64,000 nt of DNA from Gemmatimonadota bacterium (GTDB lineage: Bacteria > Gemmatimonadota > Gemmatimonadetes > Gemmatimonadales > GWC2-71-9). Below are positions 1-64,000 of this stretch, one piece after another. The notes under the pieces were generated by a model. The model was given only the letters and a program-made list of their open reading frames with translations, did not search any database and had not been told where the DNA came from. Each line of letters opens with the position of its first letter. Within the stretch, counting starts at the first letter, position 1. Both the position numbers and the translations under genes were made by a program. The stretch is taken from the NCBI GenBank assembly GCA_022563595.1, contig JADFNB010000015.1, forward strand, positions 10,105 to 74,104, in the 5' to 3' direction.

Positions 1-1320
1 GAGCGCCTCGAGCGCCGCGACGATGTCCCGCCCTTGCAGTACGGAAAGCGACCGGAGCCGGCCGATCCGCAGGGTGAGTAGCGCGAGCGCCACGAGTTGG
101 CAGGTGAACGCTTTCGTGCTGGCGACGCCAACCTCGGGACCGGCGTGGATGTAGATGCCGGCGCCCGTCTCGCGCGCGATCGTGCTGCCCACCACGTTGA
201 CGATCCCGATGGTTCGAGCCCCGCGTTGTTTCGCTTCCTGGAGCGCGGCCAGCGTATCAGCCGTCTCCCCGCTCTGTGAGATACCGATCACCAACGTCTT
301 GTCGTCGAGGATCGGGTTCCGATAGCGGAATTCCGAAGCGTACTCGACCTCGACCGGCAGCCGGGCAAGTTCTTCCAGCAAGTACTCGCCGATCAGCGCC
401 GCATGCCAGGACGTTCCGCAGGCGGTGATGACGACCCGCTCGATCTCCAGGAGATCGTCGTCGGACATGCGCAGGCCGCCGAGTCGCGCCGTCCCCTGCT
501 CGCGGAGCAACCGCCCGCGCAATGTGTCGCGGATACTGGCCGGTTGCTCCATGATCTCCTTGAGCATGAAGTGCCGGTAACCGCCCCGCTCCACCGTCTG
601 ACGGTCCCACTCGATTGTGGTTACTGGTTTGTCGACTTTCGCAGTTTCGAGGTCGAGTATCTGGTAGCCGTCGGCACGCAGGACGGCCACCTCCCCGTCG
701 TCCAGGTACACGACCGAGCGTGTGTGCTCGAGCAATGCGGCCGCATCCGAGGCGACGAAGTTCTCCCCCTCTCCCACACCGATGAGAATGGGCGAGCCCA
801 TTCGGGCCGCCACGAGCGTGTCCGGATCCCGGTCGGAGACTACGGCGATCCCATAGGTGCCTTCGATCATATGGAGCGCGGAGATGACGGCGTCCTCGAG
901 GAAGTCCGTATAGAGTTCCGAGATCAGGTGGGCCAGGACCTCCGTGTCCGTGTCCGAGCGGAACGTATGCCCGCGCTCGCGCAGTCTCTTCCTGAGCGTG
1001 GCGGCGTTCTCGATGATCCCGTTGTGGACCAGCGCGATCGTACCATCCCCGTCCGTGTGCGGATGGGCGTTGGCCTCGTTGGGAACCCCGTGCGTGGCCC
1101 AGCGAGTGTGGGCGATGGCCAGCGACCCTTTGGGAAGGTTACCGTCGAGACGCGCCTCGAGTGCTGCAATCCGGCCCGCCGCCTTCGCTACCGTGAGCTT
1201 GCCGTCGCTCACGGTGGCCAAACCCGCCGAATCATAGCCGCGATACTCGAGCCGTTTCAGCGCTTCCAGGACGAGCGCCGCCCCGTCCCGGTTTCCGATG
1301 TATCCAACGATCCCGCACAT
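1..1320 (-). CDS. glmS: Glutamine--fructose-6-phosphate transaminase (runs off the left edge, 3' part missing)
   Basis: Reverse strand from ATG 1320 reads MCGIVGYIG...RLEYRGYDSAG...HTRWATHG...HNGIIEN, the class II GATase signature. It is absent from the ORF track because it lacks a stop in the window. It follows the phosphohexomutase gene by 16 nt. Confidence 0.97.
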   Translation of the reverse strand, partial: MCGIVGYIGNRDGAALVLEALKRLEYRGYDSAGLATVSDGKLTVAKAAGRIAALEARLDGNLPKGSLAIAHTRWATHGVPNEANAHPHTDGDGTIALVHNGIIENAATLRKRLRERGHTFRSDTDTEVLAHLISELYTDFLEDAVISALHMIEGTYGIAVVSDRDPDTLVAARMGSPILIGVGEGENFVASDAAALLEHTRSVVYLDDGEVAVLRADGYQILDLETAKVDKPVTTIEWDRQTVERGGYRHFMLKEIMEQPASIRDTLRGRLLREQGTARLGGLRMSDDDLLEIERVVITACGTSWHAALIGEYLLEELARLPVEVEYASEFRYRNPILDDKTLVIGISQSGETADTLAALQEAKQRGARTIGIVNVVGSTIARETGAGIYIHAGPEVGVASTKAFTCQLVALALLTLRIGRLRSLSVLQGRDIVAALEAL

Positions 1321-1336
1321 AGGCCGATCCCCGTGC

Positions 1337-2692
1337 TCAGGCGCTCTCGAGGATTCCGCGAGCCGCCGCAACGAGCCGCTCGGCGGCTTCCGCCGACGGC
1401 GCCTCCGCAATCAACCGGACGATGGGCTCTGTCCCGGACGGACGGACGTGCAGCCATCGGTCCGGCCAGGCCAGCCGGAGCCCGTCCTGGCGGTCTGCCA
1501 CAGCGTCGGAGAACGTCCGGCCCAGCATCTCGTAGAGAGGTTCGAGGTCACCCCGCCGTGGCGCTTTGGCCTTGACGATCGTGTAGGCCGGTCGCCTGGC
1601 CACACGATCGCCGACCGATTCCGCCTCATCCGCCAGCAGTTGGAGGGCCAGCGCCGCCGCCAACGGTGCATCCCGTCCCAAATGTAATGCCGGCAGCATC
1701 ACGCCTCCGTTGCCTTCCCCGCCCACAACAGCACCCGCCTCTCTCATGGCCCGCGCCACGTTGGCTTCGCCGACCGGCGCCCGTCCGATCGCCACCCCAA
1801 ACTCCCGGGCCGCGTCGTCCACCACAAGCGACGTCGAGAGGTTGACCACCACGGGTCCAGTATCGTGGCGGAGCACCGCCTCAACGCCGAACGCCAGCGT
1901 GTAGTCTTCGCCGATCGCGCGCCCATGCTCGTCGACCAGGGCGAGCCGATCAACGTCGGGATCGACCGCGAATCCCACGTCCGCGCCGACCCGACGCACG
2001 AGGTCGCAGAGCTCACCGAGATTGGCGGGCACCGGCTCAGGCGAGCGCGGAAACTGTCCGTCGGTCTCCAGTCCGATAGCCGCTACCTCGCAGCCGAGTG
2101 TCTCCAGCAGGCGGGGCATGATGACGCCCCCCGCCCCGCGCACGCAGTCGAGCGCAACGTTGAATCCGCGGCGCCGGATCGCATCCACATCGATCTGCGG
2201 AAGATCGAGGACCAGCTCGACGTGCCGGTCGACCGCGCCGGCATCCCGGTCGACCGCGCCGATACCTTCCCATCCCAGGCACGGCACGCCTTCCTCCGCC
2301 ATCTGGCGCAGCCGCGCGCCGGTTGCGGCATCGAGAAAGACGCCGTCCGGCCCCACGAACTTGAGCGCGTTCCATTCGATGGGGTTGTGGCTCGCGGTGA
2401 TCACGATGCCCCCACCGGCGTGGTGGTGCTCGACGGCAAGCTGCGCGGTGGGCGTGGGCACAACACCCAGCTCCACTACGCGACACCCGACCGACTGGAG
2501 CCCGGCCTGCACGGCGGCCGCGAACATGGGTCCGGACGTCCGCGTGTCGCGCGCTAGCACTACCGTCGGGTTGCCCTGCTCACGGGCAAGCGTGCCAAAA
2601 GCCGCCGCGTACCGGCCGACGAGGTCGGGTGTCAGATCATCGCCGACGATGCCACGCACGCCGGAAACGCTGATCATGAGGGTATCAGACAT
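1337..2692 (-). CDS. glmM: Phosphoglucosamine mutase / alpha-D-phosphohexomutase
   Basis: Motifs ITASHNP (phospho-Ser), DPDVDR (metal loop), GEGNGG and RPSGTEP; adjacent to glmS. Confidence 0.88.
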   Translation of the reverse strand: MSDTLMISVSGVRGIVGDDLTPDLVGRYAAAFGTLAREQGNPTVVLARDTRTSGPMFAAAVQAGLQSVGCRVVELGVVPTPTAQLAVEHHHAGGGIVITASHNPIEWNALKFVGPDGVFLDAATGARLRQMAEEGVPCLGWEGIGAVDRDAGAVDRHVELVLDLPQIDVDAIRRRGFNVALDCVRGAGGVIMPRLLETLGCEVAAIGLETDGQFPRSPEPVPANLGELCDLVRRVGADVGFAVDPDVDRLALVDEHGRAIGEDYTLAFGVEAVLRHDTGPVVVNLSTSLVVDDAAREFGVAIGRAPVGEANVARAMREAGAVVGGEGNGGVMLPALHLGRDAPLAAALALQLLADEAESVGDRVARRPAYTIVKAKAPRRGDLEPLYEMLGRTFSDAVADRQDGLRLAWPDRWLHVRPSGTEPIVRLIAEAPSAEAAERLVAAARGILESA

Positions 2693-2869
2693 GCGGGCGG
2701 TGGGGCTACGCGATCCGGCCGACGTCGTCGTCCACGACTAAGCACGAAATGCCCGAGTTGCCGTCCATCACTTTAACGTAGCGGCCGGAGAGTGGCCCTT
2801 CAAGCGATCGCTTGCCGCCCCAACGATGTCCGGTGTAGCTTCCGCAATTCAATCGCCGGTGACCCCCTG

Positions 2870-4045
2870 ATGACTCGCGTCTTCGACGAGGACCTCGAAT
2901 TCGGGTTCGGAACCCGCGCCGTGCATGCCGGTCAGCGACCGGACGAGATCAGCGGTGCAATCATGCCGCCGATCTACCAGACGTCCACCTACGTGCAGGA
3001 CGGGCTGGGTCGGCACAAGGGATTCGAGTATGCCCGCACCCGCAACCCGACCCGCGACGCGCTGGAGCGCAACATCGCGGCTCTCGAAGGCGGGCTCCAC
3101 GGCATCGCCTGGGCGTCCGGCCTCGCCGCCACCGACGCAATACTCAAACTGTTGTCGGCGGGTGACCACGTCCTCTGTGGCGAGAACGTCTACGGGGGAA
3201 CGCATCGCCTGATGGTGCAGGTATTCGCCCGGCTGGGACTCGGTTTCTCTTTCGTCGACGCCCGCGACGTCGACCTCGTGGCCGCGGCGGTGACGCCGCA
3301 GACGCGAATGATCTTCATCGAGACGCCAACCAACCCGATGATGCGGCTCGCCGACCTGGCGGCCATCGGCGAGCTGACGCGGACCAAGGACCTCCTGTTC
3401 GTCGTCGACAACACCTTCGCCACCCCGTACATGCAGCGGCCGCTCGAGTACGGCGCCGCCCTGGTCATGCACTCGACCACCAAGTACCTGAACGGCCACA
3501 GCGACATGGTGGGCGGGCTGGTCGTGACGTCGGACGAAGAGCTGGCCGAACGCCTTCATTTCCTCCAAAACGCGGCCGGCGCCATCCCCGGCCCCATGGA
3601 TTGCTGGCTCGCGCTGCGCGGCACGAAGACGCTGGCACTCCGGATGCGGCAGCACGACGCCGCCGGCAGGAAGATCGCGGCCTGGCTGGAACAGCGCCCG
3701 GACATCGAGCGCGTCTACTATCCGGGGCTCGCCAGCCACGAACAGCACGAGCTGGCCTGCCGCCAGATGACGGGGTTCGGAGGCATGATCTCCATCGAGC
3801 TGGGGTCCCTCGAGCGCGCCCGGACAATGGTGGAATCCACCCGGCTCTTCTCGTTCGCCGAGTCGTTGGGTGGGGTGGAGAGCCTGGTCGGCCATCCTGC
3901 CACGATGACCCACGCCACCGTGCCACGCGAGATGCGCGAGGCCATGGGCCTGACCGACGGGCTGGTCCGTCTTTCGGTCGGAATCGAGGAGACGGAGGAC
4001 CTGATCGCCGACCTCGATCAGGCGATCCTGGCGGCGATGCGATGA
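2870..4045 (+). CDS. Cys/Met metabolism PLP enzyme (cystathionine gamma-lyase/synthase family)
   Basis: PIYQTSTY, YARTRNPT, ETPTNP, DNTFATP, PLP-Lys motif HSTTKYLNGHSD, ESLGGVESL and RLSVGIE. Start set to ATG 2870. Confidence 0.93.
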   Translation: MTRVFDEDLEFGFGTRAVHAGQRPDEISGAIMPPIYQTSTYVQDGLGRHKGFEYARTRNPTRDALERNIAALEGGLHGIAWASGLAATDAILKLLSAGDHVLCGENVYGGTHRLMVQVFARLGLGFSFVDARDVDLVAAAVTPQTRMIFIETPTNPMMRLADLAAIGELTRTKDLLFVVDNTFATPYMQRPLEYGAALVMHSTTKYLNGHSDMVGGLVVTSDEELAERLHFLQNAAGAIPGPMDCWLALRGTKTLALRMRQHDAAGRKIAAWLEQRPDIERVYYPGLASHEQHELACRQMTGFGGMISIELGSLERARTMVESTRLFSFAESLGGVESLVGHPATMTHATVPREMREAMGLTDGLVRLSVGIEETEDLIADLDQAILAAMR

Positions 4046-4055
4046 GGTCAGCGAG

Positions 4056-4081
4056 TGAAACTGGGGGCGCGGGTGCGCGTA
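4056..4081 (+). promoter_or_regulatory. Putative SigW-type ECF promoter upstream of the M48 peptidase
   Basis: TGAAAC (4056-4061), 16 nt, CGTA (4078-4081). It is intergenic, 46 nt before ATG 4128, and has the same elements and spacing as the site at 17502. Confidence 0.7.
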
Positions 4082-4127
4082 CGGTTGGAAGAGAAACCGT
4101 AGCACCATCCCGTCTTTGGAGGACGTC

Positions 4128-5135
4128 ATGAGCGAAGCCGGTACGCCGTCGGAGCGGCCGCGTGTAGTCTTCTCCGAGATCGCTTCGGACGCGTGGGAAC
4201 ACCCTGCGGACAAGGCGGCGTTGAACGCCCTGCGCAGGGTTCCCGGCTTCGACGAAGCCGTAAAGCGCATCTTCGGATTCTTCGGCGAACGCGGAATCCG
4301 CCTGATGTTCCTGGGCGATGCCGTCAAGTGCGGGCCCAAGCAGTTCCCCATATTGCACGGCCTGCTGACCGAGGCGTGCGTCACGATGAACTGGGAAGAC
4401 CAGCCCGAGCTGTACGTGACGCAGACGCCCATGGTGAATGCGGGCGCGGTGGGCTTCGAGCATCCATTCATCGTGCTCAACTCGGGAGCCGTGAGCCTGC
4501 TCGAGGAGGACGAACTCCGGGTCCTGATCGGGCACGAGCTGGGGCATGTGATGAGCGGGCACGCGCTCTACCGCACGATCACGATCCTGGTACTCGCGCT
4601 CGGATTCCAGAATCTCCCGTTCCTGGCGGGCATTGCGCTGATGCCGATCAAGCTGGCACTGCTGGAGTGGTACCGCAAAGCCGAGCTCTCGGCCGACCGG
4701 GCCGGCCTGCTCGTGAGCCAGGACAAAGAGGCCTCGCTGCGCATCTTCCTGAAGCTCGCCGGCGGTGGGAGCATGGATCAGATGAATCTCGAGGCGTTCA
4801 TGGAGCAGGCGCGGGAGTACGAGGAGAGCGGCGGCCCGCTGGACGCTATCTACAAGATCCTCAACACGTTGAGTGCCACGCACCCGTTCAACACGCTGCG
4901 GGCGGGTGTACTGGACAGGTGGGTGAGCGAAGGCGTATACGAGAAGATCCTTGGCGGCGAGTATCAGCGCCGCGGGCTCGAACAGGACGAGCGGTACTCC
5001 TACATGGACGACATCAAGGAGGCCGCCAGCCATTACAGCAAAGAGGCCCGCGACCTCGCGGGCCAGGTGGCGGACGCCGCCAAGCGGGCGGCAGACGCCT
5101 TCACCAGCGCATTCAAGGACCGGCACGAGGAGTGA
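4128..5135 (+). CDS. M48 family (HtpX-like) zinc metallopeptidase
   Basis: HELGH zinc motif, ELSAD, THP and VNA motif; GGAGG RBS before ATG 4128. Confidence 0.9.
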   Translation: MSEAGTPSERPRVVFSEIASDAWEHPADKAALNALRRVPGFDEAVKRIFGFFGERGIRLMFLGDAVKCGPKQFPILHGLLTEACVTMNWEDQPELYVTQTPMVNAGAVGFEHPFIVLNSGAVSLLEEDELRVLIGHELGHVMSGHALYRTITILVLALGFQNLPFLAGIALMPIKLALLEWYRKAELSADRAGLLVSQDKEASLRIFLKLAGGGSMDQMNLEAFMEQAREYEESGGPLDAIYKILNTLSATHPFNTLRAGVLDRWVSEGVYEKILGGEYQRRGLEQDERYSYMDDIKEAASHYSKEARDLAGQVADAAKRAADAFTSAFKDRHEE

Positions 5136-6409
5136 ACGTCCTCGTTGTCGGGGGCGGGGGCCGCGAGCATGCGCTCTGCTGGACCTTCGCGCGCGCGGCC
5201 CACGTCTACTGCGCCCCCGGCAACGCCGGCACCGCGGAGATCGCCACCAACCTGGCAATCCCGGTCACCGATCACGACGGGCTGCTCGACGCGGTTCGCA
5301 CCCATGACATCGACCTGACGGTTGTCGGGCCCGAGGCACCGCTGGCGGCGGGCCTGGCCGACCGGTTGCGGGCCGCCGGGAGATACGTGTTCGGTCCCTC
5401 CTCGGCCGCGGCGCGCATCGAGGCGTCGAAGGCCTTCGCCAAACGGCTCATGAGAGACGCCGGCGTGCCAACCGCCGCCGCCGAGACCTTCACGGATGCC
5501 GATCGCGCCGCCGCCTACATCGCCGCCCACGCCGAGCCGCTCGTCGTCAAGGCATCGGGGCTCACGGCGGGGAAAGGTGCGATCGTGTGCGGCACCCGGA
5601 GCGAGGCGGTCGATGCCGCGCGCGCGATGTTCGGTGGCAGGTTTGGCGCAGCGGGCACCGAGGTGGTCGTCGAGCAGTTCCTGGATGGCGAGGAGCTGTC
5701 GGTGCTCGCCCTCACCGACGGGGAGCGCGTGATGATTCTCCCTCCGTCCCAGGACCACAAGCGGATCGGTGAGGGCGATACGGGCCCGAACACCGGGGGC
5801 ATGGGCGCCTACACGCCCGTCTCCATCGCAACACCGTCCCTGATCGCGCGCGTCGAGCGCGAGATCCTGCTCCCCACCCTCCGGGCGCTCGCCGATCAGG
5901 GTTGCCGCTATCGCGGGGTTCTCTACGCCGGTCTCATGATCTCTCCCTGCGGCGACCCTCTGGTCATCGAGTTCAACTGCCGGTTCGGCGACCCGGAAAC
6001 CCAGGTGATCCTGCCGGTGGCCGGCTGCGAGTTGCTCGACGAGCTGTGGCGCATAGCCGCGGATGACGGCTGGATCCCGGATCTCGTATCCGTCCCGGCG
6101 AACCGGGCTGCGGTGACGACCGTGCTGGCGGCCGCCGGATATCCCGACGCCCCTCAGAGGGGTCAGGCAATCACCATCGCCGATCGGCTCCCGGCCGACA
6201 CCGTGCTGTTCCACGCCGGGACGCGGCGAGATTCGGACGGCACGCTGCGCTCGGTGGGTGGGCGCGTGCTCTGCGCTACGGGGTTCGGGCCCGACGTGAG
6301 CACGGCCGCGGCTGCCAGCCGTCTCCTGGCGGAGCAGGTGACGTTCGACGGGAAACAGTATCGGCGCGACATCGGCTGGCGGGAGATCGCCCGTGCCCGA
6401 GCTTCCTGA
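5132..6409 (+). CDS. purD: Phosphoribosylamine--glycine ligase
   Basis: GTG start overlaps the upstream stop. [45 protein letters not shown] and [10 protein letters not shown]. Confidence 0.97.
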
Positions 6410-7244
6410 AGTCGAGACGATCGTCCGAGATCTCGGTCCGCGCCTCACCGGCCGCACCCTCCACACACTCCGCCTGTTCAAGCCCGACGTCCTCCGCGAC
6501 GTGACCAAGGCGCGCTTCCTGCGCGTGCTGCGGGGCAACATGATCGCCGGCGTATCACGGCGGGCCAAGCATATCGTGCTTCTCCTCACGACGGGTCATC
6601 GGCTGGTGATCCAGCCGCGCATGACGGGCTCGCTCATCGTCTACGACCGTGCTCTCACACCGGATGACAAACGGCACGTCGTGCTCCAGGTGGGGATCGG
6701 CGGGGGCGCATCACTCGTCTACCGGGACGTGCGCCGGTTGGGAACGATGCACCTCTTGGATGAATCGGCTTGGACCTCCTATACTGGGCGCATCGGCCCG
6801 GAGCCCCTCGACGATGCGTTCGATCTCGCGGCGTTCCGCACCTCCCTACGTGGCAGCCGGCAGGCAATCAAGAAGGTGCTCATGGATCAGCGCAGGCTTG
6901 CGGGAGTGGGCAACATCTACGCGAACGAGGCGCTCTTCCGGGCACGGATCGATCCGTCACGTGGTGCCGATCAGATAGACCGGGCCGCCGCCAAACGACT
7001 TTACCGGGCCGTCCGCGACGTCCTGACCGCCGCGATCGACGCCCGTGGAACGACGGTGCGCGACTACCGGACCGGCACCGGCGGTCGCGGCAGTTTTCAG
7101 TTCGAGCTGCGCGTCTACGGCCGCGGCGGTGAGGGTTGCGTCCGCTGCGACACGCGACTCATCACGACTCATGCGATCGATGGGCGGGCAACCACGTTCT
7201 GCTGGCGCTGTCAGGCAAGCCGTCGCCCGCAAGACGCGCCATGA
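6393..7244 (+). CDS. mutM: Formamidopyrimidine-DNA glycosylase / AP lyase
   Basis: N-terminal MPELPEVE, H2TH motif LMDQ..LAGVGNIYANE and C-terminal zinc finger CVRC...CWRCQ. Confidence 0.97.
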   Translation: MPELPEVETIVRDLGPRLTGRTLHTLRLFKPDVLRDVTKARFLRVLRGNMIAGVSRRAKHIVLLLTTGHRLVIQPRMTGSLIVYDRALTPDDKRHVVLQVGIGGGASLVYRDVRRLGTMHLLDESAWTSYTGRIGPEPLDDAFDLAAFRTSLRGSRQAIKKVLMDQRRLAGVGNIYANEALFRARIDPSRGADQIDRAAAKRLYRAVRDVLTAAIDARGTTVRDYRTGTGGRGSFQFELRVYGRGGEGCVRCDTRLITTHAIDGRATTFCWRCQASRRPQDAP

Positions 7245-7456
7245 AGATCGCCGTGTGTTCGACAGCCCAGACGCTACGTGGGGACACGACAATTTGGTCG
7301 ACGAAACCATGGGTCGTCGTGCCGAATCGTAGGCGACGGCGCAGGCGAATGCGCGAGCTGCTCGCTGAGATGGGCCCGAACGCTAAGGGTGTGATCGTTT
7401 ACCAGAAGTTCCTCGCCCTGCACCACTACGTGCGCAGCCTGCGGGGGTGGGAGTGA
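7241..7456 (+). CDS. Small hypothetical protein (71 aa), possibly a frameshifted remnant
   Basis: ATGA overlap with the mutM stop and GTGA overlap with the next start, so it is coupled on both sides. No family recognised. Confidence 0.45.
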   Translation: MKIAVCSTAQTLRGDTTIWSTKPWVVVPNRRRRRRRMRELLAEMGPNAKGVIVYQKFLALHHYVRSLRGWE

Positions 7457-8550
7457 GCGGGCTGGCGCTGCCGTTCGTCGATACGGAGCGTTTGAAGCGC
7501 CGCATCACCGCGCTCACCGAGAACCGGCCGGGCGTCTATCGGATGCTCGACCACACGGGACGGGTGCTCTACGTGGGTAAAGCCAAGCAGCTCCGCACCC
7601 GTCTTCTGTCGTACTTCCGCGCGCGCTATCCGGATGACAAGCAGGCGCGCATTCTCAATGCCGCGCACGACATCGCCTGGGACTACGCAGCGTCCGAGTT
7701 CGGTGCCTTGATCGCGGAGCTGCGGCAGATCAAGCGATACAGACCGCCGTACAACGTCCGGATGAACCGGTCCAGGGGATTGGCATTCGTGAAGGTCTCC
7801 GGTGGCGCGGCGCCAAAGATCTACGTAGGGTCCTCGCCGGCACCATCGGATGTGCGTCATTACGGTCCGTTTCGTTCCGTGGCGCGCCTCGAGGAGGCCG
7901 TCCGAGTGCTGAACCTCCAGCTCGGTCTGCGCGACTGCGCGCTCGACAGGCCGATCACCTATTCCGAGCAGGGCGATCTCTTCACGGCGGGTCGGCGCGC
8001 GGGATGCCTGCGCTACGAGTTGGGAACGTGCACCGGGCCCTGCAGCGGGTTCGTGACCGAGGCCGCCTACCGCGGGCAGGTCGACACCGCGGTGGCTTTC
8101 CTGGAGGGCCGTGGCGTGGCACCCATCGACACCGTAGTAGCCGAGATGACCCGTGCGAGCGCCGCCGCCCATTATGAGTTCGCGGTGAAATGGCGGGACC
8201 GGTTCGATGCGCTCGAGTGGCTCTTCGCCGCCGGGAACCAGGCGCGCGCGGCGATCGACGCGTTGAGCTTCGTGTACCTCGATCCGGGAGTGTACGGAGA
8301 CGATCGGGCATTCTTGATCAAGCGGGCAACCGTGCGCGCCACGGCTCCCGCTCCGCACACGCCTATAGAGATGCAAGCTTTCCGCGCGCTCGTAGCCGAG
8401 CACGCGGGTCCGGAGCCGACCGTAGGACCGATCCCGCCGGCCGCGCTCGACGAGACCGTGCTGTTGTTGAGTTGGTTCCGCCGGCACCCGGCGGCACTAC
8501 ACCGTGCGGTCCCACTCGAAGAGTGGCTCGACCGCCATCCGGCCGCCTGA
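7453..8550 (+). CDS. UvrC N-terminal-like (Cho-type) GIY-YIG nuclease with UVR domain
   Basis: PGVYRM...LYVGKAKQLRTRLLSYF, Cys cluster LRDC...CLRYELGTCTGPC and UVR motif M..AS....YEFA...RD. Too short to include the UvrC RNase H and HhH domains. Confidence 0.88.
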   Translation: MSGLALPFVDTERLKRRITALTENRPGVYRMLDHTGRVLYVGKAKQLRTRLLSYFRARYPDDKQARILNAAHDIAWDYAASEFGALIAELRQIKRYRPPYNVRMNRSRGLAFVKVSGGAAPKIYVGSSPAPSDVRHYGPFRSVARLEEAVRVLNLQLGLRDCALDRPITYSEQGDLFTAGRRAGCLRYELGTCTGPCSGFVTEAAYRGQVDTAVAFLEGRGVAPIDTVVAEMTRASAAAHYEFAVKWRDRFDALEWLFAAGNQARAAIDALSFVYLDPGVYGDDRAFLIKRATVRATAPAPHTPIEMQAFRALVAEHAGPEPTVGPIPPAALDETVLLLSWFRRHPAALHRAVPLEEWLDRHPAA

Positions 8551-8557
8551 TCGCGCG

Positions 8558-9532
8558 ATGTTCCTCCCGTCATTTCAGATCCTCGTCGGCCTCCTACTGC
8601 TCACCGTGGGCGGTCACTACCTCGTCGAGGGCGCGACCCGTATCGCGTTGCGCGCGCGACTCTCGCCCATGGTCGTCGGCCTCACCATCGTGGCGCTAGG
8701 CACGAGCATGCCGGAGCTGGCCGTGAGCCTCGGCGCCGCGTTCCGCGGGTCGACCGATATCTCGTACGCCAACGTTGTCGGGTCGAACATCTTCAACGTG
8801 GCCGCGGTGCTCGGCATCACCGCACTCATCTGGCCGATTCCGGTCAAGGGGCAGACTATTCGCGCAGAGTATCCGTTCATGGTACTGGCGCTGTTTGCGA
8901 CGCTGGTCATCTCACGGGACGGTACGGTGGACCGGCTCGACGGCGTGTTGCTGCTCGCCGGCCTCGCCGGGTTCTTCGTCTTCATGCTGCGGCTCTCACG
9001 CGGCCGGCCACCGGACCAGGAAACGGTGGAGCTACAGCGGGACTTCGCGGATATGGCGGACGCGACCGGGGGCTCGAGCCGCGCGTTGTTCGCCAGCATC
9101 GCGATGGTAGGAATCGGGATTGCCGCCCTGGTGGGTGGCGCTGATCTCATGGTGCGGGGCGCGGTGAGCGTGGCCGAGCGGTTCGGGATCACCGAACGCG
9201 TGATCGGGCTCACCATCGTTGCCGGCAGCACCAGCCTGCCGGAGTTGGCTGCAACGCTGGCCGCCGCTTCCAAGGGTCGCCCCGGCATCGCGCTCGGCAA
9301 CGTGATCGGATCGAACATCTTCAATGTCCTGTGCATACTGGGTACCACGAGCCTGCTCGTGGAGATTCCCGTCAATCCCAGAGCAATCGCGCTCGACAAC
9401 TGGGTCATGGTGGGTGTTGCGTTGGCCCTGTTCGTATTCCTGGCCAGAGGGCAGCGGGTCACGCGCTGGGAGGCGGCGTTGTTGCTTGCGAGCTTTGTGG
9501 CGTACATGGGGTATGTGGTCACAGCGGGGTGA
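8558..9532 (+). CDS. Calcium/sodium antiporter (CaCA, YrbG-like)
   Basis: Two alpha repeats, GTSMPE...NVVGSNIFN and STSLPE...NVIGSNIFN; about 10 TM segments. Confidence 0.93.
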   Translation: MFLPSFQILVGLLLLTVGGHYLVEGATRIALRARLSPMVVGLTIVALGTSMPELAVSLGAAFRGSTDISYANVVGSNIFNVAAVLGITALIWPIPVKGQTIRAEYPFMVLALFATLVISRDGTVDRLDGVLLLAGLAGFFVFMLRLSRGRPPDQETVELQRDFADMADATGGSSRALFASIAMVGIGIAALVGGADLMVRGAVSVAERFGITERVIGLTIVAGSTSLPELAATLAAASKGRPGIALGNVIGSNIFNVLCILGTTSLLVEIPVNPRAIALDNWVMVGVALALFVFLARGQRVTRWEAALLLASFVAYMGYVVTAG

Positions 9533-9638
9533 AGTACGGCCGGTTCCCGTGATCCCGGCGGCACCTTGCGACTAAGAGTCGCGGCGACTTTAGCCGCGAT
9601 CCCACGCTCGCGCGGGACGCGTTTACAAGTAGCTAAGT

Positions 9639-9658
9639 CTAGTCTGACTAGTTATACT
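9639..9658 (+). promoter_or_regulatory. Putative TA operator palindrome and -10 box
   Basis: CTAGTC-T-GACTAG (9639-9651), then TATACT (9653-9658), 5 nt before the antitoxin ATG, in an AT-rich patch. Confidence 0.6.
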
Positions 9659-9663
9659 CAGCC

Positions 9664-9936
9664 ATGGTCCGTATCTACTCCACGTACGAAGCGAAGGCGC
9701 GATTCTCCGAGATCCTCAGACAGGTACGCGAGGGGAAGACCATTACCGTCTCCTACCACGGCGAACCGGTGGCTGAGATCCGGCCGCTGCGCGGAGGCGC
9801 GAGTCTGGATCAGCGGCTCGACCGGCTCGCGGCGCGCGGCGTGCTCGTGCGCGCCTCCGCGCGGGAAAGTGATCTGAAGATGGTCGCGCGTCGGCGCGGA
9901 GCGCTGGAACGATTTCTCGCCGAGCGCAAGGAGTGA
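9664..9936 (+). CDS. Type II antitoxin, Phd/YefM family
   Basis: STYEAKARFSEILRQVREGKTITVSYHGEPVAEI matches the Phd/YefM fold pattern; it overlaps the toxin start. Confidence 0.9.
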   Translation: MVRIYSTYEAKARFSEILRQVREGKTITVSYHGEPVAEIRPLRGGASLDQRLDRLAARGVLVRASARESDLKMVARRRGALERFLAERKE

Positions 9937-10313
9937 CTGTCGCGTACGTCGACACGTCGTGTCTGGTCGCGATTGCGTTTCGGGAACGGGGTGGCGCAGC
10001 GCTGGTGCGGCGGCTGGAGCAGTACGACGTACTCGTATCCGCGAATCTGCTGGAGGCTGAGCTGCGCGGTGCGTTTGCGCGCGAGCAATTGCCTTTCCAG
10101 ACTGGAGCGCTCTCGTGGATCTCCTGGGTCCTCCCTGACCGTCCACTCGGCCCGGAGATCGCCCGCGCGCTCGAGGCGGGCTATCTCCGGGGCGCCGATC
10201 TGTGGCACATCGCCTGTGCGCTGTATCTGGCGGAGGATCTTGGCTCGTTCGCGTTCGTGACTCTGGACGACCGGCAGCGTGACGTTGCGGAGGCGTTGGG
10301 ACTCGAGACATAG
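9933..10313 (+). CDS. Type II toxin, PIN/VapC family
   Basis: PIN acidic residues in YVDTS, E, LRGADLWH and TLD; GTGA overlap with the antitoxin. Confidence 0.88.
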   Translation: MTVAYVDTSCLVAIAFRERGGAALVRRLEQYDVLVSANLLEAELRGAFAREQLPFQTGALSWISWVLPDRPLGPEIARALEAGYLRGADLWHIACALYLAEDLGSFAFVTLDDRQRDVAEALGLET

Positions 10314-10320
10314 CGGGTTT

Positions 10321-10366
10321 AACTGTCGACCGTCCCCTATCTCCCAACCGTCAACTGTCCCATCCC
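10321..10366. repeat. Degenerate heptamer tandem repeat
   Basis: AACTGTC GACCGTC CCCTATC tccc AACCGTC AACTGTC CCATCCC in the TA-kinase spacer. Confidence 0.4.
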
Positions 10367-10395
10367 CGGCGAAACCCCTATCTTCTGCCGGACCC

Positions 10396-12789
10396 ATGAC
10401 CGATATCGACCGTCTCCGCACCGCCCTGGCCGACCGCTACGAGATCGAGCGCGAGATCGGTAGTGGCGGCATGGCCACGGTCTACCTGGCCGAGGACCTC
10501 AAGCACCACCGTAAGGTGGCGGTCAAGGTCCTCCGACCCGACCTCGCAGCAACGCTCGGCCCTGAGCGTTTTCTGCGGGAGATCGAGGTCGCGGCACGGC
10601 TTACCCATCCGCATATCCTTCCGCTGCACGACTCGGGTGAGGCCGACGGCTTCCTCTTCTACGTCATGCCGTACATCGAAGGCGAATCACTGCGCGAGCG
10701 TCTGGAACGTGAGGGAGAGTTGCCGATCAGCGAGGCGGTGCGGATCCTGCGCGACGTCGTGGATGCCCTCGCGTCGGCGCACCGGCATGGCGTGGTCCAT
10801 CGCGACATCAAGCCGGACAACGTGCTGCTGACGGAAGGACACGCTGTCGTCACGGATTTCGGGGTGGCGAAAGCGGTGAGCGAAGCGACTGGGAGACAGG
10901 CACTCACGACCGCGGGCGTTGCGCTTGGTACGCCCACGTATATGGCACCCGAGCAGGCGGTGGCCGATCCACACACCGACCATCGTGCCGACATCTACGC
11001 CTTGGGTGTCATGGCGTATGAGCTCCTCACGGGCCGGGCTCCGTTTCTCGGCCCCACACCACAAGCGATACTGGCAGCGCATGTGGCGGATGAACCCGAG
11101 CCAGTGACAAAGTATCGGGAGGCTGTGCCAGCCGATCTTTCCGCACTCGTCATGCGCTGCCTCCAGAAAAAGCCAGCCGACCGATGGCAGTCCACTGACG
11201 AGATGTTGCCGCAATTGGCGGCGCTCGCGACGCCGAGCGGTGGGATCACCCCGACGCAGACGCAGCCGGTGCCGGCCGCCGTCAGCCGTCGCCCGTGGCG
11301 GATGGCTGGCGCGGCGTTCGGGCTCGTCGCCATCGCACTCGGCGTCTGGTGGCTGGCGGGCGGCACCGGTGGAGCAGGCGGTGCGAACGGGAACCCCACC
11401 GTCGCGGTCTTCCCCTTTGCGAGCCGCTCCGCAGACCCAACGGACGCGTTCGTGGCGGAAGCGTTGTCCGAGCAGATCGGCAGCCGTCTCAGCCGTCTTC
11501 CCGGCTTACGCGTCCTGTCGGCAACGGCCGTCGCCGCGCAGTGGGCACGCACGCCGGACGCGCTCGAAGCGGGGCGGGCGCTTGGGGTAGACCAGCTGGT
11601 CACGGGAACCCTGCGGCGCTCCGCGGGCAATCTGCAGGCGCTCGTAGAAGTCGTGCAAGCCGACAACGGGGTGCAGACATGGTCCTCGACATTCCGCCGG
11701 AGTGATGACGACCTGTTTGCGCTCGAGCAGGAACTCGCGGAGTCGGTAGCGGTCGCGCTGGTTGGGGAGGGCAGCCCCGTTGGCATGAGACAGCTCGCGC
11801 GGACGGCGTCGAGGAATCCCGGGGCCTATCGCCTGTTCCTCCTGGCCAATGCGCTTGTGAAACGGCGGACGCCGGAGACCGTCCAGGAGGCAGTGGACGA
11901 CTACACCGAGGCGGTCCGGCTCGATTCGGGTTTCGTGGCAGCGTGGGCCGGATTGGGCCGTGCGCTCTTGATCCAGTACTCCTGGAGCTGGGAGGTGGAC
12001 ATCCCCCGCGATTCGCTACCGCGCGCCGCTCGGGTCGCGATCGAACGGGCGCTCTCTCTCGACTCGCTCTCCGCCCAAGTCTGGTCGGCCACCGGGTTGC
12101 TGGAAGGGTGGACGGAGGGCGGGGACTTTCGGCGCGCGTTGGCGAGTTTTGAGCGAGCCCTGCAACTCGATTCCCTGAATTCGGATACCTACCATAACTA
12201 CGGCACCGTGCTTGTGAGACTCCTCGAGAACGAACGAGCGGAGCGCATGCTCCGGCGGGCGTTGGCGCTGGAGCCAGGGTTGGCCAACACGTGGCGCTTT
12301 CTGGCGTTGTCCATGACGAACCAAGGGCAACTCGCCGCGGCGGAAGCAGTACACGACACCATGCTCGCCCTCGGGCCGTGGGCACCGGGGTTCCTGGATC
12401 GGGCCTACGTCCGTTTTCTCCGCGGAAACGGCCAGGGTGCGCTGGAAGATCTCGATGCCGCAGGACGCATCACCGGCCGACAGTACGACTCCGAGCGAGC
12501 GATGTACCGCATCGCACTCGGAGACAGCACCGCGGCGCGCAGCGAGTTGGCGCGCTTAGAAGCGATAGCGGGACAGGTGCCTGACTCAGCGAGAGCTCGG
12601 TTCCGGCGTCTCGCGCGAATGGGCGCGGCACTCGGCCAGCCGGAGGTTGCGCTCGACGCCCTTGAGCAGCTTCCGCGCGACGTCGTGACCTGGTCCCTGG
12701 TGCATGAGCCGCTCTTCGCCCCACTGCGTGATCATCCGCGCTTTGTCCGTGTGAGTGAGGAATCACGCCCCGAAGGCGCCGAGCGGTGA
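10396..12789 (+). CDS. Hanks-type Ser/Thr kinase with TM helix, TolB-N-like domain and TPRs
   Basis: GSGGMATV, VAVK, HRDIKPDN, DFG and APE. One TM helix, then VAVFPF...LRVLS...VTGT and TPR-like helices. Confidence 0.93.
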   Translation: MTDIDRLRTALADRYEIEREIGSGGMATVYLAEDLKHHRKVAVKVLRPDLAATLGPERFLREIEVAARLTHPHILPLHDSGEADGFLFYVMPYIEGESLRERLEREGELPISEAVRILRDVVDALASAHRHGVVHRDIKPDNVLLTEGHAVVTDFGVAKAVSEATGRQALTTAGVALGTPTYMAPEQAVADPHTDHRADIYALGVMAYELLTGRAPFLGPTPQAILAAHVADEPEPVTKYREAVPADLSALVMRCLQKKPADRWQSTDEMLPQLAALATPSGGITPTQTQPVPAAVSRRPWRMAGAAFGLVAIALGVWWLAGGTGGAGGANGNPTVAVFPFASRSADPTDAFVAEALSEQIGSRLSRLPGLRVLSATAVAAQWARTPDALEAGRALGVDQLVTGTLRRSAGNLQALVEVVQADNGVQTWSSTFRRSDDDLFALEQELAESVAVALVGEGSPVGMRQLARTASRNPGAYRLFLLANALVKRRTPETVQEAVDDYTEAVRLDSGFVAAWAGLGRALLIQYSWSWEVDIPRDSLPRAARVAIERALSLDSLSAQVWSATGLLEGWTEGGDFRRALASFERALQLDSLNSDTYHNYGTVLVRLLENERAERMLRRALALEPGLANTWRFLALSMTNQGQLAAAEAVHDTMLALGPWAPGFLDRAYVRFLRGNGQGALEDLDAAGRITGRQYDSERAMYRIALGDSTAARSELARLEAIAGQVPDSARARFRRLARMGAALGQPEVALDALEQLPRDVVTWSLVHEPLFAPLRDHPRFVRVSEESRPEGAER

Positions 12790-12793
12790 TTTC

Positions 12794-15400
12794 ATGACCA
12801 ACACCGATCGCCTGAAGACCGCCCTCGCCGACCGCTACAAGATCGAGCGGGAACTCGGCCACGGCGGCATGGCCACGGTATACCTCGCCGAGGACCTCAA
12901 GCACCACCGAAAGGTCGCGGTCAAGGTCCTCCGGCCCGACATCGCAGCGACGCTGGGCGCCGAGCGCTTCCTGCGCGAGGTCGAGATCGCCGCACAGCTC
13001 CAGCACCCGCACATCCTGACACTGATCGATTCGGGCGAAGTCGACGGCTTCCTCTTTTTCGTCATGCCCTTCGTCGAAGGCAAGTCGCTGCGCGAACAAC
13101 TGGCTCACGGTGAGCTGCCCATCAACGAAGCGCTGCGGATCTTGCGTGACGTGGCCGACGCGCTAGCCTATGCGCACGAGAAAGGGCTCGTACACCGCGA
13201 TATCAAACCCGACAACGTCCTCCTCTCGGCGCACCACGCCATTGTCACGGACTTCGGTGTTGCGAAGGCGGTGAGCGAGGCTACAGGACGACAACAGCTC
13301 ACGACCGCTGGTGTGGCGCTCGGGACGCCGGCCTATATGGCACCCGAACAGGCCGCGGCCGATCCCAACGTCGATCATCGCGCCGACATCTACGCGCTTG
13401 GCGTGCTCGCCTACGAGCTGGTTACCGGCCGCCCACCGTTCACCGGCGCCACACCCCAGGCCGTCCTCTCGGCGCACGTGACCGAGGCGCCGAAGCCGGT
13501 CACCGAGCACCGGCCGGCGATGCCGCCGCTCCTGGGCGAACTGATCATGAAGTGCCTGGAGAAGAAGCCTGCCGATCGCTGGCAAACAGCCGACGAGATC
13601 CTGGTGCAGCTCGAGACCGCCACGACGCCGAGCATCGGGATCACGCCCACCGATACCCAGCCGATTCAGGCAACGCCAACAAGGAACAGAAAAACGGCCT
13701 ACGGGATCATCGGCGGGGCGGCCGTAGTCGGGCTGGTGGTGGCGGGCGCGATCATCCTGCCCGGCGGTGGATCATCACTCGACCCGCAACGCGTGGTCGT
13801 AGCGGTATTCGAGAACGAGACGGGCGAGGCGGCGCTCGACCCGATTGGCAAGATGGCGGCCGACTGGATCACACAGGGACTCCAGCGAACGGGGTCGGTC
13901 GATGTGATCGCGTACCCGACGGCGCTCCAGGCGTCGAACTACGTGCGCGCCGAGTTGGAGGCGGGACGTGTGGCCGATCCCGTCGAGGCGCTGGCACACG
14001 AAACGGGAGCAGGAATGGTCGTCTCGGGTGCCTACTATCGGGACGGCACCAACATCCGCCTCCAAGTACAGATCACCGACGCCGCGGGCGGGAAGTTGAT
14101 CGGCGCACTCGACCCCGTGATTCGCCACCAAGACTCGGTTACAGGCGGCATTGAGGCGGTACGTGAGCGCGTCATGGGACTGCTCGCGGTGACGCTCGAC
14201 GAGCGGATAGCGGGCGGCGCCGTCGCGACCGCTCGCCCCCCGACCTTCGAGGCGTATCGCGCCTTCAACGATGGGCTCGAGCGCTACCTCGCAAACAGCC
14301 GAGACTCTGCCGCTGCAGCGGCCTTTCACCTCGCGTTCGAACGGGATAGCTCGTTCCTCGTACCGCTGATCTACGCGGCGCTGGTAGAACGCAACGCCGG
14401 CAGGTACGACGAAATGGATGCGACGACCCGCATCCTCGAGGCGCGTCGCGCCGAGTTGTCGGACTACCATCAGGCGTGGGTGGATTACAACCGCGCGCGT
14501 GTAGACGGAGACAATGAAGCGGCATACCGTCATATACGACGGGCTGCCCAACTCGCGCCCGGTTCGAAAGCCGTCTACAACGTGGCCTTCATCGCCGTCG
14601 AGACCAACCGTCCGCGGGACGCCCTCGACCGCCTCGCGCAGTTGGACCCCGAGCGCGCTCCCATGCGGGCGTGGCGGCCGTACTGGACGGTTATCGGCGA
14701 GGCGAACCACCTGCTGGCAGAATTCCGAAGCGAGTTGGAGGCTGCTCGGCGTGGCCGGGCACAGTATCTCGACGCACCCGTTTTTCTCTACTACGAATTG
14801 GTCGCGCTCGCAGCACTCGGGCAGCTCGACACGCTCTTGGCACTCATGCCGGAGGCGGCGGCGAGCACGGCACCAGCCCAGTGGGCGGTTTGGTTGAACG
14901 TCGTGGTCAACGACGTTGCCGCTCACCACCCAGACCGTGCGGGTCCCTTGGTCGATAGCGCCGTTGCCTGGTTTGAGCGCAGGCCGGAACGCGAGCGCTC
15001 GGAGTACTGGTACCGCAACCAAAGCCAGTTGGCGCTGGCGCGCGGTGGTCGGCTGGAGGAGAGCAAGGCGATTCTTCAAGACCTCCGATCGGAGTATCTC
15101 AGCCGATGGAGTCTGCGCGCGAATCTGGGCGTCCTGGCCGCTCGTATGGGCGACCACGAAACCGCCGAGGAAGTGTCCGACTGGCTCGCGGAACTCGATC
15201 TGCCACACCTGCGGGGCGCGCACACCGCGTGGCGGGCCAGGATCGCAGCATATCTGGAGCAAGGGGAAGTCGCTGTTCAACTCCTGCGACAGGCGATTCG
15301 CGAGGGACAGTCCTATTTGTGGATGCACCGCGACCCCGCCCTCGTGGAAGGCCTCGCCGACTACCTGCCCTTTCAGGAGTTGTTGCGGCCGAAGGGGTAG
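12794..15400 (+). CDS. Hanks-type Ser/Thr kinase with TM helix, TolB-N-like domain and helical repeats (paralog of the previous gene)
   Basis: Same kinase motifs, TM helix, VVVAVFENETG...VSGAYY and TPR-like region. Confidence 0.93.
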   Translation: MTNTDRLKTALADRYKIERELGHGGMATVYLAEDLKHHRKVAVKVLRPDIAATLGAERFLREVEIAAQLQHPHILTLIDSGEVDGFLFFVMPFVEGKSLREQLAHGELPINEALRILRDVADALAYAHEKGLVHRDIKPDNVLLSAHHAIVTDFGVAKAVSEATGRQQLTTAGVALGTPAYMAPEQAAADPNVDHRADIYALGVLAYELVTGRPPFTGATPQAVLSAHVTEAPKPVTEHRPAMPPLLGELIMKCLEKKPADRWQTADEILVQLETATTPSIGITPTDTQPIQATPTRNRKTAYGIIGGAAVVGLVVAGAIILPGGGSSLDPQRVVVAVFENETGEAALDPIGKMAADWITQGLQRTGSVDVIAYPTALQASNYVRAELEAGRVADPVEALAHETGAGMVVSGAYYRDGTNIRLQVQITDAAGGKLIGALDPVIRHQDSVTGGIEAVRERVMGLLAVTLDERIAGGAVATARPPTFEAYRAFNDGLERYLANSRDSAAAAAFHLAFERDSSFLVPLIYAALVERNAGRYDEMDATTRILEARRAELSDYHQAWVDYNRARVDGDNEAAYRHIRRAAQLAPGSKAVYNVAFIAVETNRPRDALDRLAQLDPERAPMRAWRPYWTVIGEANHLLAEFRSELEAARRGRAQYLDAPVFLYYELVALAALGQLDTLLALMPEAAASTAPAQWAVWLNVVVNDVAAHHPDRAGPLVDSAVAWFERRPERERSEYWYRNQSQLALARGGRLEESKAILQDLRSEYLSRWSLRANLGVLAARMGDHETAEEVSDWLAELDLPHLRGAHTAWRARIAAYLEQGEVAVQLLRQAIREGQSYLWMHRDPALVEGLADYLPFQELLRPKG

Positions 15401-15434
15401 TGGTGGCGCCGCCCCGCCCGCCGGTCCGCCGACT

Positions 15435-15914
15435 TCAGTCCTCCAACGGCACCAGCCTCGCCCGCGGCGGAATCCCCGGCTCCAACTCCATGATCCCCAC
15501 CGACGGCAACGACTTCAGGTCCGCCCGCCCTGCCGCTCCCGGATTCATGACCGTCACCGTCTTGTCTACCAGCACGAGCCGCGGCTCGTGCGTGTGGCCG
15601 TAGACGATGATGTCCGCTTCAGGGAACTCGCGATGCAGGGCCTCGGGACCCGGGACACCGAACTGGTCGCCGTGCGTGACCGCGATGTAGAACCCGTCCA
15701 ACTCGAGCTTTGCCACCTTGGGACAGCGTTCGCGGATCTCGAACCTGTCGGTGTTACCGTACACGGCGGTCACCGGCGCCAGCGCCTCCAGGTCCATCAG
15801 AATATCGACCGGTCCCACGTCCCCACCATGGAGGATGTAGTCGACGCGCTCGAAGACCTCGAAGACGCTATCGCGCAGCGTGCCGTGCGTGTCCGAGATT
15901 ATGCCAATGCGCAT
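15435..15914 (-). CDS. YfcE/MJ0936-family metallophosphoesterase
   Basis: SDTHG, HGGD, GNTD, HG, GHTH and NPG motifs. Confidence 0.92.
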   Translation of the reverse strand: MRIGIISDTHGTLRDSVFEVFERVDYILHGGDVGPVDILMDLEALAPVTAVYGNTDRFEIRERCPKVAKLELDGFYIAVTHGDQFGVPGPEALHREFPEADIIVYGHTHEPRLVLVDKTVTVMNPGAAGRADLKSLPSVGIMELEPGIPPRARLVPLED

Positions 15915-16077
15915 TACCGGCCCCGGCGGTTGGGCGTCGGCGTCTTGTGGGGATGCTTGGGCGGCGTCGGATGCCACTTCGTCGCATCCGGCGACGGCGC
16001 GTGGTCGCGCTTTGCCCGCCGGCTCTTACCACGGCTCCGCTTCTTCTCTCTGTCCACCTGTTCCATCTGTCCACTCA

Positions 16078-16806
16078 TCATCTTGCCCCACCCCAATGCA
16101 CCGCTACGATCCCGAATGTCAGCCGATCGTAGGCGACATCGGCGAACCCAGCCGCTCGCATCAGCTCCGCCAGATCGTCAGGCGACGGGAACTCCAGCAC
16201 GGAGTTTGGCAGATAGGAATAGGCATCCCTATGTTTCGACACGATGCGACCGACGAGCGGGAGCACCCGGCGGAAATAGAACAGGTAGACGAATCGGATC
16301 GGCCACGCGCTAGGCTGCGTGAACTCGAGGATCACCGCGCGCGCTCCCGGTTTCAGAACGCGACGCAACTCGGCGAAGCCGGCTCGCAGGTCCTCGAGAT
16401 TGCGGACCCCGAACCCGACGGTAGCTCCGTCGAACGAGGCGTCCGGGAAAGGGAGCTGTAGGGCATCGGCTCCCACCGGCCGGAGCCGGTCGGCCTTGCC
16501 ACGGCCCAGCCGGAGCATCGGGACCACGAAGTCGGCCCCCACGACGCGACCCCGGAACGCGTCCCGCCGGCACAGCTCGGCGGCAAGATCCAATGTGCCG
16601 GCGCAGCAGTCCAGGTATACGCCGTCGGGGACCCGTTCCCACGCGAGTCGTTCCACGGCGCGCCGGCGCCAGGCCTTGTCGATATTGAGGCTCAGGAGAT
16701 GGTTCAGCAGATCGTACCGCGGCGCGATAGCCGTGAACATCTCGCGTACGTACGACCGCTTTCCACCGGCGGGCGGGAACTCGGTCTTCGAAGACACCGG
16801 CGACAT
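16078..16806 (-). CDS. ubiE: Ubiquinone/menaquinone C-methyltransferase (UbiE/MenG)
   Basis: VREMFTAIAPRYDLLN..LS, LPFPDASFD, GFGVRN, RVLKPG and YSYLPNSV. Start set to ATG 16806. Confidence 0.92.
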   Translation of the reverse strand: MSPVSSKTEFPPAGGKRSYVREMFTAIAPRYDLLNHLLSLNIDKAWRRRAVERLAWERVPDGVYLDCCAGTLDLAAELCRRDAFRGRVVGADFVVPMLRLGRGKADRLRPVGADALQLPFPDASFDGATVGFGVRNLEDLRAGFAELRRVLKPGARAVILEFTQPSAWPIRFVYLFYFRRVLPLVGRIVSKHRDAYSYLPNSVLEFPSPDDLAELMRAAGFADVAYDRLTFGIVAVHWGGAR

Positions 16807-16830
16807 AGGCGCGTAAGATACCGGCCCACT

Positions 16831-16856
16831 TGAACCTACGGCAACAGTGCCGCGTC
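16831..16856 (+). promoter_or_regulatory. Putative ECF autoregulatory promoter (likely leaderless)
   Basis: TGAACC-N16-CGTC ends 5 nt before the sigma-factor ATG at 16862; no Shine-Dalgarno sequence. Confidence 0.6.
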
Positions 16857-16861
16857 GCTCC

Positions 16862-17464
16862 ATGACCGGCTCCCGGGATCTCCGCGAAGCGACCGATCAG
16901 CAGGTGGTCGTCTGGGCCCAGGAGGGTCACGAGTCGGCGTTCCGCGAGTTGATCCGGCGGTACCAGCGCCCGGTGTTCTCCCTGGTCTACCGCATGCTAC
17001 GCGACAAGGAGCTGGCCGAGGATCTCTCGCAGGAGACCTTTATCAAGGTCCTGAATCACATCGATTCGTACCGTCCCGAGCACAAGTTCTCGTCCTGGAT
17101 CTTCAAGATCGCGAACAACGCGGCTATCGACCATCTGCGCCGCAAAGAGCTGGACACGCTCTCGCTCGAGGGTGCCCCCGACGCCGTCACACAGGAACGG
17201 CAGGCGGCGACCGCACTGCAGATCGGCGACAGGGCCGAGTCACCGCTCGAAGAAGTCGAAGCGCGCGAACTCGGTTCTCAGATCGAGGCGGCCGTCGCGC
17301 GACTGAGGCCCGAGTACCGCGCCTGTATCATCCTGCGACACGTCGAAGGCCGCCCTTACGAGGAGATCGCCAAGATTCTCGATCTACCGCTCGGTACGGT
17401 GAAAACCTATATCCACCGGGCCCGCGGCGAACTGCGCCAGATCCTGATGCCACTGCGAGAGTGA
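16862..17464 (+). CDS. ECF RNA polymerase sigma factor (SigW/RpoE-like)
   Basis: Region 2 AEDLSQETFIK...FSSWIFKIANN..IDHLR; region 4 YEEIAKILDLPLGTVKTYIHRAR. Confidence 0.95.
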   Translation: MTGSRDLREATDQQVVVWAQEGHESAFRELIRRYQRPVFSLVYRMLRDKELAEDLSQETFIKVLNHIDSYRPEHKFSSWIFKIANNAAIDHLRRKELDTLSLEGAPDAVTQERQAATALQIGDRAESPLEEVEARELGSQIEAAVARLRPEYRACIILRHVEGRPYEEIAKILDLPLGTVKTYIHRARGELRQILMPLRE

Positions 17465-17501
17465 GCGGCAGGGCGGTACCGGTCACGACACCAGATTCCG
17501 T

Positions 17502-17527
17502 TGAAACCTGGCGACGCGCCCTCCGTA
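17502..17527 (+). promoter_or_regulatory. Putative SigW-type ECF promoter
   Basis: TGAAAC-N16-CGTA in the spacer between the sigma gene and the downstream membrane-protein genes. Confidence 0.72.
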
Positions 17528-17531
17528 GGGG

Positions 17532-18053
17532 GTGGCAGACATGAGAGATGATACGATGACACCGTACCAGCCCGAGAGCGATCCGGGCTTGGACCATGAC
17601 CTCGCTGCCCTGGAACGTTTCACTCCGAAACCGGGGTTCGAGAGCCGGGTCCTGGATTCCGTACGCCATCCCTTGCCCGCTTGGGCGCGGCGGACGCGGG
17701 ACACCCTGCGCTGGATGGTGACGGGGGTGCGCGGCTGGGTGATTCTGGTGTGCTGCTCGGCGGCCACGGCGGCCACCGTTGCACTGGCCGTCGGTGCCGG
17801 GGTCCGGTTCAGCAACTACACGTCCCGCGGCGGGGAGCTAGTACTCTCCGAGGTCATCGAGCCTGCCTCGCGCGGGGCGGCAGCCGTCGGGACGGAACTG
17901 GCAAATGAACTCTCCACATCTGTGTTGGGAGCGCTTGGGACTGCGGGAATCCCGTGGCAAGGCGTCGCGATCGCCTATGTCGTGTTGGTTGGTGTGAGCG
18001 CGCTGGCGCTACGGATCCTGACCCGGCCTCCCCAACGGAGGTTTGACGCATGA
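17532..18053 (+). CDS. Two-TM membrane protein, candidate anti-sigma factor (start uncertain: 17532, 17541 or 17556)
   Basis: Lies directly after the ECF sigma gene. Cytoplasmic N-terminus LAALERFTPKPGFESRVL resembles the anti-sigma P..F..RV segment; two hydrophobic helices. Confidence 0.65.
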   Translation: MADMRDDTMTPYQPESDPGLDHDLAALERFTPKPGFESRVLDSVRHPLPAWARRTRDTLRWMVTGVRGWVILVCCSAATAATVALAVGAGVRFSNYTSRGGELVLSEVIEPASRGAAAVGTELANELSTSVLGALGTAGIPWQGVAIAYVVLVGVSALALRILTRPPQRRFDA

Positions 18054-19336
18054 AGCGCATCATGCTCTTGGCCATGTTGGGCCTCGCTGTCTCCCTAGTG
18101 GCCACGCCTCCGGCGGCCTGCCAGGGAGCACCGGTCGTGGGCTACTCGGTCACCGCTTCCTCGAGCGAGGCGGCGGCAACATTCCAGCTGACCGACGGCA
18201 CCACACTCCGGGTGGCATTCCGCAACGGGAACGTCCTGATAGGGGATGAACGCGTCGGCCAGTATGAACCGAGCGGAGAACTCGACAACGCCTGGCGGCT
18301 TCTGCTGAGTCGCTCCGGCGACCTCTCCACCAACGAGATGGTGGCGGCGATCCGGGCTTGGAATCCCACCGGAATCGGCGAGGCCGAGGCCGCCTCGTTT
18401 GCGGCGATTGCGCAGCGGCTGCAGCTGCTCCACGCCATGCAGGCCGTCCCGGCACCGCCGGCACCACCCGACATCGCCCCAGTAGTCGCCGAAGTCGCCG
18501 AAGCCAGAGAGGCCGCCGAGGTGGCGCGCCGGGCGGTCACGGTGATCCGCAACGAACTCAGGACGACTCTGCGGGATGAGATCGGTAACCTCCGGCAGCG
18601 TGTGAGCCGTGCGCGGGCGCCGAGCAGGAGCTTTCAGGTCGACTTCGGTCCGGTCGTGCACGCTATCTCCCCCGTGCAGGCGGTGGGGGAAGGGCTGCTC
18701 GGCCTGCTCGGCGCGTTCCTCGCGCTCGGCGGTATCGCCTTCGGCGCCAGCTTCTTTGCCCGGCGCCAGCTCGACGTCGTCGCCGACACGGTCTCGACCT
18801 CGTTCGCACGGTCCTTCTTCGTCGGACTCTTCGCACAGCCGCTCCTCGTGCCGGTGCTCGGCATGACACTGGTCGGCCTGACCCTCACGGTGGTTGGCAT
18901 CCTGCTGATCCCGGTCGCGCTGATCGCGTTCCCGATCGTGCTAGCGACGGCCGTAATCGGCGGATACCTGGCGGTGGCACGTGTCGCCGGTGCGGGATGG
19001 CTGGTCCGGAAACGACAGGACTACGGGATCGAAGGACTGCCGCTGTGGAAGTCTGTGGCTTGCGGTCTGGCAATCGTTCTGGCGATCTGGCTCCCGGCGA
19101 TTCTGCTCGGCTGGGCACCGGTCGCCGGGGAGATCCTCACGTGGACGGCCGCGCTGGTGACGTGGGGACTTGCGACCACCGGGTTTGGCGCGATGATCCT
19201 CTCGCGGGGTGGGCTGCGCGGCACCTTCGGCCGCAAGTTCGCCCCCCCGCCGGTGACCCCGGACGAGCTGTTCGACAGACCCGAGACCAAGGTTTCCACC
19301 AGCGAGTGGCTGGCCGGAAAGCAGGCGACAGGATGA
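18050..19336 (+). CDS. Hypothetical membrane protein: signal peptide, periplasmic coiled region, multi-TM C-terminus
   Basis: ATGA overlap, hydrophobic N-terminus and about 5-6 C-terminal TM helices (LTVVGILLIP...GFGAMILSRGG). Confidence 0.75.
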   Translation: MKRIMLLAMLGLAVSLVATPPAACQGAPVVGYSVTASSSEAAATFQLTDGTTLRVAFRNGNVLIGDERVGQYEPSGELDNAWRLLLSRSGDLSTNEMVAAIRAWNPTGIGEAEAASFAAIAQRLQLLHAMQAVPAPPAPPDIAPVVAEVAEAREAAEVARRAVTVIRNELRTTLRDEIGNLRQRVSRARAPSRSFQVDFGPVVHAISPVQAVGEGLLGLLGAFLALGGIAFGASFFARRQLDVVADTVSTSFARSFFVGLFAQPLLVPVLGMTLVGLTLTVVGILLIPVALIAFPIVLATAVIGGYLAVARVAGAGWLVRKRQDYGIEGLPLWKSVACGLAIVLAIWLPAILLGWAPVAGEILTWTAALVTWGLATTGFGAMILSRGGLRGTFGRKFAPPPVTPDELFDRPETKVSTSEWLAGKQATG

Positions 19337-20193
19337 TCAGGCGATCGCTCTTCCTCGCGGCCGGCGTGGCGGTTGTCGCTGCCCAGATGGCATCGGCCCA
19401 GTCATACCGGACCCTGGTCGAGTCGCGCAACGTCACCGACGAGACCACCCTGCGAGTGAACATCGAGTTCGTGATCGGCGAGTTCCTGCTCGGGCCTGCC
19501 CGCAACGACGTGCTCTACCGCATGGTATTGGTCTACGACGAGGACCGCTTCGAGCCCGACGTCTCGTTCCACGACGGCCGCGATCGACTCGACATCGGCT
19601 TCTCGTGGGCGCACGGCACCGGCGTGCACGACACCGACAAGCTCCACCAGCGGTTGGATCTGGCGCTCTCGCCCGACGTGCCGCTGGATCTCCAGATCAC
19701 CTTTGGCGCCGCTGCGGGAGACATCGAACTCGGCGGCCTCTCCCTGACGGAGGCGGTGATCAAGACCGGCGCCAGCCAATCGACGATCCGATTCAGCGAG
19801 CCCAACCGCATAACCTGTGAGCGGCTCGTGTTCCAGGTGGGGGCGGCCCAGTTCGAGGCTCTACAGCTCGGGAACTCCCGTTGCCGCTCAATCGAGTTGA
19901 ACGGTGCCGTGGGCAAGATGCTGCTCGATTTCACGGGTGAATGGAGCGACGCAGTCACCACACATGCGCAAATCAAGATGGGACTCGGCAAGCTACTGCT
20001 CCGGCTACCCGAGAGCCTGGGCGTCCGTCTCGACGTCGACCGGTTCCTGGTCGGCCTGGACCGTTCGGGTTTCCTCAAGCGGGGCGGGGGCGGTGCTTAC
20101 TACTCGACGAGCTACGACACCGCCGAGCACAGGCTCACCATAGAGATCCAAGCGGCCCTGGGTACCATCGAGATCGACTGGGTGCGCGGCTAG
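19333..20193 (+). CDS. Exported beta-solenoid protein (toast-rack / LiaF-LiaG-like)
   Basis: Signal peptide ending ASA-Q; repeated 'xIxxGxGxxxLx' strands (ITFGAAAGDIEL, IKTGASQSTI, LNGAVGKMLL, IKMGLGKLLL, IQAALGTIEI). Confidence 0.7.
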   Translation: MIRRSLFLAAGVAVVAAQMASAQSYRTLVESRNVTDETTLRVNIEFVIGEFLLGPARNDVLYRMVLVYDEDRFEPDVSFHDGRDRLDIGFSWAHGTGVHDTDKLHQRLDLALSPDVPLDLQITFGAAAGDIELGGLSLTEAVIKTGASQSTIRFSEPNRITCERLVFQVGAAQFEALQLGNSRCRSIELNGAVGKMLLDFTGEWSDAVTTHAQIKMGLGKLLLRLPESLGVRLDVDRFLVGLDRSGFLKRGGGGAYYSTSYDTAEHRLTIEIQAALGTIEIDWVRG

Positions 20194-20220
20194 CCGCTGA
20201 CACACGATCCGTGACGCAAC

Positions 20221-20256
20221 CCGACGCCCCGCCGAAGAGTGGGGCGTCGGCGTTTG
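20221..20256 (+). terminator. Putative intrinsic terminator of the ECF operon
   Basis: CCGACGCCCCGC-CGAAGA-GTGGGGCGTCGG, a 12-bp stem followed by a weak T-containing tail. Confidence 0.55.
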
Positions 20257-20326
20257 GGTATCTTCTTCCAGTGACCCGTCACCTCACCACGCGGCCGGCA
20301 AGGATTCCTGTGATGAGCAGGATACC

Positions 20327-20866
20327 ATGATCTCGATTGCGCGCCCGGAACCCTCCGAGTACGCGCCGTACTTCGGCCAGTACATCGCGCAGGTGGGGGA
20401 AGGGGATGTTCTCCAGATCCTCGAACGCCAGATCGAGGAGACGGTGGCACTGCTCGGGAATCTCCCGCCGGAGATGGCGACCCATCGCTACGCACCCGGC
20501 AAGTGGAGCGTCAACCAGGTCGTAGGCCACCTGAGTGACACCGAGCGGGTGTTCGCTCACCGGGCACTGCGGTTCAGCCGGGGCGACCGGCAACCTCTGC
20601 CGGGGTTCGAGCAGGACGATTACGTGGACGGCGCGAACTTCGACGACCGGTCCCTGGCCGATGTGACAGAAGAGTTCCGCTGCGTCCGTGGTGCCTCTAT
20701 GGCGCTGTTCCGCTCGATGAACGAGGCCATGCTGCGACGGCGGGGCATCGCGAGTGGCGTAGAGTTCACCGTTCGCGCGATACCCTACATCCTGGCCGGG
20801 CACGAGCGGCATCACCTGACCGTCCTCCGGGAGCGCTACCTCGGCGGGCACCCAGAGGCACCGTAA
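20327..20866 (+). CDS. DinB family protein
   Basis: YAPGKWS...VGHLSDTER...FEQD...GHERHH (His triad). Confidence 0.92.
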   Translation: MISIARPEPSEYAPYFGQYIAQVGEGDVLQILERQIEETVALLGNLPPEMATHRYAPGKWSVNQVVGHLSDTERVFAHRALRFSRGDRQPLPGFEQDDYVDGANFDDRSLADVTEEFRCVRGASMALFRSMNEAMLRRRGIASGVEFTVRAIPYILAGHERHHLTVLRERYLGGHPEAP

Positions 20867-20923
20867 ACTGTTCACCGTAGGCTACCCATACGACAGATTC
20901 ACAGACACATCCGGAGCAACAGC

Positions 20924-21331
20924 ATGTCCGACACAATTGCTTTCGAGGTAAGACTCACGCAACCGTACGAGCAGGCGGTCGAGAAGGTAACGGCTGCGCT
21001 CAAAGAGGAGGGTTTCGGGATCCTCACACGGATCGACGTCGACAAGACGCTGAAGGAGAAGATCGACGTCGATTTCCGTCCCTACGTCATCCTGGGCGCC
21101 TGTAATCCCGCACTCGCCCACCGGGCGCTCACGGCCGACGCCGCGGTCGGCATCATGCTCCCGTGTAACGTGACCGTAGAGGTGAACCCCGACGGCGACG
21201 GCTGCATAGCACGCATCGGGAATCCGGACATGATGCTCGGCGCCGGTGGATTCGATCAGAACCCGGCACTGCGGGAGGTCGCCGCCGAAGCGCGGGTACG
21301 GTTGGAGCGGGTTGCTGCCGCACTTGGTTAG
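20924..21331 (+). CDS. DUF302 domain protein
   Basis: LKEEGFGILTRID, ILGACNP and GIMLPCNV. Confidence 0.92.
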   Translation: MSDTIAFEVRLTQPYEQAVEKVTAALKEEGFGILTRIDVDKTLKEKIDVDFRPYVILGACNPALAHRALTADAAVGIMLPCNVTVEVNPDGDGCIARIGNPDMMLGAGGFDQNPALREVAAEARVRLERVAAALG

Positions 21332-21332
21332 T

Positions 21333-22490
21333 GTGAGGCTCTGCCTGCGGGCCGCCGCGCTGTCCGTCGCCCTCGTTGTCGTGACGGGCTGCGCCGGTGG
21401 GTACCGCCCCGGCACGATGGTCCCGCCTGTCTCCGCCGACGCCATCGAGCACTCTCTATTCTTGATCGGCGACGCCGGTGATCCGCGGAGCCCGGCGGAA
21501 CCCGTGCTGATGGGGCTCGAGGCACTGGCCTCGGAGCGGGCCAGCCGGAGCACCATCGTCTTCCTCGGCGACAACGTCTACGACCAAGGCATGCCTCCCT
21601 CGGACGCCCCGGACCGGCTCGAAGCCGAGCGGCGGATGACGATGCAGATGAACGCGGTGCCCCCGGGAACCCGGGCCTACTTCGTCATGGGGAACCACGA
21701 CTGGCTCCGCGGGCGTGAGGGCGGCTGGGAGGCCGTGAAACGGCAGGCGGCGTTCGTGGGACGAGCCGGCCGACCCGACATCCGGGTGTCTCCACCTGCG
21801 GGGTGTCCGGGACCAGTGGTCCGGGACCTCAGCCCCAGGCTCCGCCTCGTCCTGCTCGACACCCAGTGGTGGCTGACTTCCGGGGACAAGCCCGAAGACC
21901 CGACATCGGCCTGCGATACCGATTCGCGGGCCGAGGTCACGGCCGCGCTGCGCAGCGCCGTACGCGTGGATGAGGCTCGCCACGTTGTCGTCGTGGGCCA
22001 TCATCCGTTGAGGAGCGGCGGGGTCCACGGCGGCCGCTTCGACTGGCAGGATCACATCTTCCCGCTCACCGCGTTCAAGTCGTGGTTGTGGCTACCTTTG
22101 CCGGTCATAGGGTCGCTGTATCCCATAGTTCGCGGGTCCGGTGTCTCAGCACAGGATGTTCCTTCCGGCGCCTACCGCGAAATGCGAGATTCACTCGCCG
22201 CCGCCTTCGCAGTCTCCCCGCCGCTTGCGTACGCGGCAGGGCACGAACATAATCTCCAGGTCCTGGACGGCGGGAGCGCCCGGTATCTCTTGGTTACGGG
22301 AGCAGGTCGGTTCTACCACACCAGCAAGGTGTTCCGCCTCGAGGAGACGCGCTACGCGCGGCGGGCGGGCGGATTCATGCGCCTCGACGTCCTCACGGAC
22401 GGTCGTGTCCGGCTCGCCGTGGTCGTGGTTGACGGCGAGGGGCGGCCGACGGAAGACTACTCTCTGTGGCTCGTCCCTGAAGGAGGGTAG
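21333..22490 (+). CDS. Calcineurin-like metallophosphoesterase, predicted lipoprotein
   Basis: GTG 21333 gives a signal peptide with lipobox VTG-C. Motifs GDAG, GDNVY, GNHDW, GHHP and AGHEH. Confidence 0.88.
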   Translation: MRLCLRAAALSVALVVVTGCAGGYRPGTMVPPVSADAIEHSLFLIGDAGDPRSPAEPVLMGLEALASERASRSTIVFLGDNVYDQGMPPSDAPDRLEAERRMTMQMNAVPPGTRAYFVMGNHDWLRGREGGWEAVKRQAAFVGRAGRPDIRVSPPAGCPGPVVRDLSPRLRLVLLDTQWWLTSGDKPEDPTSACDTDSRAEVTAALRSAVRVDEARHVVVVGHHPLRSGGVHGGRFDWQDHIFPLTAFKSWLWLPLPVIGSLYPIVRGSGVSAQDVPSGAYREMRDSLAAAFAVSPPLAYAAGHEHNLQVLDGGSARYLLVTGAGRFYHTSKVFRLEETRYARRAGGFMRLDVLTDGRVRLAVVVVDGEGRPTEDYSLWLVPEGG

Positions 22491-22494
22491 CGCA

Positions 22495-25077
22495 ATGCTC
22501 GGGCTGCGTACTATAGGCCTGCTGCTTCTAGTCGCGCTCAGCGCGGCCGGCCCAGTACACGGTCAGGACCCGGCCCGGACGGCCCGCGTCACCGCCGGCG
22601 AGCACTACGATGCCGGCGGCTTTCATCGGTTCCTGTTCGGGAGTGACTACCGCCACCTGTGGCGCGCGCCGCTCGAGGTCCCGTGGCTCGACCTCGGTTC
22701 CTTTGCGGGCGGATTGACGCCGACCACGGCGGGCGGCGGATTCCAGACCAAGTCGCTGCGGTTCCGCGGAGCGAACGGACGTCTCTACGGCTTTCGCTCC
22801 GTCGACAAGGATCCCGCGGTCCTGCCGCCGGAACTCGCCGGGACGTTCATCGATGACATAGTCAGCGACCAGACCAGCGCCGCGCATCCCGCCGGCCCGG
22901 CCCTGGCGGCGCCGCTGCTCGAAGCGGCCGGCGTGCTCCACACCACGCCCCGGTTGGTTGTCCTACCTGACGATCCCGGATTGGGCCAGTTCCGCGAGCG
23001 GTTCGCCGGCACGCTCGGGTACTTCGAGGAACGCGCCCTGGTAGAGCCCGGCGCACAAACCTTCGCCGGCGCCGACGAGATCCTCGGCAGCGACGACCTC
23101 TACCCAATGATACGAGAGAGCCCCGCGCATCGGGTCGACGTCCGGAGGTTTCTCGCAGCGCGCCTGATCGACCTGCTCATCGGCGACTGGGACCGGCACC
23201 GGGGCCAATGGCAATGGGCGCGGTTCGGCACCGCGCCCGTCACCTACTGGGTGCCGATTCCGGAAGATCGGGACCAGGCTTTCGTGAGGTTCGACGGGCT
23301 CATGGTGTCGCTGGGGCGGGTAGCGGCTCCGCAGCTGCAGGTCTTCGGGGACGACTACAAGAGCATGGTCGGGCTCACCTGGAACGGCCGCGAGAGCGAT
23401 CGCCGGTTCCTGATAGAGCTGGAGAAACCGGTGTGGGATTCGGTAGCCGCCGCGGTCACGCGGCGTATCACCAACGACGTGATCGACCGAGCGGTGCGGG
23501 GCATGCCGACCGAGTACCAGGCGATCGACGGGGAGCGGATGCGCCGCGCCCTCCGGAACCGGCGGGACAGGCTGCCGCAGGCGGCCAATCGGTTCTACAG
23601 GCTGCTCATGCGGGAGGTGGACATCGAGGCCACCGACGCCGCCGAGATCGTGACGGTCGACCGGCGCGCGGACGGCAAGGTCGAGGTTAGCATAGTCGAG
23701 CGACGTGCCGGCGCATCACCGTACTTCAACCGCACCTTCCGCCCCGGTGAGACCGGCGAGCTGCGTTTCCACCTGTATGGCGGCGACGACCGCGTGGTCG
23801 TGCGCGGTCCCGGAAAAGGAATCATGCTGCGGGTGATCGGGGGAGGCACCGACGAGCTGGTGGATTCGTCCCTGGCCGGCCGGCGCTCGCGTCGCCATCA
23901 GGTGCGCCTGTACGCCACCGCGGCCGACCGCGCGATGGGACCGACACCGGTTCGGGTCGACCGCCGCCATTACTCTCCTCCGCCGAAGCGGTTCGACACG
24001 GAGCTGCCGCCGCGAGATTGGGGACACCGCTCGCTACCGATGCTGTGGGCCTCCTTCGGACCTGACGTAGGGGTCTTTCTAGGCGGCGGCGTGTTTTTCA
24101 CGCAGTACGGCTTCCGCAAGCTCCCCTATGCCTATAGGCTGCGCTTGCGCGCGGGCTGGGCTACCGGGGCCAACACCTTCCGCGTGGATTTCAAGGGAAC
24201 GTTTCACACTGTCAACTCATCGGTTCGGGGCGACGTACATGCCAGGGCGTCCGGCATCGAGGTGCTGCTCTACCACGGGCTCGGCAACGAGACCGTCCGT
24301 GACCGGGCTGATGAGTTCTTCCGCATCAATCAGGAGCAATACACCGTCGAGCCCCGCCTCGTGGTACCGTTCTCCCACCGGGTCGAAGTGAGTTTCGGAC
24401 CGAGCGCCACACTCAGCCGCACGGATTTCCAGGCCGGCCGTATCATCGCGGCATTACGGCCCTACGGGAGCGGCGGCGAGGGGCCGACATCGACAACCGG
24501 CACCTTCGCGCAGTTGGGATTCAAGATGGATTTCGCGCTCGACGCGCGGGATGTGCCTGCCAATGCCAGTCGCGGCGTTTACCTGCGCGTCGGTGGCTCT
24601 GTGTTCCCGAAGATCTGGGACGTCGAGACCACGTTCGGCGAGGCTCACGGCGAGGTCGCGACCTATCTCAGCGCCGGAGACGCCACGTTCCGTCCCACCT
24701 TGGCCTTGCGGGCGGGTGGGAAGCGCCTGTGGGGAACCTTTCCCTTCCAGGAAGCCGCTTTCATAGGGGATGCCCGAACCATACGCCTGGGACGCCAGAA
24801 CCGATACGCGGGCGACGCGGCGGTGTACGGCAACGCCGAGCTTCGGCTACGCCTGAGCCGAATCTTCCTCTTCCTGCCGGGACACATCGGGATCTTCGGG
24901 ATCGCCGACGCCGGCAGGGTCTTTCTCGAGGGAGAGTCATCCGACACGTGGCACACGGCGTTCGGCGGCGGGATCTGGATGTCCTTCGTGCAACCCGGCA
25001 ACACACTGAGCGCCGCCGTCACACGCAGTGACGACGAACGAACCGCCGTTTACTTGAGCGCCGGATTTGCGTACTGA
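22495..25077 (+). CDS. Omp85/BamA-TamA family outer-membrane protein with N-terminal atypical kinase-like domain
   Basis: AGGAGG RBS and Sec signal (VHG-Q). Kinase-like motifs GGGFQT, FRSVDK, IGDWDRH and PEDRDQAF. C-terminal amphipathic strands with NRYAGD..YGNAELR, FGIADAGRV and terminal YLSAGFAY. Confidence 0.8.
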   Translation: MLGLRTIGLLLLVALSAAGPVHGQDPARTARVTAGEHYDAGGFHRFLFGSDYRHLWRAPLEVPWLDLGSFAGGLTPTTAGGGFQTKSLRFRGANGRLYGFRSVDKDPAVLPPELAGTFIDDIVSDQTSAAHPAGPALAAPLLEAAGVLHTTPRLVVLPDDPGLGQFRERFAGTLGYFEERALVEPGAQTFAGADEILGSDDLYPMIRESPAHRVDVRRFLAARLIDLLIGDWDRHRGQWQWARFGTAPVTYWVPIPEDRDQAFVRFDGLMVSLGRVAAPQLQVFGDDYKSMVGLTWNGRESDRRFLIELEKPVWDSVAAAVTRRITNDVIDRAVRGMPTEYQAIDGERMRRALRNRRDRLPQAANRFYRLLMREVDIEATDAAEIVTVDRRADGKVEVSIVERRAGASPYFNRTFRPGETGELRFHLYGGDDRVVVRGPGKGIMLRVIGGGTDELVDSSLAGRRSRRHQVRLYATAADRAMGPTPVRVDRRHYSPPPKRFDTELPPRDWGHRSLPMLWASFGPDVGVFLGGGVFFTQYGFRKLPYAYRLRLRAGWATGANTFRVDFKGTFHTVNSSVRGDVHARASGIEVLLYHGLGNETVRDRADEFFRINQEQYTVEPRLVVPFSHRVEVSFGPSATLSRTDFQAGRIIAALRPYGSGGEGPTSTTGTFAQLGFKMDFALDARDVPANASRGVYLRVGGSVFPKIWDVETTFGEAHGEVATYLSAGDATFRPTLALRAGGKRLWGTFPFQEAAFIGDARTIRLGRQNRYAGDAAVYGNAELRLRLSRIFLFLPGHIGIFGIADAGRVFLEGESSDTWHTAFGGGIWMSFVQPGNTLSAAVTRSDDERTAVYLSAGFAY

Positions 25078-25138
25078 GGGCCGCGGATGATCTTTTTCTC
25101 GAAGAGTGCCGACGATCTCTTGAGCATACCGACGATCG

Positions 25139-26842
25139 ATGCCCACGCAGGATAGCGACGTAGGTCTCGGCACGACTCCCGTGGAAGCCGAAAGGGGTGT
25201 GCGGGCGGAGAAACTCCGACCCGTCACCCCGACGATGGGGCGTAGCAGCATGTGGAGCTGGGGTGTTTTGTCGCTGCCCCCCGATCTCCTGGAACAGTCC
25301 TGCAGGCGGATCGCCATCGCCGCAATGGCTTTCGCCTCGCTGTGGGCGCTCGGGTTCGTCATGAACGAGGGCGTGGCGCGACTGTTCCCGCAGGGCATCC
25401 CTCCGGAAGGGGCCGAGGTCTGGCCGATGCCGGGCGCGCTGATTGCCGGTGTGGGTCTGGTCATGTCGCTCGCGATGGTCTTGATCGCCGCAAGGCTCCA
25501 CACGAAGCCCATTACGCTGCTGAACGTCGGGCTTTTCTACCTGGTCGCCAGCGCCCTGCTCATCGGCATCCTCAACCAGTGGACACCCCGGGTGACGCCG
25601 TTTCGGGTTTCCTGGATCTGTATCCTCGTCCTGGCCTATCCCGCGATCGTACCGAACACGCCTCTGAAGACCTTGGCGGCTACGCTGGCGGCAGCGACGA
25701 TGGACCCAGTTGGGTTCGGGATCGCGCTGGCGCGGGGTGTCCCGGTGGAGGGTACCATCACCCTCTTCTCCCTGCTGTGGACCTTCCTCCCGAACTACGC
25801 GTGCGCTGTCCTGGCGGTGGTACCGGTCCACATTATCCGCGGACTGAGCAAACAAGTGAGCCGGGCGCGTGAGCTGGGCAGCTACAAGCTGGGCGACACG
25901 ATCGGTGCAGGAGGCATGGGAGAGGTCTATCGCGCCGAGCACCGGCTGCTGGCGCGCCCGGCGGCGGTCAAGGTCATCCGTCCCCAGCTCTTGGGGGCGA
26001 GCACCGACGCGGCGGCGCGGGTCGTGCTGGAGCGGTTTCGCCGTGAGGCGGAGGCGGCGGCTCTGCTGCGCTCGCCCCACACGATCGAGCTGTATGATTT
26101 CGGCGTCGCGGATGATGGGACGTTCTATCTGGTCATGGAGTTGCTCGACGGCATAGGGCTCGAGGAACTGGTGGAGCGTTTCGGTCCGATCCCAGCCGAG
26201 CGCGCCGTCCACATCATCTTGCAGGCCTGCGAGTCGCTCGCCGAGGCCCATTCCCGCGGCCTGATGCACCGGGACATCAAACCCTCCAACATCTTCACCA
26301 ACCGTCTCGGGTTGCGCCTCGATTTCGTCAAGGTGCTCGATTTCGGTTTGGTCAAGGCTGAGGCCGGCAGCGGTTACGAGCAGACGAAGCTCACCGCGCC
26401 GGAGGTGACTACCGGGACACCGGCGTTCATGGCCCCCGAGGTAGCCCTTGGCGAGCAGACGGCCGATCACCGGCTGGACGTGTATTCGCTCGGTGCCGTG
26501 CTGTACTGGCTCCTCACCGGCCAGTTGGTGTTCGAGGCGGCCAACCCCATCAAGATGATGCACATGCACATCCAGGAACAGCCAACGCCGCCCTCCCAGC
26601 GGACGGAGCTTCCGATACCTACCGAACTCGACGCAGTCGTCCTGGCGGCCCTGGCCAAGAAACCCGACGACCGCCCTGCCGATGCCGCCGAGCTGGCCCG
26701 GCGACTCCGGCACATCGAGTTCGCCGAGCCGTGGACTGAGGAGCGGGCGCAACGGTGGTGGGACACACACCTCCCCGACTGCATGACCGCTGAAGGTCCA
26801 TGCAACAAGGGCTCGCTCGTCCCCGCCATGGCAGCCGAGTGA
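25139..26842 (+). CDS. Ser/Thr protein kinase with N-terminal multi-TM domain
   Basis: About 6 TM helices, then GAGGMGEV, AAVK, HRDIKPSN, DFG and APE. Confidence 0.93.
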   Translation: MPTQDSDVGLGTTPVEAERGVRAEKLRPVTPTMGRSSMWSWGVLSLPPDLLEQSCRRIAIAAMAFASLWALGFVMNEGVARLFPQGIPPEGAEVWPMPGALIAGVGLVMSLAMVLIAARLHTKPITLLNVGLFYLVASALLIGILNQWTPRVTPFRVSWICILVLAYPAIVPNTPLKTLAATLAAATMDPVGFGIALARGVPVEGTITLFSLLWTFLPNYACAVLAVVPVHIIRGLSKQVSRARELGSYKLGDTIGAGGMGEVYRAEHRLLARPAAVKVIRPQLLGASTDAAARVVLERFRREAEAAALLRSPHTIELYDFGVADDGTFYLVMELLDGIGLEELVERFGPIPAERAVHIILQACESLAEAHSRGLMHRDIKPSNIFTNRLGLRLDFVKVLDFGLVKAEAGSGYEQTKLTAPEVTTGTPAFMAPEVALGEQTADHRLDVYSLGAVLYWLLTGQLVFEAANPIKMMHMHIQEQPTPPSQRTELPIPTELDAVVLAALAKKPDDRPADAAELARRLRHIEFAEPWTEERAQRWWDTHLPDCMTAEGPCNKGSLVPAMAAE

Positions 26843-28281
26843 GTCTCCCGCCCATGACGATCGTTGCTCGCGGGACGCTCACCACGGCCGTTCTGCTGTC
26901 GCTGTTGGGGTCCGGGGCGCCCGTTGAGGCACAGGACACCACCGGGCCACCGACCAGCCTGGACCAGTTCAGCGAGTCGCTTCAAGCACTGTCCGGTCGG
27001 GCGGCACCGGCTGTGGTGCAGATCTTTGCGACGGGGCTCGGCCCGGTAAGCCAGGTCGGCCGCACGAGCGGCGGGGTGGGCCGCCAACGGCGCGGCGGAT
27101 CGGGGTTTCTCCTCTCAGGGGACGGGTACATCCTCACCAACGCGCACGTCGTCGAGGGATCGCGGACAGTGCTCGTGCTCTTGGCGACCCCGGCCGCGTC
27201 GGATGCGCCCGGCCGGTCGATCATCAAGCCTGTGGGCAAGCGCGTTCGCGGGCGCGTCGTCGGGGTCGACCGGGAGACGGACCTGGCGCTGATCAAGGTC
27301 GACGCGACGGGGCTCCCCTTCCTCGAGTTCGGCGATTCCGACGACCTGGCGGCAGGCCAGATCGTGCTCGCGCTCGGCAGCCCGCTCGGGCTCGAGACGT
27401 CGGTGACGCTCGGTGTGGTCAGCGCGGTCGGGCGCCAGCTACAACCTGGCAGCCCCATGGTCTACATCCAGACCGACGCGCCCATCAATCCCGGAAACAG
27501 CGGCGGTCCTCTCGTCGACACACGCGGACGGGTCGTCGGCATCAACACTCTCATTTTCTCGCAGTCGGGCGGCAGCGAGGGCGTCGGTTTCGCAGTGCCG
27601 AGCAACATAGCAGCCACCGTATTCGCGCAACTCCGCGCGCACGGACGCGTGCGCCGCGGCGTTATCGGCGCAAGCGTGCAGACGATCACTCCTAGCATCG
27701 CGACCGGCTTGCGCCTGGTACAGGAGTGGGGCGTGATCGTGAGCGACGTCACCCCGCGGTCGCCGGCCGCCGGGGCCGGCTTGCGCGTGGGTGATATCAT
27801 CGTCTCACTCGACGGCAAGCCGATGGAGAACGGGCGCCAGTTCGATGTCAACGTCTATCGTCGCCCAGCCGGCACCGTCATTGCCCTCGACGTCCGCCGC
27901 GGCATGCAGAGATTGACGCTCCGGATCCCGGTCGTGGAACGCGAGAACGACCCCAGTCGTCTAGTTGACCTCGTCACCCCGGAGCGCAATCTCGTCCGCC
28001 GGCTCGGCGTGCTCGCCGTCGATCTCAGCCCGGAGATCGCAGGCATGATGCCCTGGCTCCGGCAGCGGACCGGCGTCGTCGTGGCCGCACCCGCCGCCGA
28101 CGTAGCGCCGGTCGAGAGCGGCCTCCAGGCCGGGGACCTGATCCGGGAGATCAACGGCTCGCCGGTGACATCGCTCAGCGGATTGATCGCCACCCTCAAC
28201 CGGCTCGCTGTCGGTGACCCGGTCGTCCTCCATGTCGATCGATTCGGCCACCTCATTTACGTCGCCTTCGAGATCGAATAG
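26839..28281 (+). CDS. HtrA/DegP-family serine protease with two PDZ domains
   Basis: Triad motifs TNAHVV, DLALIK and PGNSGGPL; two GL..GD.I...G PDZ motifs; signal peptide; GTGA overlap (alternative start ATG 26854). Confidence 0.94.
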   Translation: MSLPPMTIVARGTLTTAVLLSLLGSGAPVEAQDTTGPPTSLDQFSESLQALSGRAAPAVVQIFATGLGPVSQVGRTSGGVGRQRRGGSGFLLSGDGYILTNAHVVEGSRTVLVLLATPAASDAPGRSIIKPVGKRVRGRVVGVDRETDLALIKVDATGLPFLEFGDSDDLAAGQIVLALGSPLGLETSVTLGVVSAVGRQLQPGSPMVYIQTDAPINPGNSGGPLVDTRGRVVGINTLIFSQSGGSEGVGFAVPSNIAATVFAQLRAHGRVRRGVIGASVQTITPSIATGLRLVQEWGVIVSDVTPRSPAAGAGLRVGDIIVSLDGKPMENGRQFDVNVYRRPAGTVIALDVRRGMQRLTLRIPVVERENDPSRLVDLVTPERNLVRRLGVLAVDLSPEIAGMMPWLRQRTGVVVAAPAADVAPVESGLQAGDLIREINGSPVTSLSGLIATLNRLAVGDPVVLHVDRFGHLIYVAFEIE

Positions 28282-28283
28282 CG

Positions 28284-29696
28284 ATGTATCCAGGAGAACG
28301 CCCCAGTATCATAGACCGATTCCTCCGCCTGTTCAGCGATGTTCGGGCGGGCGAGGGGGCCCAGGCGCTCCTCCTGGCCTTGAACATCTTCATGGTGCTC
28401 ACGGCCTATTCCGTCATCAAGCCGATTCGCGAGGCCTTGATCCTGGGCGAATGGTCTGCCGAAACCAAGAGCTATCTGGCAGCGGCGATGGTGGTCATCC
28501 TGGTGCCGGTGGTCCAGCTGTACGGTTGGCTGGCCGATCGTTTTCCCCGCATGCGGTTGATCAACGCCGTCACCTTGTTTTTTGTGGCGTGTCTAGTCGT
28601 CTTCTTTCTCCTGGGGCAGGCCGGCGTGCCGCTGGCGATTCCCTTCTTCATATGGGTCGGGATTTTCAGTGGTGTGATCATCGCTCAGTTTTGGTCCTTC
28701 GCGAACGATGTCTACACCAGCGATGAGGGCGAACGATTGTTCCCGATCGTGGGGTTTGGTGCATCGCTGGGCGCCGTGCTCGGGGTCGGCCTCACCCTGA
28801 CACTCGTGGAGGATCTGGGGGTCTACCAACTGATGGCTCTCGGTGCGGGCATCCTGATCCTCAGCCTGGTCATCACCAACTATGTCGATCGACGCCAGCG
28901 CAAGCGCACTGAGTCCCCCCTGCCGGTCGCGCAGACAACTGCGGAGATGCCCGCCGCCACCGGGCAGTTCCGCGCCGTCACAGGTGAGTTCAAGGCGCTG
29001 ACCGCCGAGCAGGCTGAAGCGTCTGGCAGCGGTCAGGGCGCTTTCACTTTGGTGTTCAAGACGCGCTACTTGTTGCTCCTGGCCATGATGATTCTCCTGA
29101 CCAACTGGGTCAACACGACTGGTGAGTACATCCTTGGGAGCACCGTTGTGAACGCGGCCGATGCCGCGGTGGCGAGCGGTGCGGCCGGCGGGCTGGATGA
29201 AGGGCAGTACATTGCCAGGTTCTATGCCGGCTTCGGTTTGTTCGTCAACATTCTCGGCCTCCTCATCCAGTTGTTCCTGGTGTCTCGCATCATCAAGTAT
29301 GCCGGGGTCAGGATCGCCATCCTCGTGCTGCCCCTGACGGCACTTGTCGGCTACGCCGTCCTGGCCCTGTATCCCCTCCTCAAAGTCATCCGGGTGGCCA
29401 AGACCATCGAGAACGCCACAGACTATTCTCTGCAGAACACCGTCAAGAACGTGTTATGGCTCCCGACGACCCGCGAGCAGAAATACAAGGCCAAGCAGGT
29501 CGTCGACGCCTTCTTCCATCGAGCCGGTGACGTGCTATCGGCCGCGCTCGTCTTCGTCGGCACCACATACCTCGCGCTAAAGCCCAGTGGATTTGCCATC
29601 GTTAATATCGCGTTAGTGCTGATCTGGATAGCGGTCGCGATCGCGATTGGGCGGACCTACACCTATCTCACGGAAACCGGACAGCCGCCAACCTAG
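28284..29696 (+). CDS. TLC/NTT (Npt1/Npt2-like) nucleotide translocase, MFS
   Basis: YSVIKPIREAL, FWSFANDVY...ERLFP and DYSLQNTVKNVLWLP...KYKAKQVVD...RAGD; about 12 TM. Confidence 0.85.
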   Translation: MYPGERPSIIDRFLRLFSDVRAGEGAQALLLALNIFMVLTAYSVIKPIREALILGEWSAETKSYLAAAMVVILVPVVQLYGWLADRFPRMRLINAVTLFFVACLVVFFLLGQAGVPLAIPFFIWVGIFSGVIIAQFWSFANDVYTSDEGERLFPIVGFGASLGAVLGVGLTLTLVEDLGVYQLMALGAGILILSLVITNYVDRRQRKRTESPLPVAQTTAEMPAATGQFRAVTGEFKALTAEQAEASGSGQGAFTLVFKTRYLLLLAMMILLTNWVNTTGEYILGSTVVNAADAAVASGAAGGLDEGQYIARFYAGFGLFVNILGLLIQLFLVSRIIKYAGVRIAILVLPLTALVGYAVLALYPLLKVIRVAKTIENATDYSLQNTVKNVLWLPTTREQKYKAKQVVDAFFHRAGDVLSAALVFVGTTYLALKPSGFAIVNIALVLIWIAVAIAIGRTYTYLTETGQPPT

Positions 29697-29878
29697 TCTG
29701 ACTGTTCACGAAAGCGTTTGAGCGCCTCCAGGCGCTCGGCGATCGACTCCTCAGACTTGAGGAGATCGTCCATGAGGACCTCGCCCGACCGGGACTGGTC
29801 GGTTTGACGGATGCGGGCTCGCGAAATAGGGCTGCCTAGGAGCGGTCGTAGCGTCGGGGGGTCAACTGGGTGGGGCAA
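29693..29878 (-). pseudogene. Remnant or microprotein resembling the C-terminus of the TLC-HEAT protein
   Basis: RSGEVLMDDLLKSEESIAERLEALKRFREQSD aligns by eye to RSANQVLADLLESSASIVINLEALRKKRESGAD. Confidence 0.45.
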
Positions 29879-30009
29879 CGTGTTTCGTGCAGCGTGGCAC
29901 GGCGTCAGGACGTAGCATGCGCATTTCCAGACGCCTCTCCCGAGGGCGAGCGACGCCCAAGCTCGAAACGGTCATCACCTGGCGGAGCGCGGATACCATG
30001 CAAGTCATG

Positions 30010-32223
30010 CTAGTCCGCGCCCGATTCCCGCTTCTTTCGCAGCGCCTCGAGATTGATCACGATCGACGCGCTCGATTCGAGAAGGTCGGCGAGCACTTGG
30101 TTGGCCGAGCGGCGTTCCGCGCTTTTACGGCCGACATCCTCGACAAACGGCCACAGCGCTTTGCGAATGTCGTCGGGCAACGCCGAGTCCAGATACTCCA
30201 GAGCGGTGCCACGGAGATGCTTGTCATTCGTATGCAGGCCGCGGAAGGCGACCTTGAGCGGCCGCCGGGGTAGGAAGAGCGCCAGTACGGTAAACACGTG
30301 TTCCAAGCTGCGGTCCGCGCGATCGCGGAGCACTTCGTCCATCATCGGAGACCAGGCCTCGTCATCCATCTGATCGATCAGTCGCTGGCTCTGCCACACG
30401 CCGCGATCTACCGCCACTTCCCGCAGGGCCGCGGCCTGCGCGCGCTCCCGGTCGACCACGAGGTCCGGATTCAGATCCACCAACCGGTTCAGTGCCCGTC
30501 CGCAGCGATAGCGGACCTCGAATCGCGGGTCCTCCAACCCCGCGGTGAGTCCGTCAACGGCTCGCTGCGTGGGGCATGCGGCCAGCACGAGCGGTATGCG
30601 CCGCCGAACCGCAAAGCTCTCGTCCGGATCCAACAAGTGGTCCACCAGCTGGCCGGTCGCCCGAGGCGCGATCTGCCGCAGTGCAGCTACGGCGTCCGCC
30701 GCGACCTCGTCCCAGGCAAGCAGGGGCACCACATAACCGACCAGCGGCTCGGTCAAAGGAGTCGCGAGCGCATGCCGCACGCGCGGCGGCTCGCGTGAGC
30801 GCAGTTCCGCCAGCCGGTCCAGCTCGGCGTCGAGCCGCGGTATCGACGGCGCGGGCGCCGGCCGTGCTCGCGCCGCTTCGGCCGCCGAGTCAACGCGCTC
30901 CACCTGCAGGGATTCGGTGGGATCAAACAGGGTAAGACCCAGCGCCCCGGCCGACTGCAGCATTGCCGTTCTTGTGGCCAGGTCGCGCGCCTCCGCGAGA
31001 TCGAGCTGCCCCGCTCGGGAAAGCAGGCTCCTCTCCAAGGCCTTCACGTAGCCCCGCTGGAGACCGATCGCCACGATTGCGCCCGCGATCGAGAAAGCGA
31101 TAGCTATACCGAGCAAGACCGGTCTATGCGCCACCGCAGCGATGATGGTGATCTGGACGATCGCCGCACCTACCACATCCCCCAGCCGCACGGCACCGAC
31201 ATCCACCAACATCTTGGTGGATCGTTTCTGTCGCGGTGCCAACGGCGCGAAGAGTAGCTCGTACCCCGCGCGGTAGAGACCATTCCGCGCCACGGACTCG
31301 ACTCCACGCAGCGACAAGATCATCCCGAAAACGGGGACGAAGAGCGCGACCGCCCCGCCGACGGCGACCGCGGACGGCAGCAGGGCAACCGTTCGACCTA
31401 GTCCGAGGCGTTCCAGCGAAAACCGGCTTGCAACGGCCTGCACGAGCACGGTGAGCAACGCCACGCCGGTGTAGAACACCGCGAAGAGCCGGAGGAGTTG
31501 TTCGCCTCCGCCGAATGTGGCGAACGCCTGTGCTTTGAACAGGTAGTCGACGAGGCCCTCGCTCACAGTCGTGAGGAGGACCAGTGCGACGAGCGCGCGG
31601 AGGTAGCCCGTCTTCCGGATCAGTGTGACACCCGACGACCCCAGACCCTGAGCGTCGGGCGCGCGCGTGCCGCGTCCGCTGCTTGCGCCGCTCACCACCC
31701 CGAGCACCAACCATGCGCATGCGAAATGCAACCCCGCCAGGATCGGCAGCATCGAGGTGACCGAGGGCAGCAGCACCGCCGCCCGTTCGGCCAGGAGACC
31801 GCCGAGCAGCCCGCCCACCGTCCCACCGGCCGCTATGCGGCCGATCGCCTTCTTGGCGGTGCGGGGATCGAACCTCTCGTTGATGATCGACCAGAACCCG
31901 GAAATGAGGACGGCGCCGAGCCCGGAGAAATGGATGTACACCAGCACCGACACCGGGCCGCGGAAGGAGGCCACGAAGAACCACTCTACGAGTAGGAGCA
32001 CGGCACTGGACGCGAACGCTATCGGCACCAGGCGGCCCGGGCCCACTCGGGTCAACGCGCGCGTCGCGACGAACACCAGCAGGACTGAAACGACCGCTGC
32101 CCCGACCACCATCCGGGGCAGCATTGATACATCGAAGCTCGACAGGAAGAGCGCGTTGCGGGTCGCCTTCGCCGCCATCTGGAAGGCGATCATCACCGTC
32201 GCCATCACCGTAGCGGCGGTCAC
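30010..32223 (-). CDS. TLC/NTT-like MFS transporter fused to a HEAT-repeat C-terminal domain
   Basis: AKATRNALFL, FWSIINERFDPRTAKK and YELLFAPL...KRSTKMLVD...RLGD. HEAT-like repeats LLDPDESFAVRR and LEDPRFEVRYRCGRAL. Confidence 0.82.
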   Translation of the reverse strand: MTAATVMATVMIAFQMAAKATRNALFLSSFDVSMLPRMVVGAAVVSVLLVFVATRALTRVGPGRLVPIAFASSAVLLLVEWFFVASFRGPVSVLVYIHFSGLGAVLISGFWSIINERFDPRTAKKAIGRIAAGGTVGGLLGGLLAERAAVLLPSVTSMLPILAGLHFACAWLVLGVVSGASSGRGTRAPDAQGLGSSGVTLIRKTGYLRALVALVLLTTVSEGLVDYLFKAQAFATFGGGEQLLRLFAVFYTGVALLTVLVQAVASRFSLERLGLGRTVALLPSAVAVGGAVALFVPVFGMILSLRGVESVARNGLYRAGYELLFAPLAPRQKRSTKMLVDVGAVRLGDVVGAAIVQITIIAAVAHRPVLLGIAIAFSIAGAIVAIGLQRGYVKALERSLLSRAGQLDLAEARDLATRTAMLQSAGALGLTLFDPTESLQVERVDSAAEAARARPAPAPSIPRLDAELDRLAELRSREPPRVRHALATPLTEPLVGYVVPLLAWDEVAADAVAALRQIAPRATGQLVDHLLDPDESFAVRRRIPLVLAACPTQRAVDGLTAGLEDPRFEVRYRCGRALNRLVDLNPDLVVDRERAQAAALREVAVDRGVWQSQRLIDQMDDEAWSPMMDEVLRDRADRSLEHVFTVLALFLPRRPLKVAFRGLHTNDKHLRGTALEYLDSALPDDIRKALWPFVEDVGRKSAERRSANQVLADLLESSASIVINLEALRKKRESGAD

Positions 32224-32321
32224 CGCCGCCCGGGTCTCGTGGTCGGGAGTGATGAGCGTATCTCCGAGGGTGCGTTACGGCCGCGACCTAGAGCGTACGG
32301 CGCGCGTGGGCAACGCGTTCC

Positions 32322-33098
32322 TCAGCAGCAGGTATACCGCCTGGCCGGAACGGCGCGAACCGGGGCACCAAGCCCCGTGCCAAGTTCGGCCGTAGCCGAT
32401 CCGTCTCGCACGGCCACTTCGACCGTATTGTTCGAGCCGATGAACGCCACGAGGGCACCCGGCTCCACGTCAGCGAAGGTGCGCCGGAGAGGGCCGATGC
32501 GCGACTCACCAACCTGGATCTCGACACCCGATCCCAGCTCGTGACCGCGGATATTCGTCACCAGCGTGCCGAACCGGTCTACATGGACGACCGTTCCGCT
32601 CGTGACGTGATTCTCCCGCTTGGGATCCGGGAGCGGAAACCGGTGCCATCCGGTGAACGGGCGACCCAGCTCGGCAAGTGGAGCGCCGGCCGCCAATCTC
32701 GCCGCCGCCGGTGCAAAGACGTCCCGCCCGTGGAAGGTCGGCGCGGCGCCGTCGGGAATCGGGAGTTGGACGACCTCGGCGCCTTCGAGTATCGGCGAGA
32801 GGATTCCGTTATCCGGAGCAACGAACCCATGGCCGTGATTCGTCGCCGCGATAGCCCGTCGGGACGTTCCCACTCCGGGATCGACCACGACAAGATGCAC
32901 CGTGCCCCGCGGAAACCGATGCCAGAACCTCTCCAGCAGGTACTGCGCGGCTTGGACGTCACCAAGCTCTAGCTGATGGGCCACATCGACGAGGCACAGT
33001 CCCCGCTCGACGGCGAGCATGGCAGCTTTCATCTCCGCGACGTAGCTGTCCGACAAACCGAAGTCGGTGAGTAGGGTGACGACGGGCTGCTCGCCCAT
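32322..33098 (-). CDS. SAM hydroxide adenosyltransferase / chlorinase-fluorinase family (DUF62)
   Basis: TLLTDFG..D.YV, VVDPGVGT.R, APDNG, TFHGRDVFAP and VDRFGT. Confidence 0.93.
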   Translation of the reverse strand: MGEQPVVTLLTDFGLSDSYVAEMKAAMLAVERGLCLVDVAHQLELGDVQAAQYLLERFWHRFPRGTVHLVVVDPGVGTSRRAIAATNHGHGFVAPDNGILSPILEGAEVVQLPIPDGAAPTFHGRDVFAPAAARLAAGAPLAELGRPFTGWHRFPLPDPKRENHVTSGTVVHVDRFGTLVTNIRGHELGSGVEIQVGESRIGPLRRTFADVEPGALVAFIGSNNTVEVAVRDGSATAELGTGLGAPVRAVPARRYTCC

Positions 33099-33102
33099 CA
33101 CG

Positions 33103-34224
33103 TCACCCCGTGATGATCGGCAGCGACATCGAACGACTGGCCTTCTGCTTCACCGCGTCGGCCACCGCTGTGAGCGCCTCTCCAGCCGGGGAGTCAGGCT
33201 GGGCAACCACGACCGGAGTGCCGCTGTCGCCGAGATCGGGCATCCCAGCCTGCAGCGGTATCTGTCCCAGGAGCGGAACGCCGACCTCTTCCGCGAGGCG
33301 TGTTCCACCACCCGACAGAAAGATCTCCGTGTGTTCCCCACAGTGCGGGCAGGCGAAGTAGCTCATGTTCTCGACCACGCCGAGCACGGGCACGCCTACA
33401 CGCTCGAACATCTTCGCGCTCCGCAACGCATCGCCGATTGCCACCTCCTGCGGTGTCGTCACCACCACCGCCCCCGTGAGCTGGATCGCCTGCGCGAGCG
33501 ACAGCTGCGCGTCACCGGTACCCGGTGGCATGTCGACCACCAGATAGTCCAACTTGCCCCATAACACATCGCGCAGGAACTGCTGGATCACCTTGGTGAT
33601 GATCGGGCCCCGCCAGATCGCGGGCGTGTCGCGCTCGATCAGCAGCCCCAACGAGATGAGCTTCACGCCGTGCGCCTCCAGCGGCACCATCTTGTTCCCT
33701 TCGACAACCGGCTTGGCCGTCACACCGAGCATCCGGGGGATGTTGGGACCGTATATGTCGGCATCCATCAGTCCGACCGCCGCACCCTGCCGCGCCAACG
33801 CCACCGCGACGTTGGCCGCGATCGTCGATTTCCCGACCCCACCCTTGCCGCTGGAGATGGCGATAACCTTGCCGAGTTCGCCCGGCGCCGCCGGCTGCGG
33901 CATCGGCGGCTGGGCACCGCCAGCCGCGGGGGCGGGGGCGGGCTGCGCTCCCGCAGGCGGCCCCTTGGTGGCGGGTGCACCCTGCGGCTCCACGACGTTG
34001 ATCTGGACCTCGTTCACGCCGTCGAGTTCCTTGATCGCCCGCCGCGTCTCGCGGACCAGCACGGCGGGGTCGTCTCGAGAGAGTACGAACGTAAACGAGA
34101 CCTGCCCTTCGTCGGTGACGGTGAGGTCCTGGACCATACCCGCCGAGATGACGTCATTGTCAACGCGGGGGTTTCGGACGTTGGTGAGCGCGCCTGCTAC
34201 GCGGGCCTGGAGCGTATGCGACAT
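33103..34224 (-). CDS. mrp: Mrp/NBP35 (ApbC) Fe-S cluster carrier ATPase with N-terminal DUF59
   Basis: SGKGGVGKST, DADIYGP, WRGP, DMPPGTGD and ENMS...CPHC. Confidence 0.95.
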   Translation of the reverse strand: MSHTLQARVAGALTNVRNPRVDNDVISAGMVQDLTVTDEGQVSFTFVLSRDDPAVLVRETRRAIKELDGVNEVQINVVEPQGAPATKGPPAGAQPAPAPAAGGAQPPMPQPAAPGELGKVIAISSGKGGVGKSTIAANVAVALARQGAAVGLMDADIYGPNIPRMLGVTAKPVVEGNKMVPLEAHGVKLISLGLLIERDTPAIWRGPIITKVIQQFLRDVLWGKLDYLVVDMPPGTGDAQLSLAQAIQLTGAVVVTTPQEVAIGDALRSAKMFERVGVPVLGVVENMSYFACPHCGEHTEIFLSGGGTRLAEEVGVPLLGQIPLQAGMPDLGDSGTPVVVAQPDSPAGEALTAVADAVKQKASRSMSLPIITG

Positions 34225-34330
34225 ACGTGGACAAACTTACGCCGTCCCACGAGCCAGGAGCAACCATGAGCTGCGCGGGAGCGCCCCCGTCCGAATCGGG
34301 CAGCCGCCGAGAGACCGCGACAACACATCA

Positions 34331-35368
34331 TTAGAGCATGGCGCGGGCAGCCGCGAGCACGGTAGCCTGAACCGCGGCAATCGAGCCTTCCAGCGACGCA
34401 CCGGCCGCCTTCCGGTGCCCGCCTCCGCCGAAGCTTTCGGCGAACTGGGCCACATCGATATCGCCCATGGAACGAAACGAAACCTTGATGCGCCCGTTAC
34501 CGATCTGGCGGAATAGCAGCGCCATCCGCACACCTTTGACGGAGCGGGGGAATTCCACCACTCCTTCCAGATCCTCCGCGCCCACGCTGTGCCGGTCCAG
34601 CGCCCCGGGTGGTACGGTAACCCATGCCAGTCCGGGCGGCACCTCGACCACCAGCGTGTCCAGAACCTCGGCGATCAATCGAAGACGCCCCTCGGGCGCG
34701 CTCGCATAGATGCGTGAGTAGATCTCCTCGACGTCCAATCCGTGTTCCAGTAGATGCGCCGCGACCTGCAACGTCCGCGGAGACGTGTTGCTGAACCGGA
34801 ACCCACCCGTGTCGGTGAGCAGAGCGACGTAGAGCGCCCGGGCGGCATCACGCGGGAGCGCCCATCCGGCGGTCTGCGCCAGATCGTAGACCAGTTCACC
34901 GGTGGCACAGGCTGTGGCGTCGACCAGCCGTGGGCCGGGCGGAAGCGTTCCGTCGCTGGCGTGATGGTCGATGCAGGCCACTGGCACGGTTCCAGCGGCG
35001 ATTGCCCCGGCGAGATGGCCCAGTCTGCCCACATCCGCGATGTCGAGGACAACGACCAGATCGGCTCGCGCCAACTCTTTCACCGCCTTCGCCGAGCGTT
35101 CGGCCCCGTTCGCGCCCTCGAGCAGGAAGCTGTAGCGCTCCGGGAAGGGCGTCGGATTGACGATCACAGGGTGAGCGCCGCGTGCCGCGAGCAGATACCA
35201 CAGCCCCACCTCACTGCCCGCACCGTCGCCATCCGCGTTGACATGGGTCGTCAAGGCAACCCGCATACCCGGCTCGATGGCCGCCGCCACCGCCCGCGCC
35301 CCGTCCTGTCTCGACCCGGGCACTGCAACGCCCCGGTGGGGTAACCTGGAAGAAGTATGATCCGGCAT
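34331..35368 (-). CDS. DHH/DHHA1 phosphoesterase (NrnA-like)
   Basis: HVNADGD, IDHH, TDTGGF, SFRS and GGGHRKAAG. Confidence 0.93.
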   Translation of the reverse strand: MPDHTSSRLPHRGVAVPGSRQDGARAVAAAIEPGMRVALTTHVNADGDGAGSEVGLWYLLAARGAHPVIVNPTPFPERYSFLLEGANGAERSAKAVKELARADLVVVLDIADVGRLGHLAGAIAAGTVPVACIDHHASDGTLPPGPRLVDATACATGELVYDLAQTAGWALPRDAARALYVALLTDTGGFRFSNTSPRTLQVAAHLLEHGLDVEEIYSRIYASAPEGRLRLIAEVLDTLVVEVPPGLAWVTVPPGALDRHSVGAEDLEGVVEFPRSVKGVRMALLFRQIGNGRIKVSFRSMGDIDVAQFAESFGGGGHRKAAGASLEGSIAAVQATVLAAARAML

Positions 35369-35481
35369 CGGGAATGAACTTAAGCGCCGCACGCCGGATT
35401 GCGAATCGGCGGCGGATCTTGCCCTGAACGGGCCACGGCGTCCATCTTGTCAACTTCGTTGTCCCCGACCACGGGAGAAGC

Positions 35482-37215
35482 ATGGATCAGTTCGAGCGCT
35501 TCATCGAATTCCTGAACGATGTGGTGTGGAGCTTCGGCATTCCTGCGGGCGCCGAGGTGATCCCGATAGTCGTCATCTGCCTCTTAGGCACCGGGATCTA
35601 CCTCACGCTGAGGCTGAGCTTCATCCAGGTGCGCCGGCTGGCGCACGGCTTCGCGGTCACCTCCGGCAAGTATGATGACCCGAACGAGCCGGGCGACGTC
35701 TCGCACTTCCAGGCACTCACTACCGCTCTCTCGGCTACGGTCGGGATCGGCAACATCGCGGGCGTGGCCATCGCTATCCACTGGGGCGGTCCCGGCGCGT
35801 TGTTCTGGATGTGGATGACCGCCTTCCTGGGGATGGCCACCAAGTACACGGAGGTGACGCTCGCTCAGCGCTTCCGGAACGTGCAGGACACCGATGCGGG
35901 AAGCGTTCGCGGCACGGTCTCCGGCGGGCCCATGTACTACATCGAGCGGGGTCTGGGTCCCAAATGGAAACCTCTCGCCGTGTTCTTCGCCGTGATGCTC
36001 GGCTTCACCGCGTTCCTGACCGGGAACGCCGTGCAGGCGAACACCGTGGCAGACACGATGAGCACCGAGTTCGGTATCCCGGTCTGGATCACGGGACTCG
36101 TCACCGCGTTGCTCGTCTCCGCGGTCATTCTCGGGGGCATCAGGCGCATCGGCAAGGTGACCGCCGTGCTCGCCCCGTCCATGGCCGCGGTCTACGTCGC
36201 CGGCGCAATGGTCATCATCGCGCTCAACATCGACCAGTTGATCCCGGCCTTCGCGCTGATCTTCCGCGAGGCCTTCAATCCGACGGCCGGGATTGCCGGG
36301 ACAGGCGTCGGCGCGGTTCTGGTCACGATGATGTGGGGCGTGAAGCGCGGTCTCTTCTCCAACGAGGCCGGTCAAGGATCGGCGCCGATCGCTCACGCCG
36401 CCGCGAAAACGGACGAGCCCGTTTCCGAAGGAGTGGTAGCGCTACTGGAGCCGTTCATCGACACGATCATCATCGTTACTATGACGGCGCTGGTCATCAT
36501 CATGACCGGCGTCTGGAACGAGCGGATACCGACCGAGTTGGCGATGGCAGGAGGGGACGGCTCATTCGTGGTAGCGGATGCCACCGGACAAGACCAGGAC
36601 GAGAGGGAATTGTCTCTCGTCACGGTCACCGACGGTGCACAACAGGGGGACGCGCGTTTCGCCTGGCACGAGGTCGAAGTTGAACGTCTCTACGTGGACT
36701 CCGCGAGGACCCGGCCGTTTACCGGAGTCATTCAACGCAATGCCGGGTATGCGGTGGCCGCCGACGGCCAACGGTACTCCACTCTGTTCGGGGACGCTGT
36801 CGAGAGCGGAGCGCCACTCACCATGCTCGGCTTTCAAAGGGGCCTCCCGGGAGACTGGGGACGCTTCATCGTGCTCGTGAGCGTGTTGCTGTTCGCGGTC
36901 TCGACCGCGATATCGTGGAGCTATTACGGGGACCGTTGCGCAAACTACCTGTTCGGTCCCAACGCCATCTTGCCCTACAAGCTCGTGTTCGTAGGCATGC
37001 ACTTCTTCGGCGCCGTCGTTTCACTCAACGTGGTGTGGACGATGGGCGACATCGCACTTGGTATTGTGATTCTCCCCAACCTCTTGGCGCTCGTGATCCT
37101 CGCCCCGCGGATAGTTCAGGAGACGCAGAGCTACTTCGAGCGGCAGCCTTGGCTGGAGAACTACGAAGTGCACCGGCGGCTCAAAGAGGAACGCCGCCGC
37201 CGGCGTGACGGCTGA
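35482..37215 (+). CDS. Sodium:alanine/glycine symporter (AGCS family)
   Basis: ATVGIGNIAGVA, GGPGALFWMW, GGPMYY, RGLFSNEAGQGS and EPFIDT. Confidence 0.95.
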   Translation: MDQFERFIEFLNDVVWSFGIPAGAEVIPIVVICLLGTGIYLTLRLSFIQVRRLAHGFAVTSGKYDDPNEPGDVSHFQALTTALSATVGIGNIAGVAIAIHWGGPGALFWMWMTAFLGMATKYTEVTLAQRFRNVQDTDAGSVRGTVSGGPMYYIERGLGPKWKPLAVFFAVMLGFTAFLTGNAVQANTVADTMSTEFGIPVWITGLVTALLVSAVILGGIRRIGKVTAVLAPSMAAVYVAGAMVIIALNIDQLIPAFALIFREAFNPTAGIAGTGVGAVLVTMMWGVKRGLFSNEAGQGSAPIAHAAAKTDEPVSEGVVALLEPFIDTIIIVTMTALVIIMTGVWNERIPTELAMAGGDGSFVVADATGQDQDERELSLVTVTDGAQQGDARFAWHEVEVERLYVDSARTRPFTGVIQRNAGYAVAADGQRYSTLFGDAVESGAPLTMLGFQRGLPGDWGRFIVLVSVLLFAVSTAISWSYYGDRCANYLFGPNAILPYKLVFVGMHFFGAVVSLNVVWTMGDIALGIVILPNLLALVILAPRIVQETQSYFERQPWLENYEVHRRLKEERRRRRDG

Positions 37216-37242
37216 GGAACGCCGCCATCCGGCCGGAGCCGG

Positions 37243-37272
37243 AGCCCTCCGTCAGACCGGCGGGGGGCTTTT
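37243..37272 (+). terminator. Intrinsic terminator between the convergent symporter and guaB genes
   Basis: AGCCCTCCGTC-AGACC-GGCGGGGGGCT, an 11-bp stem with G-U pairs, ending in TTTT. Confidence 0.65.
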
Positions 37273-37369
37273 CCGATGAGGGTAAATAGGCCTAGTGGGG
37301 GCGTGGTTCGCGGGCAAAGGGGGACATCCCTAGTGGCTCGACGAGGTCCCGGACGGGAAGCCTCAGACT

Positions 37370-39444
<2,075 letters not shown>

Positions 39445-39455
39445 CGTAACTCCAG

Positions 39456-40481
39456 CTATGGCTGGACGACCGCGAAGTCGACCAGTTCGAGAATCGGGTT
39501 TCCCAGGTACTGTGATCGTGCCGCCCGAACGCGGCCGATGATGGTCATCTCCGTCAACGGCGGGAGATTCTCGATCGCCGCAATCTGCTCCTCCGTGAGT
39601 ACGACATAGACGAACCCGCGTTCGGGAACGGGCCCGCGAGCCAGCATGTAGCGCCGATCGGCCGGAATACCCCGGCGCAGTTCGTCGGCCTTCTGCAACG
39701 AGATGTACTGCACCGTCCACCGCAGCAGCTGTCCCTGGAACTCTGCCGGCCGGCTGCGCACTTCGGTCCGGGTGACCCCGGTCAGCACTCCGTCGGCCCC
39801 ACTTTCCAGGTCGACTGCGCGCACCCATCCTTCAACACTCACCCGAGCCCACTCCCCCGATCGTGTCACGACCCGAACCGCGGTACCCGTTCGCAGCACA
39901 CCGAGCGTGTCGCCGTCCGGCCCGGCCAACAGGTTCATCCGGCCCGCAGTCCGCGCGCGATCGAGCCGTGCCTCGTTGGGTGGTGGCTGGGTCACAGCCG
40001 CGTCACCCGTTGCCTGTGTGGCCGGTTCACTCACGCCGGTGAGAGACTGCGACCACATCCATCCGGTGCGCCGAACACGCACCCACCCCGTGCGCCGCTC
40101 CATCTCCTCGAGCAGGAAGCCTGTGAGGAGCCGGGCGAGAATATTCCCGTTCGGCTCGTCACGCAGGTTCTCTCCGCCCGAGCGACTCACCGCCAGGTCG
40201 AAGCCGTCCTGCGTCTCCGGCCGTACCGACTGCACCCAGATCCATCCTTCGAGGGTGACCTCGATCCACCGTCCGCTCCGCGCGCCGCCGGCCAGTTCCG
40301 TTCCCTCGTTGACGCGACCGAGCAACCGGCCGCCCGAACGGGGTTCCTGACGGAAGTTCTCCGCACGGATCACCCGAAAGCGATCTTGCGCGTGTACTTC
40401 GGACGCGGCCGCTACGACCAGTATGCCGGCCAGCGCCAACCAGGCTGGTAGCCCTACGGTACCGTAGCTAGATTGTTTCAT
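39456..40481 (-). CDS. Exported protein with three SH3b-like repeats
   Basis: Signal peptide (VHA-Q); repeats ending RWIEVTLEGWI, GWVRVRRTGWM and EWARVSVEGWV. Confidence 0.78.
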   Translation of the reverse strand: MKQSSYGTVGLPAWLALAGILVVAAASEVHAQDRFRVIRAENFRQEPRSGGRLLGRVNEGTELAGGARSGRWIEVTLEGWIWVQSVRPETQDGFDLAVSRSGGENLRDEPNGNILARLLTGFLLEEMERRTGWVRVRRTGWMWSQSLTGVSEPATQATGDAAVTQPPPNEARLDRARTAGRMNLLAGPDGDTLGVLRTGTAVRVVTRSGEWARVSVEGWVRAVDLESGADGVLTGVTRTEVRSRPAEFQGQLLRWTVQYISLQKADELRRGIPADRRYMLARGPVPERGFVYVVLTEEQIAAIENLPPLTEMTIIGRVRAARSQYLGNPILELVDFAVVQP

Positions 40482-40519
40482 TGCCTCAAGTTAGCTCATT
40501 CTAGGAGAACCCGCTCGGG

Positions 40520-41227
40520 ATGCCAGAGTTTCCTATCCTCGTCGTGTCGCTGGCTCTAGTACTGCCCGCATCGGCCGCGGCACAGGTGGGTCATGATCCT
40601 GCCAACTCGCCCTATCGTGACATCAGGAACCGAACGAACCTCGTAGCTACGGGTTGGTATCTGCGTGGATCGGGTGGTCGCCTGGGTCTCGGACCGCAAA
40701 GCGGCGAGGTCGTGGGCGCGCGCTACGAGACGCGTCTTACGGGGCCGAGCGACGTCTTTCTCGGACTGGCGCTCGGTCGGTTCGAACGCATGGTGATCGA
40801 TCCCGACGGGGCGGAAGCGACGCGGGTCACGGGACCGGTAGACCAATCGATCGTCTTCGTGAGCGTCGGCCTCAGCGTCCTGCTCACCGGAGACAAGACC
40901 TGGAACGGCCTGGCGCCCTACCTCGGTGCGGCCCTGGGGCTCGGCTTCGGCGGCGGTGTTGCATCCGACTCCAGCGAATTCCGCTTCAACGCCAAGTTCG
41001 TGAGCGGTCCCCACGCGGGCATCCGGTTCTATGCCACGCGCTCGCTCTCGCTGCGGCTCGAAGGCCGGCTGCTCTTCTGGCAGCTCAAGTATCCCAGCGG
41101 GTTCTTCACCGAACCGCTCCGGGCGCCCAACGACCCACCGGTCCTCAACCAGGACACCGACCCCGCGTCGGAGTGGACGTCGCATCCGACACTGATCTTC
41201 GCCGTGGGATACGCCCTGCGACTCTGA
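40520..41227 (+). CDS. Putative outer-membrane beta-barrel protein
   Basis: Signal peptide (AAA-Q); alternating strands APYLGAALGLGF, AGIRFY and terminal LIFAVGYALRL. Confidence 0.7.
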   Translation: MPEFPILVVSLALVLPASAAAQVGHDPANSPYRDIRNRTNLVATGWYLRGSGGRLGLGPQSGEVVGARYETRLTGPSDVFLGLALGRFERMVIDPDGAEATRVTGPVDQSIVFVSVGLSVLLTGDKTWNGLAPYLGAALGLGFGGGVASDSSEFRFNAKFVSGPHAGIRFYATRSLSLRLEGRLLFWQLKYPSGFFTEPLRAPNDPPVLNQDTDPASEWTSHPTLIFAVGYALRL

Positions 41228-41230
41228 GCA

Positions 41231-41935
41231 GTGGACTTCTTCGCTGAAGGCATGCGACGCGGCGCCGAACTCGTAATGAGTGGCGACGCAGAGGTATTCG
41301 GCATTGCGCTGCTCTCGCTGCGGGTGGCGCTCGTCGCCACCATTATCGCTTGCCTGTTCGGGATCCCCATAGGGTTCGTTGTCGGTACCACGCGGTTCTG
41401 GGGACGTCGCGCCGCCATCACTGTGCTCAACACGATGCTCGCCTTTCCAACGGTGGTTGTCGGGGTGGTGGTCTGGGGGCTGCTCGCGCGCAGCGGTCCG
41501 TTTGGTGGGATGGGCCTGCTGTATACGTGGTGGGCGATCGTCATCGCGGAGGTGGTCCTCGCGGTACCGATAGCCGCCGCACTGACCGCCGCCGCCGTCC
41601 AGACCATCGACCCGCGGGTTCGTCGCACGGCGTTGACGCTCGGCGCCGGCCCGTGGCGGGTTCATTGGGCGGTCGCCCAGGAGGCGCGCTACGCGCTCAC
41701 GGCTGCGGTAGTAGTGGCGTTCGGGCGCGTCCTGGCGGAGGTCGGCGCGGCGATGATCGTCGGCGGGAACATCCGCTACCACACCCGGACCCTCACGACC
41801 GCAGTAGCGCTCGCCACCTCGCAGGGCGATTTTGCGCTGGCCATCGCCCTGGGTCTCGTCCTCATCGCGCTCGCCCTGACGGTGAACGTCCTCCTGCAGA
41901 TGCTCCAGCTACGCGGCGATGCTCAGCGCGCATAG
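41231..41935 (+). CDS. Tungstate/molybdate ABC transporter permease (TupB-like)
   Basis: PTVVVG, GPFG.MGLLYT, FGRVLAEVGAAMIVGGNI and TRTLTTA. Confidence 0.9.
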   Translation: MDFFAEGMRRGAELVMSGDAEVFGIALLSLRVALVATIIACLFGIPIGFVVGTTRFWGRRAAITVLNTMLAFPTVVVGVVVWGLLARSGPFGGMGLLYTWWAIVIAEVVLAVPIAAALTAAAVQTIDPRVRRTALTLGAGPWRVHWAVAQEARYALTAAVVVAFGRVLAEVGAAMIVGGNIRYHTRTLTTAVALATSQGDFALAIALGLVLIALALTVNVLLQMLQLRGDAQRA

Positions 41936-42914
41936 CCTCCGGCTCGGTTACCGCGGCCGTTGGGTGCTCCAAATCGAGAACTTGGAGCTACCTGCCGGGA
42001 GCAGGATCGCGCTCGTGGGACCCAACGGTTCGGGCAAGAGCACCCTGCTCCGGATCCTCGCGTTCATCGAGCAACCCACGCACGGTGAGTTGAGATTCGA
42101 CGGGCAGCCCGTCCGCACCAGGCGCGACCGTTTGGCCGCCCGCCGCCGCGTCACGCTGGTCGAGCAGCAACCGCTGCTGTTCGATACGACCGTGAAAGCC
42201 AACCTGATGTACGCGTTGCGGCTGCGACATGTGCGTCATGCGGACGCTGCCGACCTGATGCGCTCGGCCGTCGAGCGGGTCGGTATCGAACACCTCGTCA
42301 CCAGGAGTGCCCGTGAGCTGAGTGGCGGTGAGATCCAGCGTGTCGCCATCGCGCGGGCCCTCGTGCTTCGGCCCGAGGTTCTCCTGCTCGATGAGCCGCA
42401 AAGCAGTGCCGATCAGGAGATGGTGAGCCGCCTGCCGGCCCTGATGGAGGAACTGCGCGCAGCCGGCACGACCGTCTGTTTCTCGTCGCACCGGCTGGAA
42501 GAGGCCTACCGCCTCGCCGACCGTATCATCGCACTGGTCGATGGCAAGCTGTCTCCGGCAGCCCCCGAGAACCTCTTTCGAACGACGGTCCCGCCGGGTA
42601 CGGGTCCGCGCGTCGTCCAGGCCGGCCCGCTCGCACTGCTCGTCGTAACCGACAAGGTCGGGCCGGCCACTGTTGCGATCCCCGCAGACGACATCGTGGT
42701 GTCCACTGAACCACTCCACTCGAGCGCCCGGAACCAGTTTCACGGAAAGATCGTGCGGCTGGCCGATGACGGCCGGGGTGGCGTGGCACTGACCGTCGAC
42801 GTCGGCACCGAACTCCTGGTCCGAATCACCCGCGCCGCTCTCGCCGACCTGAATCTGTCGGTGGGTTCATCTGTAGTGTTGTCCATCAAGACGATGGCCG
42901 TGCGGGTCTTCTGA
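41919..42914 (+). CDS. ABC ATPase (TupC/ModC-like) with C-terminal TOBE domain
   Basis: GPNGSGKST, LSGGE and LLLDEP; TOBE motif SARNQFHG...IT......L.L..G..V...IK. Confidence 0.9.
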   Translation: MLSAHSLRLGYRGRWVLQIENLELPAGSRIALVGPNGSGKSTLLRILAFIEQPTHGELRFDGQPVRTRRDRLAARRRVTLVEQQPLLFDTTVKANLMYALRLRHVRHADAADLMRSAVERVGIEHLVTRSARELSGGEIQRVAIARALVLRPEVLLLDEPQSSADQEMVSRLPALMEELRAAGTTVCFSSHRLEEAYRLADRIIALVDGKLSPAAPENLFRTTVPPGTGPRVVQAGPLALLVVTDKVGPATVAIPADDIVVSTEPLHSSARNQFHGKIVRLADDGRGGVALTVDVGTELLVRITRAALADLNLSVGSSVVLSIKTMAVRVF

Positions 42915-42934
42915 CGCCCTACTAGATTTCACGC

Positions 42935-43360
42935 GTGCCCACAGCCCGTCTCACTCGCGTTGTATCGTTCAGCGCCGCCCATCGGTATTTCCGCCCCGAG
43001 TGGTCGGCCAGCCGGAACGCAGAGGTCTTCGGGCGGTGCGCCCGCGAGCACGGGCACGGGCATAACTACCGCTGCTACGTTACGGTAGCCGGACCCGTCG
43101 CCGAGGACACCGGGATGCTGATGGATCTGGCCGAGCTGGACGCCATCCTCCACGAGGAGGTGCACCAACCGCTCGACCACCGGCATCTCAACCACGACGT
43201 TCCGGAGTTCGCCCCCGGGAGACAGATCCCAACCGCTGAGGCCCTGGCGGTGTACCTCTGGCGTCGCGTCGCGTCACGTCTGCCGGACGGCGTACGCCTC
43301 CATTCCGTTCGTGTCCAGGAGGATTCCGATCTCTACGCGGAGTACCATGGCGAAGCCTGA
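42935..43360 (+). CDS. 6-pyruvoyl-/6-carboxy-tetrahydropterin synthase family (PTPS/QueD)
   Basis: FSAAHR, C....HGHGHNY, GMLMD, LDHRHLN and PTAE. Confidence 0.92.
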   Translation: MPTARLTRVVSFSAAHRYFRPEWSASRNAEVFGRCAREHGHGHNYRCYVTVAGPVAEDTGMLMDLAELDAILHEEVHQPLDHRHLNHDVPEFAPGRQIPTAEALAVYLWRRVASRLPDGVRLHSVRVQEDSDLYAEYHGEA

Positions 43361-44111
43361 GACACCGTCACGCCCCACCAAACGGGGAGGGCGGATGGCA
43401 GCCCTTGCCCTGGTGGACGAGGTAGCAGTGTGGCTCGAGGTGAACGGGAAGCCGGCGGTTACGTGGATGTGCACGCCGAGCCAGCTCGAAGAGTTGGCGG
43501 TCGGCTGGCTCCACGGAGAGGGATACGTCGCCACGATCGACGATCTGCGTTCACTGCGCCCGTGCGCGCCGGACTTGGGGTTCTGGGCGGAGGTGAACGA
43601 GGATCTGGTTCAGGCGGTTGAAGCGGAAGATCGACAGCAAGTCCTCGCCTCCGGGTGCGGGGCGGTGCCTGTGTTCCTCGCTGACACGCACACGGCTCCG
43701 CGGGGATCGCGCCGCGGGTCGCCACCGGCGTTGGGAGCGCTCCGCGGGCTCTTCAAAGAGGTTTTCGCGCGCGGGAAGCTCTATAAGGACACCGGCGGCA
43801 TCCACGCAGCGGCCCTGACAGACGGCGCGACTCTGCACCACCACGCGGAGGACATCGGGCGCCATAACGCAGTCGACAAGGTACTCGGCGGGGCCCTGCT
43901 GGCGCGCCGCGACCTCGCGGGCCACGGGCTGCTCGTGACCGGCCGCATCTCGGCCGAGTTGGCGTTCAAGGGCGCGCGTGCGGGTCTGGCTTGGATCGCG
44001 ACCCCATCGGTCCCATCGACGCTGGCCCAGAAGATCGCCCGACGCTCAGGAATGGTGCTCGTCGGGAGAGCGGTGAGCGGACAGCCTCACATGCACGATC
44101 CGGAACACTGA
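43347..44111 (+). CDS. fdhD: Formate dehydrogenase accessory sulfurtransferase
   Basis: MCTP..LEELAVG.L..EG, SGCG, TGGIHAAAL, EDIGRHNAVDK and TGRISAE. Confidence 0.92.
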   Translation: MAKPETPSRPTKRGGRMAALALVDEVAVWLEVNGKPAVTWMCTPSQLEELAVGWLHGEGYVATIDDLRSLRPCAPDLGFWAEVNEDLVQAVEAEDRQQVLASGCGAVPVFLADTHTAPRGSRRGSPPALGALRGLFKEVFARGKLYKDTGGIHAAALTDGATLHHHAEDIGRHNAVDKVLGGALLARRDLAGHGLLVTGRISAELAFKGARAGLAWIATPSVPSTLAQKIARRSGMVLVGRAVSGQPHMHDPEH

Positions 44112-44142
44112 TAGATTGCTCACGACCACGGCGGTTACTCAG

Positions 44143-44742
44143 ATGCGTAGTGTCATACTCGCGGGGGGATGCGCCAGCCGTTTCGGCGGCAGGCCGAAGG
44201 GGCTCGAGCCGGTCGGCGACGAGCGCATCGTCGACCGGGTCGTGACCGCCGTCAAGCAGGCAACGGGTTCGTTGCCGCTCCTGGTGGCGAATGCCGATGA
44301 CGCACGGACATGGCGTCCCGATCTGGAGGTCATCCGGGACATTCTGCCCGAGCAAGGGAGCCTGGGCGGTATCTATACCGCCGTTGCCTCCGGCGAAGGA
44401 CCCGCGCTCGTCGTCGCCTGGGACATGCCGTTCGTCCCGGCCGATCTGCTCACGGCACTCGTCAACGGATGTGAGGGGTTTGACGTATTCCTGCCAGAGA
44501 GCAGGGGTACGCGCGGCGTCGAGCCATTGTGCGGCGTCTATGGGCCTGCCTGCGAACCGGCAATCCGCCGGTCGCTCGAGCAGGAAGACCTCCGCGCCAT
44601 TGGGTTTCACCATGCCGTGAACGTCGGCACGCTTCCGCTGGAACAGGTCTCGACGTTCGGCAACCCCGACACGTTGTTCTTCAACGTGAACACCGCCGAG
44701 GACCTGGAGAAAGCTGAGGAACTGTGGCGCCAACACGTGTGA
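44143..44742 (+). CDS. mobA: Molybdenum cofactor guanylyltransferase
   Basis: ILAGG.ASRFGG.PK, GSLGGI, DMPF, EPLCG.Y and FFNVNT.ED. Confidence 0.92.
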   Translation: MRSVILAGGCASRFGGRPKGLEPVGDERIVDRVVTAVKQATGSLPLLVANADDARTWRPDLEVIRDILPEQGSLGGIYTAVASGEGPALVVAWDMPFVPADLLTALVNGCEGFDVFLPESRGTRGVEPLCGVYGPACEPAIRRSLEQEDLRAIGFHHAVNVGTLPLEQVSTFGNPDTLFFNVNTAEDLEKAEELWRQHV

Positions 44743-45254
44743 TCTCGGTCATCGGACGAAAGAGCGCCGGGAAGACGACACTCGTCGTTGCCCTGGTGCA
44801 GGAATTCGTCCGGCGGGGCCGCCGGGTCGGTACCGTCAAACACGGTCATCATCCCGCCGTGCTGGACGTCGAGGGAAAGGACACATGGCGGCACTACCAG
44901 GAAGCGCGCGCGGAGCGAACCCTGATCGAGTCACCCGGCCATCGGGTACTGTTCGAGCGGACGGATCAGGAATCCGACCCGTTGACGCTCATCGGGCGCT
45001 ACTTGCAGGACATGGACATCGTGGTGCTCGAGGGGTTCAAGTCGTATCCGATACCGAAGATCGAGGTCCACCGCACGACCGAGCATCCGACACCGCTGTT
45101 CGACACGACCAGCGACGAGTCGGGCGACTGGGTGGCGATGGTGACGGACGACAAGAGCCTGCGCCTCCCGTTCCCCTGTTTCGCATTCACCGACACCAGC
45201 TGGTTCACCAACCTGGCGCACATCGCCTGGGACGGCGCCGCGCTGATCGAGTAG
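44724..45254 (+). CDS. mobB: Molybdopterin-guanine dinucleotide biosynthesis protein B
   Basis: GRKSAGKTT, VKHGHH, D.EGKDT and LEGFK...PKIEV. Confidence 0.93.
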   Translation: MAPTRVISVIGRKSAGKTTLVVALVQEFVRRGRRVGTVKHGHHPAVLDVEGKDTWRHYQEARAERTLIESPGHRVLFERTDQESDPLTLIGRYLQDMDIVVLEGFKSYPIPKIEVHRTTEHPTPLFDTTSDESGDWVAMVTDDKSLRLPFPCFAFTDTSWFTNLAHIAWDGAALIE

Positions 45255-45258
45255 CTCA

Positions 45259-46506
45259 ATGCTCTCTCCCGCCGAAGCGGCGCGGACGATCCTCCAAGAC
45301 GTGACACGCCTTCCGGTCGAGTGCATCTCCCTTCCTGAGGCTCTTGATCGCGTCCTTGCTAACGACGTGACGAGCCCCATCGATCTGCCGGGCTGGGACA
45401 ACTCGGCGATGGATGGGTATGCGGTACGAAGCGAGGACCTCCACAGCAAGGTGGGCGCCGTGGAGCTGCGTGTCATCGAGACCATCCCGGCGGGCGCCTT
45501 CCCCTCCAAGTCGCTCGCGCCGGGCGAGTGCAGCCGCATCTTCACCGGCGCACCGATTCCGGAAGGGGCGGACACCGTCATCCGTCAGGAGGACACGACG
45601 CCGCTGGGGGACGACCGCGTGCGGATAGATGATGTCGGTGGTGCCAAGCGCAACGTGCGGTTTCGCGGAGAAGACATCAAACGCGGGACCGTCGTCCTGC
45701 TCAACGGCACAGCACTGGGACCGGCTCACCTGGGCGTGCTGGCCTCGATGGCGCAGAGCGAGGTGTACGTCTACCGACAGCCGAAGGTCGCGTTTCTTGG
45801 CTCGGGCGACGAGATCGTCGATCTCGACGAGCGTGACGCGATCCTGAAGGGGACGAAGATCGCCTCGTCCAACACCTATACCTTGCTCGCGATGATCGCA
45901 CAGGCCGGCGGGGAGGCGATCAACTTGGGGCTGGCCAAGGACGATCCAGCGGACATCACCCATCGACTCGCTAACATCTTCCAGGCCGATCTGCTCATCA
46001 CGACCGCCGGCATCAGCGTCGGAGAACACGATCACATGCGAACCGCGCTCGATGCGCTGCATACCGACTTCAAGTTCTGGCGGATCCTGATGCGTCCAGG
46101 CGCACCCGTGGGATTCGGGATGATCGGAGCGACACCGTGGCTCGGGCTGCCCGGCAACCCCGTGAGCACCATGGTGACGTTCGAACTGTTCGCCCGCCCC
46201 GCCATACGCAAGATGCTTGGCCACCTCAAGCTGTTCCGCGCGAGTGTTCCCGTGCGGATTGCCGAGTCATTCGCCGTTCGCGCGAAGCTGACCCATTTCC
46301 TGCGCGCGGTGATCACCGACGACGGCGACGGAACGCTCAGCGCCCGACTGACCGGGTCGCAGGGTTCCGGGATTCTCACCTCGATGGCACAGGCCAACGC
46401 GCTGCTGATCGTTCCGGCGGAGCTGGCGGACGTTACGGAGGGAACGACACTGGCAGCGATCCCGTTGGACGGTCACGTCCACGTCGAGCAACCGCCGTTC
46501 GAGTAG
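45259..46506 (+). CDS. moeA: Molybdopterin molybdotransferase
   Basis: SAMDGYA, IFTGAPIPEGADTV, GDE, GISVG, RPG.P, LPGNPVS and QGSG.L.SM..AN. Confidence 0.96.
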   Translation: MLSPAEAARTILQDVTRLPVECISLPEALDRVLANDVTSPIDLPGWDNSAMDGYAVRSEDLHSKVGAVELRVIETIPAGAFPSKSLAPGECSRIFTGAPIPEGADTVIRQEDTTPLGDDRVRIDDVGGAKRNVRFRGEDIKRGTVVLLNGTALGPAHLGVLASMAQSEVYVYRQPKVAFLGSGDEIVDLDERDAILKGTKIASSNTYTLLAMIAQAGGEAINLGLAKDDPADITHRLANIFQADLLITTAGISVGEHDHMRTALDALHTDFKFWRILMRPGAPVGFGMIGATPWLGLPGNPVSTMVTFELFARPAIRKMLGHLKLFRASVPVRIAESFAVRAKLTHFLRAVITDDGDGTLSARLTGSQGSGILTSMAQANALLIVPAELADVTEGTTLAAIPLDGHVHVEQPPFE

Positions 46507-46524
46507 CTTGCCGGACGCGGGATG

Positions 46525-48186
46525 CTACATCTTCTGGTAGGTCGGTCCACTCCCACCTTCCCGCGGGGTCCATCGCGGGCCGAGCACGTCAGTGGCTTTG
46601 CAGTCGACACAGTTCGGGGCATTGATACGCAGCTCCCCGTCGGCCCACTCGTAGACGCCCGCCGGGCACAGGTGTGCGTACATATCGGCGGTCTCCCGGT
46701 CGATACCGTGCTTGGCGATCAGGTGAGTGGGAATGTCATCCCGCGTCGCGTTGCCGGACTTGAACACGGCATCCAGCTTGGAAATGGTCAACTTCCCGTC
46801 GGCCGAAAACGGTGTGGAGGAACCGACGCGCTTGGGCGCGGCCGCGTCGGCATCCATCGGAATGCGCCGCCCCGGGAACCGCCCGCCCGTCAGGCTCATC
46901 AGTCCGGCCTTCAGGCCACCGATGTAGAACCCGCTCTTGAAGGCGGGCCGGATATTCCGGGTGCGGTGGAGGTCACCGACGATATATGACTCATTCACCA
47001 GGCGATCGTACTCGGCCAGTTGGCTCGCCGACGTGTCACCGGCCTTGAGAGCCCGGTAGATGGCCTGGGCGGCCAGGATGCCGGACTGCATGGCGTAGTG
47101 AATGCCCTTGAGCGAGGGAACGTCGACGAACCCCGCCGCGTCGCCAAGGATCACGATCCCGTCGCCGTGCCGCCGTTCCGGCAGGGCATGATAACCACCC
47201 TCCGGGATAGTCTTCGCACCCCACTCCACCAGCTCGCCGCCCTCTAAGAACCTCCGGAAGAGCGGGTGGAGCTTCAGGCGTTGCAGCAGCTCATGCACGT
47301 CCAGGGTGGCATCATGGTAGTCGAGCCCGACTACCAACCCGAACGAGAGCAGGTTCGCCTCCATGGGGTACATCCAGCTTCCACCGAACGCATCGCGCGG
47401 GAGCGGCCACCCCATCGTGTGGACCACGCGGTCCAACGGCGTCTTGGTCTCCCATAGCTCCTTGACACCTAACGCGAATGTCTGGGGATCGACCGACCCG
47501 ATGTTCTGCCACTGATAGTACGCCTGCGCGAGGGATCCGCGGGTGCCCTCGGCCAGCGCGGTGACCTTGGCAACGATATCCGCGGCGGGCATGTAGTTGG
47601 CCTGGGGCTCGCCGTCGCGACCGAGCCCCGTTGGCTCGGTTCGGACACCGATGACGCGGTTGCCTTGGGCCAGCAGCGACGCGGCGGGGAAACCCGCAAA
47701 CACGTTCACACCCAGTGCCTCGGCTTGCTCGCCCAGCCAGCGGACGATCTCGCAGATGGACGCGACGAAGTTCCCCTTGTTGTGCATCGTCGGCGGCACC
47801 GGAATACGGTGCGCGCGCCGTTGCGACAGGATATAGACCGAATCCTTGGCGACCGGCGAGCGGAACGGGAAATCACTGTCGTCCAAGTCTGGGAACAACG
47901 CACGGAACGCGCGCGGGTTCACAAGGGCACCCGAGAGAGAATGCTCGCCCAGCGTAGCGGCTTTCTCGAGCACACCGATCTCGACGTCCCCGATTCCGTC
48001 GCCCGCCTCGTTGTCGCGCCGTACCAGCAGGCTCAACTCGATGGCGCCGGCGAGGCCGGCGGGGCCACCGCCAACAAAGACGGCGTCCATCTCGATCGTC
48101 TCATCTTGGGGAGGCTCGGAACGAATGAGTTGCTCGACCGGAAGCGCAGGTTGCGTCTCGGCCGGAATGATGACGCGGGCGGCCAT
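46525..48186 (-). CDS. Electron transfer flavoprotein-quinone oxidoreductase
   Basis: VGGGPAGLA, LGVKE, GAKTIPEGG and KGIHYAM; C-terminal Fe-S motif CPAGVY...NCVDCKA. Confidence 0.93.
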   Translation of the reverse strand: MAARVIIPAETQPALPVEQLIRSEPPQDETIEMDAVFVGGGPAGLAGAIELSLLVRRDNEAGDGIGDVEIGVLEKAATLGEHSLSGALVNPRAFRALFPDLDDSDFPFRSPVAKDSVYILSQRRAHRIPVPPTMHNKGNFVASICEIVRWLGEQAEALGVNVFAGFPAASLLAQGNRVIGVRTEPTGLGRDGEPQANYMPAADIVAKVTALAEGTRGSLAQAYYQWQNIGSVDPQTFALGVKELWETKTPLDRVVHTMGWPLPRDAFGGSWMYPMEANLLSFGLVVGLDYHDATLDVHELLQRLKLHPLFRRFLEGGELVEWGAKTIPEGGYHALPERRHGDGIVILGDAAGFVDVPSLKGIHYAMQSGILAAQAIYRALKAGDTSASQLAEYDRLVNESYIVGDLHRTRNIRPAFKSGFYIGGLKAGLMSLTGGRFPGRRIPMDADAAAPKRVGSSTPFSADGKLTISKLDAVFKSGNATRDDIPTHLIAKHGIDRETADMYAHLCPAGVYEWADGELRINAPNCVDCKATDVLGPRWTPREGGSGPTYQKM

Positions 48187-48188
48187 GG

Positions 48189-48845
48189 TCAGAGGCCGAT
48201 ACGGGCTCCGATAGTAATCACAGCGTCGTAGGCGATGCCCGAAGCCTCGAAACCACCGGGAAGGCTGTTGCTGCTCGGAGACATGAAATAGCTCGTCCAC
48301 GCGACCCGCCCGCCTACCTTGGCCCCTGGTTGGAAATCGTAGCCGATCACGAGAACCCCGCCGTACTCGGTCTCGGTGTCATCCTGTCCGACGACCGCAC
48401 CCGGATCCAACCGGAGCATCGCTGCTCCCAACCCGAAATAGACCGGCACCCGAGCCTTCAACCGCAGCAACAGCATGGCGGCTCCTCGCAGGGTGGTCAG
48501 CGTCGCGCGGCTGCTTCTACAGTTACCCCGCACACATACGAACCGGTTCGGCCGGCTGATGCTGCCGGTAACGCCAAGCCCGAAGTTACCCATGAGAGGC
48601 AGCTGGAGATCAGCGCCAACCGCCGGCCCCGAGCCGATCTTGTGATCGATGCACGGCGTTCCCGCGATACACGTCCCATCCCCCGGGTCTGACGCCGCGC
48701 GACGGCCCCGGAATCCGAGACCAACGAACGCTGTCACGTTGAACGTGAACGCGGCACGGCGCGTGGAACGGGCGCCGACTTGCGCACCAAGTGGCGAGAC
48801 GACGAGCATTAGCGTGAGCGATGTGACGCCGAGACGGACAAGCAT
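48189..48845 (-). CDS. Putative outer-membrane beta-barrel protein with two Cys pairs
   Basis: Signal peptide (LGA-Q); strands PVYFGLG, VIGYDF and terminal ITIGARIGL; loops CIAGTPC and CVRGNC. Confidence 0.65.
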   Translation of the reverse strand: MLVRLGVTSLTLMLVVSPLGAQVGARSTRRAAFTFNVTAFVGLGFRGRRAASDPGDGTCIAGTPCIDHKIGSGPAVGADLQLPLMGNFGLGVTGSISRPNRFVCVRGNCRSSRATLTTLRGAAMLLLRLKARVPVYFGLGAAMLRLDPGAVVGQDDTETEYGGVLVIGYDFQPGAKVGGRVAWTSYFMSPSSNSLPGGFEASGIAYDAVITIGARIGL

Positions 48846-48846
48846 G

Positions 48847-49821
48847 TCAGTTCCCCCGGATCTTCCTGATCTCCTCGGTGAGACGCGGAACGATCTCGAA
48901 CAAATCGCCGACGATGCCGTAGTCGGCGACCTTGAAGATCGGCGCGTCCTTGTCCCTGTTGATGGCGACGATGACCTTCGCGGTTCGCATACCCGCGAGA
49001 TGCTGAATAGCTCCCGAGATACCGACGGCGACGTACAGGCTCGGGCTGATCGTCTTCCCGGTCTGCCCCACCTGCTCCGAATGCGGCCGCCAGCCGGCGT
49101 CCACCACCGCCCGCGAAGCGCCGACAGCCGCGTTGCCGAACGCCGCCGCCAGATCCTCGATGAGCGTGAAGTTCTCGGGCTCCCTGAGTCCACGGCCTCC
49201 ACTCACCACGACCGGCGCCTCTGACACATCGAGCGCTGCGCTGTCCGGCTCCTTCACGCGCACCGTGCGCTCATTGGCCACGGGATCCCGCGATAGCGCA
49301 ACCCGTTCGACCGCTCCCGCCCGCGGCGATTCCGCCGGAGCGAAATTATTGGGCCGCACGGTGATCACACAGGGAGTGCCGCTGATCCTGAGCCGGTAGA
49401 CAGCCTTGCCTGCGTACACCGGCCGCGAGACGACGATGCCGTCATCGTGCGCGATGGCCGTCACGTCGCTCGCGAACGGGCACAGGAGACGCGCGGCGAC
49501 CCGCGGGCCCAAGTCCTTGCCCAGCGCCGTAGCGCCGAGCAGAACGGCGTCGTAGTCGCCCTCGTTCACACGCGCGGCGACCGTCGCCAGATACGCCGAC
49601 GGCTGATACAGCTCGAGGCGTGCATCGAGTGTGGCGAACACCTTGTCGGCGCCGTAAACTCCGAGCCCGTCCGTGGACAGTGACTCCGGTCCCAGAACCA
49701 CGGCGTGCAACTCTCCGCCGACACTGTCCGCCAACTCCCGGCCCGCCGTGAGGACCTCGTGTGAGACACGTTTTAGGGTGCCGTCACGCTGCTCGAGAAC
49801 CACGAGGATGTTGGCCATCAC
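48847..49821 (-). CDS. etfA: Electron transfer flavoprotein alpha subunit
   Basis: VVSGGRG, ASRAVVDAGW, QVGQTGK, GISGAIQH.AGM and AIN.D..APIF. Confidence 0.97.
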   Translation of the reverse strand: MMANILVVLEQRDGTLKRVSHEVLTAGRELADSVGGELHAVVLGPESLSTDGLGVYGADKVFATLDARLELYQPSAYLATVAARVNEGDYDAVLLGATALGKDLGPRVAARLLCPFASDVTAIAHDDGIVVSRPVYAGKAVYRLRISGTPCVITVRPNNFAPAESPRAGAVERVALSRDPVANERTVRVKEPDSAALDVSEAPVVVSGGRGLREPENFTLIEDLAAAFGNAAVGASRAVVDAGWRPHSEQVGQTGKTISPSLYVAVGISGAIQHLAGMRTAKVIVAINRDKDAPIFKVADYGIVGDLFEIVPRLTEEIRKIRGN

Positions 49822-50570
49822 AGCACCTTCGCTTCCGACTGAAGCGCCTCTACCAGCGCAGGGACCGCGTCGGCGCCCTCGCCCACGATCCGCCCTTCCT
49901 GCCGCGCCGGTGGCAGTACGAGATCGAGCACCTCGATGCCGCCCGGGTCGAGTTCCACTGGCTTGACGTCGAGCGGTTTCTTCTTGGCCATCATGATGCC
50001 TTTGAGGGCCGGATACCGGGGCTCGTTGAGTCCCTTCTCCGCGGTCAGCACTGCCGGAAGAGTGAACTCGACTACCTCCACGCCACCCTCGATCTCGCGC
50101 TCGGCCGTTCCCTGCCCATCCGCCAGTTGGAGATGCGTGATCGCGCTCACCGACGGGATGCCGAGCAGCTCGGCAACCATCGTTCCCGTGGCATGAGCGT
50201 AGTCATCGATCGCCACTTTCCCGCAGAGGATCAGATCGAATCCGCCGTCGCGCAGCTCTGCGGCCAGCGCCTGCGCCGCGCCGAGCGGGTCGAGCGGCTG
50301 GGCGTCGGTCTCGAGGAGTATCCCGCGGTCCACGCCCATGGCGAGCGCGGCGCGAATCGTCTCTTGCACCGCCGCCGTACCGAGCGACACTACGACCACC
50401 TCTCCATCCCCGGCCGCCTCTTTCAGCTTGAGGGCTTGCTCGACTGCGTACTCGTCATAAGGGTTCAGAATGAATTTGATGCCGGACTCGTCGATTCCCT
50501 TCCCATCGGCACCAATCTTGATCCGGGCCTCGGAATCGGGCACACGCTTCACACAAACCGCGATCTTCAC
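49818..50570 (-). CDS. etfB: Electron transfer flavoprotein beta subunit
   Basis: CVKRVPD, NPYDEYAVE, ALAMG.D, GKVAID and NEPRY. Confidence 0.97.
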   Translation of the reverse strand: MKIAVCVKRVPDSEARIKIGADGKGIDESGIKFILNPYDEYAVEQALKLKEAAGDGEVVVVSLGTAAVQETIRAALAMGVDRGILLETDAQPLDPLGAAQALAAELRDGGFDLILCGKVAIDDYAHATGTMVAELLGIPSVSAITHLQLADGQGTAEREIEGGVEVVEFTLPAVLTAEKGLNEPRYPALKGIMMAKKKPLDVKPVELDPGGIEVLDLVLPPARQEGRIVGEGADAVPALVEALQSEAKVL

Positions 50571-50965
50571 CGTAACCTCTGGAATGACTTTGGCTTATCT
50601 GCCGCGCTGACAGCCGGTTGAAACGCCGGAAGGTACTCTGGCGGTGGGGACGTCGCAACGTCAGGGGACGGCAAGCCGCACCCGGTGACGATCACTACTG
50701 GGTGGCGATACCAGCAGAAGCGCTCCGCGATGCCGCCCGGTGGCATCGCGTTTACCGCGCATCACACAGCGTGCCTATTCGGCTTCCCGACAACCCTATC
50801 TCACCACTCACCGTATGGCCGCGAGCCGGAACACCCGGCCCGGGCTTGCGAGGACGTACATCTCCCCGCGGCCGCGCACACCAAGAGAGAAGAGGGAACC
50901 CTCATGGCACCCTCACAAACTCGTCGCCCGCCATCGATTTGATGCCGCTCGCCCGTCCGGGCCCT

Positions 50966-51448
50966 TTACTGCGTCGCTCGTGGGTGACCCATCTGCCGCA
51001 CTGCATCGAACTCCGACTTCGTCACTGGCTGGATCGAAAGCCGGGCCCCGCGCTGCGTCACCATCATGTTCTTCAGCGCTCTGGTGGCCTTCAACTCCGC
51101 GAGTGAGACTACACGCATGAACTTCTCTACCAACCGGATGTCCACCGCGTACCACCTGGGATCACTCTCGGTGGACTTGGGGTCGTGGTACTTATGCCCC
51201 CTCTTGAACTGGTACGGGTCCGGATATCCGTCTCGCACCACCTGCGCGATCCCCACGACCCCCGACGGGTCGGCGTTCGAGGCATAGAACAGCACCCCGT
51301 CGCCGACCTTGATCTCGTCACGCAGGTAATTGCGTGCCTTGTAGTTCCGGACACCCTCCCAGGTCGTCGTTCGATCGCGCTCCAGCTGGTCGATCGTATA
51401 CGCCGCCGGCTCGACCTTCATGAGCCAGTAGCATGTGGCTCGCGACAT
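50966..51448 (-). CDS. EVE domain protein
   Basis: YWLMK.EP, WEGVRNY.ARN, FYAS, DPKS....PRW and RLSIQPV. Confidence 0.94.
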   Translation of the reverse strand: MSRATCYWLMKVEPAAYTIDQLERDRTTTWEGVRNYKARNYLRDEIKVGDGVLFYASNADPSGVVGIAQVVRDGYPDPYQFKRGHKYHDPKSTESDPRWYAVDIRLVEKFMRVVSLAELKATRALKNMMVTQRGARLSIQPVTKSEFDAVRQMGHPRATQ

Positions 51449-51459
51449 CGCAGTTTCCT

Positions 51460-51487
51460 TCTCCCGTTTCCCGCGTCCCGTCTCCCG
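51460..51487. repeat. Heptamer tandem repeat (4 units)
   Basis: TCTCCCG TTTCCCG CGTCCCG TCTCCCG in the spacer between the acyl-CoA dehydrogenase and EVE genes. Confidence 0.6.
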
Positions 51488-51489
51488 CC

Positions 51490-52674
51490 TCACTCACCAA
51501 ACGCGTTCAATCCCGTGGCCCACTGCCCGAGGATCAAGGTATGGACATCATGGGTTCCTTCGTACGTATACACGCTCTCGAGGTTGACCATGTGCCGCAT
51601 CGCCTGGTACTCGACGAGGATGCCATTCGCGCCAAGAAGCCGCCGCGTCTCGCGCGCACACTCGGTGGCCATGTTCACGTTGTTCCGCTTAGCGAGGGAC
51701 ACCTGCTGGGGTGTCACCTTGCCCTGATCCTTGAGCCGGCCGAGTTGGATGTTCAACAACTGCGCCTTCGTGATCTCGGTCAGCATCTCGGCGAGGCGTG
51801 CCTGCTGCAGCTGGAACCCGCCGATCGGGCGGCCGAACTGTATCCGGTTCCGGGCATAGCTGAGCGCTTCGTCATAGCAGGCCGTCGCCGCGCCCACAGC
51901 ACCCCAGGCAATTCCGTAGCGCGCCTGATTGAGACACATCAGAGGGCTCTTGAGACCCGAAGTGTTGGGCAATAGCGCGTCTTTGGGCACACGGACGTCC
52001 TCGAGCACCAGTTCACTCGTATCGCTCGCGCGCAGGCTGAGCTTGCCTTTCTGATCCTTCGCGGAGAACCCATCGGTGTCGGTGGGCACGATGAATCCCC
52101 GGATCGATCCTTGGTCGTCGAGCCTACCGGTCTTGGCCCATACAATCGCCACGTCGGCCATGGATCCGCTGGTGATCCACATCTTGGCGCCGTTGAGCAG
52201 CCAGCCGTCGTCGGTCTCACGCGCGGTGGTGATCAGGCCTCCCGGATCCGAGCCGAAGTCCGGTTCGGTGAGACCAAAGCAGCCTATCAGCTCCCCGGTC
52301 GCGAGCTTCGGCAGCCAGTGCTTGCGCTGCTCCTCGCTGCCGAACGTGTAGATGGGATACATCACCAGCGCGCCCTGCACCGAGGCGAAGGAACGGATGC
52401 CGGAGTCGCCGCGCTCGAGTTCCTGCATGATCAGGCCGTAGGCGACGTTGTTCAGGCCGGCACAACCGTATTCCTCCGGGAGGTTTGCTCCGTAGAGCCC
52501 CAACTCGCCCATAACGGGAACCAACTTCTTGGGAAACCTCCCCTCTATGTAGCACTCGTTGATGATCGGCATCACCTCGTCGTCCACGAACCGGCGAACC
52601 GTATCGCGGACGGCGCGCTCCTCCTCGGAGAGAAGCAGGTCGGTCTCGTAAAAATCCACGCCTTCGAACGGCAC
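51490..52674 (-). CDS. Acyl-CoA dehydrogenase, glutaryl-CoA dehydrogenase-like
   Basis: ELERGDSG.RS, GCFGLTEPD.GSDP, LNGAKMWIT, ARYGIAWG and YTYEGTHD.H.L. Confidence 0.9.
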   Translation of the reverse strand: MPFEGVDFYETDLLLSEEERAVRDTVRRFVDDEVMPIINECYIEGRFPKKLVPVMGELGLYGANLPEEYGCAGLNNVAYGLIMQELERGDSGIRSFASVQGALVMYPIYTFGSEEQRKHWLPKLATGELIGCFGLTEPDFGSDPGGLITTARETDDGWLLNGAKMWITSGSMADVAIVWAKTGRLDDQGSIRGFIVPTDTDGFSAKDQKGKLSLRASDTSELVLEDVRVPKDALLPNTSGLKSPLMCLNQARYGIAWGAVGAATACYDEALSYARNRIQFGRPIGGFQLQQARLAEMLTEITKAQLLNIQLGRLKDQGKVTPQQVSLAKRNNVNMATECARETRRLLGANGILVEYQAMRHMVNLESVYTYEGTHDVHTLILGQWATGLNAFGE

Positions 52675-53402
52675 TAGTCCTCCGTCGGCTGAAATCCACT
52701 CAGAACGAGCGCCGGCAGGACATCCCGGCGCGCCGCCGGCTCGATCCCGACCTCAAGGGCTTTCTCCTGAAAGGTCGGACCATGGTCCACGGGCAGGCCC
52801 ATCTGCGCCTGCCACTGGTGAACCATCTCGTGCAACACCGTTTTCTCCACCTCGTACCAGTCGTCCCGCTCGAGGTGGCGACGACTCACGCTGATCTCCA
52901 CTACCCGATCTGTGTGCTCCTCGAGCGTGACCTCTCCGAGCTGCGTGCGCATGCGATCGGAGATCCGGAAGGGAAGGTCCGCGAGCTCCCCGCGGAAGTA
53001 CCGCTCGTTGAGCTTCCGGTGCAGCTGCGCGAGTGCCGCCAGCAGTCTCCGATCGCCACGTCTCGCCGGTCCGGCTCTCTTGCGCCGCGTCAACTGGTGT
53101 GTCACATACCGCTGTACCGGGAAGGCCAATACGGCCTCTTCCGCCTCCCGGCGTTCCCCGCTCGGCGTCTCGGGAGCCAGGAACGCCACGACAGCACGCA
53201 GGATTCGATCGGGTGCATAGGCATATCCACGATGGATTCGCAGCACGCTCCGTGACACGCTCACCATCACCGTGCGATTCTGATGAAGCTGCATCTCCCG
53301 CACGCCCCGCAATCCGAGCGTCGTCAACCGTTCGGTCAACAGCGCGTGATCCGCCAGCCGCGCCTCTTCAGCTCTTCTGTGCGCTGATCTCTTCGACGTC
53401 AC
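52674..53402 (-). CDS. SprT-like metalloprotease domain protein (start uncertain)
   Basis: LNERYF.GEL, RM...LG, LHEMVHQ and DHG..F. Confidence 0.85.
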   Translation of the reverse strand: MTSKRSAHRRAEEARLADHALLTERLTTLGLRGVREMQLHQNRTVMVSVSRSVLRIHRGYAYAPDRILRAVVAFLAPETPSGERREAEEAVLAFPVQRYVTHQLTRRKRAGPARRGDRRLLAALAQLHRKLNERYFRGELADLPFRISDRMRTQLGEVTLEEHTDRVVEISVSRRHLERDDWYEVEKTVLHEMVHQWQAQMGLPVDHGPTFQEKALEVGIEPAARRDVLPALVLSGFQPTED

Positions 53403-54234
53403 GGGCCGGGTTACGTTTGAGCGTTCGCGCGAACTGAAACCGGTCGGAGCGCTTGAAGACCCTGTGCTCGGGCGCCCATCTGTAATACTCCACGTGGATA
53501 GCGTCCTCTTCGACGACGACCCGGCTGAACACGGGTGGGCGCCCGCCGCGAGTGCGCGTCGACAGCGTCCCCGTACATGCAATGACGACGCCGTGCAGAT
53601 CATCGGTCAACTCCTGGTGGTCGTGACCGCAGAGGACGATCTCGGGTCCCGCGTCCACAATCTCCCGCTGGGCCTGCTTCCAACGCGCGAGTCCCATGCG
53701 TTGTGAAAGCTCGCCACGAAGCACGTTGTGATGAAGTACCAGTATGCGAACCTGATCGGGACGGGCATGCGCGAACACGGCCTTCGCCCGCAGCACCTCC
53801 TTCTTCGGGAGGTGTCCTTTGATTGCGATGTCCCGCAGGCGCGGCGTGAGCGATCCCCACGTCACGCCGTGCGAGGTCAAGACTCCGGTGATGACGGCGT
53901 CCGGTAGATCGAACGTAGGAGTGAGCTGCGGCCCGAAGTACTGCCGGTACTTCTCGTATTTCCTGCCCGACCCGAACGGTAGGAACGGTCGCCACCACCA
54001 CTGGACATCGTGGTTCCCCGGCAGGATAAAGACGGGGGCCGTCCGCTCGAGTTCGCGGACCAAGGCCCGCGCGCGGAGGAACTCGCCGTGCCGCGCCCGC
54101 TGCGTGATGTCTCCGGCGATCACGATCGCTTCGGGCTCGAGATCCGGGAGGAGCGCTTCCACAGCCTCGATCTGCGCCACGTCGGCGACGCCGCCGAAGT
54201 GGAGGTCGGCGAGGTGAATGATGCTAAAGCTCAT
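53368..54234 (-). CDS. Calcineurin-like metallophosphoesterase (CpdA-like)
   Basis: DLHFG, GDIT, PGNHD, HH and GHDH. Confidence 0.92.
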   Translation of the reverse strand: MSFSIIHLADLHFGGVADVAQIEAVEALLPDLEPEAIVIAGDITQRARHGEFLRARALVRELERTAPVFILPGNHDVQWWWRPFLPFGSGRKYEKYRQYFGPQLTPTFDLPDAVITGVLTSHGVTWGSLTPRLRDIAIKGHLPKKEVLRAKAVFAHARPDQVRILVLHHNVLRGELSQRMGLARWKQAQREIVDAGPEIVLCGHDHQELTDDLHGVVIACTGTLSTRTRGGRPPVFSRVVVEEDAIHVEYYRWAPEHRVFKRSDRFQFARTLKRNPARDVEEISAQKS

Positions 54235-54243
54235 GGCGAACTC

Positions 54244-54516
54244 TCAACGGAGGAACCAGGCACGCGCGACGCGCAGTACTATCTGACGGCTCAGCACGTA
54301 CCACATCACCACCGACATCGCACCCACCATGCGGGTGGTGGGATCTGGTGGAAGTCGCAGCAGGACGTTGACGCCGAATACGAGAGCGGTGAGAAGGCTC
54401 ACCCATCGCGCCACGCGTCGGGCCCGGCGACGTATGTCGCTCTCGCACTCCCCGCAGAGCTGTCCCAGGGACAGGTCCACCTCCCGGTAGCAGCGCGGGC
54501 ATTGGCGTTCACGCAA
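54244..54516 (-). CDS. Small zinc-ribbon membrane protein
   Basis: TTG start overlaps the upstream stop; CPRC-x10-CGEC, then two TM helices. It fills the gap in the operon. Confidence 0.65.
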   Translation of the reverse strand: MRERQCPRCYREVDLSLGQLCGECESDIRRRARRVARWVSLLTALVFGVNVLLRLPPDPTTRMVGAMSVVMWYVLSRQIVLRVARAWFLR

Positions 54517-55525
54517 GCCGCCGAATGACGGCGTCTGTGAACTTCGTAGTCGTAGCATCGCCGTGAAGGTCCGGTGTGCGAACCGAATCCTGGATCAACG
54601 TATCTGCGATCGCTGCGCGGATACGCGAGGCGTTCTCCTCATCACCAAGATAATCGAGCATCATACAGGCCCCCAACAGGAAAGCCGTCGGATTGGCGAC
54701 ACCCTTCCCGGCGATGTCAGGAGCGGAGCCGTGCATCGCCTCGAAGAGCGCCGCGTTCTTTCCGATGTTGGCTCCGGGGACGAGCCCCAGGCCACCGACG
54801 AGTCCCGCGATCTCGTCGCTCAAGATATCGCCAAACATGTTCGTCGTGACGATCACGTCGAACTGCTGCGGATCCAGAACGAGCCTCATCGCGCATGCAT
54901 CGATGATGACGTCATTCACCTCCACTTTGCCGCGATATCCCTCCGACACCTCGCGCGCGACGTCCAGAAACAGGCCGCTCACGGCCTTCAGGATGTTGGC
55001 CTTGTGCGCGACCGTGACGAGCTTGCGCCCGTTGGTAACGGCGTATTCCAGCGCGAACCGGATGATTCGCTCGCATCCTTTCCGCGTGGTGATCGCCGTG
55101 GCCTGGGCGACGGCACGCGGATCCCCTTCGATGGCGATGAACGTCTCGTAACCGATGTAGAGCCCTTCGGTGTTCTCGCGAATCAAGACCAGATCCACGT
55201 CTTCGTAGCGACCTCCCGGAATGATCGTTCGCGCCGGTCGGATGTTCGCGTAGAGGTCGAACTCCCGGCGCAGCGCCACATTGACCGACCGGAACCCTTC
55301 GCCGACCGGAGTGGTGAGCGGTCCCTTCAACACGACCCGGTTCTTGCGCACGCTCTCCAGCGTCGCGTCGGGCAGCGGGTCGCCCGCCTCTTCCAGCGCC
55401 GCCATCCCGCCGAGTTGGCGATCCCACTCGATACATACGCCGGCGGCATCGAGCACCCGCAGCGTGGCCTCGGTGATCTCCGGACCGATCCCGTCGCCGG
55501 GTATGAGGGTCACCACGGGCGTCAC
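54509..55525 (-). CDS. Isocitrate/isopropylmalate dehydrogenase family (NAD-IDH-like)
   Basis: PGDGIGPE, KGPLTTP, RENTEG.Y, HKANI, NMFGDILSD and HGSAPDIAG. Confidence 0.93.
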   Translation of the reverse strand: MTPVVTLIPGDGIGPEITEATLRVLDAAGVCIEWDRQLGGMAALEEAGDPLPDATLESVRKNRVVLKGPLTTPVGEGFRSVNVALRREFDLYANIRPARTIIPGGRYEDVDLVLIRENTEGLYIGYETFIAIEGDPRAVAQATAITTRKGCERIIRFALEYAVTNGRKLVTVAHKANILKAVSGLFLDVAREVSEGYRGKVEVNDVIIDACAMRLVLDPQQFDVIVTTNMFGDILSDEIAGLVGGLGLVPGANIGKNAALFEAMHGSAPDIAGKGVANPTAFLLGACMMLDYLGDEENASRIRAAIADTLIQDSVRTPDLHGDATTTKFTDAVIRRLA

Positions 55526-56148
55526 GGCAGTCCCGGTGTCAGCGTCTTGAGGGCATCACGCAGAGCCGACCACGGATCGTCACCATCGGCGTGTGCGACC
55601 GTGCGCCAGCCCACCAGGCCAGTTCGCACATCGGCGATCACGAGCGTCAATTCCGCGCGGCCTCTTCCCTCGTCGGTGACCGTGAAAACGAGACTCGCCG
55701 GCACCAGCGCGTAGCGTCCGCCGGCGACGCCGGTGAGGCCGCGCATCTGGCTGCGCAGCGGATCGGGGATCCGGCTGGCGTTGGGAAACCGAAGCAACGC
55801 CGTTCCCATCTGGTCGGGCTGCGCCAGCAGGCCGGGTGCCCGCCGGGCCGCTCGTCGCAGCTCGTCCGGCAGGATCCAGATAACTTCGGGCGAGCGCTCC
55901 TCGAGAAGCTCCGCAATGATACTGTCGGCTCGAGCGAGCGCTTCCCGCCGCGGCGTGAGCCGGGACGCCCACCCCAGGGTTTCGTCCGCGGACAGGAGGG
56001 TCAGGGGGTAGACCGTCACCTCCTGGCCCGCGATCCCACCCGTCGGGAGGGGCGCCGCCGGAGCGGGAACGGTCACGGCCGGCTGAGAGCCTCCGCAGCC
56101 GGCCGTGACACCTGCGAACGCGAGAAGCGCGATCAGCCGTCGCGCCAC
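55522..56148 (-). CDS. Hypothetical lipoprotein
   Basis: Lipobox TAG-C after a hydrophobic stretch; overlaps both neighbours. Confidence 0.7.
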   Translation of the reverse strand: MARRLIALLAFAGVTAGCGGSQPAVTVPAPAAPLPTGGIAGQEVTVYPLTLLSADETLGWASRLTPRREALARADSIIAELLEERSPEVIWILPDELRRAARRAPGLLAQPDQMGTALLRFPNASRIPDPLRSQMRGLTGVAGGRYALVPASLVFTVTDEGRGRAELTLVIADVRTGLVGWRTVAHADGDDPWSALRDALKTLTPGLP

Positions 56149-56906
56149 TGCGGTGTCCGTTTCTCGAGCAATGCCGCGTTGCCTTCGTGCGGGTCGGAGA
56201 GCATCATGAGGTCGCGGAGATAGAGGTTCTCCACCTTGTAGAGCGCCTCCTCGTACGTCGCATAGTACGATTCGGTCTGCGCACGGCGGGCGATTTGCAG
56301 GACCGGTCCGGAGCTGGCCGTCAATCTCGCGATGACCTGCTCGAGCCCCTCTGCGAATTCGCCATCCGGGAACACCCTGTTGACGAGTCCGTAGGAGGCC
56401 AGCTCCTGCGCCGTGATTTCATCGCCGAGCAGAATCCATTCCATCGCTTTGCGCCGCGGGGCCGCGCGCGGAAGTATCACGGACGCTACCGGCGGGAAGA
56501 TGCCCTGCCGCACCTGTGGGAGCACGAACCGGGCCGACTCGCTGGCGACGACCATGTTGCACCCGATCGCCAGCTCGAAGCCACTCCCGGTGGCCACCCC
56601 GTCGACTGCCGCCACGGAAACGACATCGAGCAGCCGGATCGTCTCGAAGATCCGGTGGAACACCTGAAGCATCCGGTTGACCCTGTCGCGGGAGTGCTCG
56701 CGGACATCAACCCCGCCGCAGAAGGCCTCACCCCGACCCTGAAGCACCAATACCTTGAGCCCGTCCTGCCGGCGCAGACTCAGGAGCGCTTCGTTTATCT
56801 CCTCCATCATCTCGATGGTCATGACGTTGAGCGGCGGCCGGTCCAGCGTGAGTCGCGCGACCTGGCCGTCGTGAGTCAGTTCCGAGATCAGAAATTCACC
56901 GCTCAC
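56133..56906 (-). CDS. Enoyl-CoA hydratase/isomerase, dienoyl-CoA hydratase (Dch/BamR)-like
   Basis: RPPLNV, FCGGVDV.EH, GSGFELA, GIFPP and ENLYL.DLM...D..EG...LEKR.P.W. Confidence 0.85.
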   Translation of the reverse strand: MSGEFLISELTHDGQVARLTLDRPPLNVMTIEMMEEINEALLSLRRQDGLKVLVLQGRGEAFCGGVDVREHSRDRVNRMLQVFHRIFETIRLLDVVSVAAVDGVATGSGFELAIGCNMVVASESARFVLPQVRQGIFPPVASVILPRAAPRRKAMEWILLGDEITAQELASYGLVNRVFPDGEFAEGLEQVIARLTASSGPVLQIARRAQTESYYATYEEALYKVENLYLRDLMMLSDPHEGNAALLEKRTPQWRDG

Positions 56907-56962
56907 GGACGCTCCTTACAGCATGATTTGGACACCGGACATCGAGGGGGACGGGATACCCG

Positions 56963-57718
56963 TCAGGTGATGCTCAGCCCACCATCCACAAAGATAACCT
57001 GTCCGGTGATGTGCCGGGCCTCCGGCGTACAGAGGAACACCACGACGTTGGCAACGTCTTCTGGCTCGGCGAGACGTCCCAGGACCGAATCTTTCTTGGC
57101 ACGCTCGATTACGTCCTCGGGCAGCGTCTCGAGCAGCTCGGTCCTGACGTAGCCGGGCGCTACGGCGTTGACCGTCACGTTGGAGGGACCGAGTTCCACC
57201 GCCGCCGACCGGGTGAGCCCGATCAGCGCAGCCTTACTGGCGGCGTATGCGGACACCCCGAAGCTGGGTTGGAACGCCTGGATCGACGCGATATTCACTA
57301 TCCGGCCGCCGTGCTGCTCGCGGAAGATCGCGGCCACCGCCTGGGTACAGTGGAACGCTCCCGTGATGTTGGTATCCATCACGTCCCGCCATGCATCCGA
57401 GCCGAGTCGCCACAACGCCCCGTCCCGCGCGATCCCGGCGTTGTTCACCAGATACCGAACGCTGCCCAACTCAGCCTGGACGGTGGCGACGAACTGGCGC
57501 ACTGCATCCTGGTCGCGCACGTCGCACCGGTCCGCGTATACGGATACGCCGTGAGCGCGCAGCGCGGTCTCGGTGAGCAGCGCCTGCTCCGCGATGCCGC
57601 GGCCGGGGAGATCGATGTAGTTGAAGGCGACGTTGGCGCCCCGCCGGGCAAACTCCAGCCCGATCGCCCGCCCGATTCCGCTGGCTCCACCCGTGATGAT
57701 GACGGTGTTGCCCCGCAC
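56963..57718 (-). CDS. SDR oxidoreductase (FabG-like)
   Basis: TGGASGIG, NNAGI, YAASK, NAVAPG and ITGQ...VDGG. Confidence 0.93.
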   Translation of the reverse strand: MRGNTVIITGGASGIGRAIGLEFARRGANVAFNYIDLPGRGIAEQALLTETALRAHGVSVYADRCDVRDQDAVRQFVATVQAELGSVRYLVNNAGIARDGALWRLGSDAWRDVMDTNITGAFHCTQAVAAIFREQHGGRIVNIASIQAFQPSFGVSAYAASKAALIGLTRSAAVELGPSNVTVNAVAPGYVRTELLETLPEDVIERAKKDSVLGRLAEPEDVANVVVFLCTPEARHITGQVIFVDGGLSIT

Positions 57719-57915
57719 TTCCTCGTGGGAGGTGGGGTCTTGCTGTTCCTGTGGAACGGGGGCAAGCGTCGCTCCGGAATCGAGCGAGGAACGTCCGCTC
57801 GCTAGCCAACCCGAGTCATGAGGCGCAAAGGGAATGGTGACCGCCAGTTAGCAGAGGTGAGAACGTATGCCCTCGGGAGCCGCACGGCAATGGGCAGGGC
57901 AAGATAACCCTCCGC

Positions 57916-59691
57916 CTAGGTCTCTGCCGACGCTCCTTCGGGCGCCTCCTGAGCGCGCGCGGCGAGCGCACGGCGCACGGCCGAGACGGCTTCGAAGACC
58001 AGCCAGATCTCCAACACGAAAACCGCACCGCCGACGCCCAACAGCACTATCTGGGAATCCGTCCAATAGCGGATGAGGTTCAGAACCATCGCCCAGGTCG
58101 TCATGACCAGCAGAAAGGCCATCGGCACCGCCGTGACCCAGATCCGCCGTCGCAGACGGTAGAGGAACAGCGTTACGACGAGCAGGCTCAGGGCGCCTGT
58201 GAGTTGGTTTGTCGTCCCGAACAGCGGCCAGAGCCGCATGCCACCGGCGCCACGGTCGATGCCGAGCGCCATCAACGCGCAGCTCCCCACGGCCACGGCC
58301 GTGGCGAACCAGCGGTTCCGCGCTATGCTCACTTTGTACTCCGCCCCCAGCTCGGAGATGATGTAGCGCTGCAACCGGACGCCGGTGTCCATAGTTGTAG
58401 CGGCGAACGTGATCACCACCACCGCCGCGAAGATCACTGCCACCGGCTCCGGAATCCCGACCCCCTGCGCCAGGTACCCGACGCCGGTCACGAATGCCGT
58501 AGTCGCGCCGGCCGAGGCGCGTGCCCACGTACCGTAGTGCTCGTGCCACCCGTCGACGCCGACGACCATCGCGAACCCAGCCGTCGTCGCCAGGATCGAG
58601 GTCAGCGCGAGCGCCCCTTCGCCGATGGCTCCGCCGTAACCGATGTAGCGCGCGTCGGTCTCCACGTTGAGTTGCTTGGCCGACGTCCCGGAGGCGACGA
58701 GTCCGTGGAACCCGCTGATGGCGCCGCACGCAATCGTTATGAACAGGAGCGGAAACCAACTCGGCGCGTCGTCGGGCAGCCGTGTGTTCACGGCCGGGGC
58801 AACGATCGTCGGGTTCGTGATGAGCACTCCAAGAAAGATGATCCCCAGTGCGACGAAAAGCTGGTGACTGTTCACATAGTCGCGCGGCTGGAGCAGAAGC
58901 CAGACCGGCAGGACGCTGGCGAAAAAGGCGTATACGAAGAGGATGATGACCCAGCCAGCCCGCACCCCGTCCGTCCGTGCGGCGGCGGCCGCCACCACCG
59001 GGTCACCCGCAGCCGCGGTGATCTGAGCTGCCGTCGGCGCGAACCCGAAGAAATCCGGCAGCTGGAACGGGACGTATTGCCCCAGCCAGATGAGGACGTA
59101 GAGAATCACCAGGGCGGCCAGTGAAGGGCCGAGTATGCCCAGCTTCGTCCTGTAGATCAGCATGCCCACCACGAGTGCCACTGCGAGGCTGCCCCACACC
59201 GGCAAGACCGCGCCGGGATTCCTCAGGAGCAGGTTGGCGATCACGACAGCGAAGACAGCGTTCACCAGAAGCAGCAAGAAGAAGATGATCAGCAGAAAGA
59301 GCACCCGGGCCCGTCCACCGACGATCGACTCGGCCAGCGTGCCAATCGAGTTGGCCTTGTGCCGCGTCGAGATCCACAACGTGCCGAAGTCGTGCACGGC
59401 ACCGGCGAAGATGGTACCGAGCACCACCCAGAGAAACGCCGGCAGCCATCCCCAGATCACCGCGATCGCAGGGCCTACTATGGGAGCCGCTCCCGCCACG
59501 GACGTGAAGTGATGCCCGAAGAGCACGTGCCGGTTCGTCGGCACGAAGTCGACGCCGTCCTCGAACTCGTGTGCCGGCGTCCGGAAGTCGGGATCGAGCT
59601 GATAGATGCGGCGCGCGATGTAGCGGGAGTAGATCTGATAGCCCGTTAGCAAAGCCAACAGACCGACCGCGAGCAGGGCGATTGAACTCAA
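57916..59691 (-). CDS. cstA: Carbon starvation protein A family transporter
   Basis: TPAH...DG.DFVPT, GHHF.S.AGAAPIVGP, QPRDY.N, IACGAISGFH, TTMDTG.R and WPLFG..NQL. Confidence 0.95.
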   Translation of the reverse strand: MSSIALLAVGLLALLTGYQIYSRYIARRIYQLDPDFRTPAHEFEDGVDFVPTNRHVLFGHHFTSVAGAAPIVGPAIAVIWGWLPAFLWVVLGTIFAGAVHDFGTLWISTRHKANSIGTLAESIVGGRARVLFLLIIFFLLLLVNAVFAVVIANLLLRNPGAVLPVWGSLAVALVVGMLIYRTKLGILGPSLAALVILYVLIWLGQYVPFQLPDFFGFAPTAAQITAAAGDPVVAAAAARTDGVRAGWVIILFVYAFFASVLPVWLLLQPRDYVNSHQLFVALGIIFLGVLITNPTIVAPAVNTRLPDDAPSWFPLLFITIACGAISGFHGLVASGTSAKQLNVETDARYIGYGGAIGEGALALTSILATTAGFAMVVGVDGWHEHYGTWARASAGATTAFVTGVGYLAQGVGIPEPVAVIFAAVVVITFAATTMDTGVRLQRYIISELGAEYKVSIARNRWFATAVAVGSCALMALGIDRGAGGMRLWPLFGTTNQLTGALSLLVVTLFLYRLRRRIWVTAVPMAFLLVMTTWAMVLNLIRYWTDSQIVLLGVGGAVFVLEIWLVFEAVSAVRRALAARAQEAPEGASAET

Positions 59692-59755
59692 GAGACCTCC
59701 CGGTCAACGCGCGAGTAATCTACGACGTGCCGCGCGGCGGCGTACGGTGGCGGCC

Positions 59756-60718
59756 CTATGTCACCACCGCCAGCGAGGCCGCCAGCCGCCGTAGTGCGTC
59801 GACGCCAACCACGTCGGCGTCCAGTAGCGGAACATGGACCACCGGATACCCGTCGAAGGTCTCCTCGATCCGCGTCAGATACGTTCGCTCCCGTTGCCTT
59901 CGCCGAGCGAGGAAAGCGCCTTCGGCGTCATCGGGCAGCACGCGGTTCACCAGGATAGCGCCTATGGGGATTCCGTACTTCGCCAGCGCGCGCACCGCTT
60001 TTCCCGTCTCCAGAATCGGCAATCGTTCCGGAATCAGCACGAAGGCGAAGGCGGTCCGGCGCGCGTCGGTCAACACTTCCCGCGTGAGCGCGAACCGGTC
60101 ACGCCGCGCCTCCAGTGCCTCCAGCACCGCGTCGCGGTCATCGATGTCGCCCGCCGCCGCTCCTGCCACGTTGCGCCACATCCGCCCGAGAGCGCTGACC
60201 TTCTTGCGCCTCCCGATCAAAGCGGTCATCCACGTCTGCATCTGCTCGGGCAGTGCCAGGAGACGCAGCGTATGTCCCAGCGGCGCCGTATCGAACACGA
60301 TTCGGTCGTACCGATCCCGCTCGTTCTGAATGATCCGGGCGAACCGTTCGAACAAAGCCGATTCTTCGGCCCCCGGCGTGAGGCGGGCGATGTCGATCTG
60401 CCGCTCCACTTCATCGAGCAGGCGGGGCGGCGTAGATTGGACGATACGCTCCTTGACGTCCGCTATGTACCGATCCGCTTCTACGGTGGGATCGATCTCC
60501 AGCGCCCACAGATCCTCGAGAACCGTCCGTGGTTCGGCGCCGAGCGCGGCCTCCAGAATATCACCGGTAGAGTGGGCCGGATCGGTCGACACGAGCAGCG
60601 TCCGCGCACCACCTTCGGCGGAGTGGATGGCGAACGCGGCCGCGAGTGTCGTTTTCCCCACACCACCCTTGCCACCGAAGAACACGATCTCGCGGGTGAG
60701 CAACGACGCGAACGTCAT
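59756..60718 (-). CDS. ArsA/GET3-family ATPase, single domain, no cysteines
   Basis: GGKGGVGKTT, STDPAHS, PG.EE, FDTAPLGHT.RLL and PE.LP..ET. Confidence 0.93.
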   Translation of the reverse strand: MTFASLLTREIVFFGGKGGVGKTTLAAAFAIHSAEGGARTLLVSTDPAHSTGDILEAALGAEPRTVLEDLWALEIDPTVEADRYIADVKERIVQSTPPRLLDEVERQIDIARLTPGAEESALFERFARIIQNERDRYDRIVFDTAPLGHTLRLLALPEQMQTWMTALIGRRKKVSALGRMWRNVAGAAAGDIDDRDAVLEALEARRDRFALTREVLTDARRTAFAFVLIPERLPILETGKAVRALAKYGIPIGAILVNRVLPDDAEGAFLARRRQRERTYLTRIEETFDGYPVVHVPLLDADVVGVDALRRLAASLAVVT

Positions 60719-60722
60719 CGAT

Positions 60723-60992
60723 TCAGCAACACCGGAAACCGCCTGCGGGCGCGTGCGGCATCCCCATCCGCAGATGCCACTGGTGGAACTGCTCGATGAG
60801 TTCCGGATAGAGTTCCAGCGTGTAGAACCCGACGGGGTTCGGGACGCCGATCAGATCGGAGAACCCCAACAGGAAAAACAGGTCGCGCTGCCGCAGATAC
60901 TCGCGGTGAATCTCCGAGCGGTACGGAGCGATGAAGACGCCCTCGTAGATCTCGCGCGCCGCCCGCAATCGAGCCCTCAGCCGCGACCACAT
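60723..60992 (-). CDS. Small Cys-Cys-stop protein (CC-star type, CstA/ArsA-associated)
   Basis: APYR, DLF.L..FSD..GVPNP..FYTLEL.P, FHQWH.RMG and GGFRCC-stop; 4 nt upstream of the ATPase gene. Confidence 0.85.
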   Translation of the reverse strand: MWSRLRARLRAAREIYEGVFIAPYRSEIHREYLRQRDLFFLLGFSDLIGVPNPVGFYTLELYPELIEQFHQWHLRMGMPHAPAGGFRCC

Positions 60993-61029
60993 CCCTGCCG
61001 AGTTATCTATGGCCCCCTCCTACTAACAT

Positions 61030-61127
61030 CCAGTACGACCGTAGCCGCCACCAACATCGATGACGCTGTCGAGCCCGAACGCTACGAGCCACGATGCTGC
61101 GGGCGCCCAGACCGGCCCGAAGCGCGA
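61030..61127 (-). pseudogene. Fragment of a cation-efflux (CDF-like) membrane transporter gene
   Basis: Across two frameshifts it reads VALRAGLGARSI / LVAFGLDSVID / VAATVVL, matching the AG..AGS.AL..FGLDS.IE....VV pattern. No start codon. Confidence 0.5.
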
Positions 61128-61184
61128 CTACTCGCGCCAATCGGTGTGTATCTCACCGGCCAGGTAGACGGTGACGTGCATCAT
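61128..61184 (-). pseudogene. Truncated YtoQ-family gene (18 codons)
   Basis: ATGA overlap with the ytxJ stop and a GGAGG RBS. MMHVTVYLAGEIHTDWRE-stop matches the YtoQ N-terminal motif VYL.GEIH.DWR as I recall it. Confidence 0.65.
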
Positions 61185-61507
61185 TGGCCTCCCAGCGCCA
61201 GCGACAGGGCTTTGGCCCGAATGCCCAGATGGGACGCCGACCAGGTGGCCGTCCCGCCCTGAACCAGGATGGCCTGCGGCGATGCGTGACCCACCTGCAG
61301 GCGTCTCGCGATCAGGTCCGACAGATCGGCCTGCGCCACGACATCGACCACATATACCGGTGTGTCTGGATGTAGCTCGACAAAGCGTCGGACTTGGCGC
61401 AACGCGAGCGCACTCTGCCAGCAGAGCGGACTGTGCTTGTACAGCAAGGCGCGAGACGACCCGAGCGCCTTGTCCACCATCGACCTATCCGCGAGCGTCC
61501 GGATCAT
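61181..61507 (-). CDS. ytxJ: YtxJ/BrxC-family monothiol redoxin
   Basis: LYKHS.LC..S, LS..IA..L.V.H.SPQ and W.ASH..I. Confidence 0.85.
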   Translation of the reverse strand: MIRTLADRSMVDKALGSSRALLYKHSPLCWQSALALRQVRRFVELHPDTPVYVVDVVAQADLSDLIARRLQVGHASPQAILVQGGTATWSASHLGIRAKALSLALGGQ

Positions 61508-62487
61508 CGTGCAGGCCCGGTCTCGTCTTGCGCGACCACCATTCGGTCGAGCGTCTGCCCGATCACGGTCACCGCCTCACCCAGGAGAGAATTCCGGATG
61601 GTCGAGCCCGTCACGCGCGCCCCCGCACCAACTATGGTGTGTTCCAGCGCGCTGGACGTGACTCTCGCACCCGCTTCAATGGTAACGTTCGGCCCGATCG
61701 TACAGTTCTCCAGATGCACGCCGTCCTCGACCCGCACGGGCTCCTCGATCGTCACGCCCAGTCCCTCCGCCGGATGTTTCGCGCGACCCGTGTTGAGCAG
61801 GTGCAGGTTCGTGTCCAGCAACGTCTCCACCTTGCCACAGTCATACCAGCCCGACACCTCAGCCGTTCGGATCTTCCGGCTCCGGTCGATCATGTGCTGG
61901 AATGCATCCGTGAGGAACCACTCCCCTTTCTGTTTCGGCTGCTGGAGGGTCCAGGCGATTCCCTCGAACAGTGCTTCCCAGTCGCGCATGTAGTACAGAC
62001 CGATATTGGCGAGCTTCGAGATCGGCTCGGATGGTTTCTCGACAATCCTGGTCATGAACCCGTCTTCGTCGGTGACGACGACGCCGAACCGCTGGTAGTC
62101 CTCGACTTCCATCGCCCAGATGATCCCGTCGGCATCCACCCGGTCGATGAGCGTCAGGTCCGCGTCGAACAGCGTGTCGACAAAGACGATCAGCACCGGC
62201 CCGTCCACGTAAGGCTGCGCCAGCCTGACCGCGCCGGCCGTCCCGTCCTGCACCTGCTGTTCGATGAAGCGTGCCGGCTGCTTGTAGTGGCTCCGCACGT
62301 GCTTCTCAACAGGCTCCTTGAGGTGTCCCGTGATGATGATCAACTCCTCGACATCGAGTGGTTCGAGCTTGTCCATCACGTAGTCCATGACTGGCCGCCC
62401 GGCCACCCGAATCAACGGCTTCGGAATGTGTTTCGTGAGCGGCAGGAGCCGCGTGCCCTTTCCCGCGAGCGGTATGACGACCTTCAC
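61504..62487 (-). CDS. Sugar-phosphate nucleotidyltransferase with C-terminal hexapeptide repeats
   Basis: LAGKGTRL.PLT...PKPL, FGVV, VEKP, LTDA and WYDCG. Confidence 0.92.
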   Translation of the reverse strand: MKVVIPLAGKGTRLLPLTKHIPKPLIRVAGRPVMDYVMDKLEPLDVEELIIITGHLKEPVEKHVRSHYKQPARFIEQQVQDGTAGAVRLAQPYVDGPVLIVFVDTLFDADLTLIDRVDADGIIWAMEVEDYQRFGVVVTDEDGFMTRIVEKPSEPISKLANIGLYYMRDWEALFEGIAWTLQQPKQKGEWFLTDAFQHMIDRSRKIRTAEVSGWYDCGKVETLLDTNLHLLNTGRAKHPAEGLGVTIEEPVRVEDGVHLENCTIGPNVTIEAGARVTSSALEHTIVGAGARVTGSTIRNSLLGEAVTVIGQTLDRMVVAQDETGPAR

Positions 62488-62838
62488 CTACACTCTCCCA
62501 TAGCGGTCCTCGATCCGCACGACATCTTCCAGTTCCGGCGTCGACGCCTCGAGCAGGTCGGCAGGCGTCACCGCCTCCATCTGGTGGACCGTGTACGGCG
62601 TCACGTGGTAGCTGTCGCCTTCAGTCATGCGGATCTCTGTAAGCTCATCATCGACTTTCACGCGAAAGATGATCTCCCCCTTCAGCACGTAGATCGTCTC
62701 GTCCTTCTTCTCGTGATACTGGAGGCTGAGAAGGTGACCCGGCTCAATATGCAGGATCTTTCCGACGTACCGATCGGTTCGCGCCCAGATGAGTTCGTAG
62801 CCCCATGGCTTCTCGACACGATAGGGAGGCTCCGGCAT
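62488..62838 (-). CDS. Cupin protein (mannose-6-phosphate isomerase type II C-terminal-like)
   Basis: EKPWG, LSLQYH..KDE, HQM and EASTPELEDVVR.ED.YGR. Confidence 0.9.
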   Translation of the reverse strand: MPEPPYRVEKPWGYELIWARTDRYVGKILHIEPGHLLSLQYHEKKDETIYVLKGEIIFRVKVDDELTEIRMTEGDSYHVTPYTVHQMEAVTPADLLEASTPELEDVVRIEDRYGRV

Positions 62839-63419
62839 CAGCTCTCCAGGACATGAAGTTTGAAGGACGATGGACGGGTGACGCATTCCTTGACACACAC
62901 CCCACATCCCACACATCCCTCGGCCTTGATCACTGGCCGCCCGGTTTCGTCCTCGACAATCGCTTTTTCTCCAATCGGGCAGGCGCGCACGCACACGCAG
63001 CACTCCGACCCTTGAAACGCGATGCAACTTTCCGGAATCAACTCCAGCCGCGCCATCGCGTACCCCTCCCAGCGCCACTCGGGCAAGATCAAGGCCTCTG
63101 TAGGACAGACCGCAGCACATGGGATGTCCGGACAGGCCACGCACGGCTGCACCGCCGGTTCGAGTACCGGGGTTCCGGCGGCGAACCCGGCCTTGGGCGG
63201 CGCCTTCACGATGGCATTCACCGGGCAGACCTCGATGCATTCGTTGCACCGGGTGCACGCGGCGAGGAACGCGATCTCATCGATTGCACCTGGGGGCCGG
63301 AAGTAGCGCTCCGTCACGACGCGCCGCTCGGTGCGCGCGGCTACCTCCTGCGCGAGCCTGCCAAACGTCTCGCGAAGAAAATCACGCCTCGTGCCGTCCG
63401 CATTGATCATTCGCGTCAT
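62838..63419 (-). CDS. Ferredoxin-type 4Fe-4S protein (NapF/NapG/MauM-like)
   Basis: RRDFL, RPPGA..E..F...CTRCNECIEVCP and three further Cys clusters. Confidence 0.9.
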   Translation of the reverse strand: MTRMINADGTRRDFLRETFGRLAQEVAARTERRVVTERYFRPPGAIDEIAFLAACTRCNECIEVCPVNAIVKAPPKAGFAAGTPVLEPAVQPCVACPDIPCAAVCPTEALILPEWRWEGYAMARLELIPESCIAFQGSECCVCVRACPIGEKAIVEDETGRPVIKAEGCVGCGVCVKECVTRPSSFKLHVLES

Positions 63420-63910
63420 GTCAGACCGTCACCCGCTTCGTTGCCACATTACTGATCCAGCCTCGGCCGCGTTGCATCGGTCTGCGCTTCGGGCTGGAAC
63501 CACTGATGGTTGCATGGAACCGGTGCGCTGGAAAGGTAGCCGGAACCGGCCGTCGGGGCACCGTCACGCTGCGCGGAGCACGTGAGGCGGCTCGAGACCC
63601 AACTGGAGGCATTGCGGCGCCAGCACGGCACACCCGCCGAAGTACCGCGCGGTTCAAAAATATATCTTACGAGGCACACCTGCACTGGCGCCCCGGGCCG
63701 TAGTGCTCGGCCTGGAGTTCCTGGGGGATCGAGACTACGTATCCGCCGCCGACCGACGTGGGCCACGGTGAACCATCTCACGTGATCGGAGGATTCATCT
63801 TGTAGCACGCCGTCCAGTCGGACGCGGCCACACGCCGTTGACGAAACGAGGTTGACCGTTCGTCCGGGACACGCCTTCGTTGCACGGGGTACGTGAGTAC
63901 CTTTCAGTCC

Positions 63911-64000
63911 ATGTTGAGCCTGATCCTGGTCGCTTCCCTACAGATCCAAGTGCCCCAGCCCACGGGGTTCGTGAACGATTTCGCGAGCGTCATCGATCCC
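63911..64000 (+). CDS. TPM-domain protein (5' end only, runs off the right edge)
   Basis: MLSLILVASLQIQVPQPTGFVNDFASVIDP carries the TPM N-terminal P.P.G.VND.A motif. Confidence 0.7.
   Translation, partial: MLSLILVASLQIQVPQPTGFVNDFASVIDP

Follow-up and report, generated by a model that had tools for sequence, protein, structure and literature searches.

The window, a stretch of 64,000 nucleotides from a Gemmatimonadota bacterium, contains a gene (hereafter the kinase-barrel) in which a signal peptide is followed by a kinase-like domain, a β-rich middle domain and a 16-strand Omp85 barrel (Table 1). The structural model places this predicted three-domain arrangement confidently (pTM 0.91). 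Residue Q24, the first after the signal peptide, is present in 102/120 homologues, and 103 of 107 kinase-first proteins carry an N-terminal hydrophobic stretch. A loose pattern of the kinase motif series matches 1 of 2712 open frames of at least 300 aa in the same genome, the kinase-barrel gene itself; the pattern was built from this gene and therefore only shows that chance matches are rare. No Pfam family was found for the 860-aa protein at E up to 1, and neither a PDB search with the single sequence nor a search of a phage collection gave a match. Scanning genome contigs with the single sequence yielded just 2 loci. The ESM Atlas returned only unnamed clusters (0.94–0.95), with CotH and HipA clusters at 0.77–0.78 as leads.

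Table 1 The kinase-barrel gene, its domains and its neighbours (positions in the window)
Feature	Position	Strand	Basis or remark
Purple-acid-phosphatase (PAP)-type metallophosphoesterase, predicted lipoprotein	21246..22490	+	PF00149 E 5.8e-5, lipobox
Kinase-barrel gene	22495..25077	+	Single ORF, 860 aa
Sec-type signal peptide, residues 1-23	22495..22563	+	By eye and hydropathy
Atypical protein-kinase-like domain, residues 24-372	22564..23610	+	Model, fold searches, conservation
β-rich middle domain, ~120 aa	23611..23964	+	Model secondary structure, consensus
16-strand Omp85-type β-barrel, aromatic last residue	24025..25077	+	Profile, Foldseek, VIA
Membrane-anchored Hanks-type Ser/Thr kinase	25139..26842	+	PF00069; ~5 hydrophobic segments
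DegP/HtrA protease	26800..28281	+	Present in 8/81 Gemmatimonadota loci
ATP/ADP translocase (NTT/TLC), candidate ATP exporter	28284..29696	+	PF03219 E 1.4e-11
NTT-HEAT fusion transporter	30010..32223	-	PF03219 E 6e-4 and PF13646 E 2.7e-4, both weak

The stop codon of the phosphatase gene lies 4 nt upstream of the kinase-barrel start, and a GGAGG overlaps the last phosphatase codons. Its lipobox Cys is at 21390 and its start is probably at 21324 or 21333. Across 60 homologues, the ligand positions of five motifs (DxG, GDxxY, GNH(D/E), VxxH and GHxH, which we take to be the PAP metal-ligand set) are kept in 55–60 of 60, and a lipobox is found by pattern in 32/37 stand-alone Gemmatimonadota copies. 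While a stop separates the phosphatase and kinase genes in the window and its close relatives, the two are fused in loci L001 and L002 and in 22/46 Bacteroidota copies.

 Both window transporters are multi-pass membrane proteins with a PF03219 match, which places them in the NTT/TLC family, and their architectures are the same as those of NTT and NTT-HEAT proteins described in free-living bacteria (PMC5381601). That study assigns no function to the fusion proteins, and the words “export”, “periplasm” and “kinase” are absent from it; it reports that some family members transport NAD or other nucleotides, and that one failed to transport. In the window two genes lie between the first NTT and the barrel gene, and the NTT-HEAT gene is convergent. 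Across loci, the NTT lies on the kinase’s strand in 17/17 loci, the NTT-HEAT gene is co-oriented with the kinase in 13/15, and two NTT genes flank the kinase-barrel gene in 12. A close orthologue of the NTT occurs in 31 genomes, 27 of which also carry the kinase.

Fold and catalytic residues

The original prediction described a series of kinase motifs ahead of the barrel, and these lie where it placed them: GGGFQT from 22732 (G80), DRH at 23191–23199 (D233–H235), and PIPEDRDQAF ending at 23283. Its assignment to the branch of PI3/PI4 kinases, HipA, Fam20 and CotH is borne out by the predicted structure (AlphaFold, pLDDT 95.7), which has a protein-kinase-like fold. Foldseek matches the model to CtkA (3akk, top match; E 1.9e-5), PI4KIIα (2.9e-4), CotH (3.4e-4) and HipA (6e-4), with Fam20 also among the structural matches; VIA aligns it with CotH at Z 15.1 (rmsd 4.0, 247 residues aligned) and with PI4KIIα at Z 14.7 (rmsd 4.9, 268 aligned).

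The elements of the domain are a Gly loop (G80–G82), R101 and K105 in β3, an invariant D125, hinge residue E178, a catalytic loop D233-R234-H235 with Q238, and a metal-binding D258-R259-D260. Both D233 and D258 are conserved in 120/120 close homologues and in 121/129 and 124/129, respectively, of the kinase domains from two phyla; on both points that could have overturned it, fold and Asp conservation, the original prediction holds. In these domains the two catalytic Asp, the His and the Gly loop are each kept at >90%. Because five core positions (R/K101, D233, Q/N238, D258 and D260) are intact in 117/129 domains, including the window copy, the protein is, on its residues, probably an enzyme; the suggestion that it might be a divergent pseudokinase is thus unlikely for the window copy. 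The core is damaged in 12/129 copies, and is intact in 79/81 domains with a partner gene nearby versus 38/48 without one.

Three canonical positions deviate: Arg at β3, no αC Glu, and Gln for Asn. The last two had been anticipated, and correctly so, with Q238 found in 121/129 domains and the expected αC position lacking a conserved Glu. R101 and K105 are kept in 125/129 and 123/129 domains; no conserved acidic column occurs at the expected helix position, and E143 is acidic in only 62%. D125 (127/129; preceding helix) may stand in for the αC Glu. We note that residue 257 was considered as donor-specific and rejected, since its distribution (Arg in 33/40 DUF4956-type, 19/23 PycTM-type and 4/18 NTT-type domains) is confounded with ancestry.

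The further proposal that the kinase domain sits on the barrel in place of POTRA domains holds in part: no POTRA was found, but the kinase domain is not attached directly, as the conserved middle domain lies between. This domain is found in 124/129 kinase ORFs and has in the model ~11 short strands and at most one short helix; by secondary structure it is not POTRA. Its consensus carries the motifs GGDD and GGxGxD, Gly/Asp motifs that presumably resemble RTX/β-roll repeats. A search of the ESM Atlas with the middle domain gave no match, and the fold search, which barely covered this domain, did not identify its fold. The barrel, modeled with 16 strands, matches NF047779 (E 6.6e-14, under its curated cut-off) and BamA by both profile (E 5e-11) and Foldseek (E 4e-11), and is closest in VIA to Sam50, TamA and BamA (Z 24–25). 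By profile and model, the protein is a member of the Omp85 superfamily. It does not classify as a BamA/TamA assembly factor, as the region before the barrel consists of a kinase fold and an all-β domain, with no POTRA and no Pfam match.

Genes that travel with the kinase-barrel

Of the genomes searched, 123/301 from Bacteroidota, in which it is highly conserved and mostly present once, and 86/251 from Gemmatimonadota contain a kinase-barrel. It forms the constant core of a module and travels with the PAP-type lipoprotein (38/81 Gemmatimonadota and 21/41 Bacteroidota loci; this and all other co-occurrence counts are inflated by kinship) and usually with one of three types of partner in the inner membrane: ATP/ADP translocases, as in the window, DUF4956 with CYTH::PPK1, or HD-PycTM.

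Among the 81 Gemmatimonadota loci, 18 carry NTT, 38 carry DUF4956 and none carries both; PPK1 or CYTH occurs in 21, 20 of them with DUF4956 and 0 with NTT. Similarly, 79 metagenome loci divide without overlap into NTT (9), DUF4956 (22), HD-PycTM (4) and none of these (44). The exclusivity of NTT and DUF4956 does not represent many independent events, with only 1–2 changes on the kinase tree. In Bacteroidota, PycTM is found in 108/123 kinase-positive versus 17/178 kinase-negative genomes. Homology between PycTM and DUF4956 was considered and is unsupported (E 0.11), and our literature search found no report of either exporting a donor.

Relation to known systems

The kinase-barrel architecture is already on record as a split form of the “Metallo” Omp85 subfamily (Heinz and Lithgow 2014, PMC4104836). 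The homologue P0304 (L079) is UniRef B3QW52, which Table S1 of that study assigns to Metallo and which has a CtkA match in its Table S3. Both systems place a CtkA-like domain before the barrel (top Foldseek match 3akk), but PF00149 is in the same polypeptide there and in a separate lipoprotein gene in the window. This split does not exclude membership of the subfamily as PMC4104836 drew it, because the cluster in that study includes kinase-first rows, labeled “truncated protein” in Table S3. That table lists the CtkA-like domain, while the main text speaks of metalloproteases with no mention of a kinase; this supplement is the sole earlier mention of the kinase domain that we found. Kinase-first proteins with their own signal peptide are the main Gemmatimonadota form (78/83 ORFs), and the constant core is the kinase-barrel, not PF00149. 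The structures d1xzw, d2qfr and d1ute are, we presume, purple acid phosphatases. They are given as matches in Table S3 (PMC4104836). Titles and abstracts of CC-licensed PMC articles and bioRxiv preprints yielded none describing a kinase in the “Metallo” Omp85 family or its partners. What is new here is the gene context, namely the core, the phosphatase and three alternative inner-membrane partners. The original prediction had overlooked the middle domain, the phosphatase lipoprotein, the nearby ATP/ADP translocases and the Table S3 entry.

CotH is the best structural match of the kinase domain, tied with PI4KII and CtkA, and its C-lobe motifs align. In a weak profile alignment (E 0.0015–0.01, probability <7%), D233, Q238 and D258/D260 fall on the conserved D, N and DxD columns of CotH, as given in PMC12189002. 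According to PMC7112168, cotH, a polyphosphate polymerase gene and DUF4956 are contiguous next to Gram-positive pel genes. The window domain nevertheless differs from CotH in its low identity (12%), its DRHxxQ and PxDRD motifs, its β3 Arg and its barrel fusion, and the family profile PF08757 gave no match in the kinase-barrel (Pfam, E up to 1). PI4KII, CtkA, HipA/HipT and Fam20 belong to the same fold branch (Z 10–15, 10–16% identity) but differ from the kinase-barrel in its bacterial envelope setting. Fam20 kinases act outside the cytoplasm on imported ATP. PlpD, as described in PMC11116518, has an enzyme-fold domain in the periplasm beneath an Omp85 barrel, an arrangement that is predicted for the kinase-barrel, but contains POTRA and a lipase-type fold.

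Location and possible function

The kinase domain sits N-terminal to strand 1 of the barrel and, by inference, is likely periplasmic. PlpD has its patatin domain at the equivalent place before the barrel, and this domain was shown to be periplasmic (PMC11116518). A lipobox start is found in 13/18 fused Bacteroidota forms examined, and the ten residues after the lipobox Cys contain no K-(D/E)2 or Q-A-(D/E)2, the surface-export signal according to PMC5080379.

Our best reading, to which we give an even chance, is a phosphotransferase that works in the periplasm on a donor exported to it. The domain order, the conserved catalytic residues, the gene linkage and the co-occurrence behind this reading are observed, and the folds are predicted. 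The Omp85 barrel would hold a CotH/PI4K-type kinase-fold domain, likely on the periplasmic side, which would move phosphate from translocase-exported ATP to an acceptor whose probable site is the outer membrane. The phosphatase encoded next to it, a predicted lipoprotein, would strip that phosphate off. The translocases would swap cytoplasmic ATP for the ADP released by the kinase, and a high cytoplasmic ATP/ADP ratio favors such an exchange of ATP outward and ADP inward. Where other lineages have DUF4956 with CYTH::PPK1, or HD-PycTM, these may supply the donor (polyphosphate or a nucleotide); the donor-export model needs such unrelated exporters because NTT is not universal, with any match to the window’s NTT in only 5/123 kinase-positive Bacteroidota genomes. 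As acceptor, we lean slightly toward a lipid head group, or a glycan or small molecule at or passing the barrel, rather than a protein. Several observations count against this reading: the three deviating kinase positions, the 35/98 Gemmatimonadota matches with neither partner within 10 kb, the location of NTT elsewhere in the genome in several of the window’s closest relatives (genera g9 and g14), HD-PycTM on the kinase’s strand in only 7/21 loci, and the two genes intervening in the window. Against outward flux in particular, the NTTs characterized from parasites and plastids import nucleotides (PMC5381601).

That known direction would suit a second, unlikely explanation, scavenging with inward flux. 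Here polyphosphate, nucleotides or organophosphates would enter through the barrel, the phosphatase and an SdiA-regulated/phytase-like propeller would free phosphate, NTT would import nucleotide, PPK1 would store phosphate, and the kinase-fold domain would trap substrates or work in reverse (donor + ADP → ATP). The frequency of the phosphatase is consistent with this, as are the propeller (28/81 Gemmatimonadota and 14/41 Bacteroidota loci) and PPK1 (nearby in 20 and 6 of these loci). However, the recurrent neighbor families identified in the first 62 loci, where not every family was named, include no phosphate-uptake or TonB/Sus genes, and the phosphatase is missing from many loci whose kinase core stays intact. 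In addition, ATP would be imported against the cytoplasmic ratio, which requires a strong external donor.

Envelope signaling or defense appears rather improbable. The kinase/phosphatase pair would then mark envelope state, and the partners (class III cyclase, HD-PycTM, NTT-HEAT and the membrane Ser/Thr kinase) would relay or execute a cyclic-nucleotide response with no donor supply. Bacteroidota loci do contain cyclase (11/41) and HD-PycTM (19/41), PycTM carries a Pycsar-effector annotation, and cNMP-binding domains frequently accompany NTT-HEAT proteins (PMC5381601). Such a role leaves the phosphate donor unexplained, and the DUF4956/PPK1 package lacks a cyclase in most loci. Defense islands are expected to be patchy, whereas 123/301 genomes have the module in highly conserved form and mostly once.

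Highly improbable is a type V-like surface display or secretion through its own barrel, with targets and ATP outside, of the kind the original prediction had allowed. CtkA, the top Foldseek match, is a secreted kinase, and the middle domain has presumably RTX-like Gly/Asp motifs; export is nonetheless unsupported, since fused forms, lipid-anchored at the N terminus, would need to bring ~850 folded residues through the barrel, the module is tightly linked to inner-membrane transporters, and the equivalent model was disproved for PlpD (PMC11116518). Least credible, a catalytically dead nucleotide-binding or scaffold domain replacing POTRA in an assembly factor would fit the three substitutions, the damaged copies and a barrel nearest TamA, Sam50 and BamA, but not the conservation of the Asp pair, His and Gly loop across two phyla or the phosphate-handling partners.

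The architecture alone is no discovery, having been in the 2014 supplementary table (PMC4104836), but the “metalloprotease” label of these Omp85 proteins, repeated still in 2024 papers, is corrected here to a kinase-barrel with optional phosphatase. Cultured genera, including Flavobacterium, Pedobacter and Hymenobacter, are among the sources of the kinase-barrel, and direct testing is therefore possible. The periplasm is usually described as devoid of ATP, so that a kinase with a conserved active site held under the outer membrane must receive its donor by some route; three candidates for it, all open to testing, emerge from the gene context.

More broadly, we tentatively suggest, at somewhat less than even confidence, that a cycle dedicated to phosphorylation in the envelope operates in two large Gram-negative phyla, with a barrel-held kinase, a lipoprotein phosphatase and interchangeable donor exporters: ATP would leave via outward NTT, polyphosphate via a VTC-like DUF4956/CYTH::PPK1, and a nucleotide via HD-PycTM. 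If true, such a cycle would mean usable ATP in the periplasm and a role for some NTTs of free-living bacteria, would suggest a donor source for exported CotH-type kinases, and would make most Bacteroidota “Pycsar effector” genes parts of the kinase-barrel system.

Domains, predicted fold and prior description

Translation of the kinase-barrel gene gives an 860-residue protein, and re-reading the ORF placed every kinase motif of the original prediction at its claimed coordinates. A Pfam scan of this protein returned no match, while the NCBIfam Omp85 model matches residues 676-859 with a score under its cut-off. Residues 25-382 (95 sequences in the alignment, pLDDT 95.7) and 24-860 (83 sequences, pLDDT 94.0, pTM 0.91) were modelled with AlphaFold, and the models contain three parts: a kinase-like domain, an all-beta domain and a 16-strand barrel. 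The longer model has no POTRA domain, as had been claimed. The predicted fold of the first part supports its reading as a kinase: Foldseek ranks CtkA, PI4KIIalpha, CotH, HipA and Fam20 at the top, and CotH (VIA Z 15.1), PI4KIIalpha (14.7) and CtkA (14.3) are tied. The middle domain, some 120 residues long and bearing the motifs GGDD and GGxGxD, is present in 124/129 kinase ORFs and received no fold assignment from an Atlas search or a fold search. The barrel resembles Sam50, TamA and BamA (Z 24-25); in the window copy the loop-6 consensus RG reads R-L-G, a one-residue insertion.

In Bacteroidota loci (L001, L002) the upstream phosphoesterase is fused to the kinase-barrel, a form that Heinz and Lithgow classed in 2014 as the 'Metallo' subfamily of Omp85 proteins (PMC4104836). 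The main text of that paper labels these proteins metalloproteases, a label repeated in 2024 by PMC11358297 and PMC11116518. Its Table S3 has a CtkA-like domain column, placed between phosphoesterase and barrel, with 62 c3akj entries (confidence 99.6-99.8 in all 29 rows examined), and tags kinase-first forms 'truncated protein'; row B3QW52 is identical to one of our homologues. The words 'kinase' and 'CtkA' are absent from the main text; the fold assignment is thus already in print, though unremarked. We found no functional study of the family in CC-licensed PMC/bioRxiv titles and abstracts. The window gene is a split member of a known, misnamed and uncharacterised family.

Conservation and distribution

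Homologues form 2770 clusters at 50% identity (E up to 0.001). The gene is single-copy in its own genome, its close homologues carry source names that indicate Gemmatimonadales, and matches occur in 22/41 relatives (genome G016 included), 86/251 own-phylum genomes (G385 included) and 123/301 Bacteroidota genomes. Across 129 ORFs the architectures are kinase-middle-barrel (97), phosphatase-fused (22) and others (10), and the kinase with its barrel is the constant core. Barrel-less forms of this kinase (L103, L107, L108) comprise 423-residue proteins anchored in the membrane at the N-terminus and, in one genome, three lipoprotein-like copies lying side by side.

The 129 aligned domains come from 122 loci, 81 of them in Gemmatimonadota (the window included) and 41 in Bacteroidota; these loci are a non-random sample mostly picked from the best genome-search matches. 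Conserved positions are R101 (125 domains), K105 (123), D125 (127), H235 (119) and D260 (125), together with both aspartates of the proposed signature, D233 (121) and D258 (124); the five-position catalytic core is intact in 117. The Gln read in place of Asn is likewise retained (Q238, 121), and the expected alpha-C helix lacks a conserved Glu, in agreement with the original prediction; R101 might instead pair with the invariant D125, one helix earlier. Profile alignment against CotH (29 sequences), though weak (E 0.0015-0.01), puts D233, Q238 and D258/D260 on conserved CotH columns, and CotH is described as retaining equivalents of PKA D166, N171 and D184 (PMC12189002). Since the catalytic residues are kept at 30-50% overall identity, the alignment argues for an enzyme. 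The gene is real and conserved, and its product is probably catalytic.

Damaged cores occur mainly where no partner is nearby (10/48, versus 2/81 with a partner); the two found near a partner are each a second copy adjoining an intact one. Divergent copies in L109, L110, L111, L041 and L042 have lost catalytic residues and have no partners nearby. A Parabacteroides record (L286) holds a relative at 20.6% identity.

Partner genes

Features of the window and of homologous loci (L-numbers)
Feature	Location	Strand	Remark
Two tandem Hanks-type Ser/Thr kinase genes	10279-15400		TPR repeats in first
Sigma-factor group	16847-20193		ECF-type sigma factor (identified by sequence), probable anti-sigma, membrane protein, toast-rack/LiaF-like protein (weak Pfam matches); conserved upstream in same genus
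Predicted phosphatase lipoprotein	21246-22490		Stop 4 nt before kinase-barrel start codon
Kinase-barrel	22495-25077	+	Loop 6 at 24775-24800
Membrane Ser/Thr kinase	25139-26842	+
DegP	26800-28281	+
ATP/ADP translocase (NTT)	28284-29696	+
NTT-HEAT	30010-32223	-	Convergent
Second, shorter Omp85 barrel	L023:15198-16730; L024:13670-15061		The two same-genus relatives; directly before NTT gene, where the window has none
HD-PycTM	L076:6086-7267; L095:6889-8085		Examples
Barrel-less kinases	L103:9339-10610; L107:9382-10653; L108:8126-13151
Parabacteroides relative	L286:8872-11331

All co-occurrence statistics are raw counts that ignore kinship, and locus-level counts exclude the unpublished genomes G016, G385 and G503. 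Among the 81 Gemmatimonadota loci, NTT is found in 18, DUF4956 in 38 and both in none; PPK1 or CYTH::PPK1 occurs in 21, of which 20 have DUF4956 and none NTT, while phosphatase occurs in 38 and propeller in 28. In 12 loci the two NTT genes flank the kinase-barrel gene. From the genome tables, 98 kinase matches out of 119 were typed, once 21 rows with weak or fragmentary matches had been set aside; within 10 kb they show NTT 18 (G385 included), DUF4956 45 (list including G503), both 0 and neither 35. A close NTT orthologue occurs in 31 genomes, 27 of them with the kinase (G385 included; cut-off set after scores were known). Packages never overlap in 79 metagenome loci, 44 of which, many of them short, carry none. 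On the kinase tree NTT-type kinases nest among DUF4956-type ones and the alternation requires 1-2 changes; it therefore represents about one replacement event.

Neither package was seen in the 41 Bacteroidota loci, where HD-PycTM (19), propeller (14), class III cyclase (11) and PPK1 (6) occur. PycTM is found in 108/123 kinase-positive versus 17/178 other Bacteroidota genomes (phi 0.78, uncorrected for kinship), in only 2 of the ten weakest kinase matches, and 108/125 PycTM-positive genomes have the kinase. Two recurrent neighbour families, of ~790 residues (L095, L099, L102, L104, L105, L106) and ~315 residues (L089, L092, L093, L095, L099), were each scanned through a single member, which matched nothing in Pfam.

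Probable location and proposed phosphate supply

A hydrophobic N-terminal stretch is present in 103/107 kinase-first proteins. The stand-alone phosphatase retains all five purple-acid-phosphatase motifs and has a lipobox in 32/37 Gemmatimonadota copies; by eye, a lipobox opens 13 of 18 fused Bacteroidota forms examined (a script reached the same total, 13, but called two wrongly and missed two others). In the ten residues that follow the Cys, none of these forms showed the surface-export signal that the abstract of PMC5080379 describes. Held by a lipid anchor on one side and a barrel on the other, and given the precedent of PlpD, a patatin-like Omp85 whose enzyme domain was shown to be periplasmic (PMC11116518), the kinase domain is likely periplasmic.

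Three unrelated inner-membrane proteins replace each other beside an exported kinase; the simplest account is that each would feed it its phosphate donor and the phosphatase would reverse the mark, a proposal we rate about as likely as not. In the window, the NTT pair would pass ATP outward and ADP back; in DUF4956 lineages polyphosphate or ATP is a plausible donor, and in Gram-positive pel loci cotH is reported to adjoin a DUF4956 of the same kind and a polyphosphate polymerase (PMC7112168). The phosphatase would then remove the phosphate. A lipid or glycan acceptor is slightly favoured by the kinase's placement beneath the barrel and by neighbouring phosphatases for small molecules. Against donor supply, the NTT/DUF4956 alternation amounts to about a single event, HD-PycTM shares the kinase strand in only 7/21 loci, the window NTT is matched in only 5/123 kinase-positive Bacteroidota genomes, and direct comparison detects no relatedness between PycTM and DUF4956.

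Characterised parasite and plastid NTTs take up nucleotides, which counts against export, and NAD is transported by some members of the family (PMC5381601). Inward scavenging is rather unlikely. Signalling or defence, to which one HD-PycTM neighbour named 'Pycsar system effector' by NCBI would point, appears improbable, and many HD-PycTM proteins may not be anti-phage effectors. Display of the kinase at the surface, which its barrel might allow, is very improbable. A dead scaffold, despite the damaged copies, is highly improbable beside the retained catalytic residues.

The interest of the kinase-barrel family lies in this question of donor supply, which its gene context makes testable.
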